DNA from: a virus
IMG/VR virus record: IMGVR_UViG_3300006052_000013
Length of the DNA: 45,764 nt
Direction: 5' to 3' (one strand)
Position 1 is the first letter of the stretch. Each line of letters begins with the position of its first letter. Shown here one piece after another: positions 1-45,764 of the stretch. Both the position numbers and the translations under genes were made by a program. The notes beneath the pieces were generated by a model. It searched no databases. It was not told the origin of the DNA and saw only the letters and a list, made by a program, of their open reading frames with translations.

Positions 1-336
1 AAGTGTGACGGCTCACGTTGCCGACGTTGAGGCGAAACGTGAACTCATCCACATAGCGATGCAGATGCTTCTTGGAAACTTGATGGTAAACGCCATAGAC
101 TCCACGCTTGAGCACAGCCCAGACGGATTCGATACTGTTCGTGCTGACTCCGTTCTCGGAGTAGATGCCAGCCGTGTGATTGATGGCTTCGTGGCGAAAG
201 AACAGACCGTCAAGACCGACATATCAGGACAGAATGCGCCGTCAGGCCAGAGCCGCGATTCCAGATAAATCCGTGCCGACTCAGGTGTCGGGAACATCTC
301 GAAGAGTTGGAAGGTACTGATTGTGCTTTTGCTCAT
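1..336 (-). pseudogene. IS1595/ISXO2-like transposase remnant (internal deletion, frame change, 3' end beyond window)
   Basis: N-terminus MSKST..FPTPESARIYLESRLWPDGAFCPD. Another frame then gives AINHTAGIYSENGVSTNSIESVWAVLKRGVYGVYHQVSKKHLHRYVDEFTFRLN, the family C-terminal block. The DDE core between them is missing. Confidence 0.6.
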
Positions 337-548
337 CGCAATATACTCCCTTGTAACTGTTTACGCTTGAGCCAATCCAGCGTCTTTAGCCCTAGATCGG
401 TGGCAGGATGCTTGTGAACCCAACGCTTGAGCAGTTGAACCGCGTCCAACAAGTCGGCGTGGTCGCTTATGGGATCACTAAAGCGTTCCGGCTTTTCCTC
501 GTTCCGAAATGGGTAATCAGGGCCGAATCCTGCATTCCGTGGGGTCAT
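333..548 (-). CDS. hypothetical protein
   Basis: Minus ORF abutting its neighbours; no family recognised. Confidence 0.45.
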   Translation of the reverse strand: MTPRNAGFGPDYPFRNEEKPERFSDPISDHADLLDAVQLLKRWVHKHPATDLGLKTLDWLKRKQLQGSILR

Positions 549-551
549 GGG

Positions 552-848
552 CTAGGCTCTCCTCGTAAGTTTGCCGAGTACGCGCTGTGCAGCAACTTGT
601 CGCCGTGGATCGCCTTCCCACCCATTCAAAGCAGTTTCAAGAACACTTTCAACCACGTCTGTCTCAAGCTCCGTGAAGACAAACTGATAACCCTTACGGT
701 AAGTGGGTGTGATTTCTTCGCGGCAGCGACCACATACGGTTATCTCTCGGCCTCCGATATATTCCTTTTTCCGCCCCCATTTAAGCTCATCATGGGTGCA
801 GGGCCTGAGCGGAGGGAAGTCATTAGCTTCGACGAACGTCATGCCCAC
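552..848 (-). CDS. hypothetical protein (CxxC..CxxC-containing)
   Basis: Minus ORF overlapping the upstream gene end by 10 nt; no family recognised. Confidence 0.5.
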   Translation of the reverse strand: MGMTFVEANDFPPLRPCTHDELKWGRKKEYIGGREITVCGRCREEITPTYRKGYQFVFTELETDVVESVLETALNGWEGDPRRQVAAQRVLGKLTRRA

Positions 849-1063
849 TCCTGCCAGTTCACGTTGTCACTAGCGTCGAAGGACTCTGGGAGTCCAATAG
901 CGTCAAGGAGCTTCGTATCGTGAACCAAAGACGGATAGCCCATCCGCTCCAAACCATCAGCGGATTCCTTCGCGGAGGCGCGATTAGGATACCGCTCGCC
1001 TACGCGATTCCACTTGAAGTTTTCCGTTCCGCCTGTGCGATAGATGACTGTGAAGGTTTGCAT
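839..1063 (-). CDS. hypothetical protein
   Basis: ATG preceded by the SD UAAGGAGAACACAAA; first gene after the promoter at 1088-1116. Confidence 0.6.
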   Translation of the reverse strand: MQTFTVIYRTGGTENFKWNRVGERYPNRASAKESADGLERMGYPSLVHDTKLLDAIGLPESFDASDNVNWQEWA

Positions 1064-1087
1064 TTTGTGTTCTCCTTAACTCCATCT

Positions 1088-1116
1088 ATAGTAGATAACT
1101 CGCTGCATTTTGTCAA
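1088..1116 (-). promoter_or_regulatory. sigma70-type promoter candidate (TTGACA-17-TACTAT)
   Basis: Minus-strand sense reads TTGACA AAATGCAGCGAGTTATC TACTAT, about 25 nt upstream of the SD of 839..1063. Confidence 0.5.
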
Positions 1117-1152
1117 GAACTTTAGTCGCTTTGTTCTGAAAGGGTTAGCGAC

Positions 1153-1263
1153 TCATGTATATAATTCCCCTAAAAAGGTAGCATCAAAGTCTTCCATTTT
1201 GTGCATGATGTCCATTAGTTGTTTGCTGTAATGGTCATCGTACAAACGCTGCATATCGTCCAT
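1153..1263 (-). CDS. small hypothetical protein (36 aa, MDDMQRLYDDHYSKQLMDIMHKMEDFDATFLGELYT)
   Basis: Below the ORF-track cutoff; ATG preceded by AAAGGAGAAUAAGCAA. Confidence 0.4.
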   Translation of the reverse strand: MDDMQRLYDDHYSKQLMDIMHKMEDFDATFLGELYT

Positions 1264-1283
1264 TTGCTTATTCTCCTTTTCTT

Positions 1284-1892
1284 TTAAAGTGACTCCCCCA
1301 AGATTTCCGCCAACCGCGGCGGTTGGTAATTAGGACCCTTGCCGCCGACTCCCACCTTCTGGCCATACTTCATTCCCGGAACATTCGATATGGTAGGAAC
1401 GGCCTTGGTCATGTTCGAGCGATGAATCTCGCGGAACACCGCGTCGAATGGGATCGACCAGGCGATCGCCCCGGTTACCAGGGCATTAAACATCGTTCGA
1501 AGACAGATTTCTACTCGATCCAAAGATTCTGGGTCCTCCGGATTGGTACTCATGATCGCCTCATGCACGACACATGAAAGAGTCCCGAGTTGTGCAGACA
1601 AAATATGTATGAGATGGCCCGCGGGAAACATCTCAAAAACATTTGCCGTTCCCCGGTTCATTCCGTAGGCGATCAGCGTTCCCATGATAACATACCCCAG
1701 GTCCCCCATCGCATCCGCGATTTCAAGGCGGTCATCGGCGAGGGTCGCCGCGGCCAACTCTCCCAATTCTTCGGTAATCAACCGAAGACGTAACAGTACC
1801 ACCGTGATGGGAATCGGCCCGCGGTCAGATCGCCGAAATTGATTGTACTTATCCTGAAATTCTTTCAAAAGGTCTTCATAGGATTGATGCAT
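1284..1892 (-). CDS. MazG-like all-alpha nucleoside triphosphate pyrophosphohydrolase
   Basis: LITEELGELAAA...EIADAMGDLGYVIMG acidic-helix motifs. Start reset to the ATG after AAAAAGGAGAAAGAC. Confidence 0.6.
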   Translation of the reverse strand: MHQSYEDLLKEFQDKYNQFRRSDRGPIPITVVLLRLRLITEELGELAAATLADDRLEIADAMGDLGYVIMGTLIAYGMNRGTANVFEMFPAGHLIHILSAQLGTLSCVVHEAIMSTNPEDPESLDRVEICLRTMFNALVTGAIAWSIPFDAVFREIHRSNMTKAVPTISNVPGMKYGQKVGVGGKGPNYQPPRLAEILGESL

Positions 1893-2338
1893 GTCTTTCT
1901 CCTTTTTTGGATTTCCTCCCACAAAATATGAAAGGCCTTGCCCTCGTAGATGGGAAAAGAACTGGTACGGTCGAGATAAATGTTCTCGTCGGCATTACAC
2001 CAGTTCGCCGCCTGAACCCCGGTAAAGATCATCGTGTTCCATCGCCTTAACCGAGTCTGGTGGAAAAAGATGATGTAGAATGACCCCGAACCATGGTAGT
2101 CGGACTTTGCCACAAAACGGAATTGCGGCCCCGGCCAACCCAAGAGTTTTCGCAAGTTAAAGGGATGTGGTTTGAGGTACTTCTCATACTTAACCTCCAC
2201 CCACATGGTAGTATGGCCTCCGACGACTGCCATATCTGGTATGCCGATGGTTGACTGGTCCGATAACTTGGTAATCTCACCCCGGTTTAACGGGGTAAGA
2301 TATGTTACCAAGTCGGCCGTGATCTTGGCCTCATTCAT
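1865..2338 (-). CDS. PD-(D/E)xK nuclease-fold protein (VRR-NUC-like)
   Basis: GIPDMAVV...MWVEVK fits the PD...(D/E)xK pattern. Confidence 0.45.
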   Translation of the reverse strand: MNEAKITADLVTYLTPLNRGEITKLSDQSTIGIPDMAVVGGHTTMWVEVKYEKYLKPHPFNLRKLLGWPGPQFRFVAKSDYHGSGSFYIIFFHQTRLRRWNTMIFTGVQAANWCNADENIYLDRTSSFPIYEGKAFHILWEEIQKRRKTCINPMKTF

Positions 2339-2619
2339 TTTCCCTCTGCGTAGAAACGGTGCTTTACCGTGGGGTCTTGAAGTTCAAAGTAATCCACGTA
2401 AACCCAGTCGGGGCGGCCGGGTACCGGCCGCGAGTTTTGATAGAGACTTCGTGCGCAATCCGGATGCAACCAGGCATTTTTACCGTTAAATCCCGGACCC
2501 ACGTACTCCATCTTCTTCAAAATAATGCCGAGACAGACGGGGCAAAAAGATGCTCGTTCTGCACGACCTTGTGATGGATTAGCCAACAGCATGCGCCGTG
2601 GCTTTTCTTTGTCGCTCAT
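2335..2619 (-). CDS. hypothetical protein
   Basis: 4-nt overlaps with both neighbours; Cys/His pairs (CPVC...HPDC). Confidence 0.5.
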   Translation of the reverse strand: MSDKEKPRRMLLANPSQGRAERASFCPVCLGIILKKMEYVGPGFNGKNAWLHPDCARSLYQNSRPVPGRPDWVYVDYFELQDPTVKHRFYAEGK

Positions 2620-2870
2620 TTATTCTCCTTCCTAAGATATTTTTGAATACATTTTTTGAACCTGTTGACGGCAAGGCCAAACTTGTAATTCAGCCGATCC
2701 AACTGCGCCTTATTCATGGTCTTCGCGCGGTTGTTGAGAATCTCCATCGCCTCGCACATCTTTTCGAGGTCAATGTCGTCCTTGTCGACGGCCTTGGCCA
2801 ACTCGCCACCAGTAAAAATTTTGTCATTTGATCCAAATGCACCAGGAAATGCACCCCATTGCTTATTCAT
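2616..2870 (-). CDS. hypothetical protein
   Basis: Coupled minus ORF; no family recognised. Confidence 0.5.
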   Translation of the reverse strand: MNKQWGAFPGAFGSNDKIFTGGELAKAVDKDDIDLEKMCEAMEILNNRAKTMNKAQLDRLNYKFGLAVNRFKKCIQKYLRKENK

Positions 2871-2882
2871 ATTTAACCTCTT

Positions 2883-3257
2883 TTATAAGGCAGCCGCCGC
2901 CGGTCGCCTTATTGGTATTGGTACGTTTCTTTTCCTTCCTCTTGTAGAGGTGCCATAATGAGGCGTTGTTTCGCCCAACTCTTTGAGAGATGCAGATGTT
3001 TTTAATTTGATACGATCGTCGTCATGGGTCCATCCAGTAAATCTGGAAAGCATCGTTCTAACGTCGTTCATACACACAGCATTCATGTTGCCCCAAAGAA
3101 TTCGAAAGCGAAGTTGACCATCTACAATCGTTTTATCAAAAATTTGACGATTATCCCGTTGCAATTCTTCAATTTCATCCCACCATTTCATCGCCAGTTC
3201 TTCATTGACATCTAATTCGCAATGTACAACAATCGCTAGTTTATCTTTTCCTCTCAC
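2883..3257 (-). CDS. hypothetical protein
   Basis: Start set to the GTG after GAAGGAGG, giving a GTGA overlap with the polymerase stop. Confidence 0.5.
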   Translation of the reverse strand: MRGKDKLAIVVHCELDVNEELAMKWWDEIEELQRDNRQIFDKTIVDGQLRFRILWGNMNAVCMNDVRTMLSRFTGWTHDDDRIKLKTSASLKELGETTPHYGTSTRGRKRNVPIPIRRPAAAAL

Positions 3258-5146
3258 TTTGCCTCCTTCCAATTCGCCCCGGTCTTTGCTTCCCAGAGAA
3301 TTGGAATTCTGAAATTGAAGTCCTGGGTGTTCAGCAACTCGTCCATATTTTTCAGATTCACTGGATCAGGGTCCTGATCACCATCAAACTCATCGTGAAC
3401 TACGAAACGCTCCGTATAATTTAACACCTTTCGCTCGCGGTGAACGATAAAAATTTTCTTTTTCATTACGTCGGCCGCGGTACCCTGGAGGATACGGTTG
3501 AGTGCCGAGTGCGGCTTATAGGCAATCTCCTCCATCAATCTGATCTTGGGGTCCTGACTGGATGGCTTCGTGAATTTCGCCCGCCGTCCCATAAAGGTCT
3601 TTACCCATCCTCGGTTCTCCGCCAGTTTTGTGGCCTGCCGAAGTAGCCTTCCCGCCTCGGGAAACTCGCTTTCGTAAGCATCGACGAACTTATCCGAGAT
3701 GCTTTGCAAAATGCCCAGTTGCAGGGCGATCTTCACCCGTCCGGCCCCGTACACCTTGGAAAAATTGATGGTCTTGGCCGGTTGCCGGTCGAAGTCCGGA
3801 ATCACGAGACGAATCAGGTCCCGAACCATATCATGAAAATCGACCCGCGGATTATCCCCGTATGCCTTATTTAGCTTTGGGGAATTGGCGTAGTGGGCAA
3901 ATAAGCGAAATTCAATCTGTGCCGCGTCGGCGCAGAGCCAAACTTTTCCGGGGGAGGGAATAAATAGTTCCCGGATTAACCAGTCGGGTCCCACGTCTCG
4001 AATCTGATCCTTAGTCCGCATGATCTGTTGGATATTGGCGCCGGGGATACCCTCGCCCGGACTGGCGGAAGAAAAGCGGCCACTGACCGTGCCCTTGTCA
4101 TCATTATTCGCCCGGAGTTGGTGCAGACTATACCGAAGAATATTTTTGTCATCCAGGGCCTTGAGATACTTCTTCAAATACTTAGACAATAATGAGGCGA
4201 TACGACGTGCCTTGACCGCAATTTGAATCTCGGGATTCGGAAGTTTGGCCAGATAGTCTCCCTCAAAACTATCCTGGCCCTTGTCGGTCCGGGGCGGGTC
4301 TATTCCCAAATAACGAAACATTCTTGACATGTCGGTGGAAGCATCGGGATTGACCCGGAATCCGACCCGTCGGTACAGTTCCATAATCAATTTATGGTAG
4401 GCGGCCTCGGCCTCCCGGACCCAACGCTCCAACTTAGGCCGGTCGATGAGCGCGCCGTTCCGTTCCATTGTGACCACGGCAAAAATGATGGAATCTTCCA
4501 AGTCAAGTACTTTATCCAGGTCATCTGACTTGATTGAATTTTTCAGTTTGCTTTCGATTCCATACCGCATTGCCATATCGAGTTGATAGACCCGTTGGGC
4601 ATCTATCTCGGCGTATGGCCCGACCATCGCGGCCGGCATATCGGCAATTTGGGACTTGTCATTTTTCCCGAGTTCCTGATCCTTTCCCACGATGCCCAGG
4701 ACGTCATTACACAAAATCTCTAAATTGAACTTGCGCCGGTATTCATCCAATAATGCCGCCTGGTAAGATACGTCATGGCACCGGTTACCGAGGGCCTCCA
4801 GATCAATACCCCAGTTATGAGTGACGTGGGTATCATACTTGGCATTTAACCAGGATATATCCTTGTCTCGGATTTCGCGTTCAAACCAGCGTTTTACCAG
4901 GCGTTCATCGAGGTTCCCTCCCCCGGCGTGACCAAAGGGAAGATACCATTTGTTTCCATCCTCCGTGTAAAAACTGTAACCCACGGGGCGGGCCGTGAAG
5001 GGATTCTTACTGGTGGCCTCGGAATCGGCCCACAACCACTTATACTTGCTCAGGTCGGGGAGAGACGGGGCGGTCCATTTCACGCCGTCCGATCTTTCCG
5101 CAAACCGAGCAAACATGTTTCCCGGCCTTACCGTGGGTAACTTCAT
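3254..5146 (-). CDS. family A (Pol I-type) DNA polymerase with 3'-5' exonuclease domain
   Basis: ADSEAT (Exo I), DAAQIEFRLFAHYA (motif A), PAKTINFSKVYGAG (motif B), VVHDEF (motif C). Start at MKLPTV forms an ATGA overlap with the upstream stop. Confidence 0.9.
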   Translation of the reverse strand: MKLPTVRPGNMFARFAERSDGVKWTAPSLPDLSKYKWLWADSEATSKNPFTARPVGYSFYTEDGNKWYLPFGHAGGGNLDERLVKRWFEREIRDKDISWLNAKYDTHVTHNWGIDLEALGNRCHDVSYQAALLDEYRRKFNLEILCNDVLGIVGKDQELGKNDKSQIADMPAAMVGPYAEIDAQRVYQLDMAMRYGIESKLKNSIKSDDLDKVLDLEDSIIFAVVTMERNGALIDRPKLERWVREAEAAYHKLIMELYRRVGFRVNPDASTDMSRMFRYLGIDPPRTDKGQDSFEGDYLAKLPNPEIQIAVKARRIASLLSKYLKKYLKALDDKNILRYSLHQLRANNDDKGTVSGRFSSASPGEGIPGANIQQIMRTKDQIRDVGPDWLIRELFIPSPGKVWLCADAAQIEFRLFAHYANSPKLNKAYGDNPRVDFHDMVRDLIRLVIPDFDRQPAKTINFSKVYGAGRVKIALQLGILQSISDKFVDAYESEFPEAGRLLRQATKLAENRGWVKTFMGRRAKFTKPSSQDPKIRLMEEIAYKPHSALNRILQGTAADVMKKKIFIVHRERKVLNYTERFVVHDEFDGDQDPDPVNLKNMDELLNTQDFNFRIPILWEAKTGANWKEAK

Positions 5147-5727
5147 AGAATCGAGTCTTTGCAAGGATACAAATAAAAACAAGCACTATCAATTACTTCC
5201 GTGGCATCTTTTAATGGATCGTGAAAAGCATTGGTAAGAATTCCACCGTTCTCTCTAACCCACAGGGTGTTTCCAATTCTCAATTGCCGGACGTTGTCCG
5301 GAGTCATTGAATGCTTTGGAAAAGATAAAAGAACCAAACCCCGGCGATCTCCGGGGTAATCTTCCAAAGCCACGATTCTTTTAATCGGCGTGTTGACTAT
5401 AGACTTTGCACAATTGAAACATGGAAAATTTGTGCAGTACATCGTCCAGGCTAAGTCTAGGCGATGACACGTAAGAATCGCATTTTGTTCTGCGTGCGTT
5501 GCCCAACAGGCCGTGTTTTCATTGCCAGAATCTCCGGGGGTTCGTTCCCCGGTGCAGGGGCTTCCTTCTGTTCCACAATGCGGTACACCCGAGCCAATTC
5601 CATTATATCCAGAAGATAGGATGGCCCCTCGAAGATCGGTGATAATGGCCCCGGTCTTTCGCCGGACACACGTGGCCCGTTCGGCCACCAATCGAAGGTG
5701 CCGAGTCCAGTATTGATCTATGTTCAT
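5143..5727 (-). CDS. dCMP deaminase
   Basis: HAEQNAI and PCFNCAKSI zinc-binding motifs; ATGA overlaps at both ends. Confidence 0.85.
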   Translation of the reverse strand: MNIDQYWTRHLRLVAERATCVRRKTGAIITDLRGAILSSGYNGIGSGVPHCGTEGSPCTGERTPGDSGNENTACWATHAEQNAILTCHRLDLAWTMYCTNFPCFNCAKSIVNTPIKRIVALEDYPGDRRGLVLLSFPKHSMTPDNVRQLRIGNTLWVRENGGILTNAFHDPLKDATEVIDSACFYLYPCKDSIL

Positions 5728-6557
5728 TTTCTCTCCTTCAAGATTGCAAGACACTTGTCGCTGCTTCCGGAGTGCAAGGCATCGGCGTATGCTTGCCAGG
5801 ATTTTGGCAAATTGGCAATATTGTGTAAAGTAAATTGGGCGTAGTCACGATATCCCAGATCGGGTAACCGCGGACTAATGACCATTTCCCCGGCCGGCGC
5901 CAACGCACAAGCGGCCGCCTCTTCCCAGTTATTTTGGTACAGGTGGGAAGAACCGAGATTCAAAACCAGGCTTCCGGGTTCTATTTTTAACTGCCCCGCC
6001 AGGCCATTAATAATCTGGCAAAAATTGAACACGTCGTGGGGAATTCCCAACCAGGCGTCGCTGGAACGCATATTAAAAATTCCATGTAGGTATTTGTCCC
6101 GAATCAAAAACTGACATGAAATTGTGCATGGAATATCTTTGGATCGACTTGGCATCGGGGTCCATATCGTTGCCACGGCCTGACGTGAGGATTCGTCGTG
6201 TTCTAATTGATGCAGAACGTAGTCCCATTGTTTGTGCAAGCGTGGCCCGTAGGCCCCGGCGAACACCCGGCCGTCATCCGAGTACTTGCAAATTTGCGAA
6301 TTGTACAGGGCCACGGTACCCACGTCTTCCCGGCCCGCGACGATCCATAGCCATTCTGCCAACATAAAGCGGTAGTTCAATTTTCTCATTGGAATATTCA
6401 TCACATTCCGGCGCACGTCGGAGATACCCAGACGAACTCCGATGAGTTCCTTGGTCATCATTTTGACTCGGCCAATCTCTACCATTTTGCCGCGGGTCAA
6501 AATCTCGTGTAACAGTAGGGGGTACAATTGATCGATGCTCGGCGCATTTATTTCCAT
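5724..6557 (-). CDS. ThyA-fold pyrimidine C5-modifying enzyme, predicted dCMP hydroxymethylase or dCMP methylase
   Basis: DIPCTISCQF (catalytic Cys region), MRSSDAWLGIPHDVFNF (RSxD..LG.P, with Asp where ThyA has Asn in PFNI), GSSHLY. Confidence 0.75.
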   Translation of the reverse strand: MEINAPSIDQLYPLLLHEILTRGKMVEIGRVKMMTKELIGVRLGISDVRRNVMNIPMRKLNYRFMLAEWLWIVAGREDVGTVALYNSQICKYSDDGRVFAGAYGPRLHKQWDYVLHQLEHDESSRQAVATIWTPMPSRSKDIPCTISCQFLIRDKYLHGIFNMRSSDAWLGIPHDVFNFCQIINGLAGQLKIEPGSLVLNLGSSHLYQNNWEEAAACALAPAGEMVISPRLPDLGYRDYAQFTLHNIANLPKSWQAYADALHSGSSDKCLAILKERK

Positions 6558-7462
6558 TTGAATTCCCTCACCTCTCTAAGTTTGTTGACAAATTCTGACC
6601 GGCGCTTTTGATGAAACCGGAAGAAACAGGCCGGGCGCATCAAGGATACAAAAGGTATGTCGGCCTTCCGGCAGGCCTCCTGGGCACTTTCTCCGAAGGC
6701 CAGGGCCACGGTCACTCCTCTCAGACGATCTGAGACCTGCCGAATATCCCGCGCATTTCCCTTGCGCGAAAATGTGTTGGTAAACATCAACTCATCTTCG
6801 TGATAGCCCGCCTCCCACAGGGCCTCGTTCAAGAATCGCGACGAATTTTTGGAATTGAAGAAAGGAAAATCTGTCTCGGTCCCATTGGTTCGTTCACCAA
6901 TTATCAGAAATCGGGCCGAGGGACATCCGATGGCCCAGGCCGGAAACGTTTCTTTGTTCATATCTCCCGACTTGAAATAATTCAGATACCAATTTTCAAT
7001 AGATATCTGAGTGTAGTCGAAGGTATGGTGGTAGGCCGATAGTCCCATAAACCGATGGTAACAATCTTTGAACTTACTCGCACTGCGCAGATAATCGTCC
7101 CCGGCCTCAAATTTCTTTTTCCAGTTCTGATAACATATCTCCCACGGCGGAGCGGCGATCACACACCTCACCGCCTGCGACCGGAATACCCGCCGGAACA
7201 TACGCATGCCGTAATAACCAACCCGATCATTATTCCGGGCGATGGGACCATAGATCATTTCCCCCAGATGAAACCGGTCAAAGACCACCGGCGATCGGCT
7301 ATGCATGGCCTTCCATAACTTTGCGGCGTAGTACTCGATCATGTCACCCTCGGCCGGCGGTGGTCCCTCATGAAAATATCTGAATCCCTTTTTAACAAGA
7401 TAGTTACACAAAGTCGTTTTTCCGGCGCCGTCCGGACCCTCAATAATCAATACTGGTGGCAT
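6548..7462 (-). CDS. P-loop dNMP/thymidylate-kinase-like domain fused to a UDG-superfamily-like domain
   Basis: N-terminus: IEGPDGAGKTT and DRF. C-terminus: FLIIGERTNGTETDFPFFNSKNSSRFLNEAL...FTN...ALAFGESA...LMRP, colinear with the family-4 UDG motifs GExPG..PF..G..L, N and HP. Confidence 0.55.
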   Translation of the reverse strand: MPPVLIIEGPDGAGKTTLCNYLVKKGFRYFHEGPPPAEGDMIEYYAAKLWKAMHSRSPVVFDRFHLGEMIYGPIARNNDRVGYYGMRMFRRVFRSQAVRCVIAAPPWEICYQNWKKKFEAGDDYLRSASKFKDCYHRFMGLSAYHHTFDYTQISIENWYLNYFKSGDMNKETFPAWAIGCPSARFLIIGERTNGTETDFPFFNSKNSSRFLNEALWEAGYHEDELMFTNTFSRKGNARDIRQVSDRLRGVTVALAFGESAQEACRKADIPFVSLMRPACFFRFHQKRRSEFVNKLREVREFKWK

Positions 7463-7711
7463 TTACTTATCCTCCTGTGTATGACATATACAAGGACAGT
7501 CTAATTTTGTACACATTTTATGTATGTGCGGGGGATTTTCTTTTTTACAACGAAAACTAAGTTTACCTTGGTAACCACCTTTTCCGCGTGGATTCGCAAC
7601 GCTGGGCAGTTTTGGACCCTGCTCACCCGGGGCATTCCCCTGGTACTTACCCCTTTTCGATGATCGCATATGCGCCAACATAGCAAAGTCTGTTTTAATT
7701 TCTTTGGTCAT
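7463..7711 (-). CDS. small basic Cys-rich protein
   Basis: Overlaps the helicase stop; C-terminal CTKLDCPCICH. Confidence 0.45.
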   Translation of the reverse strand: MTKEIKTDFAMLAHMRSSKRGKYQGNAPGEQGPKLPSVANPRGKGGYQGKLSFRCKKENPPHIHKMCTKLDCPCICHTQEDK

Positions 7712-9216
7712 AGTTCGTATACCAATTGATCATTTGGCATCAAAGTCAATAATTCTTCTTTGGCCCGCGTTATACCCACGTACCAAACACGATGCTCGGA
7801 ATCCTCGTCTCGTACCAAGGATTCAAAACTTTTCCGTAACATGCAAACATCCAGAATAACCCGGTCTGCCTGACCTCCCTTTGACTGATGTATTGACATA
7901 AGCCGGGTGCGGGGATGTAAGAGGGCATCCCAACCATGCGCCGCCACGATTCCCAGGGTATAGTTAATCCCATCGGCCTTCAATACTTTTGCCAATAACC
8001 GGGGCCATTCTTTTCCCTCGGGCATCTTCTGTAATACGGCATCCGGCCGGATCAATTTTTCTTTCAAATTTTTTGCCTCGGGTTTCAGGTTATCTACTCC
8101 GACCAGGGCCGATACGGCGCGGGCCTCGGCCGGAGACCACAAGGCATTCGTAGTTGTTTTATGCCATGCCGTCAATACATTACGCACCTCCGGGCGCGCC
8201 AAGATAGAATGAGGCCCATCAAAAGGTATACCGGCGGCTTCCATTTCCTGGGCTAACAACATGCCGCGATAATGATTGCGAAAGAGCACAAAAGTGGAAG
8301 TGTCAATAAATTCCTTTTTCTCAATCGTATCTATGGCGTGAATTTCTCTTACCTGGCCTTCTTCGTCACGGGGCCGTAACGGCTTTTTGACCCGTGCCCG
8401 TACTTTCTGGATCACCTGTTGCGCCTGGGTAAAAACGCGGCGTGGCAGACGATAAGTAATGTCTAAAAATTGTTGTTCATCATATCTCTCTTTGATGAAT
8501 CTTTCGGGCGAGGCGCCGGCCCACTGAAAGATGGCCTGGTCATCGTCCCCGGCGAGGTACCATCGGGCGGCCTCGGAACCAAGTCGGTGAATCACATCCC
8601 ACTGCAATACTGATAAATCCTGGGCCTCGTCGACGAACATCACGTCGATGGGCAGGGGTTTTCCCACGGCCAGAAAGGTGGTGAGAATATCGGTATAGTC
8701 ATACATGGCCTCGGAATCTTTCCACCTTCGGTAAGAATCGGTAAACCACTTGGCAAAGTAGTGGTCGATATTGATATTGACATCTTGCAGAGATTCTTTT
8801 AGGCCGATACGGCGGTGCCGGCCCCGATGGTTCAACTGCAATAACATGTCGGCCTGGGTTGCCATCGGTTGGTACTCGGGTATCTCCCATTCTTCCGCGG
8901 CCCAGGGGTCGATAGGTAAATGATTGATCTTGATACCGATGGATCGGCCAAATTCTTTTACATCACGGGTCTGGACCATTTGCCCCTGGGCAAAACTCAT
9001 TTGTCGGTAACAAATGGAATGGATAGTTCGCAGGTATGGCAACTCTTCCTGGATCTTACCGCTCCGGCCGAGGGCCTCAAATTTTGCCGACCGAGTGAAG
9101 GTCAAAAAGGCGATCCGGTCCGCGGGAGTATGAACTAACTCCTTTTCAAATAATTCCAACAGAGTACGTGTTTTACCCGTGCCGGGGGGACCGTAAAGTT
9201 TAAGTACCTGAGACAT
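7708..9216 (-). CDS. SF1 (UvrD/Rep-type) DNA helicase
   Basis: GPPGTGKT, FVDEAQD, AGDDDQAIF, ITYRLPR, SIHQSKGGQAD, YVGITRAKEEL. Confidence 0.85.
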   Translation of the reverse strand: MSQVLKLYGPPGTGKTRTLLELFEKELVHTPADRIAFLTFTRSAKFEALGRSGKIQEELPYLRTIHSICYRQMSFAQGQMVQTRDVKEFGRSIGIKINHLPIDPWAAEEWEIPEYQPMATQADMLLQLNHRGRHRRIGLKESLQDVNINIDHYFAKWFTDSYRRWKDSEAMYDYTDILTTFLAVGKPLPIDVMFVDEAQDLSVLQWDVIHRLGSEAARWYLAGDDDQAIFQWAGASPERFIKERYDEQQFLDITYRLPRRVFTQAQQVIQKVRARVKKPLRPRDEEGQVREIHAIDTIEKKEFIDTSTFVLFRNHYRGMLLAQEMEAAGIPFDGPHSILARPEVRNVLTAWHKTTTNALWSPAEARAVSALVGVDNLKPEAKNLKEKLIRPDAVLQKMPEGKEWPRLLAKVLKADGINYTLGIVAAHGWDALLHPRTRLMSIHQSKGGQADRVILDVCMLRKSFESLVRDEDSEHRVWYVGITRAKEELLTLMPNDQLVYEL

Positions 9217-9382
9217 CGTCGATTCCCTTGGCCTTTGCCTGGATGTTTCCTTGAATTTTGGTAAGGCATATTTGGCATATACAAAAAACGTGTTCCCAGC
9301 CCTTTAACTTGAACTCACCCACCAGGCCGGGATTCCCGCATTGTCCACAATATCCGAGAAATGTCCGCATGTGTTCAAGCAT
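9200..9382 (-). CDS. small Zn-ribbon protein
   Basis: CGQC...CICQIC; fills the gap between coupled neighbours. Confidence 0.4.
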   Translation of the reverse strand: MLEHMRTFLGYCGQCGNPGLVGEFKLKGWEHVFCICQICLTKIQGNIQAKAKGIDDVSGT

Positions 9383-9936
9383 CAGAATCCTCCTTCGGTT
9401 CTCACCGGCCGATCTTTCATATACATCTCGATCATTTCAATTGGCCGAGGTTTATACGTTTTGGGGAAAGACCCGATCACGGCGTCCATCCCGACGTCAC
9501 AAGTCCGTTGGCTCATGGGATAGATCAATTTTGATCCGTGGCAGTGACCATGCAAAAGCCACGATCCCCGGCGATCTCCGTCCCATGAAATATGCGGATA
9601 ATGAGAAAGGCAGATTTTGTGATGGTTCCATTTCAATTCGTGGTAATCTTTTACCCACTCAAAAGGAAGGTCTTTGATTCGTTCGGAATGATCGTGGTTT
9701 CCCCGGACTAAATGAACGCGGCCATTCAAAAGGCTCATCACATCACGACGTGTCTCGGGAGTTGAATCAAAAAACATGTCTCCTAGGACATAAACGTCAT
9801 CTATGGGCCGGACGGTTTCGTTCCACAAAGTAACAAGGCCTGAGTTCATTTCTTCGGCCGTCTTCCAAGGTCGATTGCAAAACCCGATGATCTTCTCGTG
9901 GAAGAAATGCGGGTCGCTGTAAAAGAAAATCGACAT
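9382..9936 (-). CDS. calcineurin-like metallophosphoesterase
   Basis: YSDPHFFH, VLGDMFF, VRGNHDH, LHGHCHG. Start reset to the ATG (MSIFFY). Confidence 0.8.
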   Translation of the reverse strand: MSIFFYSDPHFFHEKIIGFCNRPWKTAEEMNSGLVTLWNETVRPIDDVYVLGDMFFDSTPETRRDVMSLLNGRVHLVRGNHDHSERIKDLPFEWVKDYHELKWNHHKICLSHYPHISWDGDRRGSWLLHGHCHGSKLIYPMSQRTCDVGMDAVIGSFPKTYKPRPIEMIEMYMKDRPVRTEGGF

Positions 9937-9938
9937 GT

Positions 9939-10055
9939 TTACCCCCAAAAGTTAGAGTTTGGATTCTTTAAAATAAAAACCAATAGTGCAAGCGCCACGG
10001 CCAACAACACCGCCGACAAAGTGAACGTCAAAACATCATCATAAAATTGTCCCAT
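9939..10055 (-). CDS. small membrane peptide (38 aa)
   Basis: MGQFYDDVLTFTLSAVLLAVALALLVFILKNPNSNFWG; one TM helix; stop lies 2 nt before the next ATG. Confidence 0.3.
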   Translation of the reverse strand: MGQFYDDVLTFTLSAVLLAVALALLVFILKNPNSNFWG

Positions 10056-10108
10056 GACGTAACAAGCAGTCAGTGAGCACATAAATAATTCTTTTTTAGT
10101 CAGAGGTT

Positions 10109-11638
10109 TCACATTTCCTCGCGTATGGCGTTGAACTCGGGGGCGGTATAATCTTCTGTTTGGATATCCAATTTGTCAATGGGATACATCCATACTTTTA
10201 CCGTCCGACCTTTGATCTTCGTTTCTTTGAACTGGGCACCTTGCTTGTAAAGCATGGTATAAAGCACGTTACTATCAATAAACTGTCGACGATGATGTTT
10301 AAGAAAGTTTTGCAGGTCCACGGCCTTAAAGCAAATATACTTCTCCAGCTCTACCGGCGTGCCCATGAGTATGGCCTCCTCACCACGTTGAGAATTCTTG
10401 AACCGAGTCAAGAAATCCATAACACTGTTCATGATGGAACCCTCTTCACTGGCGTCATCCGGGGCCGCGATCACCTCTTGTTTAAGATGCAACTCATGCC
10501 GCATGGCCCGCCAACGATCAGATTTCATGGGTGGAATACAGATATTCATGATGTCTTCGACGCGTTGCATAAGACGGTCGAAATTGTAAAATTCCTCATT
10601 AGTCAGGGTCATCTCCCCGCCGTTAATCTCCACCATAAATTGGGGAGGATCGGTATCAATTTTTCTGAGGTGAGATATCAAGAAATCTCCCAGACTTCCA
10701 CTTTCTTTCCATGGCATGTGGGTATAACCGAATGGCAACGTATGACAAACCGGACGGTCACAATGTGATAAGATCGGTTCTTGTTCACAACGATATTGGT
10801 ACTTGGTGCCTCCGACGGACTTCAATAACCGGACCATTTCTTCTCGCGGGAGGGGCGGTTGACAAAACTTTTCATTGAATTCTAAAAACTTCTCTTCCCA
10901 AACTTTGGGGTGGGCCTTGCGCAAGAAAACTCCAAAATTGAACATACCATCGTTGCGCTTTCCCTCGGGCAACCCATGTTCCGCAAGATACTGAAGACAT
11001 GGCGGCATCACCGGACCCGAGGCCGGCGTGATCTTCGGGGCCTGTCCAATGATTACCAGTTCTTGTTCAGAAACTACCTGGTCATTTCCGTCCCAGTACA
11101 CCACCGAGTTCAAAAACTCTTCCAGTGTCATGGCCCCCTCGGGACCAATGGCATACCGATTGGTGTTGTCTCCATTAAAGTACGGTAAATTGATCCAGTT
11201 GCCCTGCCCGCTCTTATTAACCTGAATCTGTTTGGGAAAAACCTCCGACTTGGGATAACCCAGGATACCGGCCCAACGTTTTAATACGGGGATAATTTTA
11301 GATGGCTTGAAACCTTGCTCAGAAAAAAGATATAGATGTGCCCCGCCGGACTTCGACCGGCAAACCGTCAACGGCATCTTATGTTGAATAACTTTGGTTA
11401 AGAGTTGTCCGTGGTTTATCGTATCCACGTCTATATCAATGGCCGCGAATCGACAGGTACCATCTTTCAAAATCGGTACCAATCCTAAACCTCGCACCCC
11501 GGCGAGGTGTGCCCGGTAATCCTCCGGGGTGGCGGGACCGTCGGCCGTGTGATGATCGACGTTCCCGCCTTCCCGAATGGTTTGGACCCCGTGGGAGTAT
11601 TCGCTGCCCGCAAATAATTCTGCAAACAGTTTTGCCAC
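10109..11638 (-). CDS. bifunctional primase-polymerase (AEP prim-pol) with C-terminal extension
   Basis: FAAIDIDVD (DxD) and SKSGGAHLYLF (sGGxH); GTG start after GAGAGGAU. Confidence 0.7.
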   Translation of the reverse strand: MAKLFAELFAGSEYSHGVQTIREGGNVDHHTADGPATPEDYRAHLAGVRGLGLVPILKDGTCRFAAIDIDVDTINHGQLLTKVIQHKMPLTVCRSKSGGAHLYLFSEQGFKPSKIIPVLKRWAGILGYPKSEVFPKQIQVNKSGQGNWINLPYFNGDNTNRYAIGPEGAMTLEEFLNSVVYWDGNDQVVSEQELVIIGQAPKITPASGPVMPPCLQYLAEHGLPEGKRNDGMFNFGVFLRKAHPKVWEEKFLEFNEKFCQPPLPREEMVRLLKSVGGTKYQYRCEQEPILSHCDRPVCHTLPFGYTHMPWKESGSLGDFLISHLRKIDTDPPQFMVEINGGEMTLTNEEFYNFDRLMQRVEDIMNICIPPMKSDRWRAMRHELHLKQEVIAAPDDASEEGSIMNSVMDFLTRFKNSQRGEEAILMGTPVELEKYICFKAVDLQNFLKHHRRQFIDSNVLYTMLYKQGAQFKETKIKGRTVKVWMYPIDKLDIQTEDYTAPEFNAIREEM

Positions 11639-11650
11639 GCGATCCTCTCG

Positions 11651-12472
11651 TTAGAAGCCGGCACCCGTCTCATCCGGTGCCTCTTCGGTTTCCATACCGG
11701 TCATATCGGCCGTGATGTTGACATCCTTTAGTGAGTCGTAGGCCGTCTTCAGTTGCCGGAAAAGATCGGGCGGCACAAATCCCCGCGGCTTGATCGTCGG
11801 TGCGAACCAGCTCTGTTGTCCCTTGGTAACCTCGGTGGAAATCAATTCATAAACCCGGGCAAACATGGGGGTATTCGGGTTTAACTTTACCAGGGAATTC
11901 CATTGTTTCGACACTTTCAGACCGGTAGATTTGAGCGAGATGATGATCGGAATATCGGCCACCTCGCAAAAGAAGATACCCCCGGAGGCCGGACGGTCAA
12001 TTGGTTTTACGATCGCCGCGGGCCGATTGTGCAATTTGTCACAGGTGGGCCGGTGGTTATCCGAGAATTTGGCATGTTCACAGACCGTCGTTCCGTCCAA
12101 CTCTTCGCATTTGGGAGAAAGGAACCCCCCATCTTTTCCATTGAATGATTGGCACTCGATCCCACCCCCCTCGCTCATGGGATGAAACTTGATGCGCTGC
12201 TTGGAAAAAAGAATAGGAACCACCAAGACAGACTCTCCGTAGATTTCTCCGGTGATCGTGTTAAAGAACTGCCCATCGGTGAGGTTGGGGATGTGGTTGG
12301 CATCCGATTTCTTCTTTTGTGGGGTAAGAGACTGGCACAAACCAAGCCGCGGATAGGTAACATCCTGGCGCTCAATTTGCTCGGTCCCCTCACGACCCGT
12401 GATGTAATCTGGAACGGCCAATTTTCCGGTTACCTGTTCCAGGGCCTTATCTTCTTGTGTTGCTTTCGCCAT
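11651..12472 (-). CDS. hypothetical protein (Cys-cluster, possible DNA-binding or recombination accessory)
   Basis: 273-aa minus ORF in the replication module; no family confidently recognised. Confidence 0.55.
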   Translation of the reverse strand: MAKATQEDKALEQVTGKLAVPDYITGREGTEQIERQDVTYPRLGLCQSLTPQKKKSDANHIPNLTDGQFFNTITGEIYGESVLVVPILFSKQRIKFHPMSEGGGIECQSFNGKDGGFLSPKCEELDGTTVCEHAKFSDNHRPTCDKLHNRPAAIVKPIDRPASGGIFFCEVADIPIIISLKSTGLKVSKQWNSLVKLNPNTPMFARVYELISTEVTKGQQSWFAPTIKPRGFVPPDLFRQLKTAYDSLKDVNITADMTGMETEEAPDETGAGF

Positions 12473-12475
12473 TGT

Positions 12476-12979
12476 TTACTCTCCTTGACTCTCTTTTGCT
12501 TTTCTGCGCTTCAACTTTGTTTTCAGGAAGGCCGCGGCGCCCGGCGGAACTTCCTGACCGGTTTCGAGTCGTTCTTTAACGATCGAGGCCGCGGTCTGGT
12601 AATTTACGGTAAAAACGTCGTTAAGTCCATTTGTTTTCAGCCAGTTATAGAAACTTTCTCGGTCTTGTACCGATACATATACGGCCTGTTCCTGGTAAAA
12701 GGTCCGGCCGTCCGGCAGGGTAAACTTAGTGATACCCTCATCATCGAGAATGTCCACTACCATCTGGGTAATGGCCTCTTGCATAACCGCATTTACCGCC
12801 AGATCATCGTTGAGTTTATCCTCCTCTTTTCTGAGTTCGTCAAAGCGCAGGGCCAACTTTACCTTGTCGGCCAGGCCCTCGTCCCGCAGGTCTGATTTCG
12901 CCCGATCTACCTTTTCCTGATAGGTAGGTTCGTTGCTGTACCGTACCATGTTTTTCTTGTCTATTTTTGATTTTGCCAC
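12476..12979 (-). CDS. hypothetical coiled-coil protein
   Basis: GTG start after AAAGGGUGG; charged helical N-terminus and basic tail. Confidence 0.55.
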   Translation of the reverse strand: MAKSKIDKKNMVRYSNEPTYQEKVDRAKSDLRDEGLADKVKLALRFDELRKEEDKLNDDLAVNAVMQEAITQMVVDILDDEGITKFTLPDGRTFYQEQAVYVSVQDRESFYNWLKTNGLNDVFTVNYQTAASIVKERLETGQEVPPGAAAFLKTKLKRRKAKESQGE

Positions 12980-13209
12980 GGTGCCACCCTTTCATTTGGG
13001 GATGTAATAATCTCTACCGACAATAATGGACAAGTACGGGCGGCCGGTTTTGCGTCCTTCTTTTCATTTGGCTTATAAAACAAATGTGAATTTTCTTGGA
13101 AACAGTCGAGGGCCTGATCGACATCATCTGCCAAGCATTGAAAATTAACGTGAAAAATATAGGTACGAAGATCGCCCGATCCTTTCGTGGCGTTTCTGGC
13201 AATTATCAC
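12961..13209 (-). CDS. hypothetical protein
   Basis: GTG start after GGAGGUG, directly downstream of thyX. Confidence 0.4.
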   Translation of the reverse strand: MIIARNATKGSGDLRTYIFHVNFQCLADDVDQALDCFQENSHLFYKPNEKKDAKPAARTCPLLSVEIITSPNERVAPWQNQK

Positions 13210-13212
13210 TGG

Positions 13213-13920
13213 TCACCTCCCCAACTTCAAATTGTCGATCTGCCGGGACTCGGGTACGATATCGTCATACAAGAGTGGAATCCTTTGTTGAAATTCTTTC
13301 AATAACGGAATCGTGATCTGCCGCATTTGCGGATGGGCCTCTTTGGAAGTACGCATCAAAAAGAAATGCCGCCAACTGCGCAAATTTGCCGTGGTCACGA
13401 TACGCGAGGCCAGGGCATTGGGAAACACGCTCCGGGCCTCCTGCGGACGCCAACCTTTTTTGAGTAACGCGCAATACATATTTTCACAGTTTTGAATTAT
13501 CCATAACCAGTCCCGATTGTATTGACAGAGAGGAAAACCCGGACGATGGTGTATTCCGGATACGGTGGGTTCATCTCCCGTCCGGCAATATTCGCAATCA
13601 ACTCCCGGTATGGGGTAGATAAAGGCCGGCGGCATCTTCTTCTCATAATTGACAAACCTGGTACTCTCCTGGGTATAGGAGGCGAGTCGATGCCGTACCC
13701 ATTCGTGGGTTATACCCCGGTCCATCACGGCATCCACCGAGGCGGTGACGTGTTCTACCACTGACCAATCGCCATGGTCCATGACCACCGTTTTAATAAA
13801 CCGTTCGGTGTTAGGCGAAGCATCCTCCGATCGATGACTGATCCGGGCACACCACTCGATGTGCCGGAGTGGCTCCGGGGTCAGTACCATGATTTTAGCG
13901 TAGGGTTGAATTATTTTCAT
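13213..13920 (-). CDS. thyX: FAD-dependent thymidylate synthase ThyX
   Basis: ThyX signature RHRLASYTQESTRF (RHRxxSxxxxSxR). Confidence 0.9.
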   Translation of the reverse strand: MKIIQPYAKIMVLTPEPLRHIEWCARISHRSEDASPNTERFIKTVVMDHGDWSVVEHVTASVDAVMDRGITHEWVRHRLASYTQESTRFVNYEKKMPPAFIYPIPGVDCEYCRTGDEPTVSGIHHRPGFPLCQYNRDWLWIIQNCENMYCALLKKGWRPQEARSVFPNALASRIVTTANLRSWRHFFLMRTSKEAHPQMRQITIPLLKEFQQRIPLLYDDIVPESRQIDNLKLGR

Positions 13921-14155
13921 TCCTCTCCTTTTCTGCCTCTTTTGCTTCTAGTTCGCCAAGGATCGGGTCCAGGGCCTCACAAGCCGACAGGGCCGCATGA
14001 ACAAAGGCATCGGCCGGTTCGTCCTGCATGTCTTCTACCACTTGTCGTACGGCCGTCCGCGCCCGTCTCACTTTTTCAAGATCACTCAGTTTTCGATCGC
14101 GCCAGGCGAACCACACGTCCCGCATTTTGTCGGTCAGTATTTCCCAATCGAACAT
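13895..14155 (-). CDS. hypothetical protein
   Basis: Start reset to the ATG after GAAGGAGGAACGAC (MFDWEIL...). Confidence 0.5.
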   Translation of the reverse strand: MFDWEILTDKMRDVWFAWRDRKLSDLEKVRRARTAVRQVVEDMQDEPADAFVHAALSACEALDPILGELEAKEAEKERNENNSTLR

Positions 14156-14366
14156 GTCGTTCCTCCTTCTCGATTTCATGACCAAGATACCAGGCGGCCT
14201 TTTTAAGGTCTTCCAACCTACTTCCTTTTTTGCCGGCCCGGGCAATATACTTAACGGTGTTACCCAGGCAAAATCCCAAGTCCCAGGCATCAAGTACTTT
14301 GATGACTTCGTAGGTGGTATCTCCACCATAATGGGCCGGATGATTTACCGCCTCTTTTTGTTTCAT
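14082..14366 (-). CDS. DUF3310 (SaV-like) family protein
   Basis: NHPAHYGG...YEVIKVLDAWDLGFCLGNTVKYIARAGKK...DLKKAAWYL. The 3' end overlaps the next gene and is uncertain. Confidence 0.65.
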   Translation of the reverse strand: MKQKEAVNHPAHYGGDTTYEVIKVLDAWDLGFCLGNTVKYIARAGKKGSRLEDLKKAAWYLGHEIEKEERHVRLGNTDRQNAGRVVRLARSKTE

Positions 14367-14563
14367 GACATCACCCGGTCACTAAGAATTTGTATTGATC
14401 CCGTTCCAATTTTCCACTTTTGGTCCAATCCCCACTCTTGAAGTATAGTTTTGGCCAAGGTTTCATTTTCTGCCATGATGTGGGCGCGAACGGCGAACTT
14501 GAAATTGATCTTAGGATCAATGAACTCGTTCGTCACTATGAACACTTTTTTCTCTGATTGCAT
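14363..14563 (-). CDS. hypothetical protein
   Basis: Start reset to the ATG after GGAGGAAAGCA. Confidence 0.5.
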   Translation of the reverse strand: MQSEKKVFIVTNEFIDPKINFKFAVRAHIMAENETLAKTILQEWGLDQKWKIGTGSIQILSDRVMS

Positions 14564-15218
14564 TGCTTTCCTCCATGGATTTTGCTGCAAAATTTACGGC
14601 CGCCTCGGCCGGGGAACGACCACAACGGGAACAGGTACAACCTTCGGTGTGATTTCCCTCGGTTTGGGTCCAGGTATCCGGCCGGCCGTCTTTGTGTTCC
14701 CGGACCCAGGCCTCAAGATAAATACAAACATTGTGATGCCATTCTTTAACGTCGTCACTGTAACAGTTCAGTTCAAATGAGGCCCTGGCCAATTTCATAT
14801 ATTCGTGTATCTCGCCGGTCAAGTTTACCAGAAAAAGATAAAGCCAACGAGGCGTGATACAAAACGAATATTTGTCGGCGACACAGAGTGTCGAGGTATT
14901 TTGTAAATGTTGTTTGGCCAGGAATCGAGAGTGATAGAGACAGAAATTATACCATGGTTTATAGTGCGGGGGTTTTTCCGGGTCCCACCCATCGAATAAC
15001 GCGCTCACGATCTGGGCACCGAGGTAGGGGTGTTGCTCGCCCTCCGGCCCGTCCATATTAGGTTTTCCAATGTAACCAAGATCATGAAAAAAGAAACAGG
15101 CCCATAACCGTGGGTCCCACGGAAACCCATAGAGTTTATACCAGGCCCGGGCCACAAACCAGGGGTGAATGAAAAAACAGTGGGCACCATAGAGAATGCT
15201 TTTGGTTCCAATTTTCAT
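14517..15218 (-). CDS. HD-domain phosphohydrolase
   Basis: FFFHDLGYIGK; the ATG overlaps the SNF2 stop (TAATG). Confidence 0.65.
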   Translation of the reverse strand: MKIGTKSILYGAHCFFIHPWFVARAWYKLYGFPWDPRLWACFFFHDLGYIGKPNMDGPEGEQHPYLGAQIVSALFDGWDPEKPPHYKPWYNFCLYHSRFLAKQHLQNTSTLCVADKYSFCITPRWLYLFLVNLTGEIHEYMKLARASFELNCYSDDVKEWHHNVCIYLEAWVREHKDGRPDTWTQTEGNHTEGCTCSRCGRSPAEAAVNFAAKSMEESNAIREKSVHSDERVH

Positions 15219-16741
15219 TATTCCTCCAATAGGGCCGACCGCCAACGATCCGTGGTCCAGTCGGCAAGATTTTCTTTGTTGCGAAGGGCCTTAATCACGG
15301 CGTGGTCGATGGTCTTCTGTCCATCTGGCCCGGTGGCAATTACGTCAGTGTACCCAACATTTTGAGTTTGTCCCGGACGATGGACGCGATCTTCGGACTG
15401 GAGGCGAGCGAGGAGTGAATAGTCACTCGAAATATACATGACATTTGGAAGGGTGGTGAGATTGAGTCCCAGACCACCCGCGTGTGGCTGTCCGAGAATA
15501 ATCGCGGGTCCAGTTCCTGCCATACCCTCGCGAACTGCGTCAGTTCTTTCTCTCTTTGATTGTTGTCCTCGGATGCTGTGAAGGTGTACACCAGTTCGCA
15601 TGATATTTTTGCACCCGCGTATTTCGTCATATATTCGATCAAGTTCCGGTCTAAATCGGCACCAGATAATTGTGCGGAAAGCACCGTTTTCGTCGAATCG
15701 TCTTTCGAGCCAATCCATAGTTCCATCCAACTTTTCACGTCCGATTTCCTCCGTTCTGGTTTCGCCCGTCTCTTGCATGATGGGGTCGCCGTCCATAATG
15801 CCATAGAGTGCCCATTCCTCCTGCGACATTTCGGTGATGCCTCCGAGGAACCCGGAGGTAATCTGCCCAAGGCGTAGGGCCTTCACCGGGGCGTGCCGGA
15901 CCATACACGCATCCGACCCGAGCCACACCACCATGTCATCCCGCATGGATTTGTACTTTTTCCAGTTCTCCGGCGTCAGGGCAACGGTCATGTGGGAATA
16001 AGTCTTGGGCGGAAGGTCCAAACAGTCTTCTTTAAGCCGCCGTAGAACATAGGGCGCCGTGAGCCGATTGACCTCCTCCGCGTTTTTGAATCCCACGATC
16101 TGCTTGTTCTTGAACCCTCCCATGATGGCATATCGTGCCCGAAAATGAAAGTAGGACTTACATTGCAGAATCTCGGGACTCAACATCTTAAACTGGCAGT
16201 ACAAATCGAGAAGGTTATTTCCGATGGGGGTGCCATTCAAAAGATAACGCCGCTTGCAATGAAGAGACAATTCATATGTTTGTTTAGTCTGACTGGCCTT
16301 GGGACTCTTCAAAAAAATAGATTCGTCCATGACCAACATCGTTTCCCGTCCACGCAATAATTTGACAAGTATGTTCAGGGGCGGGTCCTGTCGAATCAAT
16401 TCGTAAGAGACCACAATCCAAATGAGTCCCCGGCCGAATCTCAGGTCCCGAGTCTTTCCGTGAAAGTGATGAACAACCGACTCTACCCAGGCATGTTTCT
16501 GGATTTCTCCCAGATCGGGATCAAGCCACACGGTTTTCACCTGGGCAGGACAGGCGATGACCACGGTGTCAATCTCAGAGTTATCAAAAAGTACGCAGGC
16601 GGCGTCGATGGTCTGTTTCGTTTTACCAACGCCCATCTCGTCGAATAAGGCAAAATAGGGGTGTCGCACCAGGGCCGAGGTTCCAACCAACTGGTGCTTA
16701 AACGGTTTCAAGTTAAAACGAGATGGGTCAATTGTGATCAT
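15218..16741 (-). CDS. SNF2-family (SF2) helicase/translocase
   Basis: DEMGVGKT (I), MDESIFLK (II), LQSEDRVHRPGQT (VI). Confidence 0.9.
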   Translation of the reverse strand: MITIDPSRFNLKPFKHQLVGTSALVRHPYFALFDEMGVGKTKQTIDAACVLFDNSEIDTVVIACPAQVKTVWLDPDLGEIQKHAWVESVVHHFHGKTRDLRFGRGLIWIVVSYELIRQDPPLNILVKLLRGRETMLVMDESIFLKSPKASQTKQTYELSLHCKRRYLLNGTPIGNNLLDLYCQFKMLSPEILQCKSYFHFRARYAIMGGFKNKQIVGFKNAEEVNRLTAPYVLRRLKEDCLDLPPKTYSHMTVALTPENWKKYKSMRDDMVVWLGSDACMVRHAPVKALRLGQITSGFLGGITEMSQEEWALYGIMDGDPIMQETGETRTEEIGREKLDGTMDWLERRFDENGAFRTIIWCRFRPELDRIYDEIRGCKNIMRTGVHLHSIRGQQSKRERTDAVREGMAGTGPAIILGQPHAGGLGLNLTTLPNVMYISSDYSLLARLQSEDRVHRPGQTQNVGYTDVIATGPDGQKTIDHAVIKALRNKENLADWTTDRWRSALLEE

Positions 16742-16744
16742 TAT

Positions 16745-16939
16745 TTAATGCAACCCCCGGCAAACAAGGCGTGAGTCTTCCGGATTCATCCGAGTATAGA
16801 TACCACTTTGATGCCGGTCGGCGCAAAAACAACATACCTCGGGTTCGGCATTTGTCAGAACCGGAACTTTACCGGGGTACAAATCAAAATAACATTTCCG
16901 ACAAATCGAGTGAGTCCAGACTATTTTTTTAGTTTCCAT
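16745..16939 (-). CDS. small Zn-ribbon protein
   Basis: CRKC...CCFC. Confidence 0.5.
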   Translation of the reverse strand: METKKIVWTHSICRKCYFDLYPGKVPVLTNAEPEVCCFCADRHQSGIYTRMNPEDSRLVCRGLH

Positions 16940-17187
16940 ATTTCCTTAATATCCTTACCCAACAACTCGGCCAGTTTCATTGCATTTTCCAGGGAGATGG
17001 TACAACCTTTTAGAATCTTTCGCATCGTGACCGGAGTCACGTCAAGGTAGTGCGATATATTGTTGACGGAATAATCGACGCCGAGTTTCTTACGCAACAT
17101 CGCCTCGACCTTTGTTTCAAAAAGACGCGGAGGCCACTCGGCCCCGCGGGTTTCTTTAATACGCTTCATTGCCAGAGCTTGACTCAA
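16921..17187 (-). CDS. helix-turn-helix DNA-binding protein
   Basis: ISHYLDVTPVTMRKILKG...ENAMKLAELLG, an HTH-like segment. Confidence 0.55.
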   Translation of the reverse strand: MSQALAMKRIKETRGAEWPPRLFETKVEAMLRKKLGVDYSVNNISHYLDVTPVTMRKILKGCTISLENAMKLAELLGKDIKEIWKLKK

Positions 17188-17227
17188 TGTTGTTTCTCCT
17201 TGATTTAATATTGATTTTTATTTGGCC

Positions 17228-17260
17228 CTAAAATAGCCCGGCGGATTGCTCCGCCGGGGC
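17228..17260 (-). terminator. intrinsic terminator
   Basis: RNA sense CCCGGCGGAGCAAUCCGCCGGG followed by CUAUUUUAG, just after the stop at 17266. Confidence 0.6.
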
Positions 17261-17265
17261 CTTTG

Positions 17266-17835
17266 TTAGTTTAATCTGGTGTGGTTGGCCAGTTGATTAA
17301 AGGCCGCCTCGTCGGTATGAAGCGCCAGAAACTGGGCAAGGACATTGTCGGCATCGGGAAGAGACGGCACGGGATGGGCGCAAAGTTTGTCTACCTCTTT
17401 GCCGTTCTCGATCTTCCGTACGTTACCGGCCCGACCCTTGTACAGACGGTATTGTTTATCGTTCACCTCCGTGTCAAAGTAACCCTTTTCTTTGTACATC
17501 TTCTGTTGTTCCGGGGTCAGGAACAAAAACAAAAGTTCTTCCGCTCGGGCCTGGGCCTTCTTGTCATGTTCCGCGGCCTCGGCCAGTCGAACTCGTTCGG
17601 CCTCTCGTTCTGCCGTAATTCGCGCCCGTTGTTGTTTGGTTGTTTCTTGGTAGGCGTTATTCCATACTTGCCACTGATAAATAACGTTCCCGGTTGCGCC
17701 GGTTGCGACCGTACTTGCTCCGGAATAAAAATAATTCCAGGCATCCCAAGTTACCGAGTTTCCAGTGGCACCGGTTGCATAGTTGCACTGTACCCAAAAT
17801 GGGTCCGGATAACAAACCGCATAGGTCATCGCCAT
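17266..17835 (-). CDS. hypothetical protein with ATGATGN repeats and a coiled coil
   Basis: Start reset to MAMTYAV after GGGAGGUUAGC; the upstream part of the track ORF overlaps the neighbouring gene. Confidence 0.55.
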   Translation of the reverse strand: MAMTYAVCYPDPFWVQCNYATGATGNSVTWDAWNYFYSGASTVATGATGNVIYQWQVWNNAYQETTKQQRARITAEREAERVRLAEAAEHDKKAQARAEELLFLFLTPEQQKMYKEKGYFDTEVNDKQYRLYKGRAGNVRKIENGKEVDKLCAHPVPSLPDADNVLAQFLALHTDEAAFNQLANHTRLN

Positions 17836-17836
17836 G

Positions 17837-18094
17837 CTAACCTCCCACCTGGGGTGGCACCATGATAATGCGTTCGGCCTCGGGATCAAATTTCTGCAAT
17901 ACTTCTCCCTTGCGGCCGTCTTTTCCCTCGGCCTTATAACCAATGTACCGTTTTCCCTTGAGGTCTTCAAACATCCTCCGGGCCGCGGCCGTTTCATCTG
18001 CACTTCCAGAGTCCCATATCGACCGGGTATCTCCGGTATTATCCAAAGTATGGATAATATGTTTTCCCGCCGGTACTTCCATGACATCTTGCAT
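17837..18094 (-). CDS. hypothetical protein
   Basis: ATG after AAGGAGAGACAC. Confidence 0.6.
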   Translation of the reverse strand: MQDVMEVPAGKHIIHTLDNTGDTRSIWDSGSADETAAARRMFEDLKGKRYIGYKAEGKDGRKGEVLQKFDPEAERIIMVPPQVGG

Positions 18095-18148
18095 GTGTCT
18101 CTCCTTGAATTAAGATGGGGACCGGATTTCTCCGGTCCCTTGTTTGGG

Positions 18149-27010: not shown

Positions 27011-27097
27011 TTTGCTGTATGACACGGGAACAACCCCGTGTCTGTTCGGAGAGGAACAACAGCAAAATCATAGTACACCGATTACGGTCTGGTGTAC
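27011..27097 (-). ncRNA. candidate structured small RNA or 3' trailer with an anti-SD loop
   Basis: No ORF with an SD. Hairpin GUACACC..GGUGUAC, then a 3-way junction UUGCUGU/ACAGCAA enclosing UGUUC-CUCUCC-GAACA and GACACGGG..CCCGUGUC. Bounded by JH copy 1 and the terminator. Confidence 0.3.
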
Positions 27098-27126
27098 ATT
27101 ACCACGGGTTTACCCGTGGCCCTCTG
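27098..27126 (-). repeat. junction hairpin (JH) motif copy 1
   Basis: RNA sense CAGAGGGCCACGGGUAAACCCGUGGUAAU; abuts the UAA of 27127..27636. Confidence 0.8.
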
Positions 27127-27636
27127 TTATTCTCCGGTTTGTTCAAAGTGCCGGATACGTTCTTTGGTAATATTGACATACTCGGTAGTCCCCGGGGTGG
27201 CATCCCGAAGTCTTCTTTCAAAAGTTTCTGGCCAGTGACCTCGGCCGTAGTTGCGATAACCCCTTAAAAGAAACAAGCGTGCCGCGGCACTCTTATCTAT
27301 GCCAAGCCATTCCGCGGCGCGGTCGGGGGTATCCGTGTGAAAGATAAAATAAGATACGTCTGTTTCTTCATCTTTAATCGGTTTAACCTGTCCCGTCATT
27401 ACCAGAATATTTCCCGCCAGGCATCCCACCGTATTACAGGGGGGAACATCATCGGCCGTCGGCGAAAATTCTGATAATATTTGAGACACTCTTTTTTTCA
27501 AAACATCGCCTTCTTTGGCCGTTACTCCCCACAAACCCATGTTGAACCGAAGTGGTTCTTTCTCGATGTACTCAATTAACTGCTCGAGTTTCGCCACGGT
27601 TTCCGGGGATGGCTTTTCGTATTGTTGGTTTTCCAA
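27127..27636 (-). CDS. hypothetical protein
   Basis: TTG start after AAGGAGAGGAA; JH copy 2 lies upstream. Confidence 0.55.
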   Translation of the reverse strand: MENQQYEKPSPETVAKLEQLIEYIEKEPLRFNMGLWGVTAKEGDVLKKRVSQILSEFSPTADDVPPCNTVGCLAGNILVMTGQVKPIKDEETDVSYFIFHTDTPDRAAEWLGIDKSAAARLFLLRGYRNYGRGHWPETFERRLRDATPGTTEYVNITKERIRHFEQTGE

Positions 27637-27665
27637 ATTCCTCTCCTTGATAACGGAAGATATCC

Positions 27666-27694
27666 GTTACACCGGGTTTCCCCGGTGCCCTCTG
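27666..27694 (-). repeat. JH motif copy 2
   Basis: CAGAGGGCACCGGGGAAACCCGGUGUAAC; 2 nt after the UAA of 27697..28209. Confidence 0.75.
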
Positions 27695-27696
27695 GT

Positions 27697-28209
27697 TTAT
27701 GCCGCCTTCTTTTTGTTGGCATTCCGGACTTTGACGCGACGTTGCATCTCGGCCGAACGTTCTTCCGGAGACATTTTGTCCCAGTAACTTTTCGCCCCGA
27801 TGGCAACTTTTGATTTTCTTTTGGTTTTCGCCCATCGCAATCGCTGGGCCTGGGCAATCCGGTTCCGTGCCGACTTGGACAGACGACGTTTCAATGGTTT
27901 GTCATCATGTGAACGAACATGAATCGTCGTCGTGCCAGGGGCGATTTCATTCCCTTGGTCGGTTGCTCCCCGCATCTGGGGCAAATGTTGGGTACCGTCC
28001 AATAACTCCCCGCGCGTCTCGGCGAGAAGAAGCGTTCCCACCCAATGGGCAGCGTCGGGCGGAGTGATCGCTCCGCCTGTCTCTGCTCCGAGGGCGTTAA
28101 GCTGCGCTTTGATATCCCGGTAAAGGTAACCGAGCCGGAATGCCGCAGTTTGGAAAATGGAATGACTTTCCTTAGTGCTCCCATACTGTTTTCCTCTCCT
28201 TGGTTTCAT
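27697..28209 (-). CDS. hypothetical basic protein
   Basis: ATG after GAGGAUAAAAAC; C-terminus RLRWAKTKRKSK...NANKKKAA. Confidence 0.55.
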   Translation of the reverse strand: MKPRRGKQYGSTKESHSIFQTAAFRLGYLYRDIKAQLNALGAETGGAITPPDAAHWVGTLLLAETRGELLDGTQHLPQMRGATDQGNEIAPGTTTIHVRSHDDKPLKRRLSKSARNRIAQAQRLRWAKTKRKSKVAIGAKSYWDKMSPEERSAEMQRRVKVRNANKKKAA

Positions 28210-28238
28210 GTTTTTATCCTCATAACGGACAGTAGTCC

Positions 28239-28268
28239 GTTACCGTGGGTTTACCCCACGGCCCTCTG
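28239..28268 (-). repeat. JH motif copy 3
   Basis: CAGAGGGCCGUGGGGUAAACCCACGGUAAC; abuts a UAA. Confidence 0.8.
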
Positions 28269-28676
28269 TTACGCGAGTTCATTCATTGCACTAGCTTGTT
28301 CAAAATCCGACAACGTTCCCTCGAATGTTGCTCCGCAACTGCACGAAACTTTGTAGTCTAGAGAAAAACCATAGAACATTTTCGTTCCTCTTCCCTTGCC
28401 CTCGCTTTTTGTGGCCGGTTCTAAATCTGAACCATTACCATTGACGGAGAGGTCGTGTTCATCGCCCTCGTGGTCTTCGGGTACATACCCAGGAATATCC
28501 TGAGTTGCGCTGATATTTGCATCTTTCAATTCTTCGCCGCATTCGCCGCATTTCAATATTACTCGAACATCGGCCCGGACCTCGGCCGCGATGAGGTCCA
28601 CTTCCAAATCACCTTCTAACTCAACTTCATGGGGGTCTTCATAGGGAACAAACTTATTGCAACTTGGACAACGCAT
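28269..28676 (-). CDS. Zn-ribbon protein
   Basis: Start reset to the ATG after AGGAGAGGAAA (the track ORF reads through the UTR as MLPYQERK). CPSC...CGEC. Confidence 0.55.
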   Translation of the reverse strand: MRCPSCNKFVPYEDPHEVELEGDLEVDLIAAEVRADVRVILKCGECGEELKDANISATQDIPGYVPEDHEGDEHDLSVNGNGSDLEPATKSEGKGRGTKMFYGFSLDYKVSCSCGATFEGTLSDFEQASAMNELA

Positions 28677-28741
28677 TTTCCTCTCCTGATATGGCAACAA
28701 ATAAGCCGTTGGCTTATTTGTTGAGGTTTCCCCTCATTGCC
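28677..28741 (-). promoter_or_regulatory. Y-shaped 5'-UTR element copy A
   Basis: AUGGCAA-U-GAGGGGAAACCUC-A-ACAAAUAAGCCAACGGCUUAUUUGU-UGCCAU-AUC-AGGAGAGG. Confidence 0.6.
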
Positions 28742-28768
28742 ATTACCGGCCCGTGGGCCGGCCCTCTG
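28742..28768 (-). repeat. JH motif copy 4
   Basis: CAGAGGGCCGGCCCACGGGCCGGUAAU; abuts a UAA. Confidence 0.8.
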
Positions 28769-28987
28769 TTACTGAATACCCCGCGCCGGTGGTACGTGGT
28801 GTGCGTCCGGACGCAATACCCCCGGCGGAACTTCCATATCGGGCGGCGGCGCACATCGGTTCTGAGATAGAAGCGCCTGTTGCATAATCTCCCAGGCCTT
28901 TTCCTGTCGCCGGGCCAAAGAGAATACATACCATAGGTACAATACTCCCAGTAAAATTAACGCCAAACTTGCCAAACCTTCATTCAT
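28769..28987 (-). CDS. small single-pass membrane protein
   Basis: Start reset to MNEGLASLALILLGVLYLWYVF after GGUAAGGAGGGAACAACA. Confidence 0.5.
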   Translation of the reverse strand: MNEGLASLALILLGVLYLWYVFSLARRQEKAWEIMQQALLSQNRCAPPPDMEVPPGVLRPDAHHVPPARGIQ

Positions 28988-28999
28988 TGTTGTTCCCTC

Positions 29000-29029
29000 C
29001 TTACCACGGGTATTACCCCGCGGCCCTCG
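29000..29029 (-). repeat. JH motif copy 5
   Basis: CGAGGGCCGCGGGGUAAUACCCGUGGUAAG; has a G-U pair; the sigma ORF stop UAA lies in the loop. Confidence 0.8.
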
Positions 29030-30362
29030 GTTGTTCTTCGGTGACCGGCGCCATCCAGTGCAGTTTTCCATCCGATTCCAGGATTAATTCTTTATCTTGG
29101 CATCGACGGATGATCGAATAGGCCTGACCATTTGTGGTACCCGCGGTCATCATCTTCTGAACTAATTCGTTCTTAGGAAGAGGCCCATCGGCGAGTATCT
29201 GTTTTAAGACCGGTTCCCAATATCCTCGTGGTGAACGAGTCTGCGGGGCATTTCCATTGACCTCATCATGGGCCGTCGCATTAATCGACTTCTTTCCCGT
29301 GATAATATCGTGGGCACTTGTCAGTTGTTCAATCACCGCGGTCCACTTACGGGCCTCGGCCTCGGATTCCGCGGCCTGCCGGGTATAAAACTGTACCTTG
29401 CGATGGGCATCAGATATCAAAGACTCGATGGTCGGTGGTGATCCACTTGGTATTTGTTCCATTGTTTTCTCTCCTTGTTGTTTTAGTTGAAAGAGATAGT
29501 TTTGATGAACAATCTCTTCCTGGGTATACTGCCGAACCGGCCCCGGTGCTGTGACCGTCCGGGGGGGACGGAGATTCACGGGGGTTTTTGCCAGAAGTCC
29601 GTGCGACGTAAATATTTGATTCGGGGCACGAGGGTCGCGTCCGCTCAGATGGTAATAACTACCCAGTTCCGTTTCATTGAATCTGGACGCCCCCGCATTC
29701 CGTGAACTTCGTATTTGCGTCGGTGGTGGACTCCCGATGTGTTCCCGGGCGGCCGCGGCGACCAGTTTTTCGCGCCGCAACCTTCGTTTTTTCTTGCTCA
29801 TTGATTTGCTCATTGATTTGCTCTCCCACAACACTCGAAGATCACTCAAACCGTGTGATTGATAGGCCTTTACGGCCCCGACGGACAAATTTAAAATTCC
29901 GGCGGTTTCTTCCAAAGTTTTTTCTTCCAGAAATCTAAGAAACAACACGCGGCGCCGGCTCCTATTCAAATACGGTAACAAGCGCAAAAAATGCTCACGT
30001 GTGATCCAGGAATCTATGGTTTTATCCGGAGTATCCGGCAAATCCAGGGTGTTTCCATCTTCATTGATGGGATTATCCAAGGATACTTCTGAAAGATTGT
30101 TCTTTCTTCGTAGGTACATCAAAAATTCCCGGTGCGCAATTTGATGCAACCAGGAACTTAATTTGGCCTCACCTCGAAAATCGCCGATGGCCAGAAAGGC
30201 CTTCGTAAAGGTCACCTGGGCCAGTTCTTCCACGGCGTCTTCATTCAGTTGCCAATATTTGCGCAAAGTTTTTTTTACCCGCGATAACTGGTCACGATAT
30301 ATTTGGGAGAACGCGTCTTGATCGCCGGATTTTGCACGATCTAATAATTCTTTTTCTTCCAC
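29013..30362 (-). CDS. ECF-like sigma-70 family factor with a ~270-aa C-terminal extension
   Basis: Region 2: DAFSQIYRD...SWLHQIAHREFLMYLRRK. Region 4: RRRVLFLRFLEEKTLEETAGILNLSVGAVKAYQSHGL. GTG start after AAAGGAGAACGUAA. Confidence 0.8.
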   Translation of the reverse strand: MEEKELLDRAKSGDQDAFSQIYRDQLSRVKKTLRKYWQLNEDAVEELAQVTFTKAFLAIGDFRGEAKLSSWLHQIAHREFLMYLRRKNNLSEVSLDNPINEDGNTLDLPDTPDKTIDSWITREHFLRLLPYLNRSRRRVLFLRFLEEKTLEETAGILNLSVGAVKAYQSHGLSDLRVLWESKSMSKSMSKKKRRLRREKLVAAAAREHIGSPPPTQIRSSRNAGASRFNETELGSYYHLSGRDPRAPNQIFTSHGLLAKTPVNLRPPRTVTAPGPVRQYTQEEIVHQNYLFQLKQQGEKTMEQIPSGSPPTIESLISDAHRKVQFYTRQAAESEAEARKWTAVIEQLTSAHDIITGKKSINATAHDEVNGNAPQTRSPRGYWEPVLKQILADGPLPKNELVQKMMTAGTTNGQAYSIIRRCQDKELILESDGKLHWMAPVTEEQPRAAG

Positions 30363-30384
30363 TTACGTTCTCCTTTGATATTTA

Positions 30385-30415
30385 CTTACCGGGGAAATAT
30401 ATCCCCCGGCCCTCG
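30385..30415 (-). repeat. JH motif copy 6
   Basis: CGAGGGCCGGGGGAUAUAUUUCCCCGGUAAG. Confidence 0.8.
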
Positions 30416-30430
30416 TTTTTACCACTACTT

Positions 30431-30601
30431 TTACACTTTCAAAACGGGATTTTCGTCCATCACCGCACGCTCGGCCAGAAACCCCGCCGCGGTGGCGGTG
30501 ATTTCTATCTCGCGGTGCCGATCCCGCACGGTGATTGTGCGGCCATTTAATAATTCTCGCAATTCTTTTTCTCCGAGTTCTACTTTAATTGGCTCTTTCA
30601 T
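30431..30601 (-). CDS. small hypothetical protein (56 aa)
   Basis: Start reset to MKEPIKV after AGGAGAGGAAC. Confidence 0.5.
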   Translation of the reverse strand: MKEPIKVELGEKELRELLNGRTITVRDRHREIEITATAAGFLAERAVMDENPVLKV

Positions 30602-30665
30602 GTTCCTCTCCTGGTATGGCAAACATTGCGGCGAAGCCGCATGTTTGAGGTTTCCCCTCATTGCC
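30602..30665 (-). promoter_or_regulatory. Y-shaped 5'-UTR element copy B
   Basis: AUGGCAA-U-GAGGGGAAACCUC-A-AACAUGCGGCUUCGCCGCAAUGUU-UGCCAU-ACC-AGGAGAGGAAC-AUG. Confidence 0.6.
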
Positions 30666-30694
30666 ATTACCGTGGATTTACCCACGGCCCTCTG
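30666..30694 (-). repeat. JH motif copy 7
   Basis: CAGAGGGCCGUGGGUAAAUCCACGGUAAU. Confidence 0.8.
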
Positions 30695-30714
30695 AGTTAC
30701 TAGGAATGGGCTTA

Positions 30715-30906
30715 TTAGGCAAACTGATAATCACTTTTTTTTGCTCGAAAGCCCTTTTTCTTGAGAAGACTGGCATCCCACCCCGTGATATCCTTCACGT
30801 CCTTTACGGCATACTCCCAGGCCTCGCTGGCAGATGTTCCGGGGCGATGATACAAAACTACCCCTTCTCGATCTACCAACATCCAAACCCGATCTAATTC
30901 TGGCAT
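30715..30906 (-). CDS. small hypothetical protein (63 aa)
   Basis: Start reset to MPELDRVW after AGGAGGGAAAGC. Confidence 0.5.
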   Translation of the reverse strand: MPELDRVWMLVDREGVVLYHRPGTSASEAWEYAVKDVKDITGWDASLLKKKGFRAKKSDYQFA

Positions 30907-30922
30907 GCTTTCCCTCCTGTTC

Positions 30923-30953
30923 ATTAACGCGGCAGGTTCGCCGCGTCCCTCTG
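30923..30953 (-). repeat. JH motif copy 8 (variant)
   Basis: CAGAGGGACGCGGCGAACCUGCCGCGUUAAU; abuts a UAA. Confidence 0.7.
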
Positions 30954-32057
30954 TTATTGTTTGACCAAATAACTTGTATCAACATCTACGTCTTCCCCGT
31001 TTCTCGACAACCGAGTTTGGTGCGAAATCAAGGAAAGATTTTCTTGAAAACTTGCAAGTTTGGGAACCGCCGTCCGTCCGATCATTGCAATGTAACCCCG
31101 ACCCCGCCAGGGTGGCATGTGATTTCTGGACAAACGTTCGACGATGGTTCGATAGTACAACATGCGATTGGTAAAGGACTCCGGGGCACCGGGTACGGGC
31201 GGCGTAAAGCTGATCTGAATATAATCAGTCCAACTTTTATCTGCGCCCGAGGCCCGCAGTTTGTACCGGGCCAGGGCGCCCGCGAAGTACCGCGCCAACT
31301 TGACATTGGCCGCGAACTCCGTAATGCCCGGTTCCCAGGCCCGATACCGTCGACGGTAATACTCCCGTTGCTCCGTGGGAATTTCCCCAGACCAACCCAA
31401 GTCCTGCAATTTTGCCCAAGACTTGGATTTATTCCGGTCATAACCCGGTTGGTCACTATCCACCAGATACTCGTACATGGCATCTTGTATCTGGTCGGCC
31501 AGGGCAAAGTAGGCCTCATAGGTAGTCAGATGTTTTTCCCGGACCGGATTCACAAAATGAAGATTTAGAATCCGAACCAAGGCCGACAAACCCTGTGAGT
31601 ACTCTTCCACCATTTCTGCTCCGACTGGGCCATCTTCTTGGTAGAGATACTCCGCGTTGATATCTTCAACACGAAGATTAAACTGGATAGATGGTGTGAA
31701 GACTTCCCGAACCTGCCGGTAAAGGCAGGCGAGTTGTTTCAGTGCCATGACCTCGGCCACATCCAGAATGGCCCCCGTCTTGGCCTTTCGGCCGCCCCAG
31801 GGAACCAGCACCGGAATTGCCTTACCCAGTTCGAGACTCTGCCGGATGACCGCCCGAATTGTCACCAGTGCCTCGGGTTTCGGGATCGGACCATAACGAT
31901 TCTGGTTCGTTCCCAAGAGAATACCGGTGATAATCTCGAGCAATGATTGTTTTGGAGGAGCCGCGGCGACGGGAAACTCCCGCCACAGAAACTCATCAAT
32001 CAAAGACGAGTAGGGATCGTCCACGGGTGATGTAACTTGGTACGTTGCTGTACTCAT
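30954..32057 (-). CDS. hypothetical protein (367 aa)
   Basis: Start reset to MSTATYQ after AGGAGAGGAAC; no family assigned with confidence. Confidence 0.6.
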   Translation of the reverse strand: MSTATYQVTSPVDDPYSSLIDEFLWREFPVAAAPPKQSLLEIITGILLGTNQNRYGPIPKPEALVTIRAVIRQSLELGKAIPVLVPWGGRKAKTGAILDVAEVMALKQLACLYRQVREVFTPSIQFNLRVEDINAEYLYQEDGPVGAEMVEEYSQGLSALVRILNLHFVNPVREKHLTTYEAYFALADQIQDAMYEYLVDSDQPGYDRNKSKSWAKLQDLGWSGEIPTEQREYYRRRYRAWEPGITEFAANVKLARYFAGALARYKLRASGADKSWTDYIQISFTPPVPGAPESFTNRMLYYRTIVERLSRNHMPPWRGRGYIAMIGRTAVPKLASFQENLSLISHQTRLSRNGEDVDVDTSYLVKQ

Positions 32058-32127
32058 GTTCCTCTCCTGGTATGGCAAACCAAGAGACGAAGTCTCTTGG
32101 TTCTGAGGTTTCCCCTCATTAACCATA
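32058..32127 (-). promoter_or_regulatory. Y-shaped 5'-UTR element copy C
   Basis: GUAUGGUUA-AUGAGGGGAAACCUCA-GAACCAAGAGACUUCGUCUCUUGGUU-UGCCAUAC-C-AGGAGAGGAAC-AUG. Confidence 0.6.
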
Positions 32128-32153
32128 CTTACCGTGGTTTCCCACGGCCCTCG
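32128..32153 (-). repeat. JH motif copy 9
   Basis: CGAGGGCCGUGGGAAACCACGGUAAG. Confidence 0.8.
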
Positions 32154-32156
32154 TCA

Positions 32157-32220
32157 TATCTCTAAATCTTGGAATGGCATTACATGAATATCTCTAAATC
32201 TTGGAATGGCATTACATGAA
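32157..32220. repeat. 32-bp tandem duplication (2 copies) at a gene 3' end / JH junction
   Basis: tatctctaaatcttggaatggcattacatgaa occurs twice and shifts the stop codon of 32180..32419. Confidence 0.85.
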
Positions 32221-32419
32221 TACCTCCCTGGAAGTGACCCATGAACACGATGGAATGATGAAACGGGTACTTAACCTTTAACAAATTTCTGTACCGTTCA
32301 ATTTTTGTTCCGATGGTCATTCCACTTTCAGAGGCGTCGTCCGGTCCTACTTCGACGATTGCCAGATTGTTCATGTAATCTTCATTGGAATGGTGGTTGA
32401 TAACGTAGATTAGTTTCAT
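32180..32419 (-). CDS. small hypothetical protein (79 aa)
   Basis: Start reset to MKLIYVINHH after AGGAGAGGAAC; C-terminus altered by the 32-bp duplication. Confidence 0.5.
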   Translation of the reverse strand: MKLIYVINHHSNEDYMNNLAIVEVGPDDASESGMTIGTKIERYRNLLKVKYPFHHSIVFMGHFQGGIHVMPFQDLEIFM

Positions 32420-32486
32420 GTTCCTCTCCTGGTACAGCAACAAGAGACGGTTTAAGTTTCTTGTTTGGGATTTTTTCCCGGCTGTA
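32420..32486 (-). promoter_or_regulatory. Y-shaped 5'-UTR element copy D
   Basis: GUACAGC-C-GGGAAAAAAUCCC-A-AACAAGAAACUUAAACCGUCUCUUGUU-GCUGUAC-C-AGGAGAGGAAC-AUG. Confidence 0.6.
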
Positions 32487-32514
32487 CTTACCGCGGGTTT
32501 CCCCGCGGCCCTCG
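32487..32514 (-). repeat. JH motif copy 10
   Basis: CGAGGGCCGCGGGGAAACCCGCGGUAAG. Confidence 0.8.
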
Positions 32515-32550
32515 TATCACTGCGAGAATCGCAGAGATATGTTTTTATTT

Positions 32551-32709
32551 TTACTGCGCCGCCACGGCGCTCGCCGCACTTGAAAAAACGTTATTGGAAT
32601 TGCTTCCAATCAGGCGAACCGTACCGACGACGATTACCAGAATTACCGCCAGCATCACGGCGTATTCTGCGATATCTTGCCCTTCTTCGGACTTCCACAG
32701 TGTTTTCAT
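32551..32709 (-). CDS. Flp/Fap-family (type IVb, Tad) pilin-like peptide
   Basis: MKTLWKSEEGQDIAEYAVMLAVILVIVVGTVRLIGSN...; G-x4-EY processing-type motif plus a hydrophobic helix. Start reset after AAAGGAGAAAACA. Confidence 0.6.
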   Translation of the reverse strand: MKTLWKSEEGQDIAEYAVMLAVILVIVVGTVRLIGSNSNNVFSSAASAVAAQ

Positions 32710-32720
32710 TGTTTTCTCCT

Positions 32721-32828
32721 TTAGTGAACTTGCCGATACAACAACCACAACAAAAAAAACCACGCGGTTGCGGAGATATCAAACCAGGTAAACCCCATGA
32801 AGACGGGGTGCAAGTTAAATGGCCACAT
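32721..32828 (-). CDS. small hydrophobic peptide (35 aa)
   Basis: MWPFNLHPVFMGFTWFDISATAWFFLLWLLYRQVH; ATG after GAAAGGAGGACGCGCGAU; below the track cutoff. Confidence 0.35.
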   Translation of the reverse strand: MWPFNLHPVFMGFTWFDISATAWFFLLWLLYRQVH

Positions 32829-32865
32829 ATCGCGCGTCCTCCTTTCAAGTCAATGGGGAGATTGA

Positions 32866-32891
32866 CTTACCGTGGTTTCCCACGGCCCTCG
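32866..32891 (-). repeat. JH motif copy 11
   Basis: CGAGGGCCGUGGGAAACCACGGUAAG; abuts a UAA. Confidence 0.8.
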
Positions 32892-33014
32892 TTAACGAAC
32901 CACGCTATAAACCAGATTAACATTGTCGCCGATTAGGTGGCGACTGCCGATGATAATGATTACGACGACCGCCAGTACTACTACGTACTCTCCGAGTTGT
33001 TTAAGTTTGTTCAT
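32892..33014 (-). CDS. Flp-pilin-like small peptide (40 aa)
   Basis: MNKLKQLGEYVVVLAVVVIIIIGSRHLIGDNVNLVYSVVR; ATG after CCGGAGGAAACA; below the track cutoff. Confidence 0.4.
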   Translation of the reverse strand: MNKLKQLGEYVVVLAVVVIIIIGSRHLIGDNVNLVYSVVR

Positions 33015-33028
33015 TGTTTCCTCCGGTA

Positions 33029-33056
33029 CTTACCGGCCCAGATGGGCCGGCCCTCG
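33029..33056 (-). repeat. JH motif copy 12
   Basis: CGAGGGCCGGCCCAUCUGGGCCGGUAAG; abuts a UGA. Confidence 0.8.
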
Positions 33057-33272
33057 TCACGCAGTAATAGGTTCCAGGGTAACCTTGAAACCCTTGAGGT
33101 CCCCGAGTTCAGAGATACCCAGTTCTTTCATCGCCTCCAGACGGTTGACGTAGATGTTGGTGAGTACGCCGGACTGATCCTTGGGAAGGCTGTATTTGAC
33201 TGCTCCCTTCTTGGGATCAACCACGCGCAGCTCTACGGTTACCGTCTTGGCCTTTGGTTTTTCGGGTGCCAT
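33057..33272 (-). CDS. small hypothetical protein (71 aa)
   Basis: Start reset to MAPEKPKAK after GUGGAGAGGAAAAAU. Confidence 0.5.
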   Translation of the reverse strand: MAPEKPKAKTVTVELRVVDPKKGAVKYSLPKDQSGVLTNIYVNRLEAMKELGISELGDLKGFKVTLEPITA

Positions 33273-33326
33273 ATTTTTCCTCTCCACTTTTAAGGTCACC
33301 GCCGGATTCGTGCCCCCGGCTTGTGC

Positions 33327-33354
33327 CTTACCGTGGGTTTCCCCACGGCCCTCG
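33327..33354 (-). repeat. JH motif copy 13
   Basis: CGAGGGCCGUGGGGAAACCCACGGUAAG. Confidence 0.8.
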
Positions 33355-33391
33355 TATCACTGCGATAATCGCAGAGATATGTTTTGAGTTT

Positions 33392-33604
33392 CTATTCACC
33401 ACCGTTGAAAGCACCGTCGGCGAGTAAATCGCAGGCGATGTCCATCGACTTGACGACGACCGCGGTCAGTGTTAATGCCTCGTGTCGCAAAAGAAAAGCG
33501 GCCACGATCAAAATCACTAACACGATCAGTTTAAACCACATACTGTGGTAAACCCGCCAAAATCTATTCTTGGCCCGGAGACGGCTTTGTCGTCTTCGGT
33601 TCAT
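33392..33604 (-). CDS. small membrane protein (70 aa)
   Basis: MNRRRQSRL...WFKLIVLVILIVAAFLL; the ATG lies 4 nt after the upstream stop (coupled). Confidence 0.4.
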   Translation of the reverse strand: MNRRRQSRLRAKNRFWRVYHSMWFKLIVLVILIVAAFLLRHEALTLTAVVVKSMDIACDLLADGAFNGGE

Positions 33605-33608
33605 TGAT

Positions 33609-33749
33609 TTATACTCGTGCGCCGCCGGCGATGGCAACTGATGCCACCCCACCCAGAAACGCAAGTTCAATCAGCAACCGATACACGTCATGAGAAACAT
33701 ACCACATGATCGCGTCTTGCAGACGTTTGACCACTTTGTCTCGGGACAT
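33609..33749 (-). CDS. small membrane peptide (46 aa)
   Basis: MSRDKVVKRLQDAIMWYVSHDVYRLLIELAFLGGVASVAIAGGARV; ATG after UAGGAGAGGAACAAU; below the track cutoff. Confidence 0.4.
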   Translation of the reverse strand: MSRDKVVKRLQDAIMWYVSHDVYRLLIELAFLGGVASVAIAGGARV

Positions 33750-33803
33750 ATTGTTCCTCTCCTAATAAGGCTCACTCCGGTTTTCGTGCCCCCGGATGGT
33801 GGC

Positions 33804-33833
33804 CTTACGGGTCACCGGAGTGACCCGCCTTCG
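33804..33833 (-). repeat. JH motif copy 14 (variant, GAAGGC flank)
   Basis: CGAAGGCGGGUCACUCCGGUGACCCGUAAG. Confidence 0.65.
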
Positions 33834-33843
33834 GGGAAACAAC

Positions 33844-34059
33844 TTAGGCGGCCTGGTTCAAATCGTACCGGGCCAAATCATGCTGGTTTGCATGGTGAAC
33901 CTTTTCGGCCCACTTTACGGCGACGGCCGAGGTTAGATAGTTGGTTTCTTCGACCGATCCGTCTGAGTGTTCCAGAATAATACGATCGGCGGCCTCGATG
34001 GCCTTGTTGATTGCTTCTTGACGACGCATATCGCGATTGTTGATACTATCCGTGATCAT
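33844..34059 (-). CDS. small hypothetical protein (71 aa)
   Basis: ATG after UAAGGAGAGGAAA. Confidence 0.5.
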   Translation of the reverse strand: MITDSINNRDMRRQEAINKAIEAADRIILEHSDGSVEETNYLTSAVAVKWAEKVHHANQHDLARYDLNQAA

Positions 34060-34093
34060 TTTCCTCTCCTTACAAGGCTCACTCTATTGTGGC

Positions 34094-34122
34094 CTTACCG
34101 TGGGTTTTCCCCACGGCCCTCG
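34094..34122 (-). repeat. JH motif copy 15
   Basis: CGAGGGCCGUGGGGAAAACCCACGGUAAG; abuts a UAA. Confidence 0.8.
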
Positions 34123-34380
34123 TTATATTTGTAGTGGTTTATTTTCGTTGAGACTGCGAGTAACCGCCGCCCAGGAAAATTCCAGACGCATTTCCCGTAC
34201 CTGGGGCACGTCCAGATTCATATGGGAGTAAACGGAAACTACGCAATAATCTAACATTCGACCAGAAGTAACGGCAGTAAGAATGACCCGTGGGCCAACC
34301 TGGAGTTTGACCATGGGTAATTCTTTTTTGACCTTTTCCTCGGTCCATTCCGGATTGGGTGTCGATTTTGCTTTTTTCAT
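34123..34380 (-). CDS. small hypothetical protein (85 aa)
   Basis: ATGA overlap with the upstream gene. Confidence 0.5.
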   Translation of the reverse strand: MKKAKSTPNPEWTEEKVKKELPMVKLQVGPRVILTAVTSGRMLDYCVVSVYSHMNLDVPQVREMRLEFSWAAVTRSLNENKPLQI

Positions 34381-34601
34381 ACCTTTACCATTCCTCCCCA
34401 AGACCGTTGATAAAATACCCGGAACCCGGCGGTTTGAACATCGATCACCGCGCGACGCCTCGCGGTCTCACCCGGAAAGATGAGGTACTTAAACGGCCCC
34501 GCCTCGGTGGTACCGTACGTAATCGTCGGATGAATCACCCGTCGTATTTCGTCGAATTCGCTCTTTTTGACGGCGAACTCAGGCTGATTTGGTCTTGGCA
34601 T
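34377..34601 (-). CDS. small hypothetical protein (74 aa)
   Basis: Start reset to MPRPNQ after AGGAGGCCCGGU. Confidence 0.5.
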   Translation of the reverse strand: MPRPNQPEFAVKKSEFDEIRRVIHPTITYGTTEAGPFKYLIFPGETARRRAVIDVQTAGFRVFYQRSWGGMVKV

Positions 34602-34797
34602 ACCGGGCCTCCTGAATGGTCCCATTTTCGATGACCTTTTTGATCAGACTAGTTTCAAATCCACTTAACTGGAAGCCAAATGGATTGGGCGCCGAACCCT
34701 TTTGTCCGGTCAGTAACCATGTACGATATGCCCTCGCATACCGCCGTTGATTACAAGGTAATCGATGAATGTAATCATCAATAATTTTGTTTTGCAT
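34579..34797 (-). CDS. small hypothetical protein (72 aa)
   Basis: Start reset to MQNKIIDDY after AGGAGAGGAAU. Confidence 0.5.
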   Translation of the reverse strand: MQNKIIDDYIHRLPCNQRRYARAYRTWLLTGQKGSAPNPFGFQLSGFETSLIKKVIENGTIQEARYAKTKSA

Positions 34798-34864
34798 ATT
34801 CCTCTCCTGGTATGGCAGTGTCGACGGCGGAGGCCGTCGCACTCTGAGGTTTCCCTCTGCCACA
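34798..34864 (-). promoter_or_regulatory. Y-shaped 5'-UTR element copy E
   Basis: GUGUGGCAG-A-GAGGGAAACCUC-A-GAGUGCGACGGCCUCCGCCGUCGACACU-GCCAUAC-C-AGGAGAGGAAU-AUG. Confidence 0.55.
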
Positions 34865-34894
34865 CTTACCGTGGAAGTTATCCCACGGCCCTCG
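34865..34894 (-). repeat. JH motif copy 16
   Basis: CGAGGGCCGUGGGAUAACUUCCACGGUAAG. Confidence 0.8.
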
Positions 34895-34895
34895 T

Positions 34896-35123
34896 TCAAA
34901 TACGTTCTACCAGAAAAGGTTCGCCCAAAAACTGGCCATCCTCGAAGGGCGCCACGTTAAATTCAGAACCACACTTAGAACATTTTATGTTTTGACTTAA
35001 CCCACCCCGTCGTCCTTGAAAAAATGTGTCGTTATTACAGTCTGGACAAACGTGACGGTTGGCAATGGCATCAAAAACTGGATCAACAACGGGTGCTTTT
35101 TTCTTACGAAATGGGTTCCACAT
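34896..35123 (-). CDS. Zn-ribbon protein
   Basis: CPDC...CSKC; ATG after AAAGGAGAACGACAAAG. Confidence 0.55.
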   Translation of the reverse strand: MWNPFRKKKAPVVDPVFDAIANRHVCPDCNNDTFFQGRRGGLSQNIKCSKCGSEFNVAPFEDGQFLGEPFLVERI

Positions 35124-35143
35124 CTTTGTCGTTCTCCTTTGTA

Positions 35144-35172
35144 CTTACCACGGGTTACCCCCGTGGCCCTCG
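35144..35172 (-). repeat. JH motif copy 17
   Basis: CGAGGGCCACGGGGGUAACCCGUGGUAAG; abuts a UAA. Confidence 0.8.
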
Positions 35173-35298
35173 TTAGTGACGCGTTATAAACCATTGAACC
35201 ATCAAGATGACCCCGGTAATCGAAAACCCAACGATTACCGCCCCAATCATCGTGGCGATCCAACCATGTTGAGGCTCCTCTTCGTCATTGTTTTTCAT
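35173..35298 (-). CDS. small membrane peptide (41 aa)
   Basis: MKNNDEEEPQHGWIATMIGAVIVGFSITGVILMVQWFITRH; the start overlaps the upstream gene end. Confidence 0.35.
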   Translation of the reverse strand: MKNNDEEEPQHGWIATMIGAVIVGFSITGVILMVQWFITRH

Positions 35299-35467
35299 CT
35301 CTGGTCGCCTTATGATAGGCGCGAACCCGAACAGAATGAACAAAATTTGACATCGGTTCTTTTTTAGAATCTGTTTGGCGAAAGCAAAATTCATTAGACC
35401 CGGCCCGGCAACGAGGGCAGGGGATTAAAATAATGCGATCCCGACTGGCGGGTTTTACTCTTGGCAT
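35285..35467 (-). CDS. small Zn-binding protein (60 aa)
   Basis: Start reset to MPRVKPAS after AAAGGAGAAAACA; CPRC motif. Confidence 0.5.
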   Translation of the reverse strand: MPRVKPASRDRIILIPCPRCRAGSNEFCFRQTDSKKEPMSNFVHSVRVRAYHKATRDEKQ

Positions 35468-35483
35468 TGTTTTCTCCTTTGTA

Positions 35484-35513
35484 CTTACCGGCCCATGACT
35501 GGGCCGGCCCTCG
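35484..35513 (-). repeat. JH motif copy 18
   Basis: CGAGGGCCGGCCCAGUCAUGGGCCGGUAAG. Confidence 0.8.
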
Positions 35514-35533
35514 TTTACCACATTATGAATTAT

Positions 35534-35824
35534 TCATGCCGCCCGCTTTGGCATGACTTTTAAGACTCCCCGCCGTTTGGCAAGATCGAACAGTTGGTAG
35601 TGAATTGCCTGTTCGACGGGCATCGTCGTCGCCAATTTACCCTGGCGTTTAACCTCGGCGATGACCTCGCCACTCGTGGCCTTTTTGAGTTTCTTAATGG
35701 CCAATACGGTGGCGCCGGCGTGGGTATGGGGTTTTAATTTGGTGATATCCACCTTCGGTTTTGCAACCAGCGCGTAAAACTGTCGTCCCGTTGCAGACTG
35801 CACGGGCTTCTTTTGACTTTTCAT
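35534..35824 (-). CDS. DNA-binding-like protein, paralogue of the globular part of 25754..26164
   Basis: Shared pattern R.(L/F)Y.LVA..K.D......H.GA.V.A..KL...T...VI.EV..QGK..T.M; start reset after AUAGGAGAGAUUCAA. Confidence 0.55.
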   Translation of the reverse strand: MKSQKKPVQSATGRQFYALVAKPKVDITKLKPHTHAGATVLAIKKLKKATSGEVIAEVKRQGKLATTMPVEQAIHYQLFDLAKRRGVLKVMPKRAA

Positions 35825-35884
35825 TTGAATCTCTCCTATCACGAACAAATTTGCTTCCAACGCACGGCCTGGAGGGACGAGTGC

Positions 35885-35911
35885 GTTACCACGGTTTCCC
35901 GTGGCCCTCTG
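35885..35911 (-). repeat. JH motif copy 19
   Basis: CAGAGGGCCACGGGAAACCGUGGUAAC; abuts a UAA. Confidence 0.8.
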
Positions 35912-36178
35912 TTATTGAACAGTAATCGGAATAAACCCCGCCGATCGTAGGCAGGACGCACAACTGACCGAGAAGTGATATATTTGTCTTTTTGGGTCGG
36001 TTTCTTCAGGACAACTCTTGCAACTGATTACGCCCATGGAAGTTTCGGTGGCCGGCTCAAAAAACTCCACGTCGCCGGGGTTACCGACATGTTCACATAC
36101 CAAATAACCTGCTTCCCGAACCTCCGGATATTTTTCACATCCGACGATCGGGTATACATCAATATTATCTACTGTCAT
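35912..36178 (-). CDS. Cys-rich hypothetical protein
   Basis: ATG after UAAAGGAGAAACA. Confidence 0.55.
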   Translation of the reverse strand: MTVDNIDVYPIVGCEKYPEVREAGYLVCEHVGNPGDVEFFEPATETSMGVISCKSCPEETDPKRQIYHFSVSCASCLRSAGFIPITVQ

Positions 36179-36197
36179 TGTTTCTCCTTTATTTGGT

Positions 36198-36228
36198 CGT
36201 AACGCCGGGGATCACCCGGCGCCCTCTG
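36198..36228 (-). repeat. JH motif copy 20 (variant)
   Basis: CAGAGGGCGCCGGGUGAUCCCCGGCGUUACG; the upstream ORF stop UGA lies in the loop. Confidence 0.7.
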
Positions 36229-36388
36229 AATATTCTTCCTCTGTCATCTCTTCATCAAGATCAATAAACTCGACGGTGTATTTCATCCCTTTAGAATATT
36301 TCTCTGGAATTAAAGACTCCGCCAAAAGAACCGCCTGGGTGCGGTTTTCTGCCTCCAGTACAGTTTCGTACTTGACCCGCCATCTCAT
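36212..36388 (-). CDS. small acidic protein (58 aa)
   Basis: MRWRVKYETVLEAENR...EEYSEGAG; ATGA overlap with the KTSC gene; below the track cutoff. Confidence 0.4.
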   Translation of the reverse strand: MRWRVKYETVLEAENRTQAVLLAESLIPEKYSKGMKYTVEFIDLDEEMTEEEYSEGAG

Positions 36389-36627
36389 GCCACCCTCCGG
36401 CCGTTTTCCACCAATTCATACTTGTAACGATATCGAACGAACTGGTAGAAAAAACGACCCTTGGAATGTGCCCGTTGAAAGCGGCCGAAGGTCAGGGGAC
36501 CTACGCCAAAGTAACGATACATGCGGCCGGTCAGGAATCTTACGTACAGAATCCGCCGCAGCACGTCATATCCGATACTTTGGATATTGGTCGAATCTAC
36601 CTCGATCATTCCCACTTGTGTTGTCAT
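36385..36627 (-). CDS. KTSC-domain protein
   Basis: VDSTNIQSIGYD...LYVRFLTGRMYRYFGVGPLTFGRFQRAHSKGRFFYQFVR. Confidence 0.65.
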   Translation of the reverse strand: MTTQVGMIEVDSTNIQSIGYDVLRRILYVRFLTGRMYRYFGVGPLTFGRFQRAHSKGRFFYQFVRYRYKYELVENGRRVA

Positions 36628-36636
36628 ATTTCCCTC

Positions 36637-36665
36637 CTTAAACCCCCTCAGAGGGGGTTCCCTCG
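36637..36665 (-). repeat. JH motif copy 21 (variant)
   Basis: CGAGGGAACCCCCUCUGAGGGGGUUUAAG; the upstream ORF stop UGA lies in the loop. Confidence 0.65.
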
Positions 36666-36884
36666 CCTTTCCATCTTGATCATTCCGTACATAATCATCG
36701 CCAGTCCCATGGCCACGACTTCCTCCGGCCGGGGGTAACTTTCAACATGTTTCACCATGGCCGTGGTGAGCGGTATATTCGGCGACACACCCTTTTTAGC
36801 CAGGCGTGTGCGCAGTTCATTTAGGGAGATGACTCCTAGTTCTTCCAATCTTTTCTTGGTTTTTTCTACATTTTGTCGGTTCAT
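36648..36884 (-). CDS. small hypothetical protein (78 aa)
   Basis: Start reset to MNRQNVEK after ACAAGGAGAGAAUUUCAA. Confidence 0.5.
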   Translation of the reverse strand: MNRQNVEKTKKRLEELGVISLNELRTRLAKKGVSPNIPLTTAMVKHVESYPRPEEVVAMGLAMIMYGMIKMERRGNPL

Positions 36885-36903
36885 TTGAAATTCTCTCCTT
36901 GTA

Positions 36904-36931
36904 CTTACCACGGATTTCTCCGTGGCCCTCG
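36904..36931 (-). repeat. JH motif copy 22
   Basis: CGAGGGCCACGGAGAAAUCCGUGGUAAG. Confidence 0.8.
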
Positions 36932-36953
36932 TTATCAGGGACACTACATCTTG

Positions 36954-37364
36954 TTAAATGGGTTCGATTTTATTGACCTCATCCCATTTCAGGCCCAAAA
37001 CGTGAAAGGCCATCCGGGCGTGATAACCAAAATGGTTATCCCCCGTGGTGACTATCCGTTTGCGGAGTTCCAGCTTATCTGCCGTATCGGAGGTACTAGA
37101 TAAACAACTGGCCTGATTACCGTTCTCCCATAGGCCAAGACGGCCTCGGATTACCTCGGTCGTCGCCCATTTGGCATCATGGTCGCTGATGCCATTTTGC
37201 GAGTTCTGTTCATCCGGACCGCGCAACGCCGAAAGAACCCACCATAGGGCCTTCCCCTGTGATATTTTGTAGAGATTGTCGCCACCCCGGTCTAGTACAT
37301 CCGTCGGTGACGAATTTTTGTTGATTTCTTTGGCAATCTCCCGCAGCAATTCAATCCATTTCAT
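36954..37364 (-). CDS. hypothetical protein (136 aa)
   Basis: ATG after UAGGAGAGGAAUUAAC. Confidence 0.55.
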   Translation of the reverse strand: MKWIELLREIAKEINKNSSPTDVLDRGGDNLYKISQGKALWWVLSALRGPDEQNSQNGISDHDAKWATTEVIRGRLGLWENGNQASCLSSTSDTADKLELRKRIVTTGDNHFGYHARMAFHVLGLKWDEVNKIEPI

Positions 37365-37398
37365 GTTAATTCCTCTCCTATTTAAAGATTTGATTGGT

Positions 37399-37428
37399 CT
37401 TACGGGTCACCGAAGTGACCCACCCTCG
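37399..37428 (-). repeat. JH motif copy 23
   Basis: CGAGGGUGGGUCACUUCGGUGACCCGUAAG; UUCG loop; abuts a UAA. Confidence 0.8.
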
Positions 37429-38991
37429 TTAGTCGTTCTGTTTTTCTTTGTACTCCATAGACCGCACGATGACCCCGAACAACAGGTCGCCCAGGCGGTG
37501 CAACATACCCGGAATCACGATCGCGTTGGGGTTGTGGGAGGTTCCCAGAAGGGCGCCAAACCCAAAGTAACCTTTGTGCAACCGGAGTTCCGGGTCGGCC
37601 AGTCCGGGAGACTTTTGAATTTCTCCGTCGTAGTCGTATTGCATTTCATTGTGCCGGAAACTGCAACCGAAGTTCACCAGATCGTCGGGGCGATTCTCAT
37701 AACCGGTCAGGTTATAAAACTCATCCACTTTGGTTTCGGTCTGGGAACGACCCCGCCGGATCACAAAGTCTTTTATGATCCGGTCCCACCCGGTGACATC
37801 TGACACGATGCGCCCCGTCCGCAGTGCCCGGTAGTAATCGGCCCGGTTCTGGGGAAGATCGCCCTCGTAATCTACCAGGTTCGAGGCAGAAAGATCACGA
37901 AATACCCGGTACTTCGTGTTTTTTTGGATGATGTAATCATCCGGATTAAATACGGAGTCCTTGGGATAGTGGGTCAATACCGAATAATCGGTATCAATTC
38001 CTCGATCCTGGGCATCGTGAAGTTGCCGGAGCATCTCGGCGGTAGAGTTTCCCAGGCCAATAAAGAGAAATTTCTTTCCCTTAATTTGCGGGTAAGTGAG
38101 GCGCTTTTGCCAACGGTTACCGGCGTGGGTGACCTCCGCAGATGTCACCATACGGTGGCGATCCGAGAGGTTTTTCGGTTTTCCCAGTCCCAGGCAGTTG
38201 ATGACGATGGGGTACTCCTTAAAACTTTGACCACGGTCATAAACCCCGTGGGCAAGATTGTTCGGAGTAACCGTGGTGACGTCGTTGGTGATAACGTTTA
38301 ATGAATTGGCGTTCTGGATATTTTGCAGAAAATCCCGTACCTCCGATCCTTCGCCGGGCGCCGGTTCCAGGGCATACTCGCCCAGGACCAATCTACGAGG
38401 ATTGTTTCGACTCCCGCCTTTGATATCTTCCCGTGACCAGATTCCAAATGGTTTGCCCTTTTCATAAAGAGTTACATTTTTAAATCCGGTGCGACTCAGG
38501 CCATATCGTACAATTTGGCCCGCCGCCCCACCACCGATGATGGCAATGGGTGTGTTCCCAATGTCCAAATTGATCACGTTATAAAACGTGGACAAACGTC
38601 CGGCGATACCACTCCCAAAAAAATTATTGGAAGTATTTACCGGAGAGACGGCCAAGGCGCGATCAATTACTTGATTTTGCTCGGGCGTTCCCCGGTAAGT
38701 AACACAGTCGGCGGGTTTCGAGAACAACGAAACTTCACCCAAATAATCCAACACCGGAAATTTTTGGTATATTTCATCTCCGGAAACATTACGCAAGACG
38801 TAACTTCCCAGAAACTTTCCCAGCATTTTCCGACGGCCCATTTCAACAATGGCCTGGTTACTCCAACCTTTATCGCGCGTCATACGTTTTAACACGGATA
38901 TCGGATTGGATAACATTATTGGACTAACGACGTTGTACGACTTCATCGCTTCAACTGCCAAGAACGACTTCAACATTTCTTGGTGATTCAT
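37429..38991 (-). CDS. two-dinucleotide-binding-domain flavoprotein (FAD/NAD(P)-dependent oxidoreductase or monooxygenase-like)
   Basis: IAIIGGGAAGQIVRYGL (GxGxxG) and FLFIGLGNSTAEMLRQL (a second Rossmann motif); start reset to MNHQEML after ACAGGAGAAGAACAA. Confidence 0.7.
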   Translation of the reverse strand: MNHQEMLKSFLAVEAMKSYNVVSPIMLSNPISVLKRMTRDKGWSNQAIVEMGRRKMLGKFLGSYVLRNVSGDEIYQKFPVLDYLGEVSLFSKPADCVTYRGTPEQNQVIDRALAVSPVNTSNNFFGSGIAGRLSTFYNVINLDIGNTPIAIIGGGAAGQIVRYGLSRTGFKNVTLYEKGKPFGIWSREDIKGGSRNNPRRLVLGEYALEPAPGEGSEVRDFLQNIQNANSLNVITNDVTTVTPNNLAHGVYDRGQSFKEYPIVINCLGLGKPKNLSDRHRMVTSAEVTHAGNRWQKRLTYPQIKGKKFLFIGLGNSTAEMLRQLHDAQDRGIDTDYSVLTHYPKDSVFNPDDYIIQKNTKYRVFRDLSASNLVDYEGDLPQNRADYYRALRTGRIVSDVTGWDRIIKDFVIRRGRSQTETKVDEFYNLTGYENRPDDLVNFGCSFRHNEMQYDYDGEIQKSPGLADPELRLHKGYFGFGALLGTSHNPNAIVIPGMLHRLGDLLFGVIVRSMEYKEKQND

Positions 38992-39025
38992 TTGTTCTTC
39001 TCCTGTATAAGCCCGATTCATCGGA

Positions 39026-39055
39026 CTTACACCCCCGTTTCCGGGGATGCCCTCG
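39026..39055 (-). repeat. JH motif copy 24
   Basis: CGAGGGCAUCCCCGGAAACGGGGGUGUAAG; has a U-G pair. Confidence 0.75.
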
Positions 39056-39060
39056 TATCA

Positions 39061-39303
39061 CTAAGGAACAAACTGGTACCAAAGAAGTGTCCCCGGTGGA
39101 TAGGGAACCTCCTCGTGTTTTTGTTTCGTGAACCAGATGGCAACCCGTTCCAGATCGGCGTCTGATGCGAGTGCCTCGGTATACTTGGTCTCACCGTCCG
39201 ATTGCAGATTTTCCTTTACAAAGTTATACTGCCGGATATCTGCGAGGGAGGCCTCGACCAGGGCGGTTTCTTTGTCGCCTTTGATAATCAATCGTATTGA
39301 CAT
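39061..39303 (-). CDS. small hypothetical protein (80 aa)
   Basis: ATG after CGAGAGGAUAAC, 1 nt after the upstream stop. Confidence 0.5.
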   Translation of the reverse strand: MSIRLIIKGDKETALVEASLADIRQYNFVKENLQSDGETKYTEALASDADLERVAIWFTKQKHEEVPYPPGTLLWYQFVP

Positions 39304-39304
39304 G

Positions 39305-39499
39305 TTATCCTCTCGTTTTTACCGGTTTGTGCGGGAAGTGAGAGTGACCGTGAGTACTTTTTGGCCAACTTGCCACCGCCGAACGGTGATGTCCCCTGCT
39401 ACCGCGGGAGGACGCCTCGGCGGGACGCGCAAGCCACGAAAAAAGTAGCAACAGTAACAGCAGCGGCCAAAGTGGCGCCAAATTCCTTACGATGTTCAT
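39305..39499 (-). CDS. small secreted-type His/Arg-rich peptide
   Basis: Signal-like LAPLWPLLLLLLLFSWLARPAEA, then SSRGSRGHHRS..THGHSHFPHKP. Confidence 0.45.
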   Translation of the reverse strand: MNIVRNLAPLWPLLLLLLLFSWLARPAEASSRGSRGHHRSAVASWPKSTHGHSHFPHKPVKTRG

Positions 39500-39565
39500 A
39501 TGTTCCTCTCCTGGTATGGCAAACTGAACGGGTACCGTTCAGTTCTGAGGTTTTCCCTCATTGCC
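39500..39565 (-). promoter_or_regulatory. Y-shaped 5'-UTR element copy F
   Basis: AUGGCAA-U-GAGGGAAAACCUC-A-GAACUGAACGGUACCCGUUCAGUU-UGCCAU-ACC-AGGAGAGGAAC. Confidence 0.6.
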
Positions 39566-39593
39566 ATTACCGGACTTATCGTCCGACCCTCTG
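39566..39593 (-). repeat. JH motif copy 25
   Basis: CAGAGGGUCGGACGAUAAGUCCGGUAAU. Confidence 0.75.
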
Positions 39594-39595
39594 TG

Positions 39596-39928
39596 CTACC
39601 GTGTTAAACCCACGGAAGAGTTTTTATTTAGGTGAAAAGCCCGAAGGCAATCTTCCAAGGTTTGTCTCAAACCATCATAGGCGGCCTTTTTGAGCGTCTC
39701 ATCATACGTCTTGATAAAATCCCGGTACTCATCCTCGGTCCACCCAGTCCAGTTGTCGACCGCCTCGTCAAGAACCCCTTCCATATCTTCCTGGTTGTAG
39801 TTCATACGGTGTGACCAAACGAGAGTTTCAGACATGGCCTGCGTTGCCGAGATGGCCCCGATGAAGGCCTCATCCCGGTCAGTTAATTGATCCAAAATGT
39901 TTACTGTCTCGTCAGTCAATACCGACAT
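39596..39928 (-). CDS. acidic hypothetical protein (110 aa)
   Basis: ATG after AAAAGGAGAACAAU. Confidence 0.55.
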   Translation of the reverse strand: MSVLTDETVNILDQLTDRDEAFIGAISATQAMSETLVWSHRMNYNQEDMEGVLDEAVDNWTGWTEDEYRDFIKTYDETLKKAAYDGLRQTLEDCLRAFHLNKNSSVGLTR

Positions 39929-39956
39929 ATTGTTCTCCTTTTAGTCCATATTTGGA

Positions 39957-39983
39957 CTTACCGCCCAAGGTGGGCGGCCCTCA
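39957..39983 (-). repeat. JH motif copy 26
   Basis: UGAGGGCCGCCCACCUUGGGCGGUAAG. Confidence 0.75.
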
Positions 39984-39987
39984 TTGC

Positions 39988-40113
39988 TTACTGCCCCGGC
40001 CCCGACGGAATCGTCAACGCGGCCTCCAGGATGATGAATACACCGGCCATTGCCGCGATAAACAACGCCGTCCAGATATGTTTACGGAACGTCCGCCAAA
40101 TTTGTTTACGCAT
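39988..40113 (-). CDS. small membrane peptide (41 aa)
   Basis: MRKQIWRTFRKHIWTALFIAAMAGVFIILEAALTIPSGPGQ; the start overlaps the upstream stop; below the track cutoff. Confidence 0.35.
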   Translation of the reverse strand: MRKQIWRTFRKHIWTALFIAAMAGVFIILEAALTIPSGPGQ

Positions 40114-40315
40114 GGGCATTCTCCACTTGTTCGGCGGTTAGATCGAGAAGAAGATCAATTTCTGTGGTGGAAAGAGAAGTGTCATTAATTTCAAGAAAAC
40201 TCTTGAGACCTTCTCGGCCACCCCGGCGATATTCTTCCAGGTCAATTTTCTCGAGATTTTCTGCGACTTCGGGGGTGTACATCTTTGCCAATGCTTCTCG
40301 AAGTGAAAGTTTCAT
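40106..40315 (-). CDS. small hypothetical protein (69 aa)
   Basis: ATG after UAAGGAGAACCA. Confidence 0.5.
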   Translation of the reverse strand: MKLSLREALAKMYTPEVAENLEKIDLEEYRRGGREGLKSFLEINDTSLSTTEIDLLLDLTAEQVENAHA

Positions 40316-40340
40316 TGGTTCTCCTTAGTCCATATTTGGA

Positions 40341-40368
40341 CTTACCACTCCTCACGGAATGGCCCTCG
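40341..40368 (-). repeat. JH motif copy 27
   Basis: CGAGGGCCAUUCCGUGAGGAGUGGUAAG; GUGA loop holds the upstream stop; has a U-G pair. Confidence 0.8.
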
Positions 40369-40633
40369 TAAAAAATCCATTTGTTTTAAGTTTGACCAAC
40401 ATATCGGCCAGAATTGAGTATGACCCGATCCAAATATGTCGACCTGCCCTTTTACCGTTGTCGATGTAACGAATTCCGGCGGTGCCCTCGTCCTGGGAAT
40501 ACCATATAATCATCGCGGTGCGGTCACTTGCCTCGCCACGAAAATATCTGGTATCACCCTCGGATTTTCTGGGATATGTTTGTACAAACCCCAATTCTTT
40601 TAAGATATCGTCGGGGTGATCTTTTTCAGTCAT
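40352..40633 (-). CDS. hypothetical protein (93 aa)
   Basis: Start reset to MTEKDHPDD after CAAAGGAGAUAACG. Confidence 0.5.
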   Translation of the reverse strand: MTEKDHPDDILKELGFVQTYPRKSEGDTRYFRGEASDRTAMIIWYSQDEGTAGIRYIDNGKRAGRHIWIGSYSILADMLVKLKTNGFFTRAIP

Positions 40634-40649
40634 CGTTATCTCCTTTGCA

Positions 40650-40677
40650 CTTACGGCCACCGAAGTGACCGCCCTCG
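40650..40677 (-). repeat. JH motif copy 28
   Basis: CGAGGGCGGUCACUUCGGUGGCCGUAAG; UUCG loop; has a U-G pair. Confidence 0.8.
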
Positions 40678-40679
40678 TA

Positions 40680-40916
40680 CTACTGTTTAAAGTGTTGCCC
40701 CGCGGGGAAGGTGATACCCTTCCCAAACTTCCATTCCATGTTTGTCATATCGCCGCCGTCGGTGATAATGACCCGCACGGTGGTGCCCAGGCGGGCGCCC
40801 ACCGAATGGGTATAGTGTTGGAACGCCTTCACCGCCTCTTCCGGCCCCACAAATCGTCTCACATATTCATAGGCGCCATCCGGAAAAAATTGGCAAACAG
40901 AAAATTCATTTTCCAT
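40680..40916 (-). CDS. small hypothetical protein (78 aa)
   Basis: ATG after ACAGGAGAAAAAC. Confidence 0.55.
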   Translation of the reverse strand: MENEFSVCQFFPDGAYEYVRRFVGPEEAVKAFQHYTHSVGARLGTTVRVIITDGGDMTNMEWKFGKGITFPAGQHFKQ

Positions 40917-40930
40917 GTTTTTCTCCTGTA

Positions 40931-40957
40931 CTTACCGGGTTTTCAACCCGGCCCTCG
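40931..40957 (-). repeat. JH motif copy 29
   Basis: CGAGGGCCGGGUUGAAAACCCGGUAAG. Confidence 0.8.
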
Positions 40958-40958
40958 T

Positions 40959-41234
40959 TTATTTTTCAACTCCCATTCTTCCAAGCAACTGCATGACCGA
41001 CTTTGTCCGAAACGGAGACAACTGCCGGGGTATGGTGTGCATCAGATGCACACCGACCCCGACTTCCAGTAAGGCCGAGTCGATATGATTTAACACCGCC
41101 GATTCTGACTTTGCCTCCCCGGCTCTTTGCAGGGCCGCGATCGCCAATTCCAAAGCATCTCGATAATTGACCCCGGTGGCCCGTTTTGCGGCCTCTTGTT
41201 CTTTGTGAAAGTCGTCGACATTTGTTTCAAACAT
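40959..41234 (-). CDS. hypothetical protein (91 aa)
   Basis: Start reset to MFETNVDD after CAAAGGAGAACAAA. Confidence 0.5.
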   Translation of the reverse strand: MFETNVDDFHKEQEAAKRATGVNYRDALELAIAALQRAGEAKSESAVLNHIDSALLEVGVGVHLMHTIPRQLSPFRTKSVMQLLGRMGVEK

Positions 41235-41250
41235 TTTGTTCTCCTTTGTA

Positions 41251-41278
41251 CTTACGGTCACCGGGGTGACCGCCCTCG
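41251..41278 (-). repeat. JH motif copy 30
   Basis: CGAGGGCGGUCACCCCGGUGACCGUAAG. Confidence 0.8.
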
Positions 41279-41279
41279 T

Positions 41280-41522
41280 TCAATCTTGATGATAACCACC
41301 GTCCGGATTGGGCGGCAGTAACTCATCATAGGGATTACCGTCGAACAACTTTGCCAACGGAATAATCTCAATTTCTTTCCCGACTATGTTCAACGCCGCC
41401 ACGACGGCCACCGACTTTCCGGTGGACTTATCCTGGCAGTCGATTAAACAAAGTCGGTCGTTGTGATTGGCGTTCGACAATGTTCGGAAGTTGGCGATCT
41501 GACCCTTCGAAAGTTTTGGCAT
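41280..41522 (-). CDS. small hypothetical protein (80 aa)
   Basis: ATG after ACAAGGAGCGUAAU. Confidence 0.55.
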   Translation of the reverse strand: MPKLSKGQIANFRTLSNANHNDRLCLIDCQDKSTGKSVAVVAALNIVGKEIEIIPLAKLFDGNPYDELLPPNPDGGYHQD

Positions 41523-41537
41523 ATTACGCTCCTTGTA

Positions 41538-41567
41538 CTTACCGACTCATTTTTGAGTCGGCCCTCG
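41538..41567 (-). repeat. JH motif copy 31
   Basis: CGAGGGCCGACUCAAAAAUGAGUCGGUAAG. Confidence 0.8.
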
Positions 41568-41570
41568 TTT

Positions 41571-41590
41571 TGGCCATCAGGCGGCCCTCG
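41571..41590 (-). repeat. truncated JH 5' half directly upstream of copy 31
   Basis: CGAGGGCCGCCUGAUGGCCA matches the 5' half of copy 33 (CGAGGGCCGCCUGAG...) but lacks the 3' arm and GGUAAG. Confidence 0.6.
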
Positions 41591-41888
41591 TTGCTTTTTT
41601 GAGCTTGGCCCGGATTGCCCCGGTATCCACCCCATCCAACAGTTCCTCGACGGCCTGCGCCCATTCCAAAACATCCTCGGCCAGGTTATAAGCCCGTTTG
41701 TTTTTCGGGGACAGTGCCTCGGGATCATTGTCCAGGGCCGTGGTCTGGTCCTCGGCAATGATACTGAGACTCATCGCCTCACCATGGGCGACTTCGACCG
41801 CATTGATAACCTTTGCCAATTGCGCCTCGATCTTTTGACGAAAGAGACGTTCCGGAAGTACAATCAACTTTTTTCTTTTGTAAGTCAT
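41577..41888 (-). CDS. hypothetical protein (103 aa)
   Basis: Start reset to MTYKRKKL after CCAAGGAGAGGAACAAA; the C-terminus ..TRAA reads into the truncated JH. Confidence 0.5.
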   Translation of the reverse strand: MTYKRKKLIVLPERLFRQKIEAQLAKVINAVEVAHGEAMSLSIIAEDQTTALDNDPEALSPKNKRAYNLAEDVLEWAQAVEELLDGVDTGAIRAKLKKATRAA

Positions 41889-41976
41889 TTTGTTCCTCTC
41901 CTTGGTAAGTGACGGATCGACGTCATCCTTGCAACTGGCCGTTCGAAGGGGACTCAACAAACACACACCCTTACTA

Positions 41977-42003
41977 GGCGCGGGCGAGTGGAATCGAACC
42001 GAC
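41977..42003 (-). other. tRNA 3'-end-like fragment (T-loop plus acceptor 3' strand) inside a 5' UTR
   Basis: RNA sense GGUUCGAUUCCACUCGCCCGCGCC; no matching 5' half, D arm or anticodon arm. Confidence 0.3.
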
Positions 42004-42009
42004 CCGTCA

Positions 42010-42035
42010 CTTACCGCCCGACCGGGCGGCCCTCG
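42010..42035 (-). repeat. JH motif copy 32
   Basis: CGAGGGCCGCCCGGUCGGGCGGUAAG; abuts a UAA. Confidence 0.8.
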
Positions 42036-42239
42036 TTAGTGTTCCAACTCCACCAAACCAACCTCATCATCAACGCAGGTTTCATGACCCTGTTTCCACA
42101 GTTCCTCGGCCAACAATAGAACCTCTCCCCGATTTTGGAAGTTCTTTTTGGTATATTTCACGATCTGCGGAGACAGGCAATCAACATCCGTTGTGAATTT
42201 AATTCGCCCACCTTTTTCCTGTCCTATGTGATATATCAT
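42036..42239 (-). CDS. small hypothetical protein (67 aa)
   Basis: Start reset to MIYHIGQEKGG after AAAGAGAGGAACA. Confidence 0.5.
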   Translation of the reverse strand: MIYHIGQEKGGRIKFTTDVDCLSPQIVKYTKKNFQNRGEVLLLAEELWKQGHETCVDDEVGLVELEH

Positions 42240-42334
42240 TGTTCCTCTCTTTTTGAAGTACCGGGCCGCACGCGCTCGGAGTCTCGTCATGGACTACTCA
42301 ACCATGATCTTGTCGTCTTGGGTGAGACCCGGTA

Positions 42335-42360
42335 CTTACCGCCTTCTCAGGCGGCCCTCG
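42335..42360 (-). repeat. JH motif copy 33
   Basis: CGAGGGCCGCCUGAGAAGGCGGUAAG; the upstream ORF stop UGA lies in the loop. Confidence 0.8.
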
Positions 42361-42637
42361 TAAGGTTCTGGTAAAGTGATTTCAGGTCTTTGCCCCCACC
42401 CAAATCGCGGTAGGGCACGGTATAGTCACCAAACGGTTCACGGGTGAACCGCTTCCGTTCCCACACCTGAAAGTCTTCGGCGACGAACAGGAATTCCAAC
42501 GGATCAGACCGCCGCCGGAGTATCCAGGTATCATCGACGATTCGCAAAATCGGTCTCATATAAATAGACCAACCCTGTTCTTTCAGATCGAGCAACAACT
42601 TGGTGAATTCTTTGCTTTGTTCGTGGTTCTTTTTCAT
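42347..42637 (-). CDS. hypothetical protein (96 aa)
   Basis: Start reset to MKKNHEQSK after AUGGAGAGAAAACA. Confidence 0.5.
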   Translation of the reverse strand: MKKNHEQSKEFTKLLLDLKEQGWSIYMRPILRIVDDTWILRRRSDPLEFLFVAEDFQVWERKRFTREPFGDYTVPYRDLGGGKDLKSLYQNLTRAA

Positions 42638-42652
42638 TGTTTTCTCTCCATA

Positions 42653-42678
42653 CTTACCACCCCGTGGGGTGGCCCTCG
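42653..42678 (-). repeat. JH motif copy 34
   Basis: CGAGGGCCACCCCACGGGGUGGUAAG; abuts a UGA. Confidence 0.8.
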
Positions 42679-42942
42679 TCAACCAATATCGTTATTGAAC
42701 CAGTTAGTAGTGTCCTGGTCTTTTTGGTGAAGTTCAGGAAATGCGTCGACCAGTTTGTCGGCGATGTTTTCGGCGACGTGATGACTCTCACTGGCCACGG
42801 CCGTGTATTCCCGTTCATAATCGGTACTGCCCGGCCCGACGTACTCCCAGGTTCCTTTGTTGGTCTTTTCGAACGTCTGGGCCTCTACTCGTACGGTCGT
42901 GACATAGACGGTGCGTTGTTCTTTTTGCAAAGTTCTTGCCAT
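42679..42942 (-). CDS. hypothetical protein (87 aa)
   Basis: Start reset to MARTLQKEQ after AGGAGAGGAAU. Confidence 0.5.
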   Translation of the reverse strand: MARTLQKEQRTVYVTTVRVEAQTFEKTNKGTWEYVGPGSTDYEREYTAVASESHHVAENIADKLVDAFPELHQKDQDTTNWFNNDIG

Positions 42943-43006
42943 ATTCCTCTCCTGGTACAGCAACAAGAGATGTAATCTCTTGTTGGGATTTCCTCCCTTA
43001 ACTGTA
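42943..43006 (-). promoter_or_regulatory. Y-shaped 5'-UTR element copy G
   Basis: GUACAGU-UAA-GGGAGGAAAUCCC-A-ACAAGAGAUUACAUCUCUUGU-UGCUGUAC-C-AGGAGAGGAAU-AUG. Confidence 0.6.
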
Positions 43007-43034
43007 CTTACCGCGGAGTGATCCGCGGCCCTCG
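43007..43034 (-). repeat. JH motif copy 35
   Basis: CGAGGGCCGCGGAUCACUCCGCGGUAAG. Confidence 0.8.
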
Positions 43035-43035
43035 T

Positions 43036-43443
43036 TCAGGCAATCTTTTTCATATCCGTGAAGTAAACCTCACGGATACCGTCATGGTCATCCGCATCCC
43101 AGAACTCTTTATCAAGTTCTACGATGAACATTCCCCCACGTTCCGCCTCGACGATCTTGCCGACCTGCCGTGGATTATATTCATCCGCGGACAGTTCGAC
43201 TCGATCACCCTCTTTAAAGCCGCCGTAACTTGGCACGGTGGCCTCAACCGGGGGTGTCTTGGGTTTGGGAACGTACTCTTTCCTCAGCTTCATCGCCGAC
43301 CGAATCCGAACGCCGCGGTTGGTCCGAAGATTGGTTCCATTCCAACCTCCGTAGGAGGAAACGGAATCCAATCGGACGGGAACCAGTTTGTTACTGACTT
43401 TGACGACGTACGTCTTACCAACTTCTACCTCATTCTTTTTCAT
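43036..43443 (-). CDS. hypothetical protein (135 aa)
   Basis: ATG after CAAGGAGAGGAACA. Confidence 0.6.
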   Translation of the reverse strand: MKKNEVEVGKTYVVKVSNKLVPVRLDSVSSYGGWNGTNLRTNRGVRIRSAMKLRKEYVPKPKTPPVEATVPSYGGFKEGDRVELSADEYNPRQVGKIVEAERGGMFIVELDKEFWDADDHDGIREVYFTDMKKIA

Positions 43444-43675
43444 TGTTCCTCTCCTTGAAATCCGAAATCACGCCGCGCGGGGAGGGATGGTTAGTTCCGG
43501 GGTCCAGTTGGCCTGGGCGCGGTTAGTTGGCTGATGTTCCGAACCGGGTGGTTGAAAAGGTGATTAACTAGTACTCACCTTTTGACCATCTCGGCCCACT
43601 TAGGCAACGTTGGCCCTGACGGCGAATGGGAAAGACCAGGATAACTCATACATCCCCGCCCGATGTAATCTCGGA

Positions 43676-43703
43676 CTTACCACCTCAGATGAGGTGGCCC
43701 TCG
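43676..43703 (-). repeat. JH motif copy 36
   Basis: CGAGGGCCACCUCAUCUGAGGUGGUAAG; abuts a UAA. Confidence 0.8.
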
Positions 43704-43976
43704 TTAATCAACAACCCAACCATCTTTCACGATGTCCTCGAAACTGCGATAGGCCAACTGTTCCGCGTCCCTTAGATTTTTCAGGGCCTCCGTGTCAAAC
43801 ACATTGACTATGAAAAGAGTGAAGGGAAATTCTTTTGACTCCGCCAGGACGGCATAATCAGGCTTCTGTCCATTACGCCGGACCAGGGGCAGAAAAGGCC
43901 AACGTGGCCAGGAGTTCGGGTCTTTCAGGAAGTTCATCGTGATTTCTTCGAGACTAACCTTAACCAGTTTTTTCAT
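43704..43976 (-). CDS. hypothetical protein (90 aa), first ORF of the array
   Basis: Start reset to MKKLVKVS after CAAGGAGAGGAACACA. Confidence 0.55.
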   Translation of the reverse strand: MKKLVKVSLEEITMNFLKDPNSWPRWPFLPLVRRNGQKPDYAVLAESKEFPFTLFIVNVFDTEALKNLRDAEQLAYRSFEDIVKDGWVVD

Positions 43977-45265
43977 TGTGTTCCTCTCCTTGTTCCCGGT
44001 GCTCTTATCCAGGCTTGGGACTGGCGTGGCTTGGTATGGCAATCTGAGAGGTTTTATTCTCAGATTGGATTTTCCGCCCCACGGCGCATTAACGACTGTA
44101 TTCAGGAGGAGAGTCCCTACTAACAGTCGCCCCTCTGCATGACCTTACGGTCATACACAGCGATTACCATCGGGAGGAGAGTCCCTTGGTAATCTATGGA
44201 CTATACAATTGTCTCAGTAATCTTGGAAACCATCCCAACTCCGATATAAATTGTGCACCGGAGTTATTTAGGCATTCTGTTCCAAAAGGTTTCATCTTTC
44301 TAGTTGATCCGGGGCGCATAACGCCGCTCAACTGTTTGGGAATGTACCGTCCGCGATGGGCACTCTGACATTCTTACTTGGGTCGTAGATCGTTGACAAC
44401 CGTCCGTCTTTCGGTTCGCTTTTCGTGGGGTTTAGCAACCAGTCTAACTGGGATCACCACTTTAAGAACCAGGTTTATCGAAACACCTGATTCTCGCGAC
44501 TCCTACTCGCAAGGCCCTCTGTGTCAATAGATTCTCCCGATTGCCGGGAGTTTGAACCTAGATTTTGCCACTACTCTTTATAACCTACATGCTCAGGACT
44601 TGGGACCTGATTCGGTCGTAGTGGACTTCACGCCTGGCTTTATCGCATTTCGCTTATTCCGGCGTGACCAGATAAAATCGGTACGTCCTATCCGGCGGTC
44701 AGAATACTAATCGCGCCATCCGGGACTTCCCGAAGACCGTGAGGTACGACCTGTGAACTCCACTGTGGGGTTTGGCCCACGCCTTAAATCTTCTAAAGCC
44801 AACTGGGATGTCAACATATTCTTACCTCCCGCCCGCCGTTGGAACCGTTCCAAACTCTTACGAGTTTTCAATGGACTCTCCGTCCCCGGTAGGGTCTGAG
44901 GTTGGCCCGAGTGTCTCTAATCTCGGATTTTTCTGAAGATTGGCAGATATTACAGTAATCGCCCTTCGTGCTTCTGGATTTCTCTTACGATCTCTGATGA
45001 CGGGAGTTTCCTCGGTCCCAGGGTTTAGATTCTCTCGAATCTCACGGGTGTCCGTCAAGTAGAGGTTTAATCGGCCGTTCATTCTGAGAAGGTACTCAGT
45101 TTTTCCCTATTCCCTTTTCCCAGACCGTCCCGTGACAGGCGCTTTGCTGGGTACTCGGACTCAGTTCCGAACTACCGAATCTAGATTTCAATGATCCACA
45201 AGGTCACCAGGTAGGGCTCCTATTGGTCTTCCCTGGTGCCTTAACCATAATCCGTTAGATTGGAC
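43977..45265 (-). ncRNA. candidate large structured non-coding RNA or long leader (~1.3 kb, ORF-free)
   Basis: No SD-preceded ORF in any frame. Dense hairpins, several with GNRA loops, and G-U pairs that work only in the minus sense. Starts just downstream of the promoter at 45272-45300. Confidence 0.35.
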
Positions 45266-45271
45266 ATATCC

Positions 45272-45300
45272 ATTATAACCTAGTTATGCCTTGATGAAAA
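45272..45300 (-). promoter_or_regulatory. sigma70-type promoter candidate (TTTTCA-17-TATAAT)
   Basis: Minus sense TTTTCA TCAAGGCATAACTAGGT TATAAT in an AT-rich region; a perfect -10 hexamer. Confidence 0.55.
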
Positions 45301-45327
45301 AAAATATTTTTTCACTCATTTTTCAAC

Positions 45328-45343
45328 TGTCTAAATTTAGACA
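45328..45343. promoter_or_regulatory. 16-bp perfect palindrome (operator-like) upstream of the promoter
   Basis: TGTCTAAATTTAGACA, about 30 bp upstream of the -35 hexamer. Confidence 0.45.
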
Positions 45344-45405
45344 CACTGAGATACTAAAAATGGGAAGACAGTCTACGGATTTCGGTAGGATCGGATCGGG
45401 CGGTT

Positions 45406-45609
45406 CTACACTGAGGTAGGGTCGAAAGGCCCGGAGTCTTTAGACCCCACTGGGCCTTCGTATAGTTCCGAGTCTGGACATTGCTTATTGGGGCAATACC
45501 AATGTTCTTCCATGTCTTCATAGATATTATCGCCGAAGACGAGTTCCGTGCCACAGATCACGCAAAGGCCCAGGAACCAACTTCGCAATTTCCAGAATAA
45601 GTCTTTCAT
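45406..45609 (-). CDS. small Zn-ribbon protein
   Basis: CVICG...CPNKQC; ATGA overlap with the upstream partial ORF. Confidence 0.5.
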   Translation of the reverse strand: MKDLFWKLRSWFLGLCVICGTELVFGDNIYEDMEEHWYCPNKQCPDSELYEGPVGSKDSGPFDPTSV

Positions 45610-45764
45610 GATTTCTTCTCCAACATCATCCGCGCCTCTTCCACCGCGCGGTGCAAATCATCCCAATCATCCTCCCCAAATATCATCGTGGCGTTGGCCG
45701 AGAGGTCGACCTCCCGTGGCCCCGGCGCGGTTGCCCCGGCGCGGTTGCCCCGGCGCGGTTGCCC
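45606..45764 (-). CDS. partial ORF running off the right edge (start uncertain)
   Basis: The frame is open from the window edge to a TGA overlapping the next ATG. Its 5' part coincides with a 14-bp tandem repeat, so the true start may be the internal MIFGEDDW. Confidence 0.25.
   Translation of the reverse strand, partial: GQPRRGNRAGATAPGPREVDLSANATMIFGEDDWDDLHRAVEEARMMLEKKS
45721..45764. repeat. 14-bp tandem repeat (3+ copies) truncated by the window edge
   Basis: cccggcgcggttgc occurs 3 times and is followed by cc. Confidence 0.8.

Follow-up and report, generated by a model that had tools for sequence, protein, structure and literature searches.

Organization of the early operon

The window analyzed here is a 45,764-nucleotide stretch of viral DNA (IMG/VR record IMGVR_UViG_3300006052_000013). 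Between positions 27097 and 44139, its minus strand carries an array of 36 twister-like cores, identified from scans and CM R1 matches and each laid out as a 2-nt P2 3' strand, GAGGG, a P1 hairpin, U^AA (^ being the predicted cut) and a 2-nt P2 5' strand. The scan combined a regular expression with a hairpin search (AC or CA, GAGGG, hairpin, U^AA, GU or UG) and returned 36 copies on the minus strand of the window and one on the plus strand; exact motif matches number 17 against none expected. The array marks nearly all non-overlapping genes of an early/middle operon. From 44.0 to 26.2 kb, a core precedes 35 of the 36 genes separated from their upstream neighbor by 20 nt or more and none of the five genes whose starts overlap or abut. 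Transcription of the operon seems to start from a host-type promoter some 1.3 kb upstream: a candidate sigma-70-type early promoter (TTTTCA-N17-TATAAT) lies at 45272-45300 on the minus strand, and approximately 1.29 kb without a credible ORF separate it from the first early gene. A phage sigma factor gene is located at 29013-30362. A tRNA search of the window found none.

Several minus-strand cores illustrate the arrangement. The core at 43675-43704 reads AC-GAGGG-P1 (43697-43680)-U(43679)^A(43678)AGU, which places the predicted cut at 43679^43678. Further along the transcript are a core at 43006-43035, ahead of a Y-shaped leader module; one at 42652-42679 with a "default" leader, where the insert is absent and the Shine-Dalgarno sequence (SD) begins 2 nt past UAAGU; one at 42334-42361, whose P1 loop contains the stop codon of the upstream ORF; and one at 42009-42036, with its U^A cut predicted between 42013 and 42012.

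The junction element and the type-P5 twister

Twisters are a ribozyme class reportedly described by Roth et al. 2014. While an Rfam scan of the whole window at gathering score found no family, a single family recurs below threshold, the type-P5 twister ribozyme (RF02684). All eight sub-threshold matches in the 27-45.8 kb region belong to it, all lie on the gene strand, and each sits at a junction or at an L4-type hairpin; no window copy reaches the RF02684 gathering threshold of 37.6 bits, the best scoring 30.0 and 29.7 bits. In the alignments, GAGGG, P1 and UAA fall on conserved model positions (5-9 for GAGGG and 30-32 for UAA). At the level of sequence, these comparisons show the junction element of the minus-strand mRNA to be the catalytic-core half of a type-P5 twister. 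Read against the RF02684 model, the junction hairpin would be P1, U^AA the cleavage site, and GAGGG the L1 strand, with both the catalytic G and the GGG that enters pseudoknot T1.

The order of elements is a P2 3' strand (AC, CA or CC), GAGGG, a closed P1, U^A followed by a second A, and a P2 5' strand (GU, UG or GG). In 36 scanned copies N-AA follows immediately on a stem of 6 bp or more, and the copies from CM R1 and the scan carry GAGGG (GAAGG in one) together with UAA. Covariation is extensive in P1, where 98.8% of cells are paired with 56 double changes, values equalled in none of 500 shuffles. The 2-bp P2 also covaries (AC/GU in 20 copies, CA/UG in six, CC/GG in two; shuffle P<5e-5); both pairs form in 29 of the 36 window copies and a third in 7, compared with four base pairs in the P2 of the type-P5 twister. 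Among the 36 copies the P1 stems have diverged almost completely while GAGGG, UAA and the 2-bp P2 have been kept, which points to purifying selection on exactly the catalytic nucleotides.

What most copies lack is the P4/L4 hairpin, an element key to the active twister fold (PMC5408937). In the type-P5 twister, the P4 loop (UCCCAAGC) forms pseudoknot T1 with the GGG of L1 and pseudoknot T2 with L2, so loss of the hairpin removes both pseudoknots. Since the window holds only two L4-type hairpins (44019 and 44604), only one or two of the 36 cores have kept P4/L4; for 32 of 35 window cores, none lies within 90 nt. A 10-kb stretch upstream of the end of the window is free of both cores and L4 hairpins. 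The P4 hairpin with its pseudoknot loop is found in the copy at 44139-44009 and in every sister-phage copy. Located on the minus strand a short way ahead of the first early gene (AUG at 43975), the 44009-44139 copy is the only canonically complete twister of the window and was parsed manually as GCA-GAGGG-P1 (44130-44092)-U^AA-UGC-GC-P3 (CGUGG..CCACG)-P4 (CCAG-UCCCAAGC-CUGG). It accounts for the 30.0-bit match to RF02684 (E 0.0077), a score depressed by two long insertions. An orphan P4/L4-type hairpin, CAGG-UCCCAAGU-CCUG, occupies 44594-44632 on the same strand inside a long leader; it has a P2-like stem and no GGG-P1-UAA.

A clamp helix at the predicted cleavage site

Downstream of the junction hairpin, a helix that we call the clamp pairs the nucleotides just past the predicted cut with a strand placed immediately before the SD. 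A sequence-only reading had described three long clamps, and MFE folds recovered all of them where it had placed them. In the first, GGUAAGUGACGG (42015-42004) pairs with CCGUCACUUACC (41915-41904). The leader at 41904-42015 folds with a 14-bp helix (42012-41999/41920-41907) around 78 nt, and its complementarity continues past the predicted cut by 3 nt on the upstream side, up to 42015/41904. In the second, AAGUACCGGG(UC) (42337-42326) pairs with (GG)CCCGGUACUU (42267-42256), giving the leader at 42256-42337 a 12-bp helix around 58 nt. The third joins a 5' strand starting at the predicted A+1 (AAGUCCGAGAUUAC, 43665-43678) to a 3' strand (GUGAUUUCGGAUUU, 43458-43471) that stops 3 nt short of the SD for the gene whose start lies at 43443; 193 nt are enclosed, and the G-U pairs of this helix exist only in the minus-strand RNA, as had been claimed. 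The 78-nt insert of the 41904-42015 leader includes a tRNA T-loop-like sequence, GGUUCGAUUCC.

Short clamps that enclose a mere loop also exist, a few bases away from the approximate coordinates first given for them: AAGUCAAU-CUCCCC-AUUGACUU at 32847-32868 (strands 32868-32861/32854-32847) and AGUCCA-AAUA-UGGACU at 39943-39958 (39958-39953/39948-39943), with an identical copy of the latter at 40327-40342 (40342-40337/40332-40327), all on the minus strand. In the GGUAAGU proposed as the clamp 5' strand, the two G's are the last hairpin pairs and do not belong to a separate conserved single strand.

Folding of the UTRs, proposed in the same reading as a check, gave a clamped MFE structure for each of the first 13 insert-bearing leaders examined, and left the SD and AUG unpaired. 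Window-wide, a full clamp of 5-14 bp is present in 19 of 23 insert-bearing leaders and, in those 19, has its first pair 0-2 nt past the predicted scissile bond and stops 1-8 nt short of an unpaired SD. Exceptions to this geometry exist: the insert at 37427 has no clamp and the clamp at 35909 ends 21 nt from the SD. Cognate 5' and 3' anchors pair with -11.4 kcal/mol over 7.9 bp, compared with -5.1 kcal/mol over 5.1 bp for non-cognate anchors (0 of 100,000 permutations). RNAs running from the predicted cut to the AUG were folded for 29 leaders of 18-120 nt from the window and two sister phages. In 21, the outermost helix began no more than 2 nt from the 5' end and ended no more than 8 nt from the SD, where dinucleotide shuffles gave an expectation of 1.9.

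The variable part of the clamp covaries; in the variant class UAAUG/UAACG/UAAGG, for example, the 3' strand changes to CAUUA/CGUUA/CCUUA. Across 20 copies, positions +3 and +4 are always paired, through several pair types, followed by +2 in 16, +1 in 11 and -3 in two, a profile indicating that the helix begins at the predicted cut site. U-1 is able to pair in 15 of the 20, and complementarity reaches 3-4 nt upstream of the predicted cut in two copies (42034 and 39054). Because the copies are paralogous, with about eight distinct clamp sequences, they do not amount to 20 independent events. Folding and covariation together confirm the predicted clamp as a real, conserved RNA helix of the minus-strand transcript. 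The clamp shares A+1, A+2 and the P2 5' strand with the twister P2, so the two helices are predicted to be mutually exclusive, and with P2 at just 2 bp the clamp should win even before cleavage.

A modular slot in the leaders

The point in the UTR that the clamp closes is fixed, as first proposed, and its contents range from 0 to 220 nt. In this phage the slot may be empty (13 default leaders) or filled with small hairpins, larger folds or one of seven Y elements, which are three-way junctions. The Y element at 42955-43007, predicted from its minus-strand fold, has the clamp GUACAGU/GCUGUAC around two hairpins, A (GGGAGGAAAUCCC) and B (ACAAGAGA..UCUCUUGU), with the SD AGGAGAGG downstream of it. 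Scanning and folding located six more between 28691 and 39568 on the minus strand, with clamp strands at 39567-39562/39521-39516, 34865-34859/34816-34810, 32487-32481/32438-32432, 32128-32122/32076-32070, 30667-30662/30621-30616 and 28743-28738/28696-28691. The seven are related and precede seven unrelated proteins, which argues for modular leaders and not for mobile insertions. Of the two explanations originally offered for the variable slot, a family of modular leader RNAs therefore fits the data, and an insertion hot spot is not supported: the 5' arm belongs to the conserved core rather than to the insert, no mobile-element hallmark is evident, and no target-site duplication was seen at the inserts.

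Complete twisters in related phages

Two sister phages, L110 and L060, have primases 45-55% identical to that of the window phage. Both possess the clamp, with compensatory changes, so the complementarity is conserved in homologues. L110 contains five complete type-P5 twisters above the gathering score (37.9-57.9 bits) and L060 three (39.2-44.6 bits), all just upstream of SDs, and a further phage locus, L235, adds five more complete copies. A model trained on the window cores alone recovers the L110 and L060 copies, in which P2 has 3-4 bp (GCA/UGC, GCC/GGC) in comparison with the 2 bp conserved in the window. The sister-phage copies show the order core, P3/P4 domain and then directly the SD. 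Set beside them, the inserts of the window occupy the slot of the twister's peripheral P3/P4 domain. The slot variability would then represent replacement or decay of that domain. For the complete twisters of L110 and L060, the P2 fold of the uncleaved RNA is either the MFE structure or within 2.5-5.7 kcal/mol of the MFE. The cleaved product takes up the clamp fold, leaving 0-1 nucleotides unpaired at the 5' end in five of nine scanned.

At other phage loci, a canonical L4 lies near 178 of 192 cores, and the exceptions inspected had variant L4 loops; T2 covaries in this wider set (AC:GU 106, GC:GC 31). Complete type-P5 twisters also lie immediately ahead of SDs in many IMG/VR contigs, with as many as 12 copies in 12 kb. 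The clamp geometry is present in 10 of 141 diverse phage type-P5 twisters, so a 5'-terminal clamp is not a general requirement. About four other contigs of the window phage (L107, L108, L232-L234) are 100% identical over their overlap and thus offer neither presence/absence polymorphism nor strain variation. Exact junction-motif scans of IMG/VR and metagenome contigs gave single, chance-like matches only and brought up no close relative that shares the motif. Megablast of 30-45.8 kb against isolated phages gave no match, primase tblastn gave relatives of at most 34% identity, and a sigma factor homologue search returned only its query. The related-locus search found no relative of a 530-aa early ORF, and the exact sequence of this ORF is absent from the records.

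A possible processing mechanism and its rivals

The reading we prefer, at roughly even odds (a probability of about 0.5), is that a twister core and a clamp meet at the predicted cut, with scission followed by transfer of the new 5' end into the clamp. Before cleavage, the nucleotides past UAA would sit in P2. Upon scission, the upstream fragment would depart with the P1 hairpin as its 3' end and the new 5' end would snap into the clamp. Each downstream mRNA would thereby gain a paired 5' terminus that could resist 5'-end-dependent decay, and the clamp would close the leader module into a domain that keeps the SD and AUG free of pairing and at a fixed spacing. The most likely role of the clamp would thus be that of a terminal stem of the processed downstream mRNA, with insulation of the SD as a further part, and the clamped leader would be a natural counterpart of ribozyme-plus-hairpin insulators.

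Several considerations speak against this sequence of events, among them the loss of P4/L4 from most window cores and the small share of diverse phage type-P5 twisters that have the clamp geometry. The clamp could block the twister fold rather than follow it, given that 5-14 bp should prevail over a 2-bp P2 in uncleaved RNA, and the U-1 pairing together with the complementarity past the cut at 42034 and 39054 fit a helix formed in uncleaved RNA. Simple side-by-side hairpins would also be expected to put the helix boundary at P1. An alternative that we regard as unlikely makes the clamp an antagonist or switch of the ribozyme, keeping particular junctions uncleaved or rendering cleavage conditional; in one variant, a ribosome at the adjacent SD melts the 3' strand, and default and clamped junctions are processed differently. 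Competition with P2 for the same nucleotides, which the clamp wins in full-length leader folds, the potential to pair U-1 and to extend into P1, and a 3' strand 1-8 nt from the SD, within the ribosome footprint, are all in keeping with such a role. The uncleaved complete twisters of the sister phages, however, already have the P2 fold as MFE or near it, and tertiary pseudoknots, which the folding program does not score, would favor it further. There is no sign of ligand- or ribosome-dependent switching, and most window cores lack P4 and hence have no need of an inhibitor.

This absence of P4 raises the somewhat doubtful prospect that the window cores are catalytically dead twister descendants in which P1 and the clamp serve only as structural punctuation of a long polycistronic mRNA. 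The pair could flank a host-RNase site as 3' and 5' protective hairpins, offer an RNA-binding protein a platform, or keep the SD open by insulating it. The scarcity of L4 near window cores set against its presence near nearly all other-phage cores, the lack of any window copy at Rfam's gathering score and the exceptions to the clamp geometry at 37427 and 35909 would all be accommodated. Under this view GAGGG and UAA must be conserved for a non-catalytic reason; the catalytic nucleotides and the 2-bp P2 are nevertheless kept in 36 copies with diverged P1 stems, and we know of no non-catalytic reader of these nucleotides. Conversely, P4-less cores could still be cleaved if P4/L4 were supplied in trans with multiple turnover, a split twister that we consider improbable. 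One candidate donor would be the orphan UCCCAAGU hairpin (44632-44594) in the 1.3-kb leader, which the first, complete twister would release as a separate RNA; a phage protein might substitute for such a donor. The GU at the end of the orphan loop is complementary to the AC after UAAGU in 7 of 10 default leaders of the main UAAGU class. If true, more than 30 junctions would be served by one cofactor, and the clamp would take up each new 5' end.

Explanations at the level of DNA fare worse. It is very improbable that small MITE-like or IS200/605-like mobile elements have used the site past GGUAAGU as an insertion hot spot, their terminal inverted repeat mimicking a clamp. Inserts of widely differing size share one position, and related Y elements stand at different junctions before unrelated genes; the 5' arm, however, is core sequence that covaries with the upstream P2 strand, the G-U pairs mark the helices as strand-specific RNA features, and target-site duplications were not seen. 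The same slot in the sister phages holds the ribozyme's own P3/P4, already clamped, exact-motif scans of viral and metagenome collections revealed no dispersed copies, and the identical contigs of this phage show no presence/absence polymorphism. There is equally little to recommend the motif as a DNA-level signal (a phage-sigma promoter, an N4-like hairpin promoter or a recombination site) to which the clamp is incidental. Such a signal could account for a motif ahead of nearly every gene in a phage that encodes a sigma factor (29013-30362), but not for blocks spaced 16-21 nt apart with fully compensatory changes between them, loops that are often GNRA or UUCG, G-U pairs, or the match to an RNA family with complete members in sister phages.

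Several more specific candidates were rejected. A two-box sigma-type promoter needs fixed spacing (+/-1 bp) and no complementarity between its boxes, and here 16-21 nt and a fully covarying stem are observed; the variable spacing, loops of 4-7 nt and RNA-type stem covariation likewise disqualify an N4-like hairpin promoter. An intrinsic terminator would require a U tract, which is absent, and a terminator scan gave no enrichment. Compared with the duplex of about 20 bp, usually with an internal loop, of a T7-type RNase III site, the P1 stems have 6-9 bp, and P1 and the clamp are side-by-side hairpins rather than one duplex. An integron attC-like site was dropped because the conserved flanks are not mutually complementary, and a trans-RNA complementary to ACGAGGG or UAAGU because the window contains none. 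The clamp is not twister P5, which would pair sequence upstream of P2 with sequence downstream of P4, a pairing not observed; nor is it the P2 of a type-P1 arrangement with the SD as L1, since the sequence past the 3' strand is not GAGGG.

Relation to known systems

The role of twister and hammerhead ribozymes in bacteria and phages has been described as unknown, and processing of polycistronic mRNA by such ribozymes has only been suggested (PMC6765202, PMC10085705). A twister-type core at essentially every independently translated gene of one phage early operon would offer a concrete, testable function, namely the cutting of a long early transcript into translation units. With the type-P5 twister (RF02684) the window elements share core order and sequence, often the L2 dinucleotide AC or GC, P1 and P2 covariation, and complete members at equivalent positions in sister phages. 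They differ in that most are without the P4 hairpin, P2 has 2 bp instead of four, and a downstream strand competes with P2. No description of such a competing strand was found in the twister reviews consulted, and literature searches gave no paper on P4-less cores or on arrays of twisters between phage genes. Two features go beyond the twister descriptions found: the predicted helix, which captures the P2 strand where the cut is expected, and an apparent whole array of cores that keeps the catalytic nucleotides with P4/L4 lost. Either a new way to complete or replace a ribozyme domain or ribozymes turning into structural punctuation would be on display.

The RiboJ insulator, reportedly designed by Lou et al. 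2012 as a hammerhead ribozyme plus hairpin upstream of the SD, has the same layout for each gene, with a ribozyme (or core) directly upstream of a structured element, an exposed SD and an upstream context that is cut off or insulated. Here, the arrangement occurs in nature, derives from a twister and recurs 36 times within a single operon, its cleavage is a prediction, and the hairpin is built from nucleotides just past the predicted cut. The likeness to engineered ribozyme insulators suggests that the leaders could provide natural parts. Stem-loops at the 5' terminus with no more than 2-4 unpaired nucleotides are said to stabilize E. coli mRNAs (Emory, Bouvet and Belasco 1992); the clamp resembles these ompA 5' UTR-type stabilizers in lying 0-2 nt from a predicted 5' end with the SD accessible, and differs in that its 5' end would come from RNA cleavage (5'-OH) and not from transcription initiation. 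The RNase III sites of T7 are long duplexes (~20 bp) cut by a host protein. As in T7 early-mRNA processing, repeated intercistronic structures would yield monocistronic mRNAs with a 3' hairpin, though from 6-9-bp hairpins with ribozyme-type conserved flanks. In T4-type phages, PeSL cassettes combine an early promoter with a stem-loop and have been proposed to act in recombination (PMC2839356). They too are repeated intergenic elements beside small early ORFs of a plastic region, in modular association with unrelated genes, whereas the window motif departs from two-box promoter geometry and matches an RNA family.

The junction element

The window, a complete JGI metagenome contig of 45.8 kb, comes from an uncultivated phage and has all its genes on the minus strand; a 71.7-kb ENA contig carries sequence identical to it, and one of its proteins is also recorded on a contig whose length is up to 99.6 kb. 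Its genes include those for a DNA polymerase, an AEP primase, helicases, an RNA ligase and a sigma factor, and primase comparison found no close isolated phage (identity at most 34%). In transcription order, about 40 mostly small genes run from ~44.1 to 27.1 kb.

The motif ACGAGGGCC-N(10-30)-GGTAAGT has 17 exact matches where 0 are expected, and relaxed matching raises the number to 24; every one is on the minus strand. With a covariance model of the junction a variant class came to light, of the form (A)CAGAGGGCC-hairpin-GGUAA[U/C]G, and a structural scan brought the cores to 36 on the minus strand versus 1 on the plus strand. Almost all independent cistrons are preceded by a core: of the 36 genes between 44.0 and 26.2 kb whose upstream gap is 20 nt or more, 35 have one, and it is absent from the five genes whose starts overlap or adjoin the preceding ORF. 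Since the two conserved blocks of the element lie a variable 16-21 nt apart, a two-box promoter is excluded.

In 24 aligned copies, 98.8% of junction-hairpin cells are paired, with 56 double changes and some G-U pairs, values not reached by any shuffle; by this covariation, the hairpin is a true RNA helix. Many of its loops are GNRA or UUCG. An Rfam E-value scan of 27-45.8 kb with all 4227 families returned eight sub-threshold matches to the single family RF02684, the type-P5 twister, all on the gene strand at junctions or UCCCAAG hairpins. Comparison with the model consensus (cGCA-GAGgG-[P1 hairpin]-UAA-UGCg-GC-Aaga-cCGG-UCcCAAGCC-CGg) shows the predicted parts of a twister-type core: the junction hairpin as P1, GAGGG as the L1 strand, containing both the catalytic G and the pseudoknot-T1 GGG, U^AA as the predicted cleavage site, and the flanking dinucleotides as a shortened P2. 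In known twisters the U of the cleavage site adjoins P1 (PMC5408937). Both predicted P2 pairs are present in 29 of 36 cores and covary (AC/GU in 20 copies, CA/UG in 6, CC/GG in 2; shuffle P<5e-5). In all but one or two window copies the P4/L4 feature is missing and the score falls below the RF02684 gathering score, so the cores do not qualify for membership of that family and, on their sequence, are best described as twister-derived.

A clamp helix at the predicted cleavage site

The GGUAAGU...ACUUACC helices listed in the sequence-only reading are present where it had placed them, and UTR folding bears them out: in a first catalogue of leaders with at least 15 nt separating UAAGU from the SD (n=13), all 13 MFE folds contain the clamp, beginning 0-2 nt after the hairpin and ending just before an unpaired SD and AUG. 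The SD is always open in these models. Because UAAGU is common to all copies, any ACUUA will pair with any copy, and only the variable extension provides a real test. Cognate 5' and 3' anchors pair at -11.4 kcal/mol over 7.9 bp, non-cognate anchors at -5.1 kcal/mol over 5.1 bp (0 of 100,000 permutations). In the variant class the 3' strand is likewise matched to its core (UAACGG/CCGUUA, AACGCAC/GUGCGUU, AUGGCA/UGCCAU, UAAGG/CCUUA). Over the whole window, the full clamp is present in 19 of 23 insert-bearing leaders and a 5'-proximal hairpin in 2 more, while leader 37427 and the complete twister at 44135 have neither; as the core copies are paralogous, such counts overstate independent events, the distinct clamp sequences being roughly eight in the window plus those of the sister phages.

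When 20 window clamps are aligned on the predicted scissile bond, positions +3 and +4 are paired in 20/20 (G-C, U-A, C-G and G-U alternatives), +2 in 16/20 and +1 in 11/20; upstream, -1 is pairable in 15/20, often as an isolated possibility, -2 in 9/20 and -3 in 2/20. By this profile the modelled helix starts at the predicted cut site, with which its boundary coincides. The 5' strand of the clamp is made up of A+1, A+2 and the 5' strand of P2, so that clamp and P2 are mutually exclusive in the predicted structures. Folding of the predicted 3' cleavage product, A+1 through AUG, covered 29 leaders of 18-120 nt in the window, L110 and L060. In 21 of them the outermost helix begins at most 2 nt from the 5' end and stops at most 8 nt from the SD, against 1.9 predicted by shuffles. 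All folds are nearest-neighbour predictions without pseudoknots.

Complete ribozymes in related phages

The nearest phages by primase (45-55% identity), L110 and L060, were covered as ~20-kb pieces and carry complete type-P5 twisters above the gathering score of 37.6, five in L110 (37.9-57.9 bits) and three in L060 (39.2-44.6), all in 5' UTRs with an SD immediately downstream. Judged by sequence, these copies are ordinary RF02684 members, and complete ribozymes are thus predicted at equivalent sites in relatives; a model built from window cores alone also detects them. A further relative, L235, has five more. The sister-phage clamps (UAAUGCGC..GCGACAUUA, UAAGGCAC..GUGACCUUA, UAAUGC..GCAUUA and UAAUGC..GCGUUA) enclose the ribozyme's own P4 and sometimes P3, and the conservation in homologues on which the sequence-only reading had staked the clamp is therefore found.

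A pattern scan of IMG/VR gave at least 156 distinct type-P5 twisters in at least 120 stretches. Among the matches listed, 141 of 156 lie directly upstream of an SD and ORF, arrays reach at least 12 per 12 kb, and the L2 dinucleotide covaries with the L4 loop end (AC:GU at least 106, GC:GC at least 31), which confirms the reading of the architecture. Among the same matches a clamp as defined by the product folds above is found in 10 of 141 diverse twisters, and in L235 it is mostly absent; by predicted pairing, the clamp is enriched in this sub-clade and not universal. Arrays of complete twisters, each directly before an SD and ORF, occur in loci L167, L148, L133/L144, L159, L211 and L229; examples are IMGVR_UViG_3300014204_000010 with 12 in 12 kb, L148 with 7, and IMGVR_UViG_3300027896_000024 with 5 plus 5. 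Reviews place P5 in only about 1% of twisters, yet such arrays suggest that the type has a large reservoir in phage contigs.

The leader of the first early gene

A candidate sigma-70-type promoter (45300-45272, minus) lies upstream of the early genes, and a leader of ~1.29 kb without a credible ORF (43976-45265, minus) separates it from the first of them. This leader holds the sole canonically complete twister of the window (44139-44009, minus), which has a P3 insertion, and an orphan P4/L4 hairpin (44632-44594, minus). If this first twister cuts, ~1.17 kb of leader would be freed as a separate RNA. In addition to a degenerate core-like CAGAGGG with a hairpin near 44522-44490 (minus), the leader has GGGACUCUCCUCC twice, near 44185-44173 and 44117-44105; the CUCUCCU of these copies is complementary to the AGGAGAG Shine-Dalgarno of many downstream genes.

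Inserts in the place of P3 and P4

The inserts fill the slot from L2 to the SD, the P3/P4 site of complete twisters. The two L4-type hairpins of the early leader are the only ones in the window; 32 of 35 window cores have no L4 within 90 nt, versus 14 of 192 cores in other phage loci, where those inspected among the 14 had variant L4 loops. In 13 default leaders the SD follows the core after 1-13 nt. Another 22, the complete twister aside, have other modules in place of P3/P4. Seven of these form a Y-shaped family composed of the clamp, a GAGGGGAAACCUC-type hairpin and a long hairpin of entirely different sequence in each copy, with compensatory change at 12 of 20 predicted pairs. As the seven precede seven proteins without detectable similarity, they are modular leaders and not by-products of gene duplication, in keeping with the earlier suggestion of a family of modular leader RNAs. 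Long inserts are almost always accompanied by the SD GGAGAGGAA, extended to GGAGAGGAA(C/U), and default leaders have mostly AGGAGAAC-type SDs; from sequence, insert and SD seem to travel as one module.

Within the insert of leader 42034 (41921-41998, minus), GGUUCGAUUCC followed by CUCGCCCGCGCCU resembles a tRNA T-arm and acceptor 3' end; ARAGORN calls no tRNA there, and the likeness could be a tRNA-gene remnant or chance. After core 27124, a ~280-nt intergenic stretch (26820-27097, minus) precedes the gene starting at 26819; the whole leader is predicted to fold very stably (about -131 kcal/mol), and the stretch could contain a further structured RNA or a small ORF missed by gene calling. After core 32890 (32709-32868, minus), a short hydrophobic ORF of ~35-36 aa (AUG 32828), omitted from public gene calls, lies upstream of a 52-aa gene at 32709. 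A 60-aa ORF (35467-35285) after core 35512 is uncalled in the ENA record.

Proposed function and alternatives

The reading given here about an even chance (roughly 0.5) is that scission would part the cistrons, so that P1 would become the 3' hairpin of the upstream mRNA, and that the clamp would then take up the newly made 5' end, shut the leader module, hold the SD open at an unvarying distance, and supply a base-paired 5' terminus. Such a mechanism would resemble in its working both ribozyme-plus-hairpin insulators and 5'-terminal stabiliser stems. In uncleaved complete copies of the sister phages, the P2 fold is the MFE or within 2.5-5.7 kcal/mol of it, and the cleaved product adopts the clamp in predicted folds, which fits refolding from P2 to clamp triggered by scission. 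That the clamp is instead an inhibitor or switch of the ribozyme is distinctly unlikely. Reviews give the function of twisters in bacteria and phages as unknown, with polycistronic processing only a suggestion (PMC6765202, PMC10085705). The literature searched holds no description of phage gene-junction twister arrays, P4-less cores or a P2-competing clamp, an absence that is not proof of novelty.

Known twisters require the L4-P4/L1-T1 architecture (PMC5408937), and the loss of P4/L4 from all but one or two window copies argues for cores that are relics, now structural or protein-binding punctuation; this too is unlikely. A bolder and quite improbable reading has the P4-less cores completed in trans by the orphan P4 hairpin of the leader or by a protein. 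At its end the orphan's loop reads GU, a match to the AC that follows UAAGU in 7 of 10 main-class default leaders, but only about five base pairs would hold the orphan in place, and no further L4 hairpin turned up in 10 kb of sequence upstream of the window. The insertion hot spot entertained by the sequence-only reading has lost ground: the 5' arm is the core itself, scans of viral and metagenome collections for the exact motif found no dispersed copies, and identical contigs show no presence/absence polymorphism, so mobile insertion is scarcely credible. A DNA-level signal is as hard to credit; P1, P2 and the clamp are shown by modelled pairing with covariation to be RNA-level helices.

Additional observations

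At 22283-22669 and 22670-23818 (minus), a protein with an Acb2/Tad1-hairpin domain, a candidate anti-CBASS/Thoeris sponge, adjoins a T4 Rnl1-type RNA ligase and a DNA methylase, as judged from PHROG matches and from the public Pfam annotation that accompanies the identical ENA contig. At the contig terminus (45720-45764), a 14-nt unit, GGGGCAACCGCGCC, is repeated three times in tandem, inside or beside an ORF running off the end. L060 has repeated structured intergenic elements that each start right at a stop codon (7392-7434, 9149-9189, 15468-15510, 17178-17218 and 19591-19631), in two families: UAA-GUUUGGCAAC..AGCUUCAAC..GGAGACAAAC, closed by GUUUG/CAAAC, and UAG-UUCCGAUC..GAAGCCC..UUCCGGAACU. 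In another relative, L109, a tRNA (67.9 bits) is followed by a weak YrlA/Y-RNA-like match (28.7 bits; gathering score 69), at 238-310 and 551-677.

Follow-up and report, generated by a model that had tools for sequence, protein, structure and literature searches.

On balance, positions 43977-45271 of the window (the whole stretch of 45,764 nucleotides analysed, IMG/VR virus record IMGVR_UViG_3300006052_000013) are likely to be the untranslated 5' leader of a phage small-gene operon, which would be cut from the mRNA by a twister ribozyme at its downstream end. The small genes of this operon are probably early genes. A sigma-70-like promoter on the minus strand (45300-45272) would start transcription, and the 131 nt immediately preceding the first gene would fold as a type-P5 twister, which would cut between U44091 and A44090. 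The cut would remove a leader of about 1.17 kb and leave an mRNA with a 5'-hydroxyl and the hairpins P3 and P4, 114 nt before the first AUG. Two loops just 5' of the cut, which are complementary to the ribosome-binding site of the first gene, probably couple the folding or cleavage of the ribozyme to translation. The features that frame the region are:

45272..45300, minus strand: presumed sigma-70-like promoter TTTTCA-17-TATAAT, called from a consensus match and an AT-rich tract
44091..45265, minus strand: predicted 5' cleavage product, an untranslated leader of ~1.17 kb with no coding signal, homology, paralogue or Rfam family
43977..44008, minus strand: linker from P4 to the start codon, with the Shine-Dalgarno (SD) sequence AAGGAGAGGAAC at 43980-43991 and CCGGGA
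43704..43976, minus strand: first array gene, 90 aa, coding score 0.25-0.33
43672-43707, minus strand: first junction motif, a match to model R1 after the first gene

First, the boundaries of the region were examined. It lies, as the preliminary description had placed it, between a promoter (TTTTCA-17-TATAAT at 45300-45272, minus strand) and the minus-strand start codon at 43976 that opens the first array gene. The promoter matched the consensus at 10 of 12 positions and was the top of seven sites in 43000-45764, where shuffled sequences gave 2.1; it is no more than a consensus match, a point against the leader reading. The promoter strand is the strand of all genes, and transcription from it would begin near 45265. 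The genes upstream of the promoter share this strand, so read-through transcription is possible, which counts against the leader reading.

The region is non-coding, in agreement with the earlier claim. Codon-usage log-likelihoods were 0.02 or lower in all six frames, against 0.15-0.49 in frame for the flanking genes, and over the candidate ORFs a single plus-strand window, at 0.12, was the exception. Neither Pfam nor PHROGs contained a family matching any of the ten longest stop-to-stop frames (at least 42 aa), and two large-database protein searches with the leader frames returned no homologue beyond the phage itself. BLASTX had been proposed as the check for a decayed protein gene. The search of the leader against the phage's own ORFs gave nothing significant (E above 2), with no paralogue; the absence of frame-shifted protein similarity, in the databases as in the phage's own ORFs, and the absence of codon bias speak against that alternative. 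No tRNA or tmRNA was found by ARAGORN.

The statement that no SD-preceded ORF is present was not strictly true, although neither of the two ORFs concerned is coding-like. One of them is:

44707..44830, minus strand: small ORF of 36 codons (AUG 44817-44815, stop 44707, GGGAGG at 44825-44830)

Here GGGAGG sits 7 nt before the AUG of the ORF (44817..44707), and in the other case GGAGGAGAG lies 5 nt upstream of the TTG of a plus-strand ORF (44186-44368). It is very unlikely that these two ORFs, or a 74-aa ORF (45082..44858, minus strand) annotated by one gene caller in a JGI contig, encode small proteins overlooked by standard criteria. The 69-aa frame containing the 36-codon ORF had no match among 1.84 billion representatives and its codon usage was not coding-like; the ORF may be a leader peptide or chance. 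The plus-strand ORF, in a search covering Pfam and PHROGs, belonged to no family of these two collections, its codon usage was also not coding-like, and what looks like its SD is complementary to the duplicated anti-SD loop; all other genes lie on the minus strand. The 74-aa ORF has no SD. For the two minus-strand ORFs the large-database searches found no homologue beyond the phage itself, and together the three ORFs cover less than one third of the region.

The element that carries the proposed reading is the candidate ribozyme, the parts of which are as follows:

44009..44139, minus strand: candidate type-P5 twister ribozyme, a subthreshold match to Rfam RF02684 with all core elements found by reading
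44136-44138, minus strand: P2b, GCA
44131-44135, minus strand: L1, GAGGG
44123-44130 with 44092-44099, minus strand: P1, 8 bp, with a 23-nt loop that carries the second anti-SD copy
44091/44090, minus strand: predicted U^A cleavage site
44086-44088, minus strand: P2a, UGC
44084-44085, minus strand: L2, GC
enclosing the hairpin 44041-44066 (inner 9 bp), minus strand: P3, CGUGG/CCACG
44009-44024, minus strand: P4/L4, CCAG-UCCCAAGC-CUGG

The Rfam match to RF02684 scored 30.0 bits, with an E value of 0.00089 in a 2.2-kb search and 0.019 window-wide, and Twister-P5 was the sole Rfam family with an E value below 0.01 in the region. The gathering score of the family (37.6) was not reached, a shortfall attributable to the 23-nt P1 loop and the 59-nt P3 insert, and this weighs against the leader reading. 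A search with the twister core pattern gave one match in the window and none in 100 shuffles. In the cmscan alignment, GAGGG and U^AA of L1 and UCCCAAGC of L4 matched the consensus. The opening of the motif lies between P4 and P2b. Type-P5 twisters are defined by P1, P2, P4, an optional P3, conserved L1 and L4 bases, and the pseudoknots T1 and T2 (PMC5408937). T1 (L4 CCC with L1 GGG, 44131-44133 with 44017-44019) and T2 (L4 GC with L2 GC, 44084-44085 with 44013-44014) were both found by reading and were judged by base complementarity, because nested-fold tools cannot compute their formation. Read in this way, 44009-44139 carries all the sequence and pairing features of a type-P5 twister, and it was the only complete twister found in the window. 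Self-cleavage would then take place between U44091 and A44090, 114 nt before the first gene, and, as far as the end point given by the twister model holds, the 5' product (44091..45265) would end in the twister stem P1 and a 2',3'-cyclic phosphate.

The relation of the ribozyme to the first gene was also investigated. A copy of the anti-SD sequence similar to that in the P1 loop was found in a hairpin further 5':

44162..44194, minus strand: hairpin GAUUACCA...UGGUAAUC, identified from repeat D3 and the fold, with AGGGACUCUCCUCCCG in its loop

The ribosome-binding region of the first gene has its complement in the loop sequence AGGGACUCUCCUCCCG. The duplex of this loop with the ribosome-binding site was calculated at -18.6 kcal/mol, and the shuffled control, which was computed with the similar P1 loop and not with the 44162..44194 loop, gave -11.0 +/- 3.2. 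In the linker, AAGGAGAGGAAC and CCGGGA are both complementary to the anti-SD loops, and this pairing could form a P5-like helix. These complementarities suggest that cleavage may be coupled to translation of the first gene. The first array gene itself found only itself in 5.8 billion clusters and has no relatives there.

Model R1 of the junction motif found 36 copies at 27094-43707. With E values up to 10 it found no copy in the leader, nor in the 8-10 kb upstream in L006-L008. Since the copies occur only downstream, the promoter, the leader and the twister head the array unit. The 36 junction motifs are twister 5' halves (L1/P1/P2), with an invariant L1 (GAGGG/UAA), P1 and a covarying 2-bp P2, and without the P4/L4 hairpin. 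On sequence grounds, the junction loop was judged not to be a K-turn. Alignment A2 showed that the twister has the architecture of the long junctions plus a 42-nt insert that includes P4/L4.

Full-twister arrays were found in unrelated phage contigs (L176 and L166) with the same layout of stop codon, ribozyme and ribosome site, and model R1 recognised the L1/P1 halves of the full twisters in such arrays. L176 (IMG/VR UViG_3300025141_000488, an uncultured phage) carries 16 Type-P5 twisters above the gathering score (40-57 bits); in the part of the contig examined, every twister follows a small ORF, and the array starts with a promoter-like site and a leader of ~270 nt. The element described here shares with the twisters of L176 the core P2b-GAGGG-P1 hairpin-U^AA-P2a-GC-(P3)-P4 with the loop UCCCAAGC and the T1/T2 complementarity, and, like these Type-P5 twisters (Rfam RF02684, clan CL00120), it is flanked immediately 5' by a stop codon or leader and immediately 3' by an SD and AUG. 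It differs in its score under the Rfam cut-off, its 23-nt P1 loop, which bears an anti-SD sequence, its 59-nt P3 domain and its 1.17-kb leader (~270 nt in L176). In addition, only one complete twister is present here, while the other 36 junctions are without P4/L4.

A 1.2-kb leader far exceeds what processing needs, to judge from the ~270 nt of L176, and the extra kilobase weighs against the leader reading. The preliminary description had proposed a large non-coding RNA packed with local helices. All six helices listed there are present, each within a few bases of where it had been placed, among them one directly 5' of a twister-like fragment:

44628..44667, minus strand: hairpin UCACGCC...GGCGUGA, supported by the fold and by sequence reading

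As a whole, the region is not enriched in hairpins. The numbers of minus-sense stems of at least 5, 6 and 7 bp were 142, 58 and 23, in comparison with 143.7, 51.8 and 18.8 in dinucleotide shuffles (z -0.1 to +0.85), and ten coding chunks of equal length from the same phage had 156-205, 60-87 and 16-36. The leader counts are thus mostly below those of coding DNA, and for 5-bp stems always below. The minus-sense folding energy gave z -3.97 for 43977-44640 and z -1.97 for 44600-45265 against shuffles, and the plus-strand values for these downstream and upstream halves were -1.53 and -0.65. Folding better than chance is confined to the downstream half, and the upstream ~600 nt are not more stable than shuffles. 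The block containing the twister (43977-44210) reached z -4.90, with P1 and P3 in the minimum-energy structure, and the block 44440-44700, outside the twister, reached z -2.77; this somewhat better than random folding of the downstream half counts against the leader reading. One further motif was noted in the upstream part:

45105..45131, minus strand: G-quadruplex motif GGGACGGUCUGGGAAAAGGGAAUAGGG, the window's sole (G3N1-7)x4 match, counting both strands

No enrichment of CsrA-type GGA or GUAC motifs above the genome background was found except for AGGGA, whose excess is due to its occurrence in the repeated loop and the G-rich tract.

Rfam was searched at the gathering score and at E values up to 10 with the region, the whole window and the upstream contig, and the only relevant match was the sub-threshold Twister-P5. 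A likeness to GOLLD or ROOL had been suggested. No match reached a gathering score, and GOLLD, ROOL, HEARO, OLE, raiA, introns and tmRNA were absent at E values up to 10. The matches to snoRNA, miRNA, glmS-like and nuclear RNase P (9.4 bits) models were discarded as low-scoring chance matches. The leader resembles GOLLD, ROOL, HEARO and OLE in size range (about 0.5-1.3 kb) and in having no ORF, as well as, for GOLLD and ROOL, in the association with phages, but no covariance model matched it even at an E value of 10, homologues and a conserved multi-stem architecture are lacking, and helices are no more frequent than expected by chance.

In IMG/VR, GTDB genomes and JGI metagenomes, the queries for relatives were the flanking proteins and the junction motif. 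Exact-protein look-ups identified 13 contigs, all 100% identical, and every contig that carries the region has the same sequence. A fragment with a ~95%-identical FAD protein, taken up as a possible relative, proved to belong to this phage and to have a chimeric end. Protein and pattern scans of IMG/VR were empty or gave chance matches, a scan of JGI metagenomes with the junction pattern gave, among the matches listed, only single and mostly hairpin-less chance matches, and the scan of GTDB genomes matched only coding sequence of Thermomicrobiales. GenBank phages gave no DNA match, and their DNA polymerase I was at most 29% identical.

It is distinctly unlikely that the ~1.2-kb transcript as a whole, or its 5' cleavage product, represents a new type of large structured non-coding RNA with a function of its own. 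The region is long, unique and ORF-free within a densely coding operon, it lies downstream of a promoter, its downstream half in minus sense beats both shuffles and the plus sense, twister cleavage would give it a defined 3' end, and the window's only G-quadruplex motif lies inside it. Against this, no Rfam large-RNA family appeared at any threshold used, hairpin counts were at chance and mostly under those of coding DNA, the upstream half reached only z -1.97, GenBank phages yielded no homologue, IMG/VR, GTDB and the JGI matches listed yielded no related contig, all copies being 100% identical, and the analogous L176 array has only its short leader. No evidence for a new giant structured RNA was found in 43977-45271. 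What stands of the earlier proposal is that the region is non-coding, promoter-proximal and holds a functional-looking RNA; the single ornate RNA does not stand, and the complete twister had gone unrecognised. The ~1.1 kb upstream of the twister is most likely without a large defined fold and may consist of decayed cassettes or spacer.

Remnants of twisters were detected in this upstream part. Two of them are:

44563..44624, minus strand: degenerate twister fragment with a 7-bp P2 (CCACUAC/GUAGUGG), L2 GACC and P4/L4 CAGG-UCCCAAGU-CCUG
44490..44522, minus strand: pseudo-junction ACAGAGGG-C-CUUGCGA-GUAGGAG-UCGCGAG-AAU, a module like twister L1/P1 with AAU replacing UAA

The fragment overlaps a partial match to Rfam Twister-P5 at 44594-44632 (22.9 bits), but at the base of its P2 the GAGGG/UAA internal loop and P1 are absent, and the fragment is not classed as a twister. 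A C-to-U change in its L4 is matched by a G-to-A change in L2, so T2 could still pair. Such a perfect P4 and compensated T2 are odd for junk and weigh against the leader reading. A complete type-P1 or type-P3 twister could not be assembled from 44594-44632 and AGAGGG (44515-44520), because the strand order would need a break at the cleavage site. The second remnant is the degenerate junction motif noticed earlier, which is real (ACAGAGGG-hairpin-AAU at 44490-44522), and it does not reach an E value of 10 with model R1. A weaker twister-like remnant, ACGAAGGG, lies near 44963.

It is unlikely that the leader derives from two or three earlier gene cassettes with decayed ORFs and is transcribed passively. 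The three remnants are spaced 390-440 nt apart, within the span of the array cassettes (290-670 nt), the intact twister shares the build of the long junctions, and one SD-plus-AUG remnant is present, merely that of the 36-codon ORF. Cassette decay is opposed by the lack of residual codon bias and of frame-shifted similarity to phage proteins (blastx E above 2) or databases, and by the failure of model R1 to find a copy in the leader at E values up to 10; phages also seldom retain a kilobase of dead DNA, and the sampled copies are all identical.

The fragment at 44563-44624 is also the converse of the junction modules, with P2, L2, P4/L4 and a compensated T2 but without L1. A naturally split twister, in which the L4 module of the leader docks in trans or in long-range cis on the junction L1 modules, has only a slim chance of being correct. 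In such a system, a second L4 module would lie at the new 5' end of the mRNA after self-cleavage, and one cofactor RNA encoded in the leader would cleave the polycistronic message at each junction between genes, which would make it a trans-acting natural twister.

A DNA-level element (replication origin, packaging site or genome end) is highly improbable. The non-coding kilobase adjoins an AT-rich tract (45280-45360), and related contigs cease to match at a 14-nt tandem repeat (45719-45764), but no iterons or significant repeats were found within 43977-45271, cumulative GC skew did not change there, and the twister and the anti-SD loops, which account for the downstream part, are specific to one strand. 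In the reading as a leader removed by a twister, the upstream part of the leader is presumably without function. This upstream 1.1 kb is of limited interest unless relatives or transcripts prove it conserved or stable.

The early region of phage T7 has strong host-type promoters, several hundred untranslated bases and the RNase III site R0.3 ahead of the first early gene; additional processing sites separate the early genes, and host RNase III acts on long duplexes. The arrangement described here resembles that of T7 in the order of promoter, untranslated leader, processing site before the first gene and more sites between genes, and differs in that the processing element is a predicted self-cleaving RNA.

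HDV-like, hammerhead and twister ribozymes occur in the 5' UTRs of retrotransposons and RNA viruses (PMC6765202; PMC7761336; bioRxiv 10.1101/2024.05.16.594327). As in those cases of 5'-end processing, a small self-cleaving ribozyme would lie just upstream of an ORF, detach the upstream RNA, set the 5' end and possibly affect translatability. Those cases concern eukaryotic elements and RNA viruses, along with suggestions for bacteria, whereas here a predicted ribozyme belongs to an operon of a DNA phage and precedes an SD-dependent start. Ribozymes have been reported to cluster near one another and near phage genes, without explanation (PMC6765202, PMC10085705), and bacterial and phage twisters and hammerheads have been suggested to process polycistronic mRNAs (PMC6765202). 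As reviews only suggest this role, the locus provides a clean test case: one intact twister lies between a long leader and the first gene, with a loop of its own complementary to the ribosome-binding site of that gene, and 36 derivatives without L4 occupy every gene boundary downstream. Comparison with the full-twister arrays of L176 and L166 could show whether cleavage, or merely the L1/P1 structure, matters at the junctions.

The leader of the small-gene array (43977-45271) occupies, on the transcribed minus strand, the interval from a promoter-like site to the first gene in that long row. The promoter noted in the preliminary description, TTTTCA-17-TATAAT at 45300-45272 (minus), was real, with 10 of 12 consensus matches, and was the best site within 43000-45764. 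The claim that the leader is non-coding also held, since codon usage, Pfam and PHROGs, large protein databases and blastx against the phage's own ORFs, which returned nothing, were all negative. Trained on 20 of the window's genes, the codon-usage log-likelihood was at most 0.02 in all six frames, compared with 0.15-0.49 for the adjacent small genes in their own frame. The ORFs named previously and the ten longest stop-to-stop frames (at least 42 aa) had no match in Pfam or PHROGs. Among 5.8 billion clusters, the longest minus-strand frame matched nothing but its own gene call, and the frame with the sole good ribosome-binding site had 0 matches among 1.84 billion representatives. The statement that no ORF is preceded by a Shine-Dalgarno (SD) sequence was wrong: GGGAGG lies 7 nt from an AUG at 44817 that opens 36 codons (minus), and the plus-strand TTG ORF (44186-44368) has GGAGGAGAG just upstream of its start.

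All six helices listed previously were found in the sequence, but the leader is not hairpin-dense, because its stem counts matched those of dinucleotide shuffles (142, 58 and 23 stems of at least 5, 6 and 7 bp, compared with 143.7, 51.8 and 18.8) and were mostly below those of ten equal-length coding chunks, always so for 5-bp stems. The fold energy in minus sense gave z -3.97 for 43977-44640 and z -1.97 for 44600-45265, while the plus strand gave z -1.53 and -0.65 for the downstream and upstream halves. The upstream 600 nt had no folding signal against shuffles, and only the downstream half clearly folded better than shuffles.

At the Rfam gathering score no family matched the leader, and introns, RNase P and tmRNA were therefore rejected as the identity of the whole stretch. 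Nor is it a member of GOLLD, ROOL, HEARO or OLE, the first two of which it had been likened to. In E-value mode, one family stood out on the minus strand, the Type-P5 twister (RF02684), matching 44009-44139 with 30.0 bits (E 0.00089 in a 2.2-kb search). The score falls short of the Rfam cut-off (37.6 bits) because the alignment contains two long insertions. The predicted parts are as follows.

P1, minus strand: GCGACUGU / ACAGUCGU, with a 23-nt loop
L1, 3' side, minus strand: GAGGG
Predicted cleavage site, minus strand: U^AA
P2a, minus strand: UGC
P2b, minus strand: GCA
L2, minus strand: GC(C)
P3, minus strand: CGUGG / CCACG around a 9-bp hairpin
P4/L4, minus strand: CCAG-UCCCAAGC-CUGG

Complementarity was present for both pseudoknots, with L4 CCC facing L1 GGG (T1) and L4 GC facing L2 GC (T2). 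A pattern of the twister core bases only had one match in the window and none in 100 shuffles. The block 43977-44210 folded with z -4.90, and its minimum-energy structure included P1 and P3. As judged from sequence, this 131-nt element has every sequence and structure feature of a twister but not the curated score, and the leader contains a predicted catalytic RNA. The preliminary interpretation was thus right in its non-coding part, to which a putative ribozyme can be added, while no evidence was found for a large ornate RNA.

A second Type-P5 twister match (44594-44632, minus; 22.9 bits) retained a 7-bp P2, L2 and a perfect P4/L4. Its L4 C-to-U change is matched by a change in L2, so T2 could still pair. 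It was rejected as a complete twister, as the GAGGG/UAA loop and P1 were absent. Forty bases downstream lies the degenerate junction motif described previously, which does exist (ACAGAGGG-hairpin-AAU, 44490-44522). The spacing of this twister debris is like that of cassettes, which suggests that the remaining ~1.1 kb of the leader consists of decayed cassettes; no residual protein signal backed this reading, and no homologue, paralogue or ORF signal was found in this part. Alternatively, it may have a function of its own, because the block 44440-44700 (minus) folded modestly better than chance (z -2.77) and a G-quadruplex motif lies at 45105-45131 (minus), ~135-160 nt downstream of the predicted transcript start. 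No other canonical motif of this kind occurs in the 45.7-kb window, whichever strand is read.

The junctions of the array were analyzed with a covariance model (R1) built from 35 copies collected by eye and script. All of the 36 copies that the model found were minus-strand and lay within 27094-43707 (for example 43672-43707, 36900-36935 and 32483-32518); the leader had none, and neither had the 8-10 kb preceding it in longer contigs. Every boundary of the array read stop codon, (A)C/A, GAGGG, GC-rich hairpin, UAA, GU/UG, and further on SD and AUG. GAGGG did not vary, and UAA varied little or not at all. The P1 stem varied with compensatory changes, evidence that is biased by the selection of copies; the flanking 2-bp helix, which was not selected for, switched between AC/GU and CA/UG, with 88.6% of cells paired. 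These modules match the L1/P1/P2 half of a twister, and no copy had P4/L4. On this comparison, the junction motif is the 5' half of a twister. Of the three occurrences of GUCCCAAG on the minus strand, two were in the leader and the third, a chance one, was within a gene. That the leader's L4 module serves the 36 L4-less junctions, as a split natural twister, is very improbable. Seven 'long' junctions aligned over their full length with the leader twister, except for a 42-nt twister-only block including the P3 3' strand and P4/L4.

42944-43040, minus strand: long junction
39499-39598, minus strand: long junction
34801-34900, minus strand: long junction
32424-32520, minus strand: long junction
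32061-32159, minus strand: long junction
30604-30699, minus strand: long junction
28678-28773, minus strand: long junction

They have an extra 7-9-bp stem (AUGGCAA/UUGCCAU, for example, covarying with GUACAGC/GCUGUAC) around two hairpins, one conserved (GAGGGGAAACCUC) and one variable, and end in ACCAGGAGAGGAAC-AUG. At 42950-43249 (minus), across the 3' portion of gene 43036-43443 and the long junction after it, an exceptionally stable fold was predicted (-131 kcal/mol; z -8.46 relative to 200 shuffles). A second, smaller ORF-free spacer (43444-43671, minus; ~230 nt) separates the first junction from the second gene, and its hairpin CCUG-GUCUUUCCCAUUCGCCGU-CAGG has a loop vaguely like twister L4. 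A 32-nt tandem repeat at 32156-32226 (2.2 copies, 97% identical) lies at the 3' terminus of the gene that immediately precedes junction 32124-32157.

The window comes from a large uncultured phage and is found on contigs of up to 99.5 kb. All genes are on the minus strand and include DNA polymerase I (29% identity to the closest cultured phage polymerase), UvrD-type helicase, AEP primase, SNF2 helicase, Rnl1-like RNA ligase, C5 methylase and a sigma factor. The leader region was identical in all 13 contigs containing it, and no relatives were found in GenBank phages or, with flanking proteins and the junction motif as queries, in IMG/VR, in GTDB genomes or among the JGI metagenome matches listed. 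An 851-aa protein (18149-20704, minus) combines a vault repeat with a major-vault-protein shoulder domain (PF11978, E 1.5e-26), which is unusual in a phage. An FAD/NAD(P)-binding protein in mid-array (37429-39021, minus) has nearest homologues of ~44% identity; where the source names one, these include Patescibacteria (CPR)-labelled proteins, which may hint at the phage host or the origin of the gene. An 86-nt stretch where the RNA-ligase gene region begins (22650-22735) is repeated inverted, with 95% identity, ~30 kb off within the upstream portion of the phage genome (3493-3577 of the longer contig L006). A 14-nt tandem repeat (GCCCCGGCGCGGTT, 3.3 copies) lies at the window end (45719-45764), beyond which the longer contigs L006-L008 extend. 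Contigs otherwise 100% identical start or end their match at 45748-45764, with partly different upstream genes, a possible breakpoint of recombination or assembly. A weak glmS-ribozyme-like match inside an ORF (14546-14724, minus; 24.6 bits against a cut-off of 37) is probably chance.

Most likely, promoter, leader and twister would form the head of a transcription unit running through the junction-punctuated genes. Cleavage is predicted at U44091/A44090, 114 nt upstream of AUG 43976; it would remove ~1.17 kb of leader and leave an mRNA with a 5'-OH end and the P3 and P4 hairpins. The repeat AGGGACUCUCCUCC, present in the twister's own P1 loop and in the loop of hairpin 44162-44194, shows complementarity to the ribosome-binding region of the first gene, CCGGGAACAAGGAGAGG (-16.8 and -18.6 kcal/mol, compared with -11.0 +/- 3.2 for shuffled targets, a control computed with the P1 loop). 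Because this pairing would correspond to the P5 helix, ribozyme folding and SD access are probably linked; the effect may go in either direction, since both anti-SD loops would remain on the 5' fragment after cleavage. A calcineurin-like metallophosphoesterase is encoded near the Rnl1-type ligase (20914-21519 and 22670-23818, minus). The pair could heal and seal RNA ends of the 2',3'-cyclic-phosphate and 5'-OH type, which twister cleavage or host anticodon nucleases leave; no accompanying kinase was identified.

By analogy, the stretch would act like a ribozyme-processed leader. It resembles the T7 early leader, which is processed by RNase III, and ribozymes of the HDV-like, hammerhead and twister classes found at the 5' ends of retroelements or RNA-virus ORFs. 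Self-cleaving ribozymes are known to cluster with one another and with phage genes, which is unexplained (PMC10085705), and polycistronic mRNA processing has been suggested as a ribozyme role (PMC6765202). When IMG/VR was scanned for closed-P1 twisters, full arrays were found in unrelated phage contigs: L176 (UViG_3300025141_000488; 16 Type-P5 twisters of 40-57 bits at 5672-11422) and L166 (seven full ones at 8440-10979), all above the Rfam cut-off, and L171 (four). The window's junction model matched the L1/P1 halves of these twisters. The L176 array is headed by a TTGACA-17-TAAGTT site, a ~270-nt leader and the first twister, and in the portion read every twister is preceded by a small ORF's stop codon and followed by the next SD-AUG. 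This layout of gene-punctuating twisters seems to merit study of its own.

Follow-up and report, generated by a model that had tools for sequence, protein, structure and literature searches.

Twin hairpins with a Shine–Dalgarno-complementary hexaloop at a candidate twister ribozyme heading a phage operon

Two neighbouring hairpins in a 45,764-nt stretch of phage DNA (analysed at its full length and called the window here) carry the same apical sequence on different stems, and the locus raises the question of what this shared tip does. All genes of the window lie on its minus strand. The region from 27.1 to 44.1 kb (minus strand), headed by a candidate for a complete twister ribozyme, appears from its sequence to be a long phage early operon transcribed from that strand, and the twin hairpins are predicted by folding to belong to a structured block that closes the 3′ end of the operon leader. 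Gene 1 of the operon (43976–43704, minus strand; ATG at 43976) encodes an ORFan of 90 aa, and its Shine–Dalgarno (SD) sequence, GGAGAGG, was read from the sequence at 43983–43989 (minus strand). The best sigma-70-like promoter, TTTTCA-17-TATAAT at 45272–45300 (minus strand), lies about 1.17 kb upstream of the predicted cleavage site of the ribozyme, and weaker promoter-like sites pointing into the operon were found at 45058–45029, 44399–44370 and 44229–44200; all four are consensus matches only. The promoter scan as a whole gave seven sigma-70-like sites against 1.8 expected, six of the seven on the minus strand. The idea that the leader is one large structured non-coding RNA was dropped: Rfam matches numbered zero, and folding better than that of shuffled sequence was confined to two blocks, the twister block (44300–44000) and 44800–44600.

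The twin hairpins and a candidate twister ribozyme

The 14-mer GGAGGAGAGTCCCT was found in two exact copies, at 44105–44118 and 44173–44186 (plus-strand coordinates); a search of the window gave no third, every other match having at least two mismatches. The identity of the copies stretches to 16 of 17 nt, TC(A/G)GGAGGAGAGTCCCT. Only two exact direct repeats of at least 14 nt, 20–100 nt apart, are present in the window, the twin among them, and any such repeat was seen in 13 of 500 dinucleotide shuffles. Each copy forms the tip of a separate 8-bp hairpin. Hairpin 1 (44092–44130, minus strand) consists of the stem GCGACUGU/ACAGUCGU (44130–44123 with 44099–44092) and a 23-nt apical insert, in which copy 1 (44105–44118, minus strand; AGGGACUCUCCUCC in the RNA) is predicted to fold into a distal helix GGGA/UCCU with the hexaloop CUCUCC at 44113–44108. 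Hairpin 2 (44162–44194, minus strand) has the stem GAUUACCA/UGGUAAUC (44194–44187 with 44169–44162), on which copy 2 (44173–44186, minus strand) forms the distal helix GGGA/UCCC and the hexaloop CUCUCC at 44181–44176. In the minus sense the twin module is therefore 17 nt long, A-GGGA-CUCUCC-UCCY-GA, set on the tips of two unrelated helices, and its sole difference, C or U, lies opposite G, with the pairing of the distal helix preserved. In both copies the hexaloop was predicted to be unpaired with a probability of about 0.9–1.0.

An earlier note on this DNA, made by reading the letters, had described two hairpins with unrelated stems and a conserved apex, and both points hold, the 8-bp stems being unrelated and the tips identical over 16 of 17 nt. 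Its description of a common 14-nt loop was exact as to sequence and wrong as to structure, since the 14-mer is not an open loop: a mini-helix of 4 bp, GGGA:UCC(C/U), is capped by the hexaloop. The minus RNA, which the note took as the relevant sense, was also favoured by the orientation of all genes and by folding: the segment 44210–44080 gave three hairpins at −52.6 kcal/mol with z = −4.77 as minus RNA, against z = −2.17 only for the plus strand. Hairpins 1 and 2 do not resemble intrinsic terminators, as no U tract lies 3′ of either and the terminator scan was empty on the minus strand here.

Right about strand, kept apex and SD complementarity, the same note overlooked that hairpin 1 is, very probably, stem P1 of a twister ribozyme, and that the array which follows consists of twister-derived elements. 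The complete type-P5 twister candidate spans 44009–44139 (minus strand) and was identified by a match to Rfam family RF02684 and by a strict descriptor that demands P1, P2, T1, T2, P4 and L4. Read as RNA from 44139 to 44009, the order is P2 3′ strand, GAGGG, P1 hairpin, U^AA (the caret marks the predicted cleavage site), P2 5′ strand, T2, P3 insert and P4/L4. The RF02684 score of 30.0 bits (E = 3e-4 for a 751-nt search, and 0.019 for the full window with all 4227 families compared) is below the gathering threshold of 37.6 bits; in the cmscan alignment the loss of score is due to the 23-nt P1 insert and a 57-nt P3 insert, and all upper-case consensus positions are matched. The strict descriptor matched 44139–44009 and nothing else in the window, with 0 matches in 300 shuffled windows.

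The 8-bp stem of hairpin 1 adjoins the cleavage site in the place of P1. P2 pairs G44138–A44136 with U44088–C44086 in the type-P5 order, with a possible extra U-G pair. The L1 strand GAGGG (44131–44135, minus strand) contains the conserved guanine G44135 and, for T1, G44133–G44131, and the U-A scissile dinucleotide is present beside P1 as part of U^AA. With the twister cleavage site defined as in PMC5408937, the position of UAA in the RF02684 alignment predicts the scissile bond U44091^A44090 (44090–44091, minus strand), and from these sequence features we infer self-cleavage there. P4 and L4, CCA-GUCCCAAGCC-UGG (44009–44024, minus strand), were assigned by the RF02684 alignment and the descriptor and include one of the two exact GTCCCAAGYC matches in the window. 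Judged by complementarity only, the T1 pseudoknot would join G44133–G44131 with C44019–C44017 (GGG:CCC), and T2 G44085–C44084 with G44014–C44013; in a distant phage (L086), the eight twisters that score above threshold have GGA:UCC in T1, which is a compensatory difference. The P3 insert (44026–44082, minus strand; outer stem GUGG/CCAC) is a copy of the recurrent 5′-UTR module of the operon and contains the 10-mer UGCCAUACCA, of which the window holds five copies (0.09 expected), four in UTR modules and one in P3. The gene-1 SD starts, at 43989, 20 nt downstream of the ribozyme end at 44009.

Hairpin 2 lies outside the twister core and has no GAGGG/UAA flanks. Between the twins, a middle hairpin, UGUAUGACC-GUAA-GGUCAUGCA (44136–44157, minus strand), was obtained from the fold and read directly from the sequence; its last 3–4 nt are the 3′ strand of twister P2, so that only one of the two, P2 or the base of this hairpin, can form at a time.

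Half elements and related hairpins elsewhere in the window

The ribozyme occupies the exact head of an array of P2/GAGGG/P1/UAA elements. Between 27095 and 43706 (minus strand), 34–35 intergenic twister-like half elements are made up of a 2-bp P2, a GAGGG/UAA internal loop and a P1 hairpin, and lack P4/L4. GAGGG and UAA are near-invariant over 34 copies while the P1 stems diverge with compensatory changes; across P1 and P2, 98% of cells are paired and 9 of 9 pairs show compensatory changes, and the covariation score was 0.85 against 0.18 for shuffles and at most 0.15 for slid controls. The P1 loops of the roughly 35 array hairpins measure 2–6 nt only, against the 23-nt insert of hairpin 1. No GUYCCAAG-type loop was found downstream of any array element, so that L4/P4 and the T1 partner are missing, and the T2 dinucleotide shows no conservation, no more than about 18 of 34 copies having AC or GC. 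Because they lack L4, the array elements fail the strict descriptor and are not classed as twisters. Three other identities were rejected: terminators, for want of a U tract; spacers of sigma-70 promoters, the spacer being variable (16–20 nt) and always a covarying hairpin; and TS-like ‘lantern’ minimal ribozymes, whose internal-loop sequences differ.

The only other exact GTCCCAAGYC in the window is in an orphan twister-L4-like hairpin, CAG-GUCCCAAGUC-CUG (44594–44609, minus strand). No cleavage-site half adjoins it, and a second full twister around it was rejected because the L1 nucleotides are missing. It is conceivable, at long odds, that the half elements, which retain just the substrate and catalytic-guanine part (P2, GAGGG, P1, U^AA), are cleaved once an L4 hairpin is provided in trans, the donor being this orphan or the L4 of the head after cleavage, and that the CUCUCC loops of the released leader serve as guides by docking on the GGAGAG SD a few nucleotides beyond each cleavage site. 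Such a split twister would fit the constancy of GAGGG/UAA over 34 copies with diverged and compensated P1 stems, the lack of a cis partner for the GGG of the half elements and the fact that the window has just two L4-type hairpins, which lie in the leader/head region. Against it stand the unconserved T2 dinucleotide, the fact that the orphan L4 already has its own cis T2 partner, the distance of at least 400 nt between the orphan and the anti-SD loops, and the weak basis that five tertiary base pairs give a bimolecular complex. If true, it would be a natural trans-acting, multiple-turnover twister processing a whole operon.

At the other end of the array, where the earlier note had pointed to a similar loop at 27048–27057, a hairpin was indeed found that displays the hexaloop CUCUCC. 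This third hairpin, UUGUUC-CUCUCC-GAACAG (27042–27059, minus strand), lies inside a three-way module at 27065–27012 (z = −6.8), 33 nt upstream of the intrinsic terminator of the operon (27009–26977), and has the hexaloop of the twins but not their distal stem. CTCTCC occurs only seven times on the minus strand, and three of these copies are the hexaloops of the hairpins at the two ends of the operon.

Searches for relatives covered several collections. In IMG/VR, the 14-mer GGAGGAGAGTCCCT gave 72 single chance-level matches and zero twins, and no relatives of the two flanking small proteins were found. All contigs with this phage, including L073–L079, L127 and L133–L135 (from JGI, ENA and Logan samples), were 100% identical over leader and array; no sequence-variant relatives of the phage were found, which leaves the ribozyme copy and the loops without phylogenetic support. 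Patterns of the array elements gave chance matches only, and no arrays, in IMG/VR, JGI metagenomes and GTDB genomes; six IMG/VR contigs of about 2 kb that matched GAGGG-hairpin-UAAGUAC were set aside as coincidental, as they encode an RdRp and the match lies inside an ORF. Among INPHARED phages there was no DNA match, and the DNA polymerase was <30% identical to that of any phage there.

Possible roles of the shared hexaloop

The hexaloop is probably the functional part of the twin module; that it works by pairing with SD sequences is a tentative proposition, held at somewhat less than even confidence. The sequence CUCUCCU is the complement of AGGAGAG, the second commonest 7-mer in the ribosome-binding sites of the phage, which is present in 21 of 59 such sites (GGAGAG in 23 of 59) and at gene 1, so that the complementarity to SD sequences proposed in the earlier note was recovered for the phage's own genes. 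The duplex of the loop with the gene-1 SD comprises 7 bp at −12.1 kcal/mol, the value for a generic 16S tail being −10.9. The SD that characterises the operon, (A)GGAGAG, is exactly complementary to CUCUCC(U), and the loops may therefore act by RNA–RNA pairing. The hexaloop is predicted to be unpaired, yet neither the local nor the 1.3-kb minimum-free-energy fold pairs the loops with the gene-1 SD, and a search for GGAGAG-displaying hairpins as kissing partners of the loops gave nothing systematic. In an unrelated phage with a hammerhead array (L083), the loop of a leader hairpin, UCCUCCUU, is an 8-nt complement of that phage's own SD flavour, AAGGAGGA, which is one case.

The best explanation of the locus, to which we give a little under an even chance, combines a twister P1 with loops that complement SD sequences, sit at both ends of an early operon (leader and trailer) and act by SD pairing. 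Cleavage at U44091^A44090 would set free all RNA upstream, comprising hairpin 2, the middle GNRA hairpin and P1; this 5′ fragment would end with a 2′,3′-cyclic phosphate, and the gene-1 mRNA would then begin with a 5′-OH. The CUCUCC loops would pair with SD regions and so damp or time translation. This could happen in cis, with gene-1 translation affected before cleavage; repression of gene 1 in cis is, however, difficult to explain, since a fast twister would cut such an anti-SD away nearly immediately. It could also happen in trans, the more plausible option, with the released non-coding end fragments acting on GGAGAG-type phage mRNAs. As a trans sponge, three loops would face dozens of SDs, and the stoichiometry is doubtful unless the fragments are very stable. 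More generally, any CU-rich loop complements purine-rich SDs, and 7 bp are weak evidence of function. The identity of the twins in the distal stem GGGA/UCCY and in the A...GA flanks is not needed for pairing between loop and SD; for the distal stem, a protein site or a recent duplication is the better fit.

A protein site is a serious rival, though on balance an unlikely one. The twin modules and the third hairpin would bind a phage or host RNA-binding protein, for which a repressor of translation, a cofactor that helps the ribozyme to fold and an antitermination factor of the boxB/nut kind are candidates; a dimer could occupy the two identical sites, which are 68 nt apart, and the site within P1 would couple protein binding to ribozyme folding. 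This would suit a module that the copies share over its whole 17 nt, with the 4-bp distal stem and A...GA flanks as well as the loop, and that is grafted onto unrelated helices; protein operators such as boxB and coat-protein hairpins likewise sit on unrelated helices. The third copy, 33 nt upstream of the terminator at 27009–26977, recalls nutR before tR1, and the competition between the middle hairpin and P2 means that the ribozyme could be regulated. However, no RNase and no RNA-binding or N-like protein was recognised in the window (66 proteins compared with Pfam, 8 with PHROGs), the third hairpin has only the hexaloop in common with the twins, its distal stem being different, and if the hairpins served as nut-like sites, cleavage by the twister would cut them off from the polymerase during elongation.

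An improbable reading places the partner of the twin motif in the same leader. The site GGACGGAGAGUCC (44873–44885, minus strand), about 700 nt upstream, can pair with 12 of the motif's 14 nt, and this pairing would either close the leader into one large domain or hide the SD and the start codon (UUG) of an unverified micro-ORF of 54 aa (44871–44707), both of which the site overlaps. The exact sequence GGAGAGTCC occurs only three times in the window, at the two twin loops and at the GGACGGAGAGUCC site, the latter in the complementary sense of the same transcript; the duplex, at −21.5 kcal/mol, is the best on the whole minus strand, and the 5′ half of hairpin 2 (44188–44176) is complementary to 44881–44869 at 12 of 13 positions. 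An equal duplex energy was nevertheless reached in 55 of 1000 shuffled leaders, a single partner would have to serve two loops, the intervening leader shows no unusual degree of structure (z about 0 to −1), and the micro-ORF has neither homologues nor family matches and is absent from the gene calls of the assemblies.

Slightly less credible still is a neutral origin, in which a short segment was copied between hairpin tips by local duplication or gene conversion and has no function. RNA modules have evidently been shuffled within the operon, a UTR module having been copied into the twister P3, and the contigs recovered, being identical, offer no differences by which purifying selection on the motif could be recognised. 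A functionless copy accords poorly with two insertions placed precisely at helix tips with a foldable mini-hairpin preserved, with a lone U/C difference that retains the pair with G, and with an independent third hairpin bearing the same hexaloop although CTCTCC is rare on the strand. Very unlikely, finally, are two direct-repeat operators for a DNA-binding regulator, for although a 17-bp direct repeat, 68 bp apart, lies just downstream of the weak promoter-like site 44229–44200 (TTTCCA-18-TATAGT, ending 6 bp upstream of hairpin 2), a DNA operator would not need the placement of both copies exactly at the tips of different 8-bp inverted repeats, one of them P1 of an RNA motif, and the third copy, in yet another hairpin, has only the 6-nt loop in common.

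Comparison with known systems and significance

The candidate agrees with the type-P5 twister (Rfam RF02684; Roth et al. 2014; reviewed in PMC5408937) in circular permutation and element order, in P1, P2, P4, T1 and T2, in the conserved L1 and L4 nucleotides and in U^A beside P1. It differs in that its P1 ends not in a short loop but in the twin module, an apical insert of 23 nt, its 57-nt P3 is built from the recurrent UTR module of the operon, its Rfam score is sub-threshold and the upstream hairpin overlaps the P2 3′ strand, and it is a candidate ribozyme only. Ribozyme-punctuated operons are present in other phages, with intergenic twisters in L086 and type-II hammerheads in L082 and L083, and processing of polycistronic mRNA by bacterial and phage ribozymes has been proposed (PMC6765202). 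As in those operons, a ribozyme-type element lies on the coding strand between the stop of a small early gene and the next SD, with a long leader upstream; here, in contrast, only the first element is complete, and the other 34–35 lack the L4 loop, which is key for the active twister structure (PMC5408937). The occurrence of full twisters and hammerheads at the same intergenic positions in other phages supports the twister identity.

Three further systems share parts of the arrangement. RsaE/RoxS and RNAIII of Firmicutes are regulatory RNAs whose hairpins have C-rich loops that pair with SD sequences, and there, too, several hairpins of one RNA carry the same C/U-rich loop complementary to GGAG-type sites. 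In the phage, however, the loops sit on an operon leader and trailer rather than on an sRNA that has a gene and a terminator to itself, one loop lies inside a ribozyme stem, the 3′ end would arise by predicted self-cleavage and the targets are putative. In the engineered ribozyme expression platforms of the Hartig laboratory, the SD is masked until a hammerhead or twister cleaves. Those designs likewise place a ribozyme directly upstream of the SD and an SD-complementary sequence on the removed fragment, but their SD pairs inside the ribozyme stem, whereas here it lies 20 nt downstream and the folds predict no stable pairing with the loops. Lambda-type nut/boxB systems likewise have early transcripts in which identical small hairpin loops follow early promoters and closely precede a terminator. 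The three hairpins lie at positions compatible with that role; no boxA or N-like protein was identified, the loop differs in sequence and size, and cleavage by the ribozyme would break the link with RNA polymerase.

For most twisters of bacteria and phages, the biological role is still unknown (PMC6765202). The locus offers a compact, testable case, in which a predicted leader-trimming twister has an SD-complementary hexaloop in P1 that is duplicated next to it and found again at the 3′ end of the operon, while about 35 downstream elements retain the cleavage-site half under apparent selection without the loop thought essential for catalysis. If the half elements cleave, whether in trans, with a protein or as a new minimal fold, the idea of a minimal or modular twister would have to be revised. 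If the loops pair with SDs, nature would here have linked a ribozyme to the control of translation, an arrangement known so far mainly from synthetic biology.

Twin module and probable head ribozyme

The sequence GGAGGAGAGTCCCT was present as the earlier note gave it, exactly and in two copies in the window, at 44105-44118 and 44173-44186; every remaining match carried at least two mismatches. The copies are identical over 16 of 17 nt. Direct repeats of at least 14 nt spaced 20-100 nt apart were found twice in the window, the twin being one, and any such repeat was present in 13 of 500 shuffled windows. The sole other nearby repeat of this length, at 32156-32223 (+), is a direct duplication in which about 35 nt recur exactly, offset by 32 nt. 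Two hairpins with different stems had been described, and each copy was indeed placed at the tip of its own 8-bp stem (hairpin 1, 44092-44130; hairpin 2, 44162-44194; both on the minus strand). Folding of the minus-strand RNA 44210-44080 gave three consecutive hairpins (z = -4.77); the plus-strand fold was much weaker (z = -2.17). The 14 nt earlier read as a shared open loop are partly paired (GGGA with UCC(C/U)), and what stands of that reading is the hexaloop CUCUCC, with a predicted unpaired probability of ~0.9-1.0. The sole difference between the copies, U versus C, faces a G, so that the distal-stem pair is preserved. The repeated unit A-GGGA-CUCUCC-UCCY-GA is carried on two unrelated helices, stem P1 of a candidate ribozyme and, 68 nt upstream of the P1 copy, an independent hairpin without twister flanks (hairpin 2). 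Between them lies a GUAA-capped hairpin (44157-44136, minus strand) that ends in the P2 3' strand, so that its base competes with P2.

At 44139-44009 (minus strand) a permissive Rfam scan returned Twister-P5 (RF02684), with 30.0 bits (E = 3e-4 in the local search, 0.019 for the whole window and all families). In the twister class P1, P2 and P4 are essential and P3 and P5 optional, two pseudoknots are formed, L1 and L4 are conserved, and the scissile step is a U-A adjoining P1 (PMC5408937). All conserved consensus positions were matched in the alignment, in the order UGCA-GAGGG-(P1)-U^AA-UGC-GC ... CCA-GUCCCAAGCC-UGG, and both pseudoknots are complementary (T1, G44133-31 with C44019-17; T2, G44085-C44084 with G44014-C44013). 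The GACTGT/ACAGTC stem noticed earlier is real and equals P1 of this alignment; hairpin 1 is very probably twister stem P1, with the predicted scissile bond at U44091^A44090. The score falls short of the gathering threshold of 37.6 owing to two insertions, a 23-nt apical P1 insert (the twin module) and a 57-nt P3. The element agrees with a type-P5 twister at every sequence-level criterion except the curated score and is unusually decorated. A strict descriptor demanding P1, P2, a U/N-AA site, T1, T2, P4 and L4 matched this site only in the window and nothing in 300 shuffled windows; its sensitivity was 4 of 8 Rfam-positive twisters in L086, a distantly related metagenomic phage contig. A further sub-threshold Rfam match, to the glmS ribozyme at 14546-14724 (minus strand; 24.6 bits, gathering score 37, E = 0.076), lies inside an ORF and is probably due to chance.

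Array of half elements

With a simple scan and then a covariance model based on 12 copies, 34-35 further elements were identified, all on the minus strand (27095-43706), about one per gap between the small early genes. Their form is (stop codon) xx-GAGGG, a hairpin of 6-8 bp with a loop of 2-6 nt, then UAA-xx-(SD)-(start). GAGGG and UAA are near-invariant and the stems have diverged with compensatory changes; the P1 hairpin and a 2-bp P2 (AC...GU or CA...UG) covary strongly. In the alignment, which was fitted to the model, 98% of cells were paired, compensatory changes occurred in 9 of 9 pairs, and the covariation score was 0.85 versus 0.18 for shuffles and at most 0.15 for slid controls. Each element corresponds to the cleavage-site half of a twister, and the set appears to be under selection. 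A P4/L4 loop, a defining feature, was sought after the 34-35 elements and found for none; they were therefore not classed as twisters. The one complete ribozyme candidate here is the head element (44139-44009). That the halves are completed in trans, as a split twister, is highly improbable, and is weakened by a T2 dinucleotide that is not conserved across them.

Some array elements are followed, on the minus strand, by a recurrent 5'-UTR module (39595-39500, 30696-30602, 28770-28677, 32156-32058, 34897-34798, 43037-42943 and 32517-32420), a copy of which forms P3 of the head ribozyme. Its closing stem, UGGCA/UGCCA or GUACAGC/GCUGUAC, surrounds two hairpins, one purine-rich (GAGGGGAAACCUC or GGGAGGAAAUCCC) and one variable; AUACC-AGGAGAGGAA-N-AUG follows 3'. 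The 10-mer UGCCAUACCA occurs in 5 copies versus 0.09 expected.

No described counterpart of the array was found in the literature. In L086, eight above-threshold type-P5 twisters occupy intergenic early-gene positions (1701-7629, plus strand), and two other phage contigs carry 4-5 type-II hammerheads in early-gene gaps (L082, 150-1065; L083, 4516-6154; plus strand). All three have one ribozyme per intergenic gap in early gene runs, the same kind of position as that of the half elements here, and ribozyme processing of polycistronic RNA has been proposed earlier (PMC6765202). A small protein in these contigs and in the present phage shares an N-terminal domain of ~63 aa, here part of the 135-aa protein encoded at 43039-43443.

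Leader and genome setting

Nearly all long ORFs and the composition skews point to the minus strand. The phage-like proteins include PolA, UvrD, AEP primase, SNF2, a sigma factor, RNA ligase, C5 methylase and ThyX, and the phage is remote from every INPHARED entry. The RNA ligase is of T4 Rnl1 type (22670-23818, minus strand) and two calcineurin-like phosphoesterases (Metallophos proteins) are encoded elsewhere; together they could heal and seal 2',3'-cyclic-phosphate and 5'-OH ends such as ribozyme cleavage yields. Just as well, they may serve the usual purpose of countering tRNA nucleases. In an 851-aa protein (18149-20704, minus strand) a major-vault-protein shoulder domain was recognised (E = 1.5e-26), together with a weak vault-repeat match, which is unusual for a phage. 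One gene within the early array (37429-39021, minus strand) encodes a 530-aa protein resembling FAD/NAD(P)-binding monooxygenases; its closest homologues (~40-44% identity), mostly from Patescibacteria/Parcubacteria assemblies, may hint at the host or the gene origin.

The twin hairpins lie 115-220 nt upstream of gene 1 (ATG 43976, SD GGAGAGG 43989-43983, minus strand), the start of the long run of small genes, and close, on its downstream side, a stretch of ~1.3 kb that has no convincing gene. This leader holds six sigma-70-like sites directed into the operon, consensus matches only, the best being TTTTCA-17-TATAAT (45300-45272, minus strand). None of the twister, twin or array motifs was present in the next 10 kb upstream. 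A possible micro-ORF of 54 aa (44707-44871, minus strand; UUG start, SD GGAGAG) contains a nested one of 36 aa (AUG 44817, GGGAGGU ahead of the start); neither gave a homologue or family match. What the gene callers of the assemblies reported instead is a 74-aa ORF (44858-45082), and that in a single contig. The leader also holds an orphan twister-type L4 hairpin, CAG-GUCCCAAGUC-CUG (44594-44609, minus strand), which a CCACUAC/GUAGUGG stem surrounds; it has neither L1 nor cleavage-site nucleotides in its vicinity, and it may be a second-twister relic or a trans-acting piece. A 14-nt unit, GTTGCCCCGGCGCG, is repeated in tandem at 45716-45764 (+) and past the window end; it has at least 3 copies, and the number seems to vary among contigs.

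CUCUCC loops and their possible function

CTCTCC, which as a plus-strand sequence is the complement of SDs, has 35 copies there and is rare on the minus strand, with 7. Three of these seven are hairpin hexaloops, the twin pair and 27059-27042. The third hairpin is part of a very stable 3-way module (z = -6.8) and precedes the operon terminator 27009-26977 by 33 nt. The similar loops reported at both ends of the array thus come down to the CUCUCC hexaloop, common to both transcription-unit ends, since the third hairpin has a different distal stem from the twin. The operon 3' end (26977-27128, minus strand) is very structured, with the last half element, a weak Rfam P4-like hairpin, the 3-way module and a strong intrinsic terminator in this order.

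The complementarity to SD-type sequences claimed earlier was borne out: AGGAGAG, the exact complement of CUCUCCU, is present in 21 of 59 curated ribosome-binding sites (AGGAGA in 36, GGAGAG in 23). The loop would form a 7-bp duplex with the gene-1 SD (-12.1 kcal/mol), for which a generic 16S tail gave a slightly weaker -10.9 kcal/mol. In a single analogous case, an L083 leader hairpin ~150 nt upstream of the first gene (GCAG-UCCUCCUCC-UUGC, 4152-4170, plus strand) displays UCCUCCUU, which is complementary over 8 nt to AAGGAGGA, the SD flavour of L083 itself; nothing comparable was found in L086. Protein, DNA-pattern and contig look-ups recovered no sequence-variant relative, and the twin loops and this copy of the head ribozyme are accordingly without phylogenetic support.

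The hexaloop is probably the functional part, and its action through SD pairing is put forward tentatively. The module could instead be a protein-binding site, since the entire 17 nt, stem included, are alike in both copies and the third copy is positioned just before a terminator; a candidate was sought among the phage proteins and none was found. Pairing in cis with GGACGGAGAGUCC at 44885-44873 is a further possibility: exact GGAGAGTCC occurs in the window only there and in the twin copies, and the strand offers no better duplex, but 5.5% of shuffled leaders reach an equal one. The twin might also be a neutral copy; DNA operators are unlikely, given that an RNA-type hairpin carries each copy at its tip.

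For SD pairing, the following course is proposed. The operon would be transcribed from upstream early promoters and cut by the head twister at U44091^A44090, which would free all upstream RNA, with hairpin 2, the middle hairpin and P1 as its last structures and a cyclic phosphate at its end, and leave a gene-1 mRNA starting with a 5'-OH. Both twin loops would then be on a non-coding 5' fragment, and the third on a non-coding 3' trailer. A repressor acting in cis would be lost immediately to a fast ribozyme, which makes action in trans, from stable end fragments, the likelier of the two. Some sRNAs carry C-rich SD-targeting loops and engineered ribozyme-SD devices exist; the twin loops resemble the former, and the logic of the latter, in likeness only and with no membership claimed. 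By pairing with GGAGAG-type SDs, the loops would damp or time translation.
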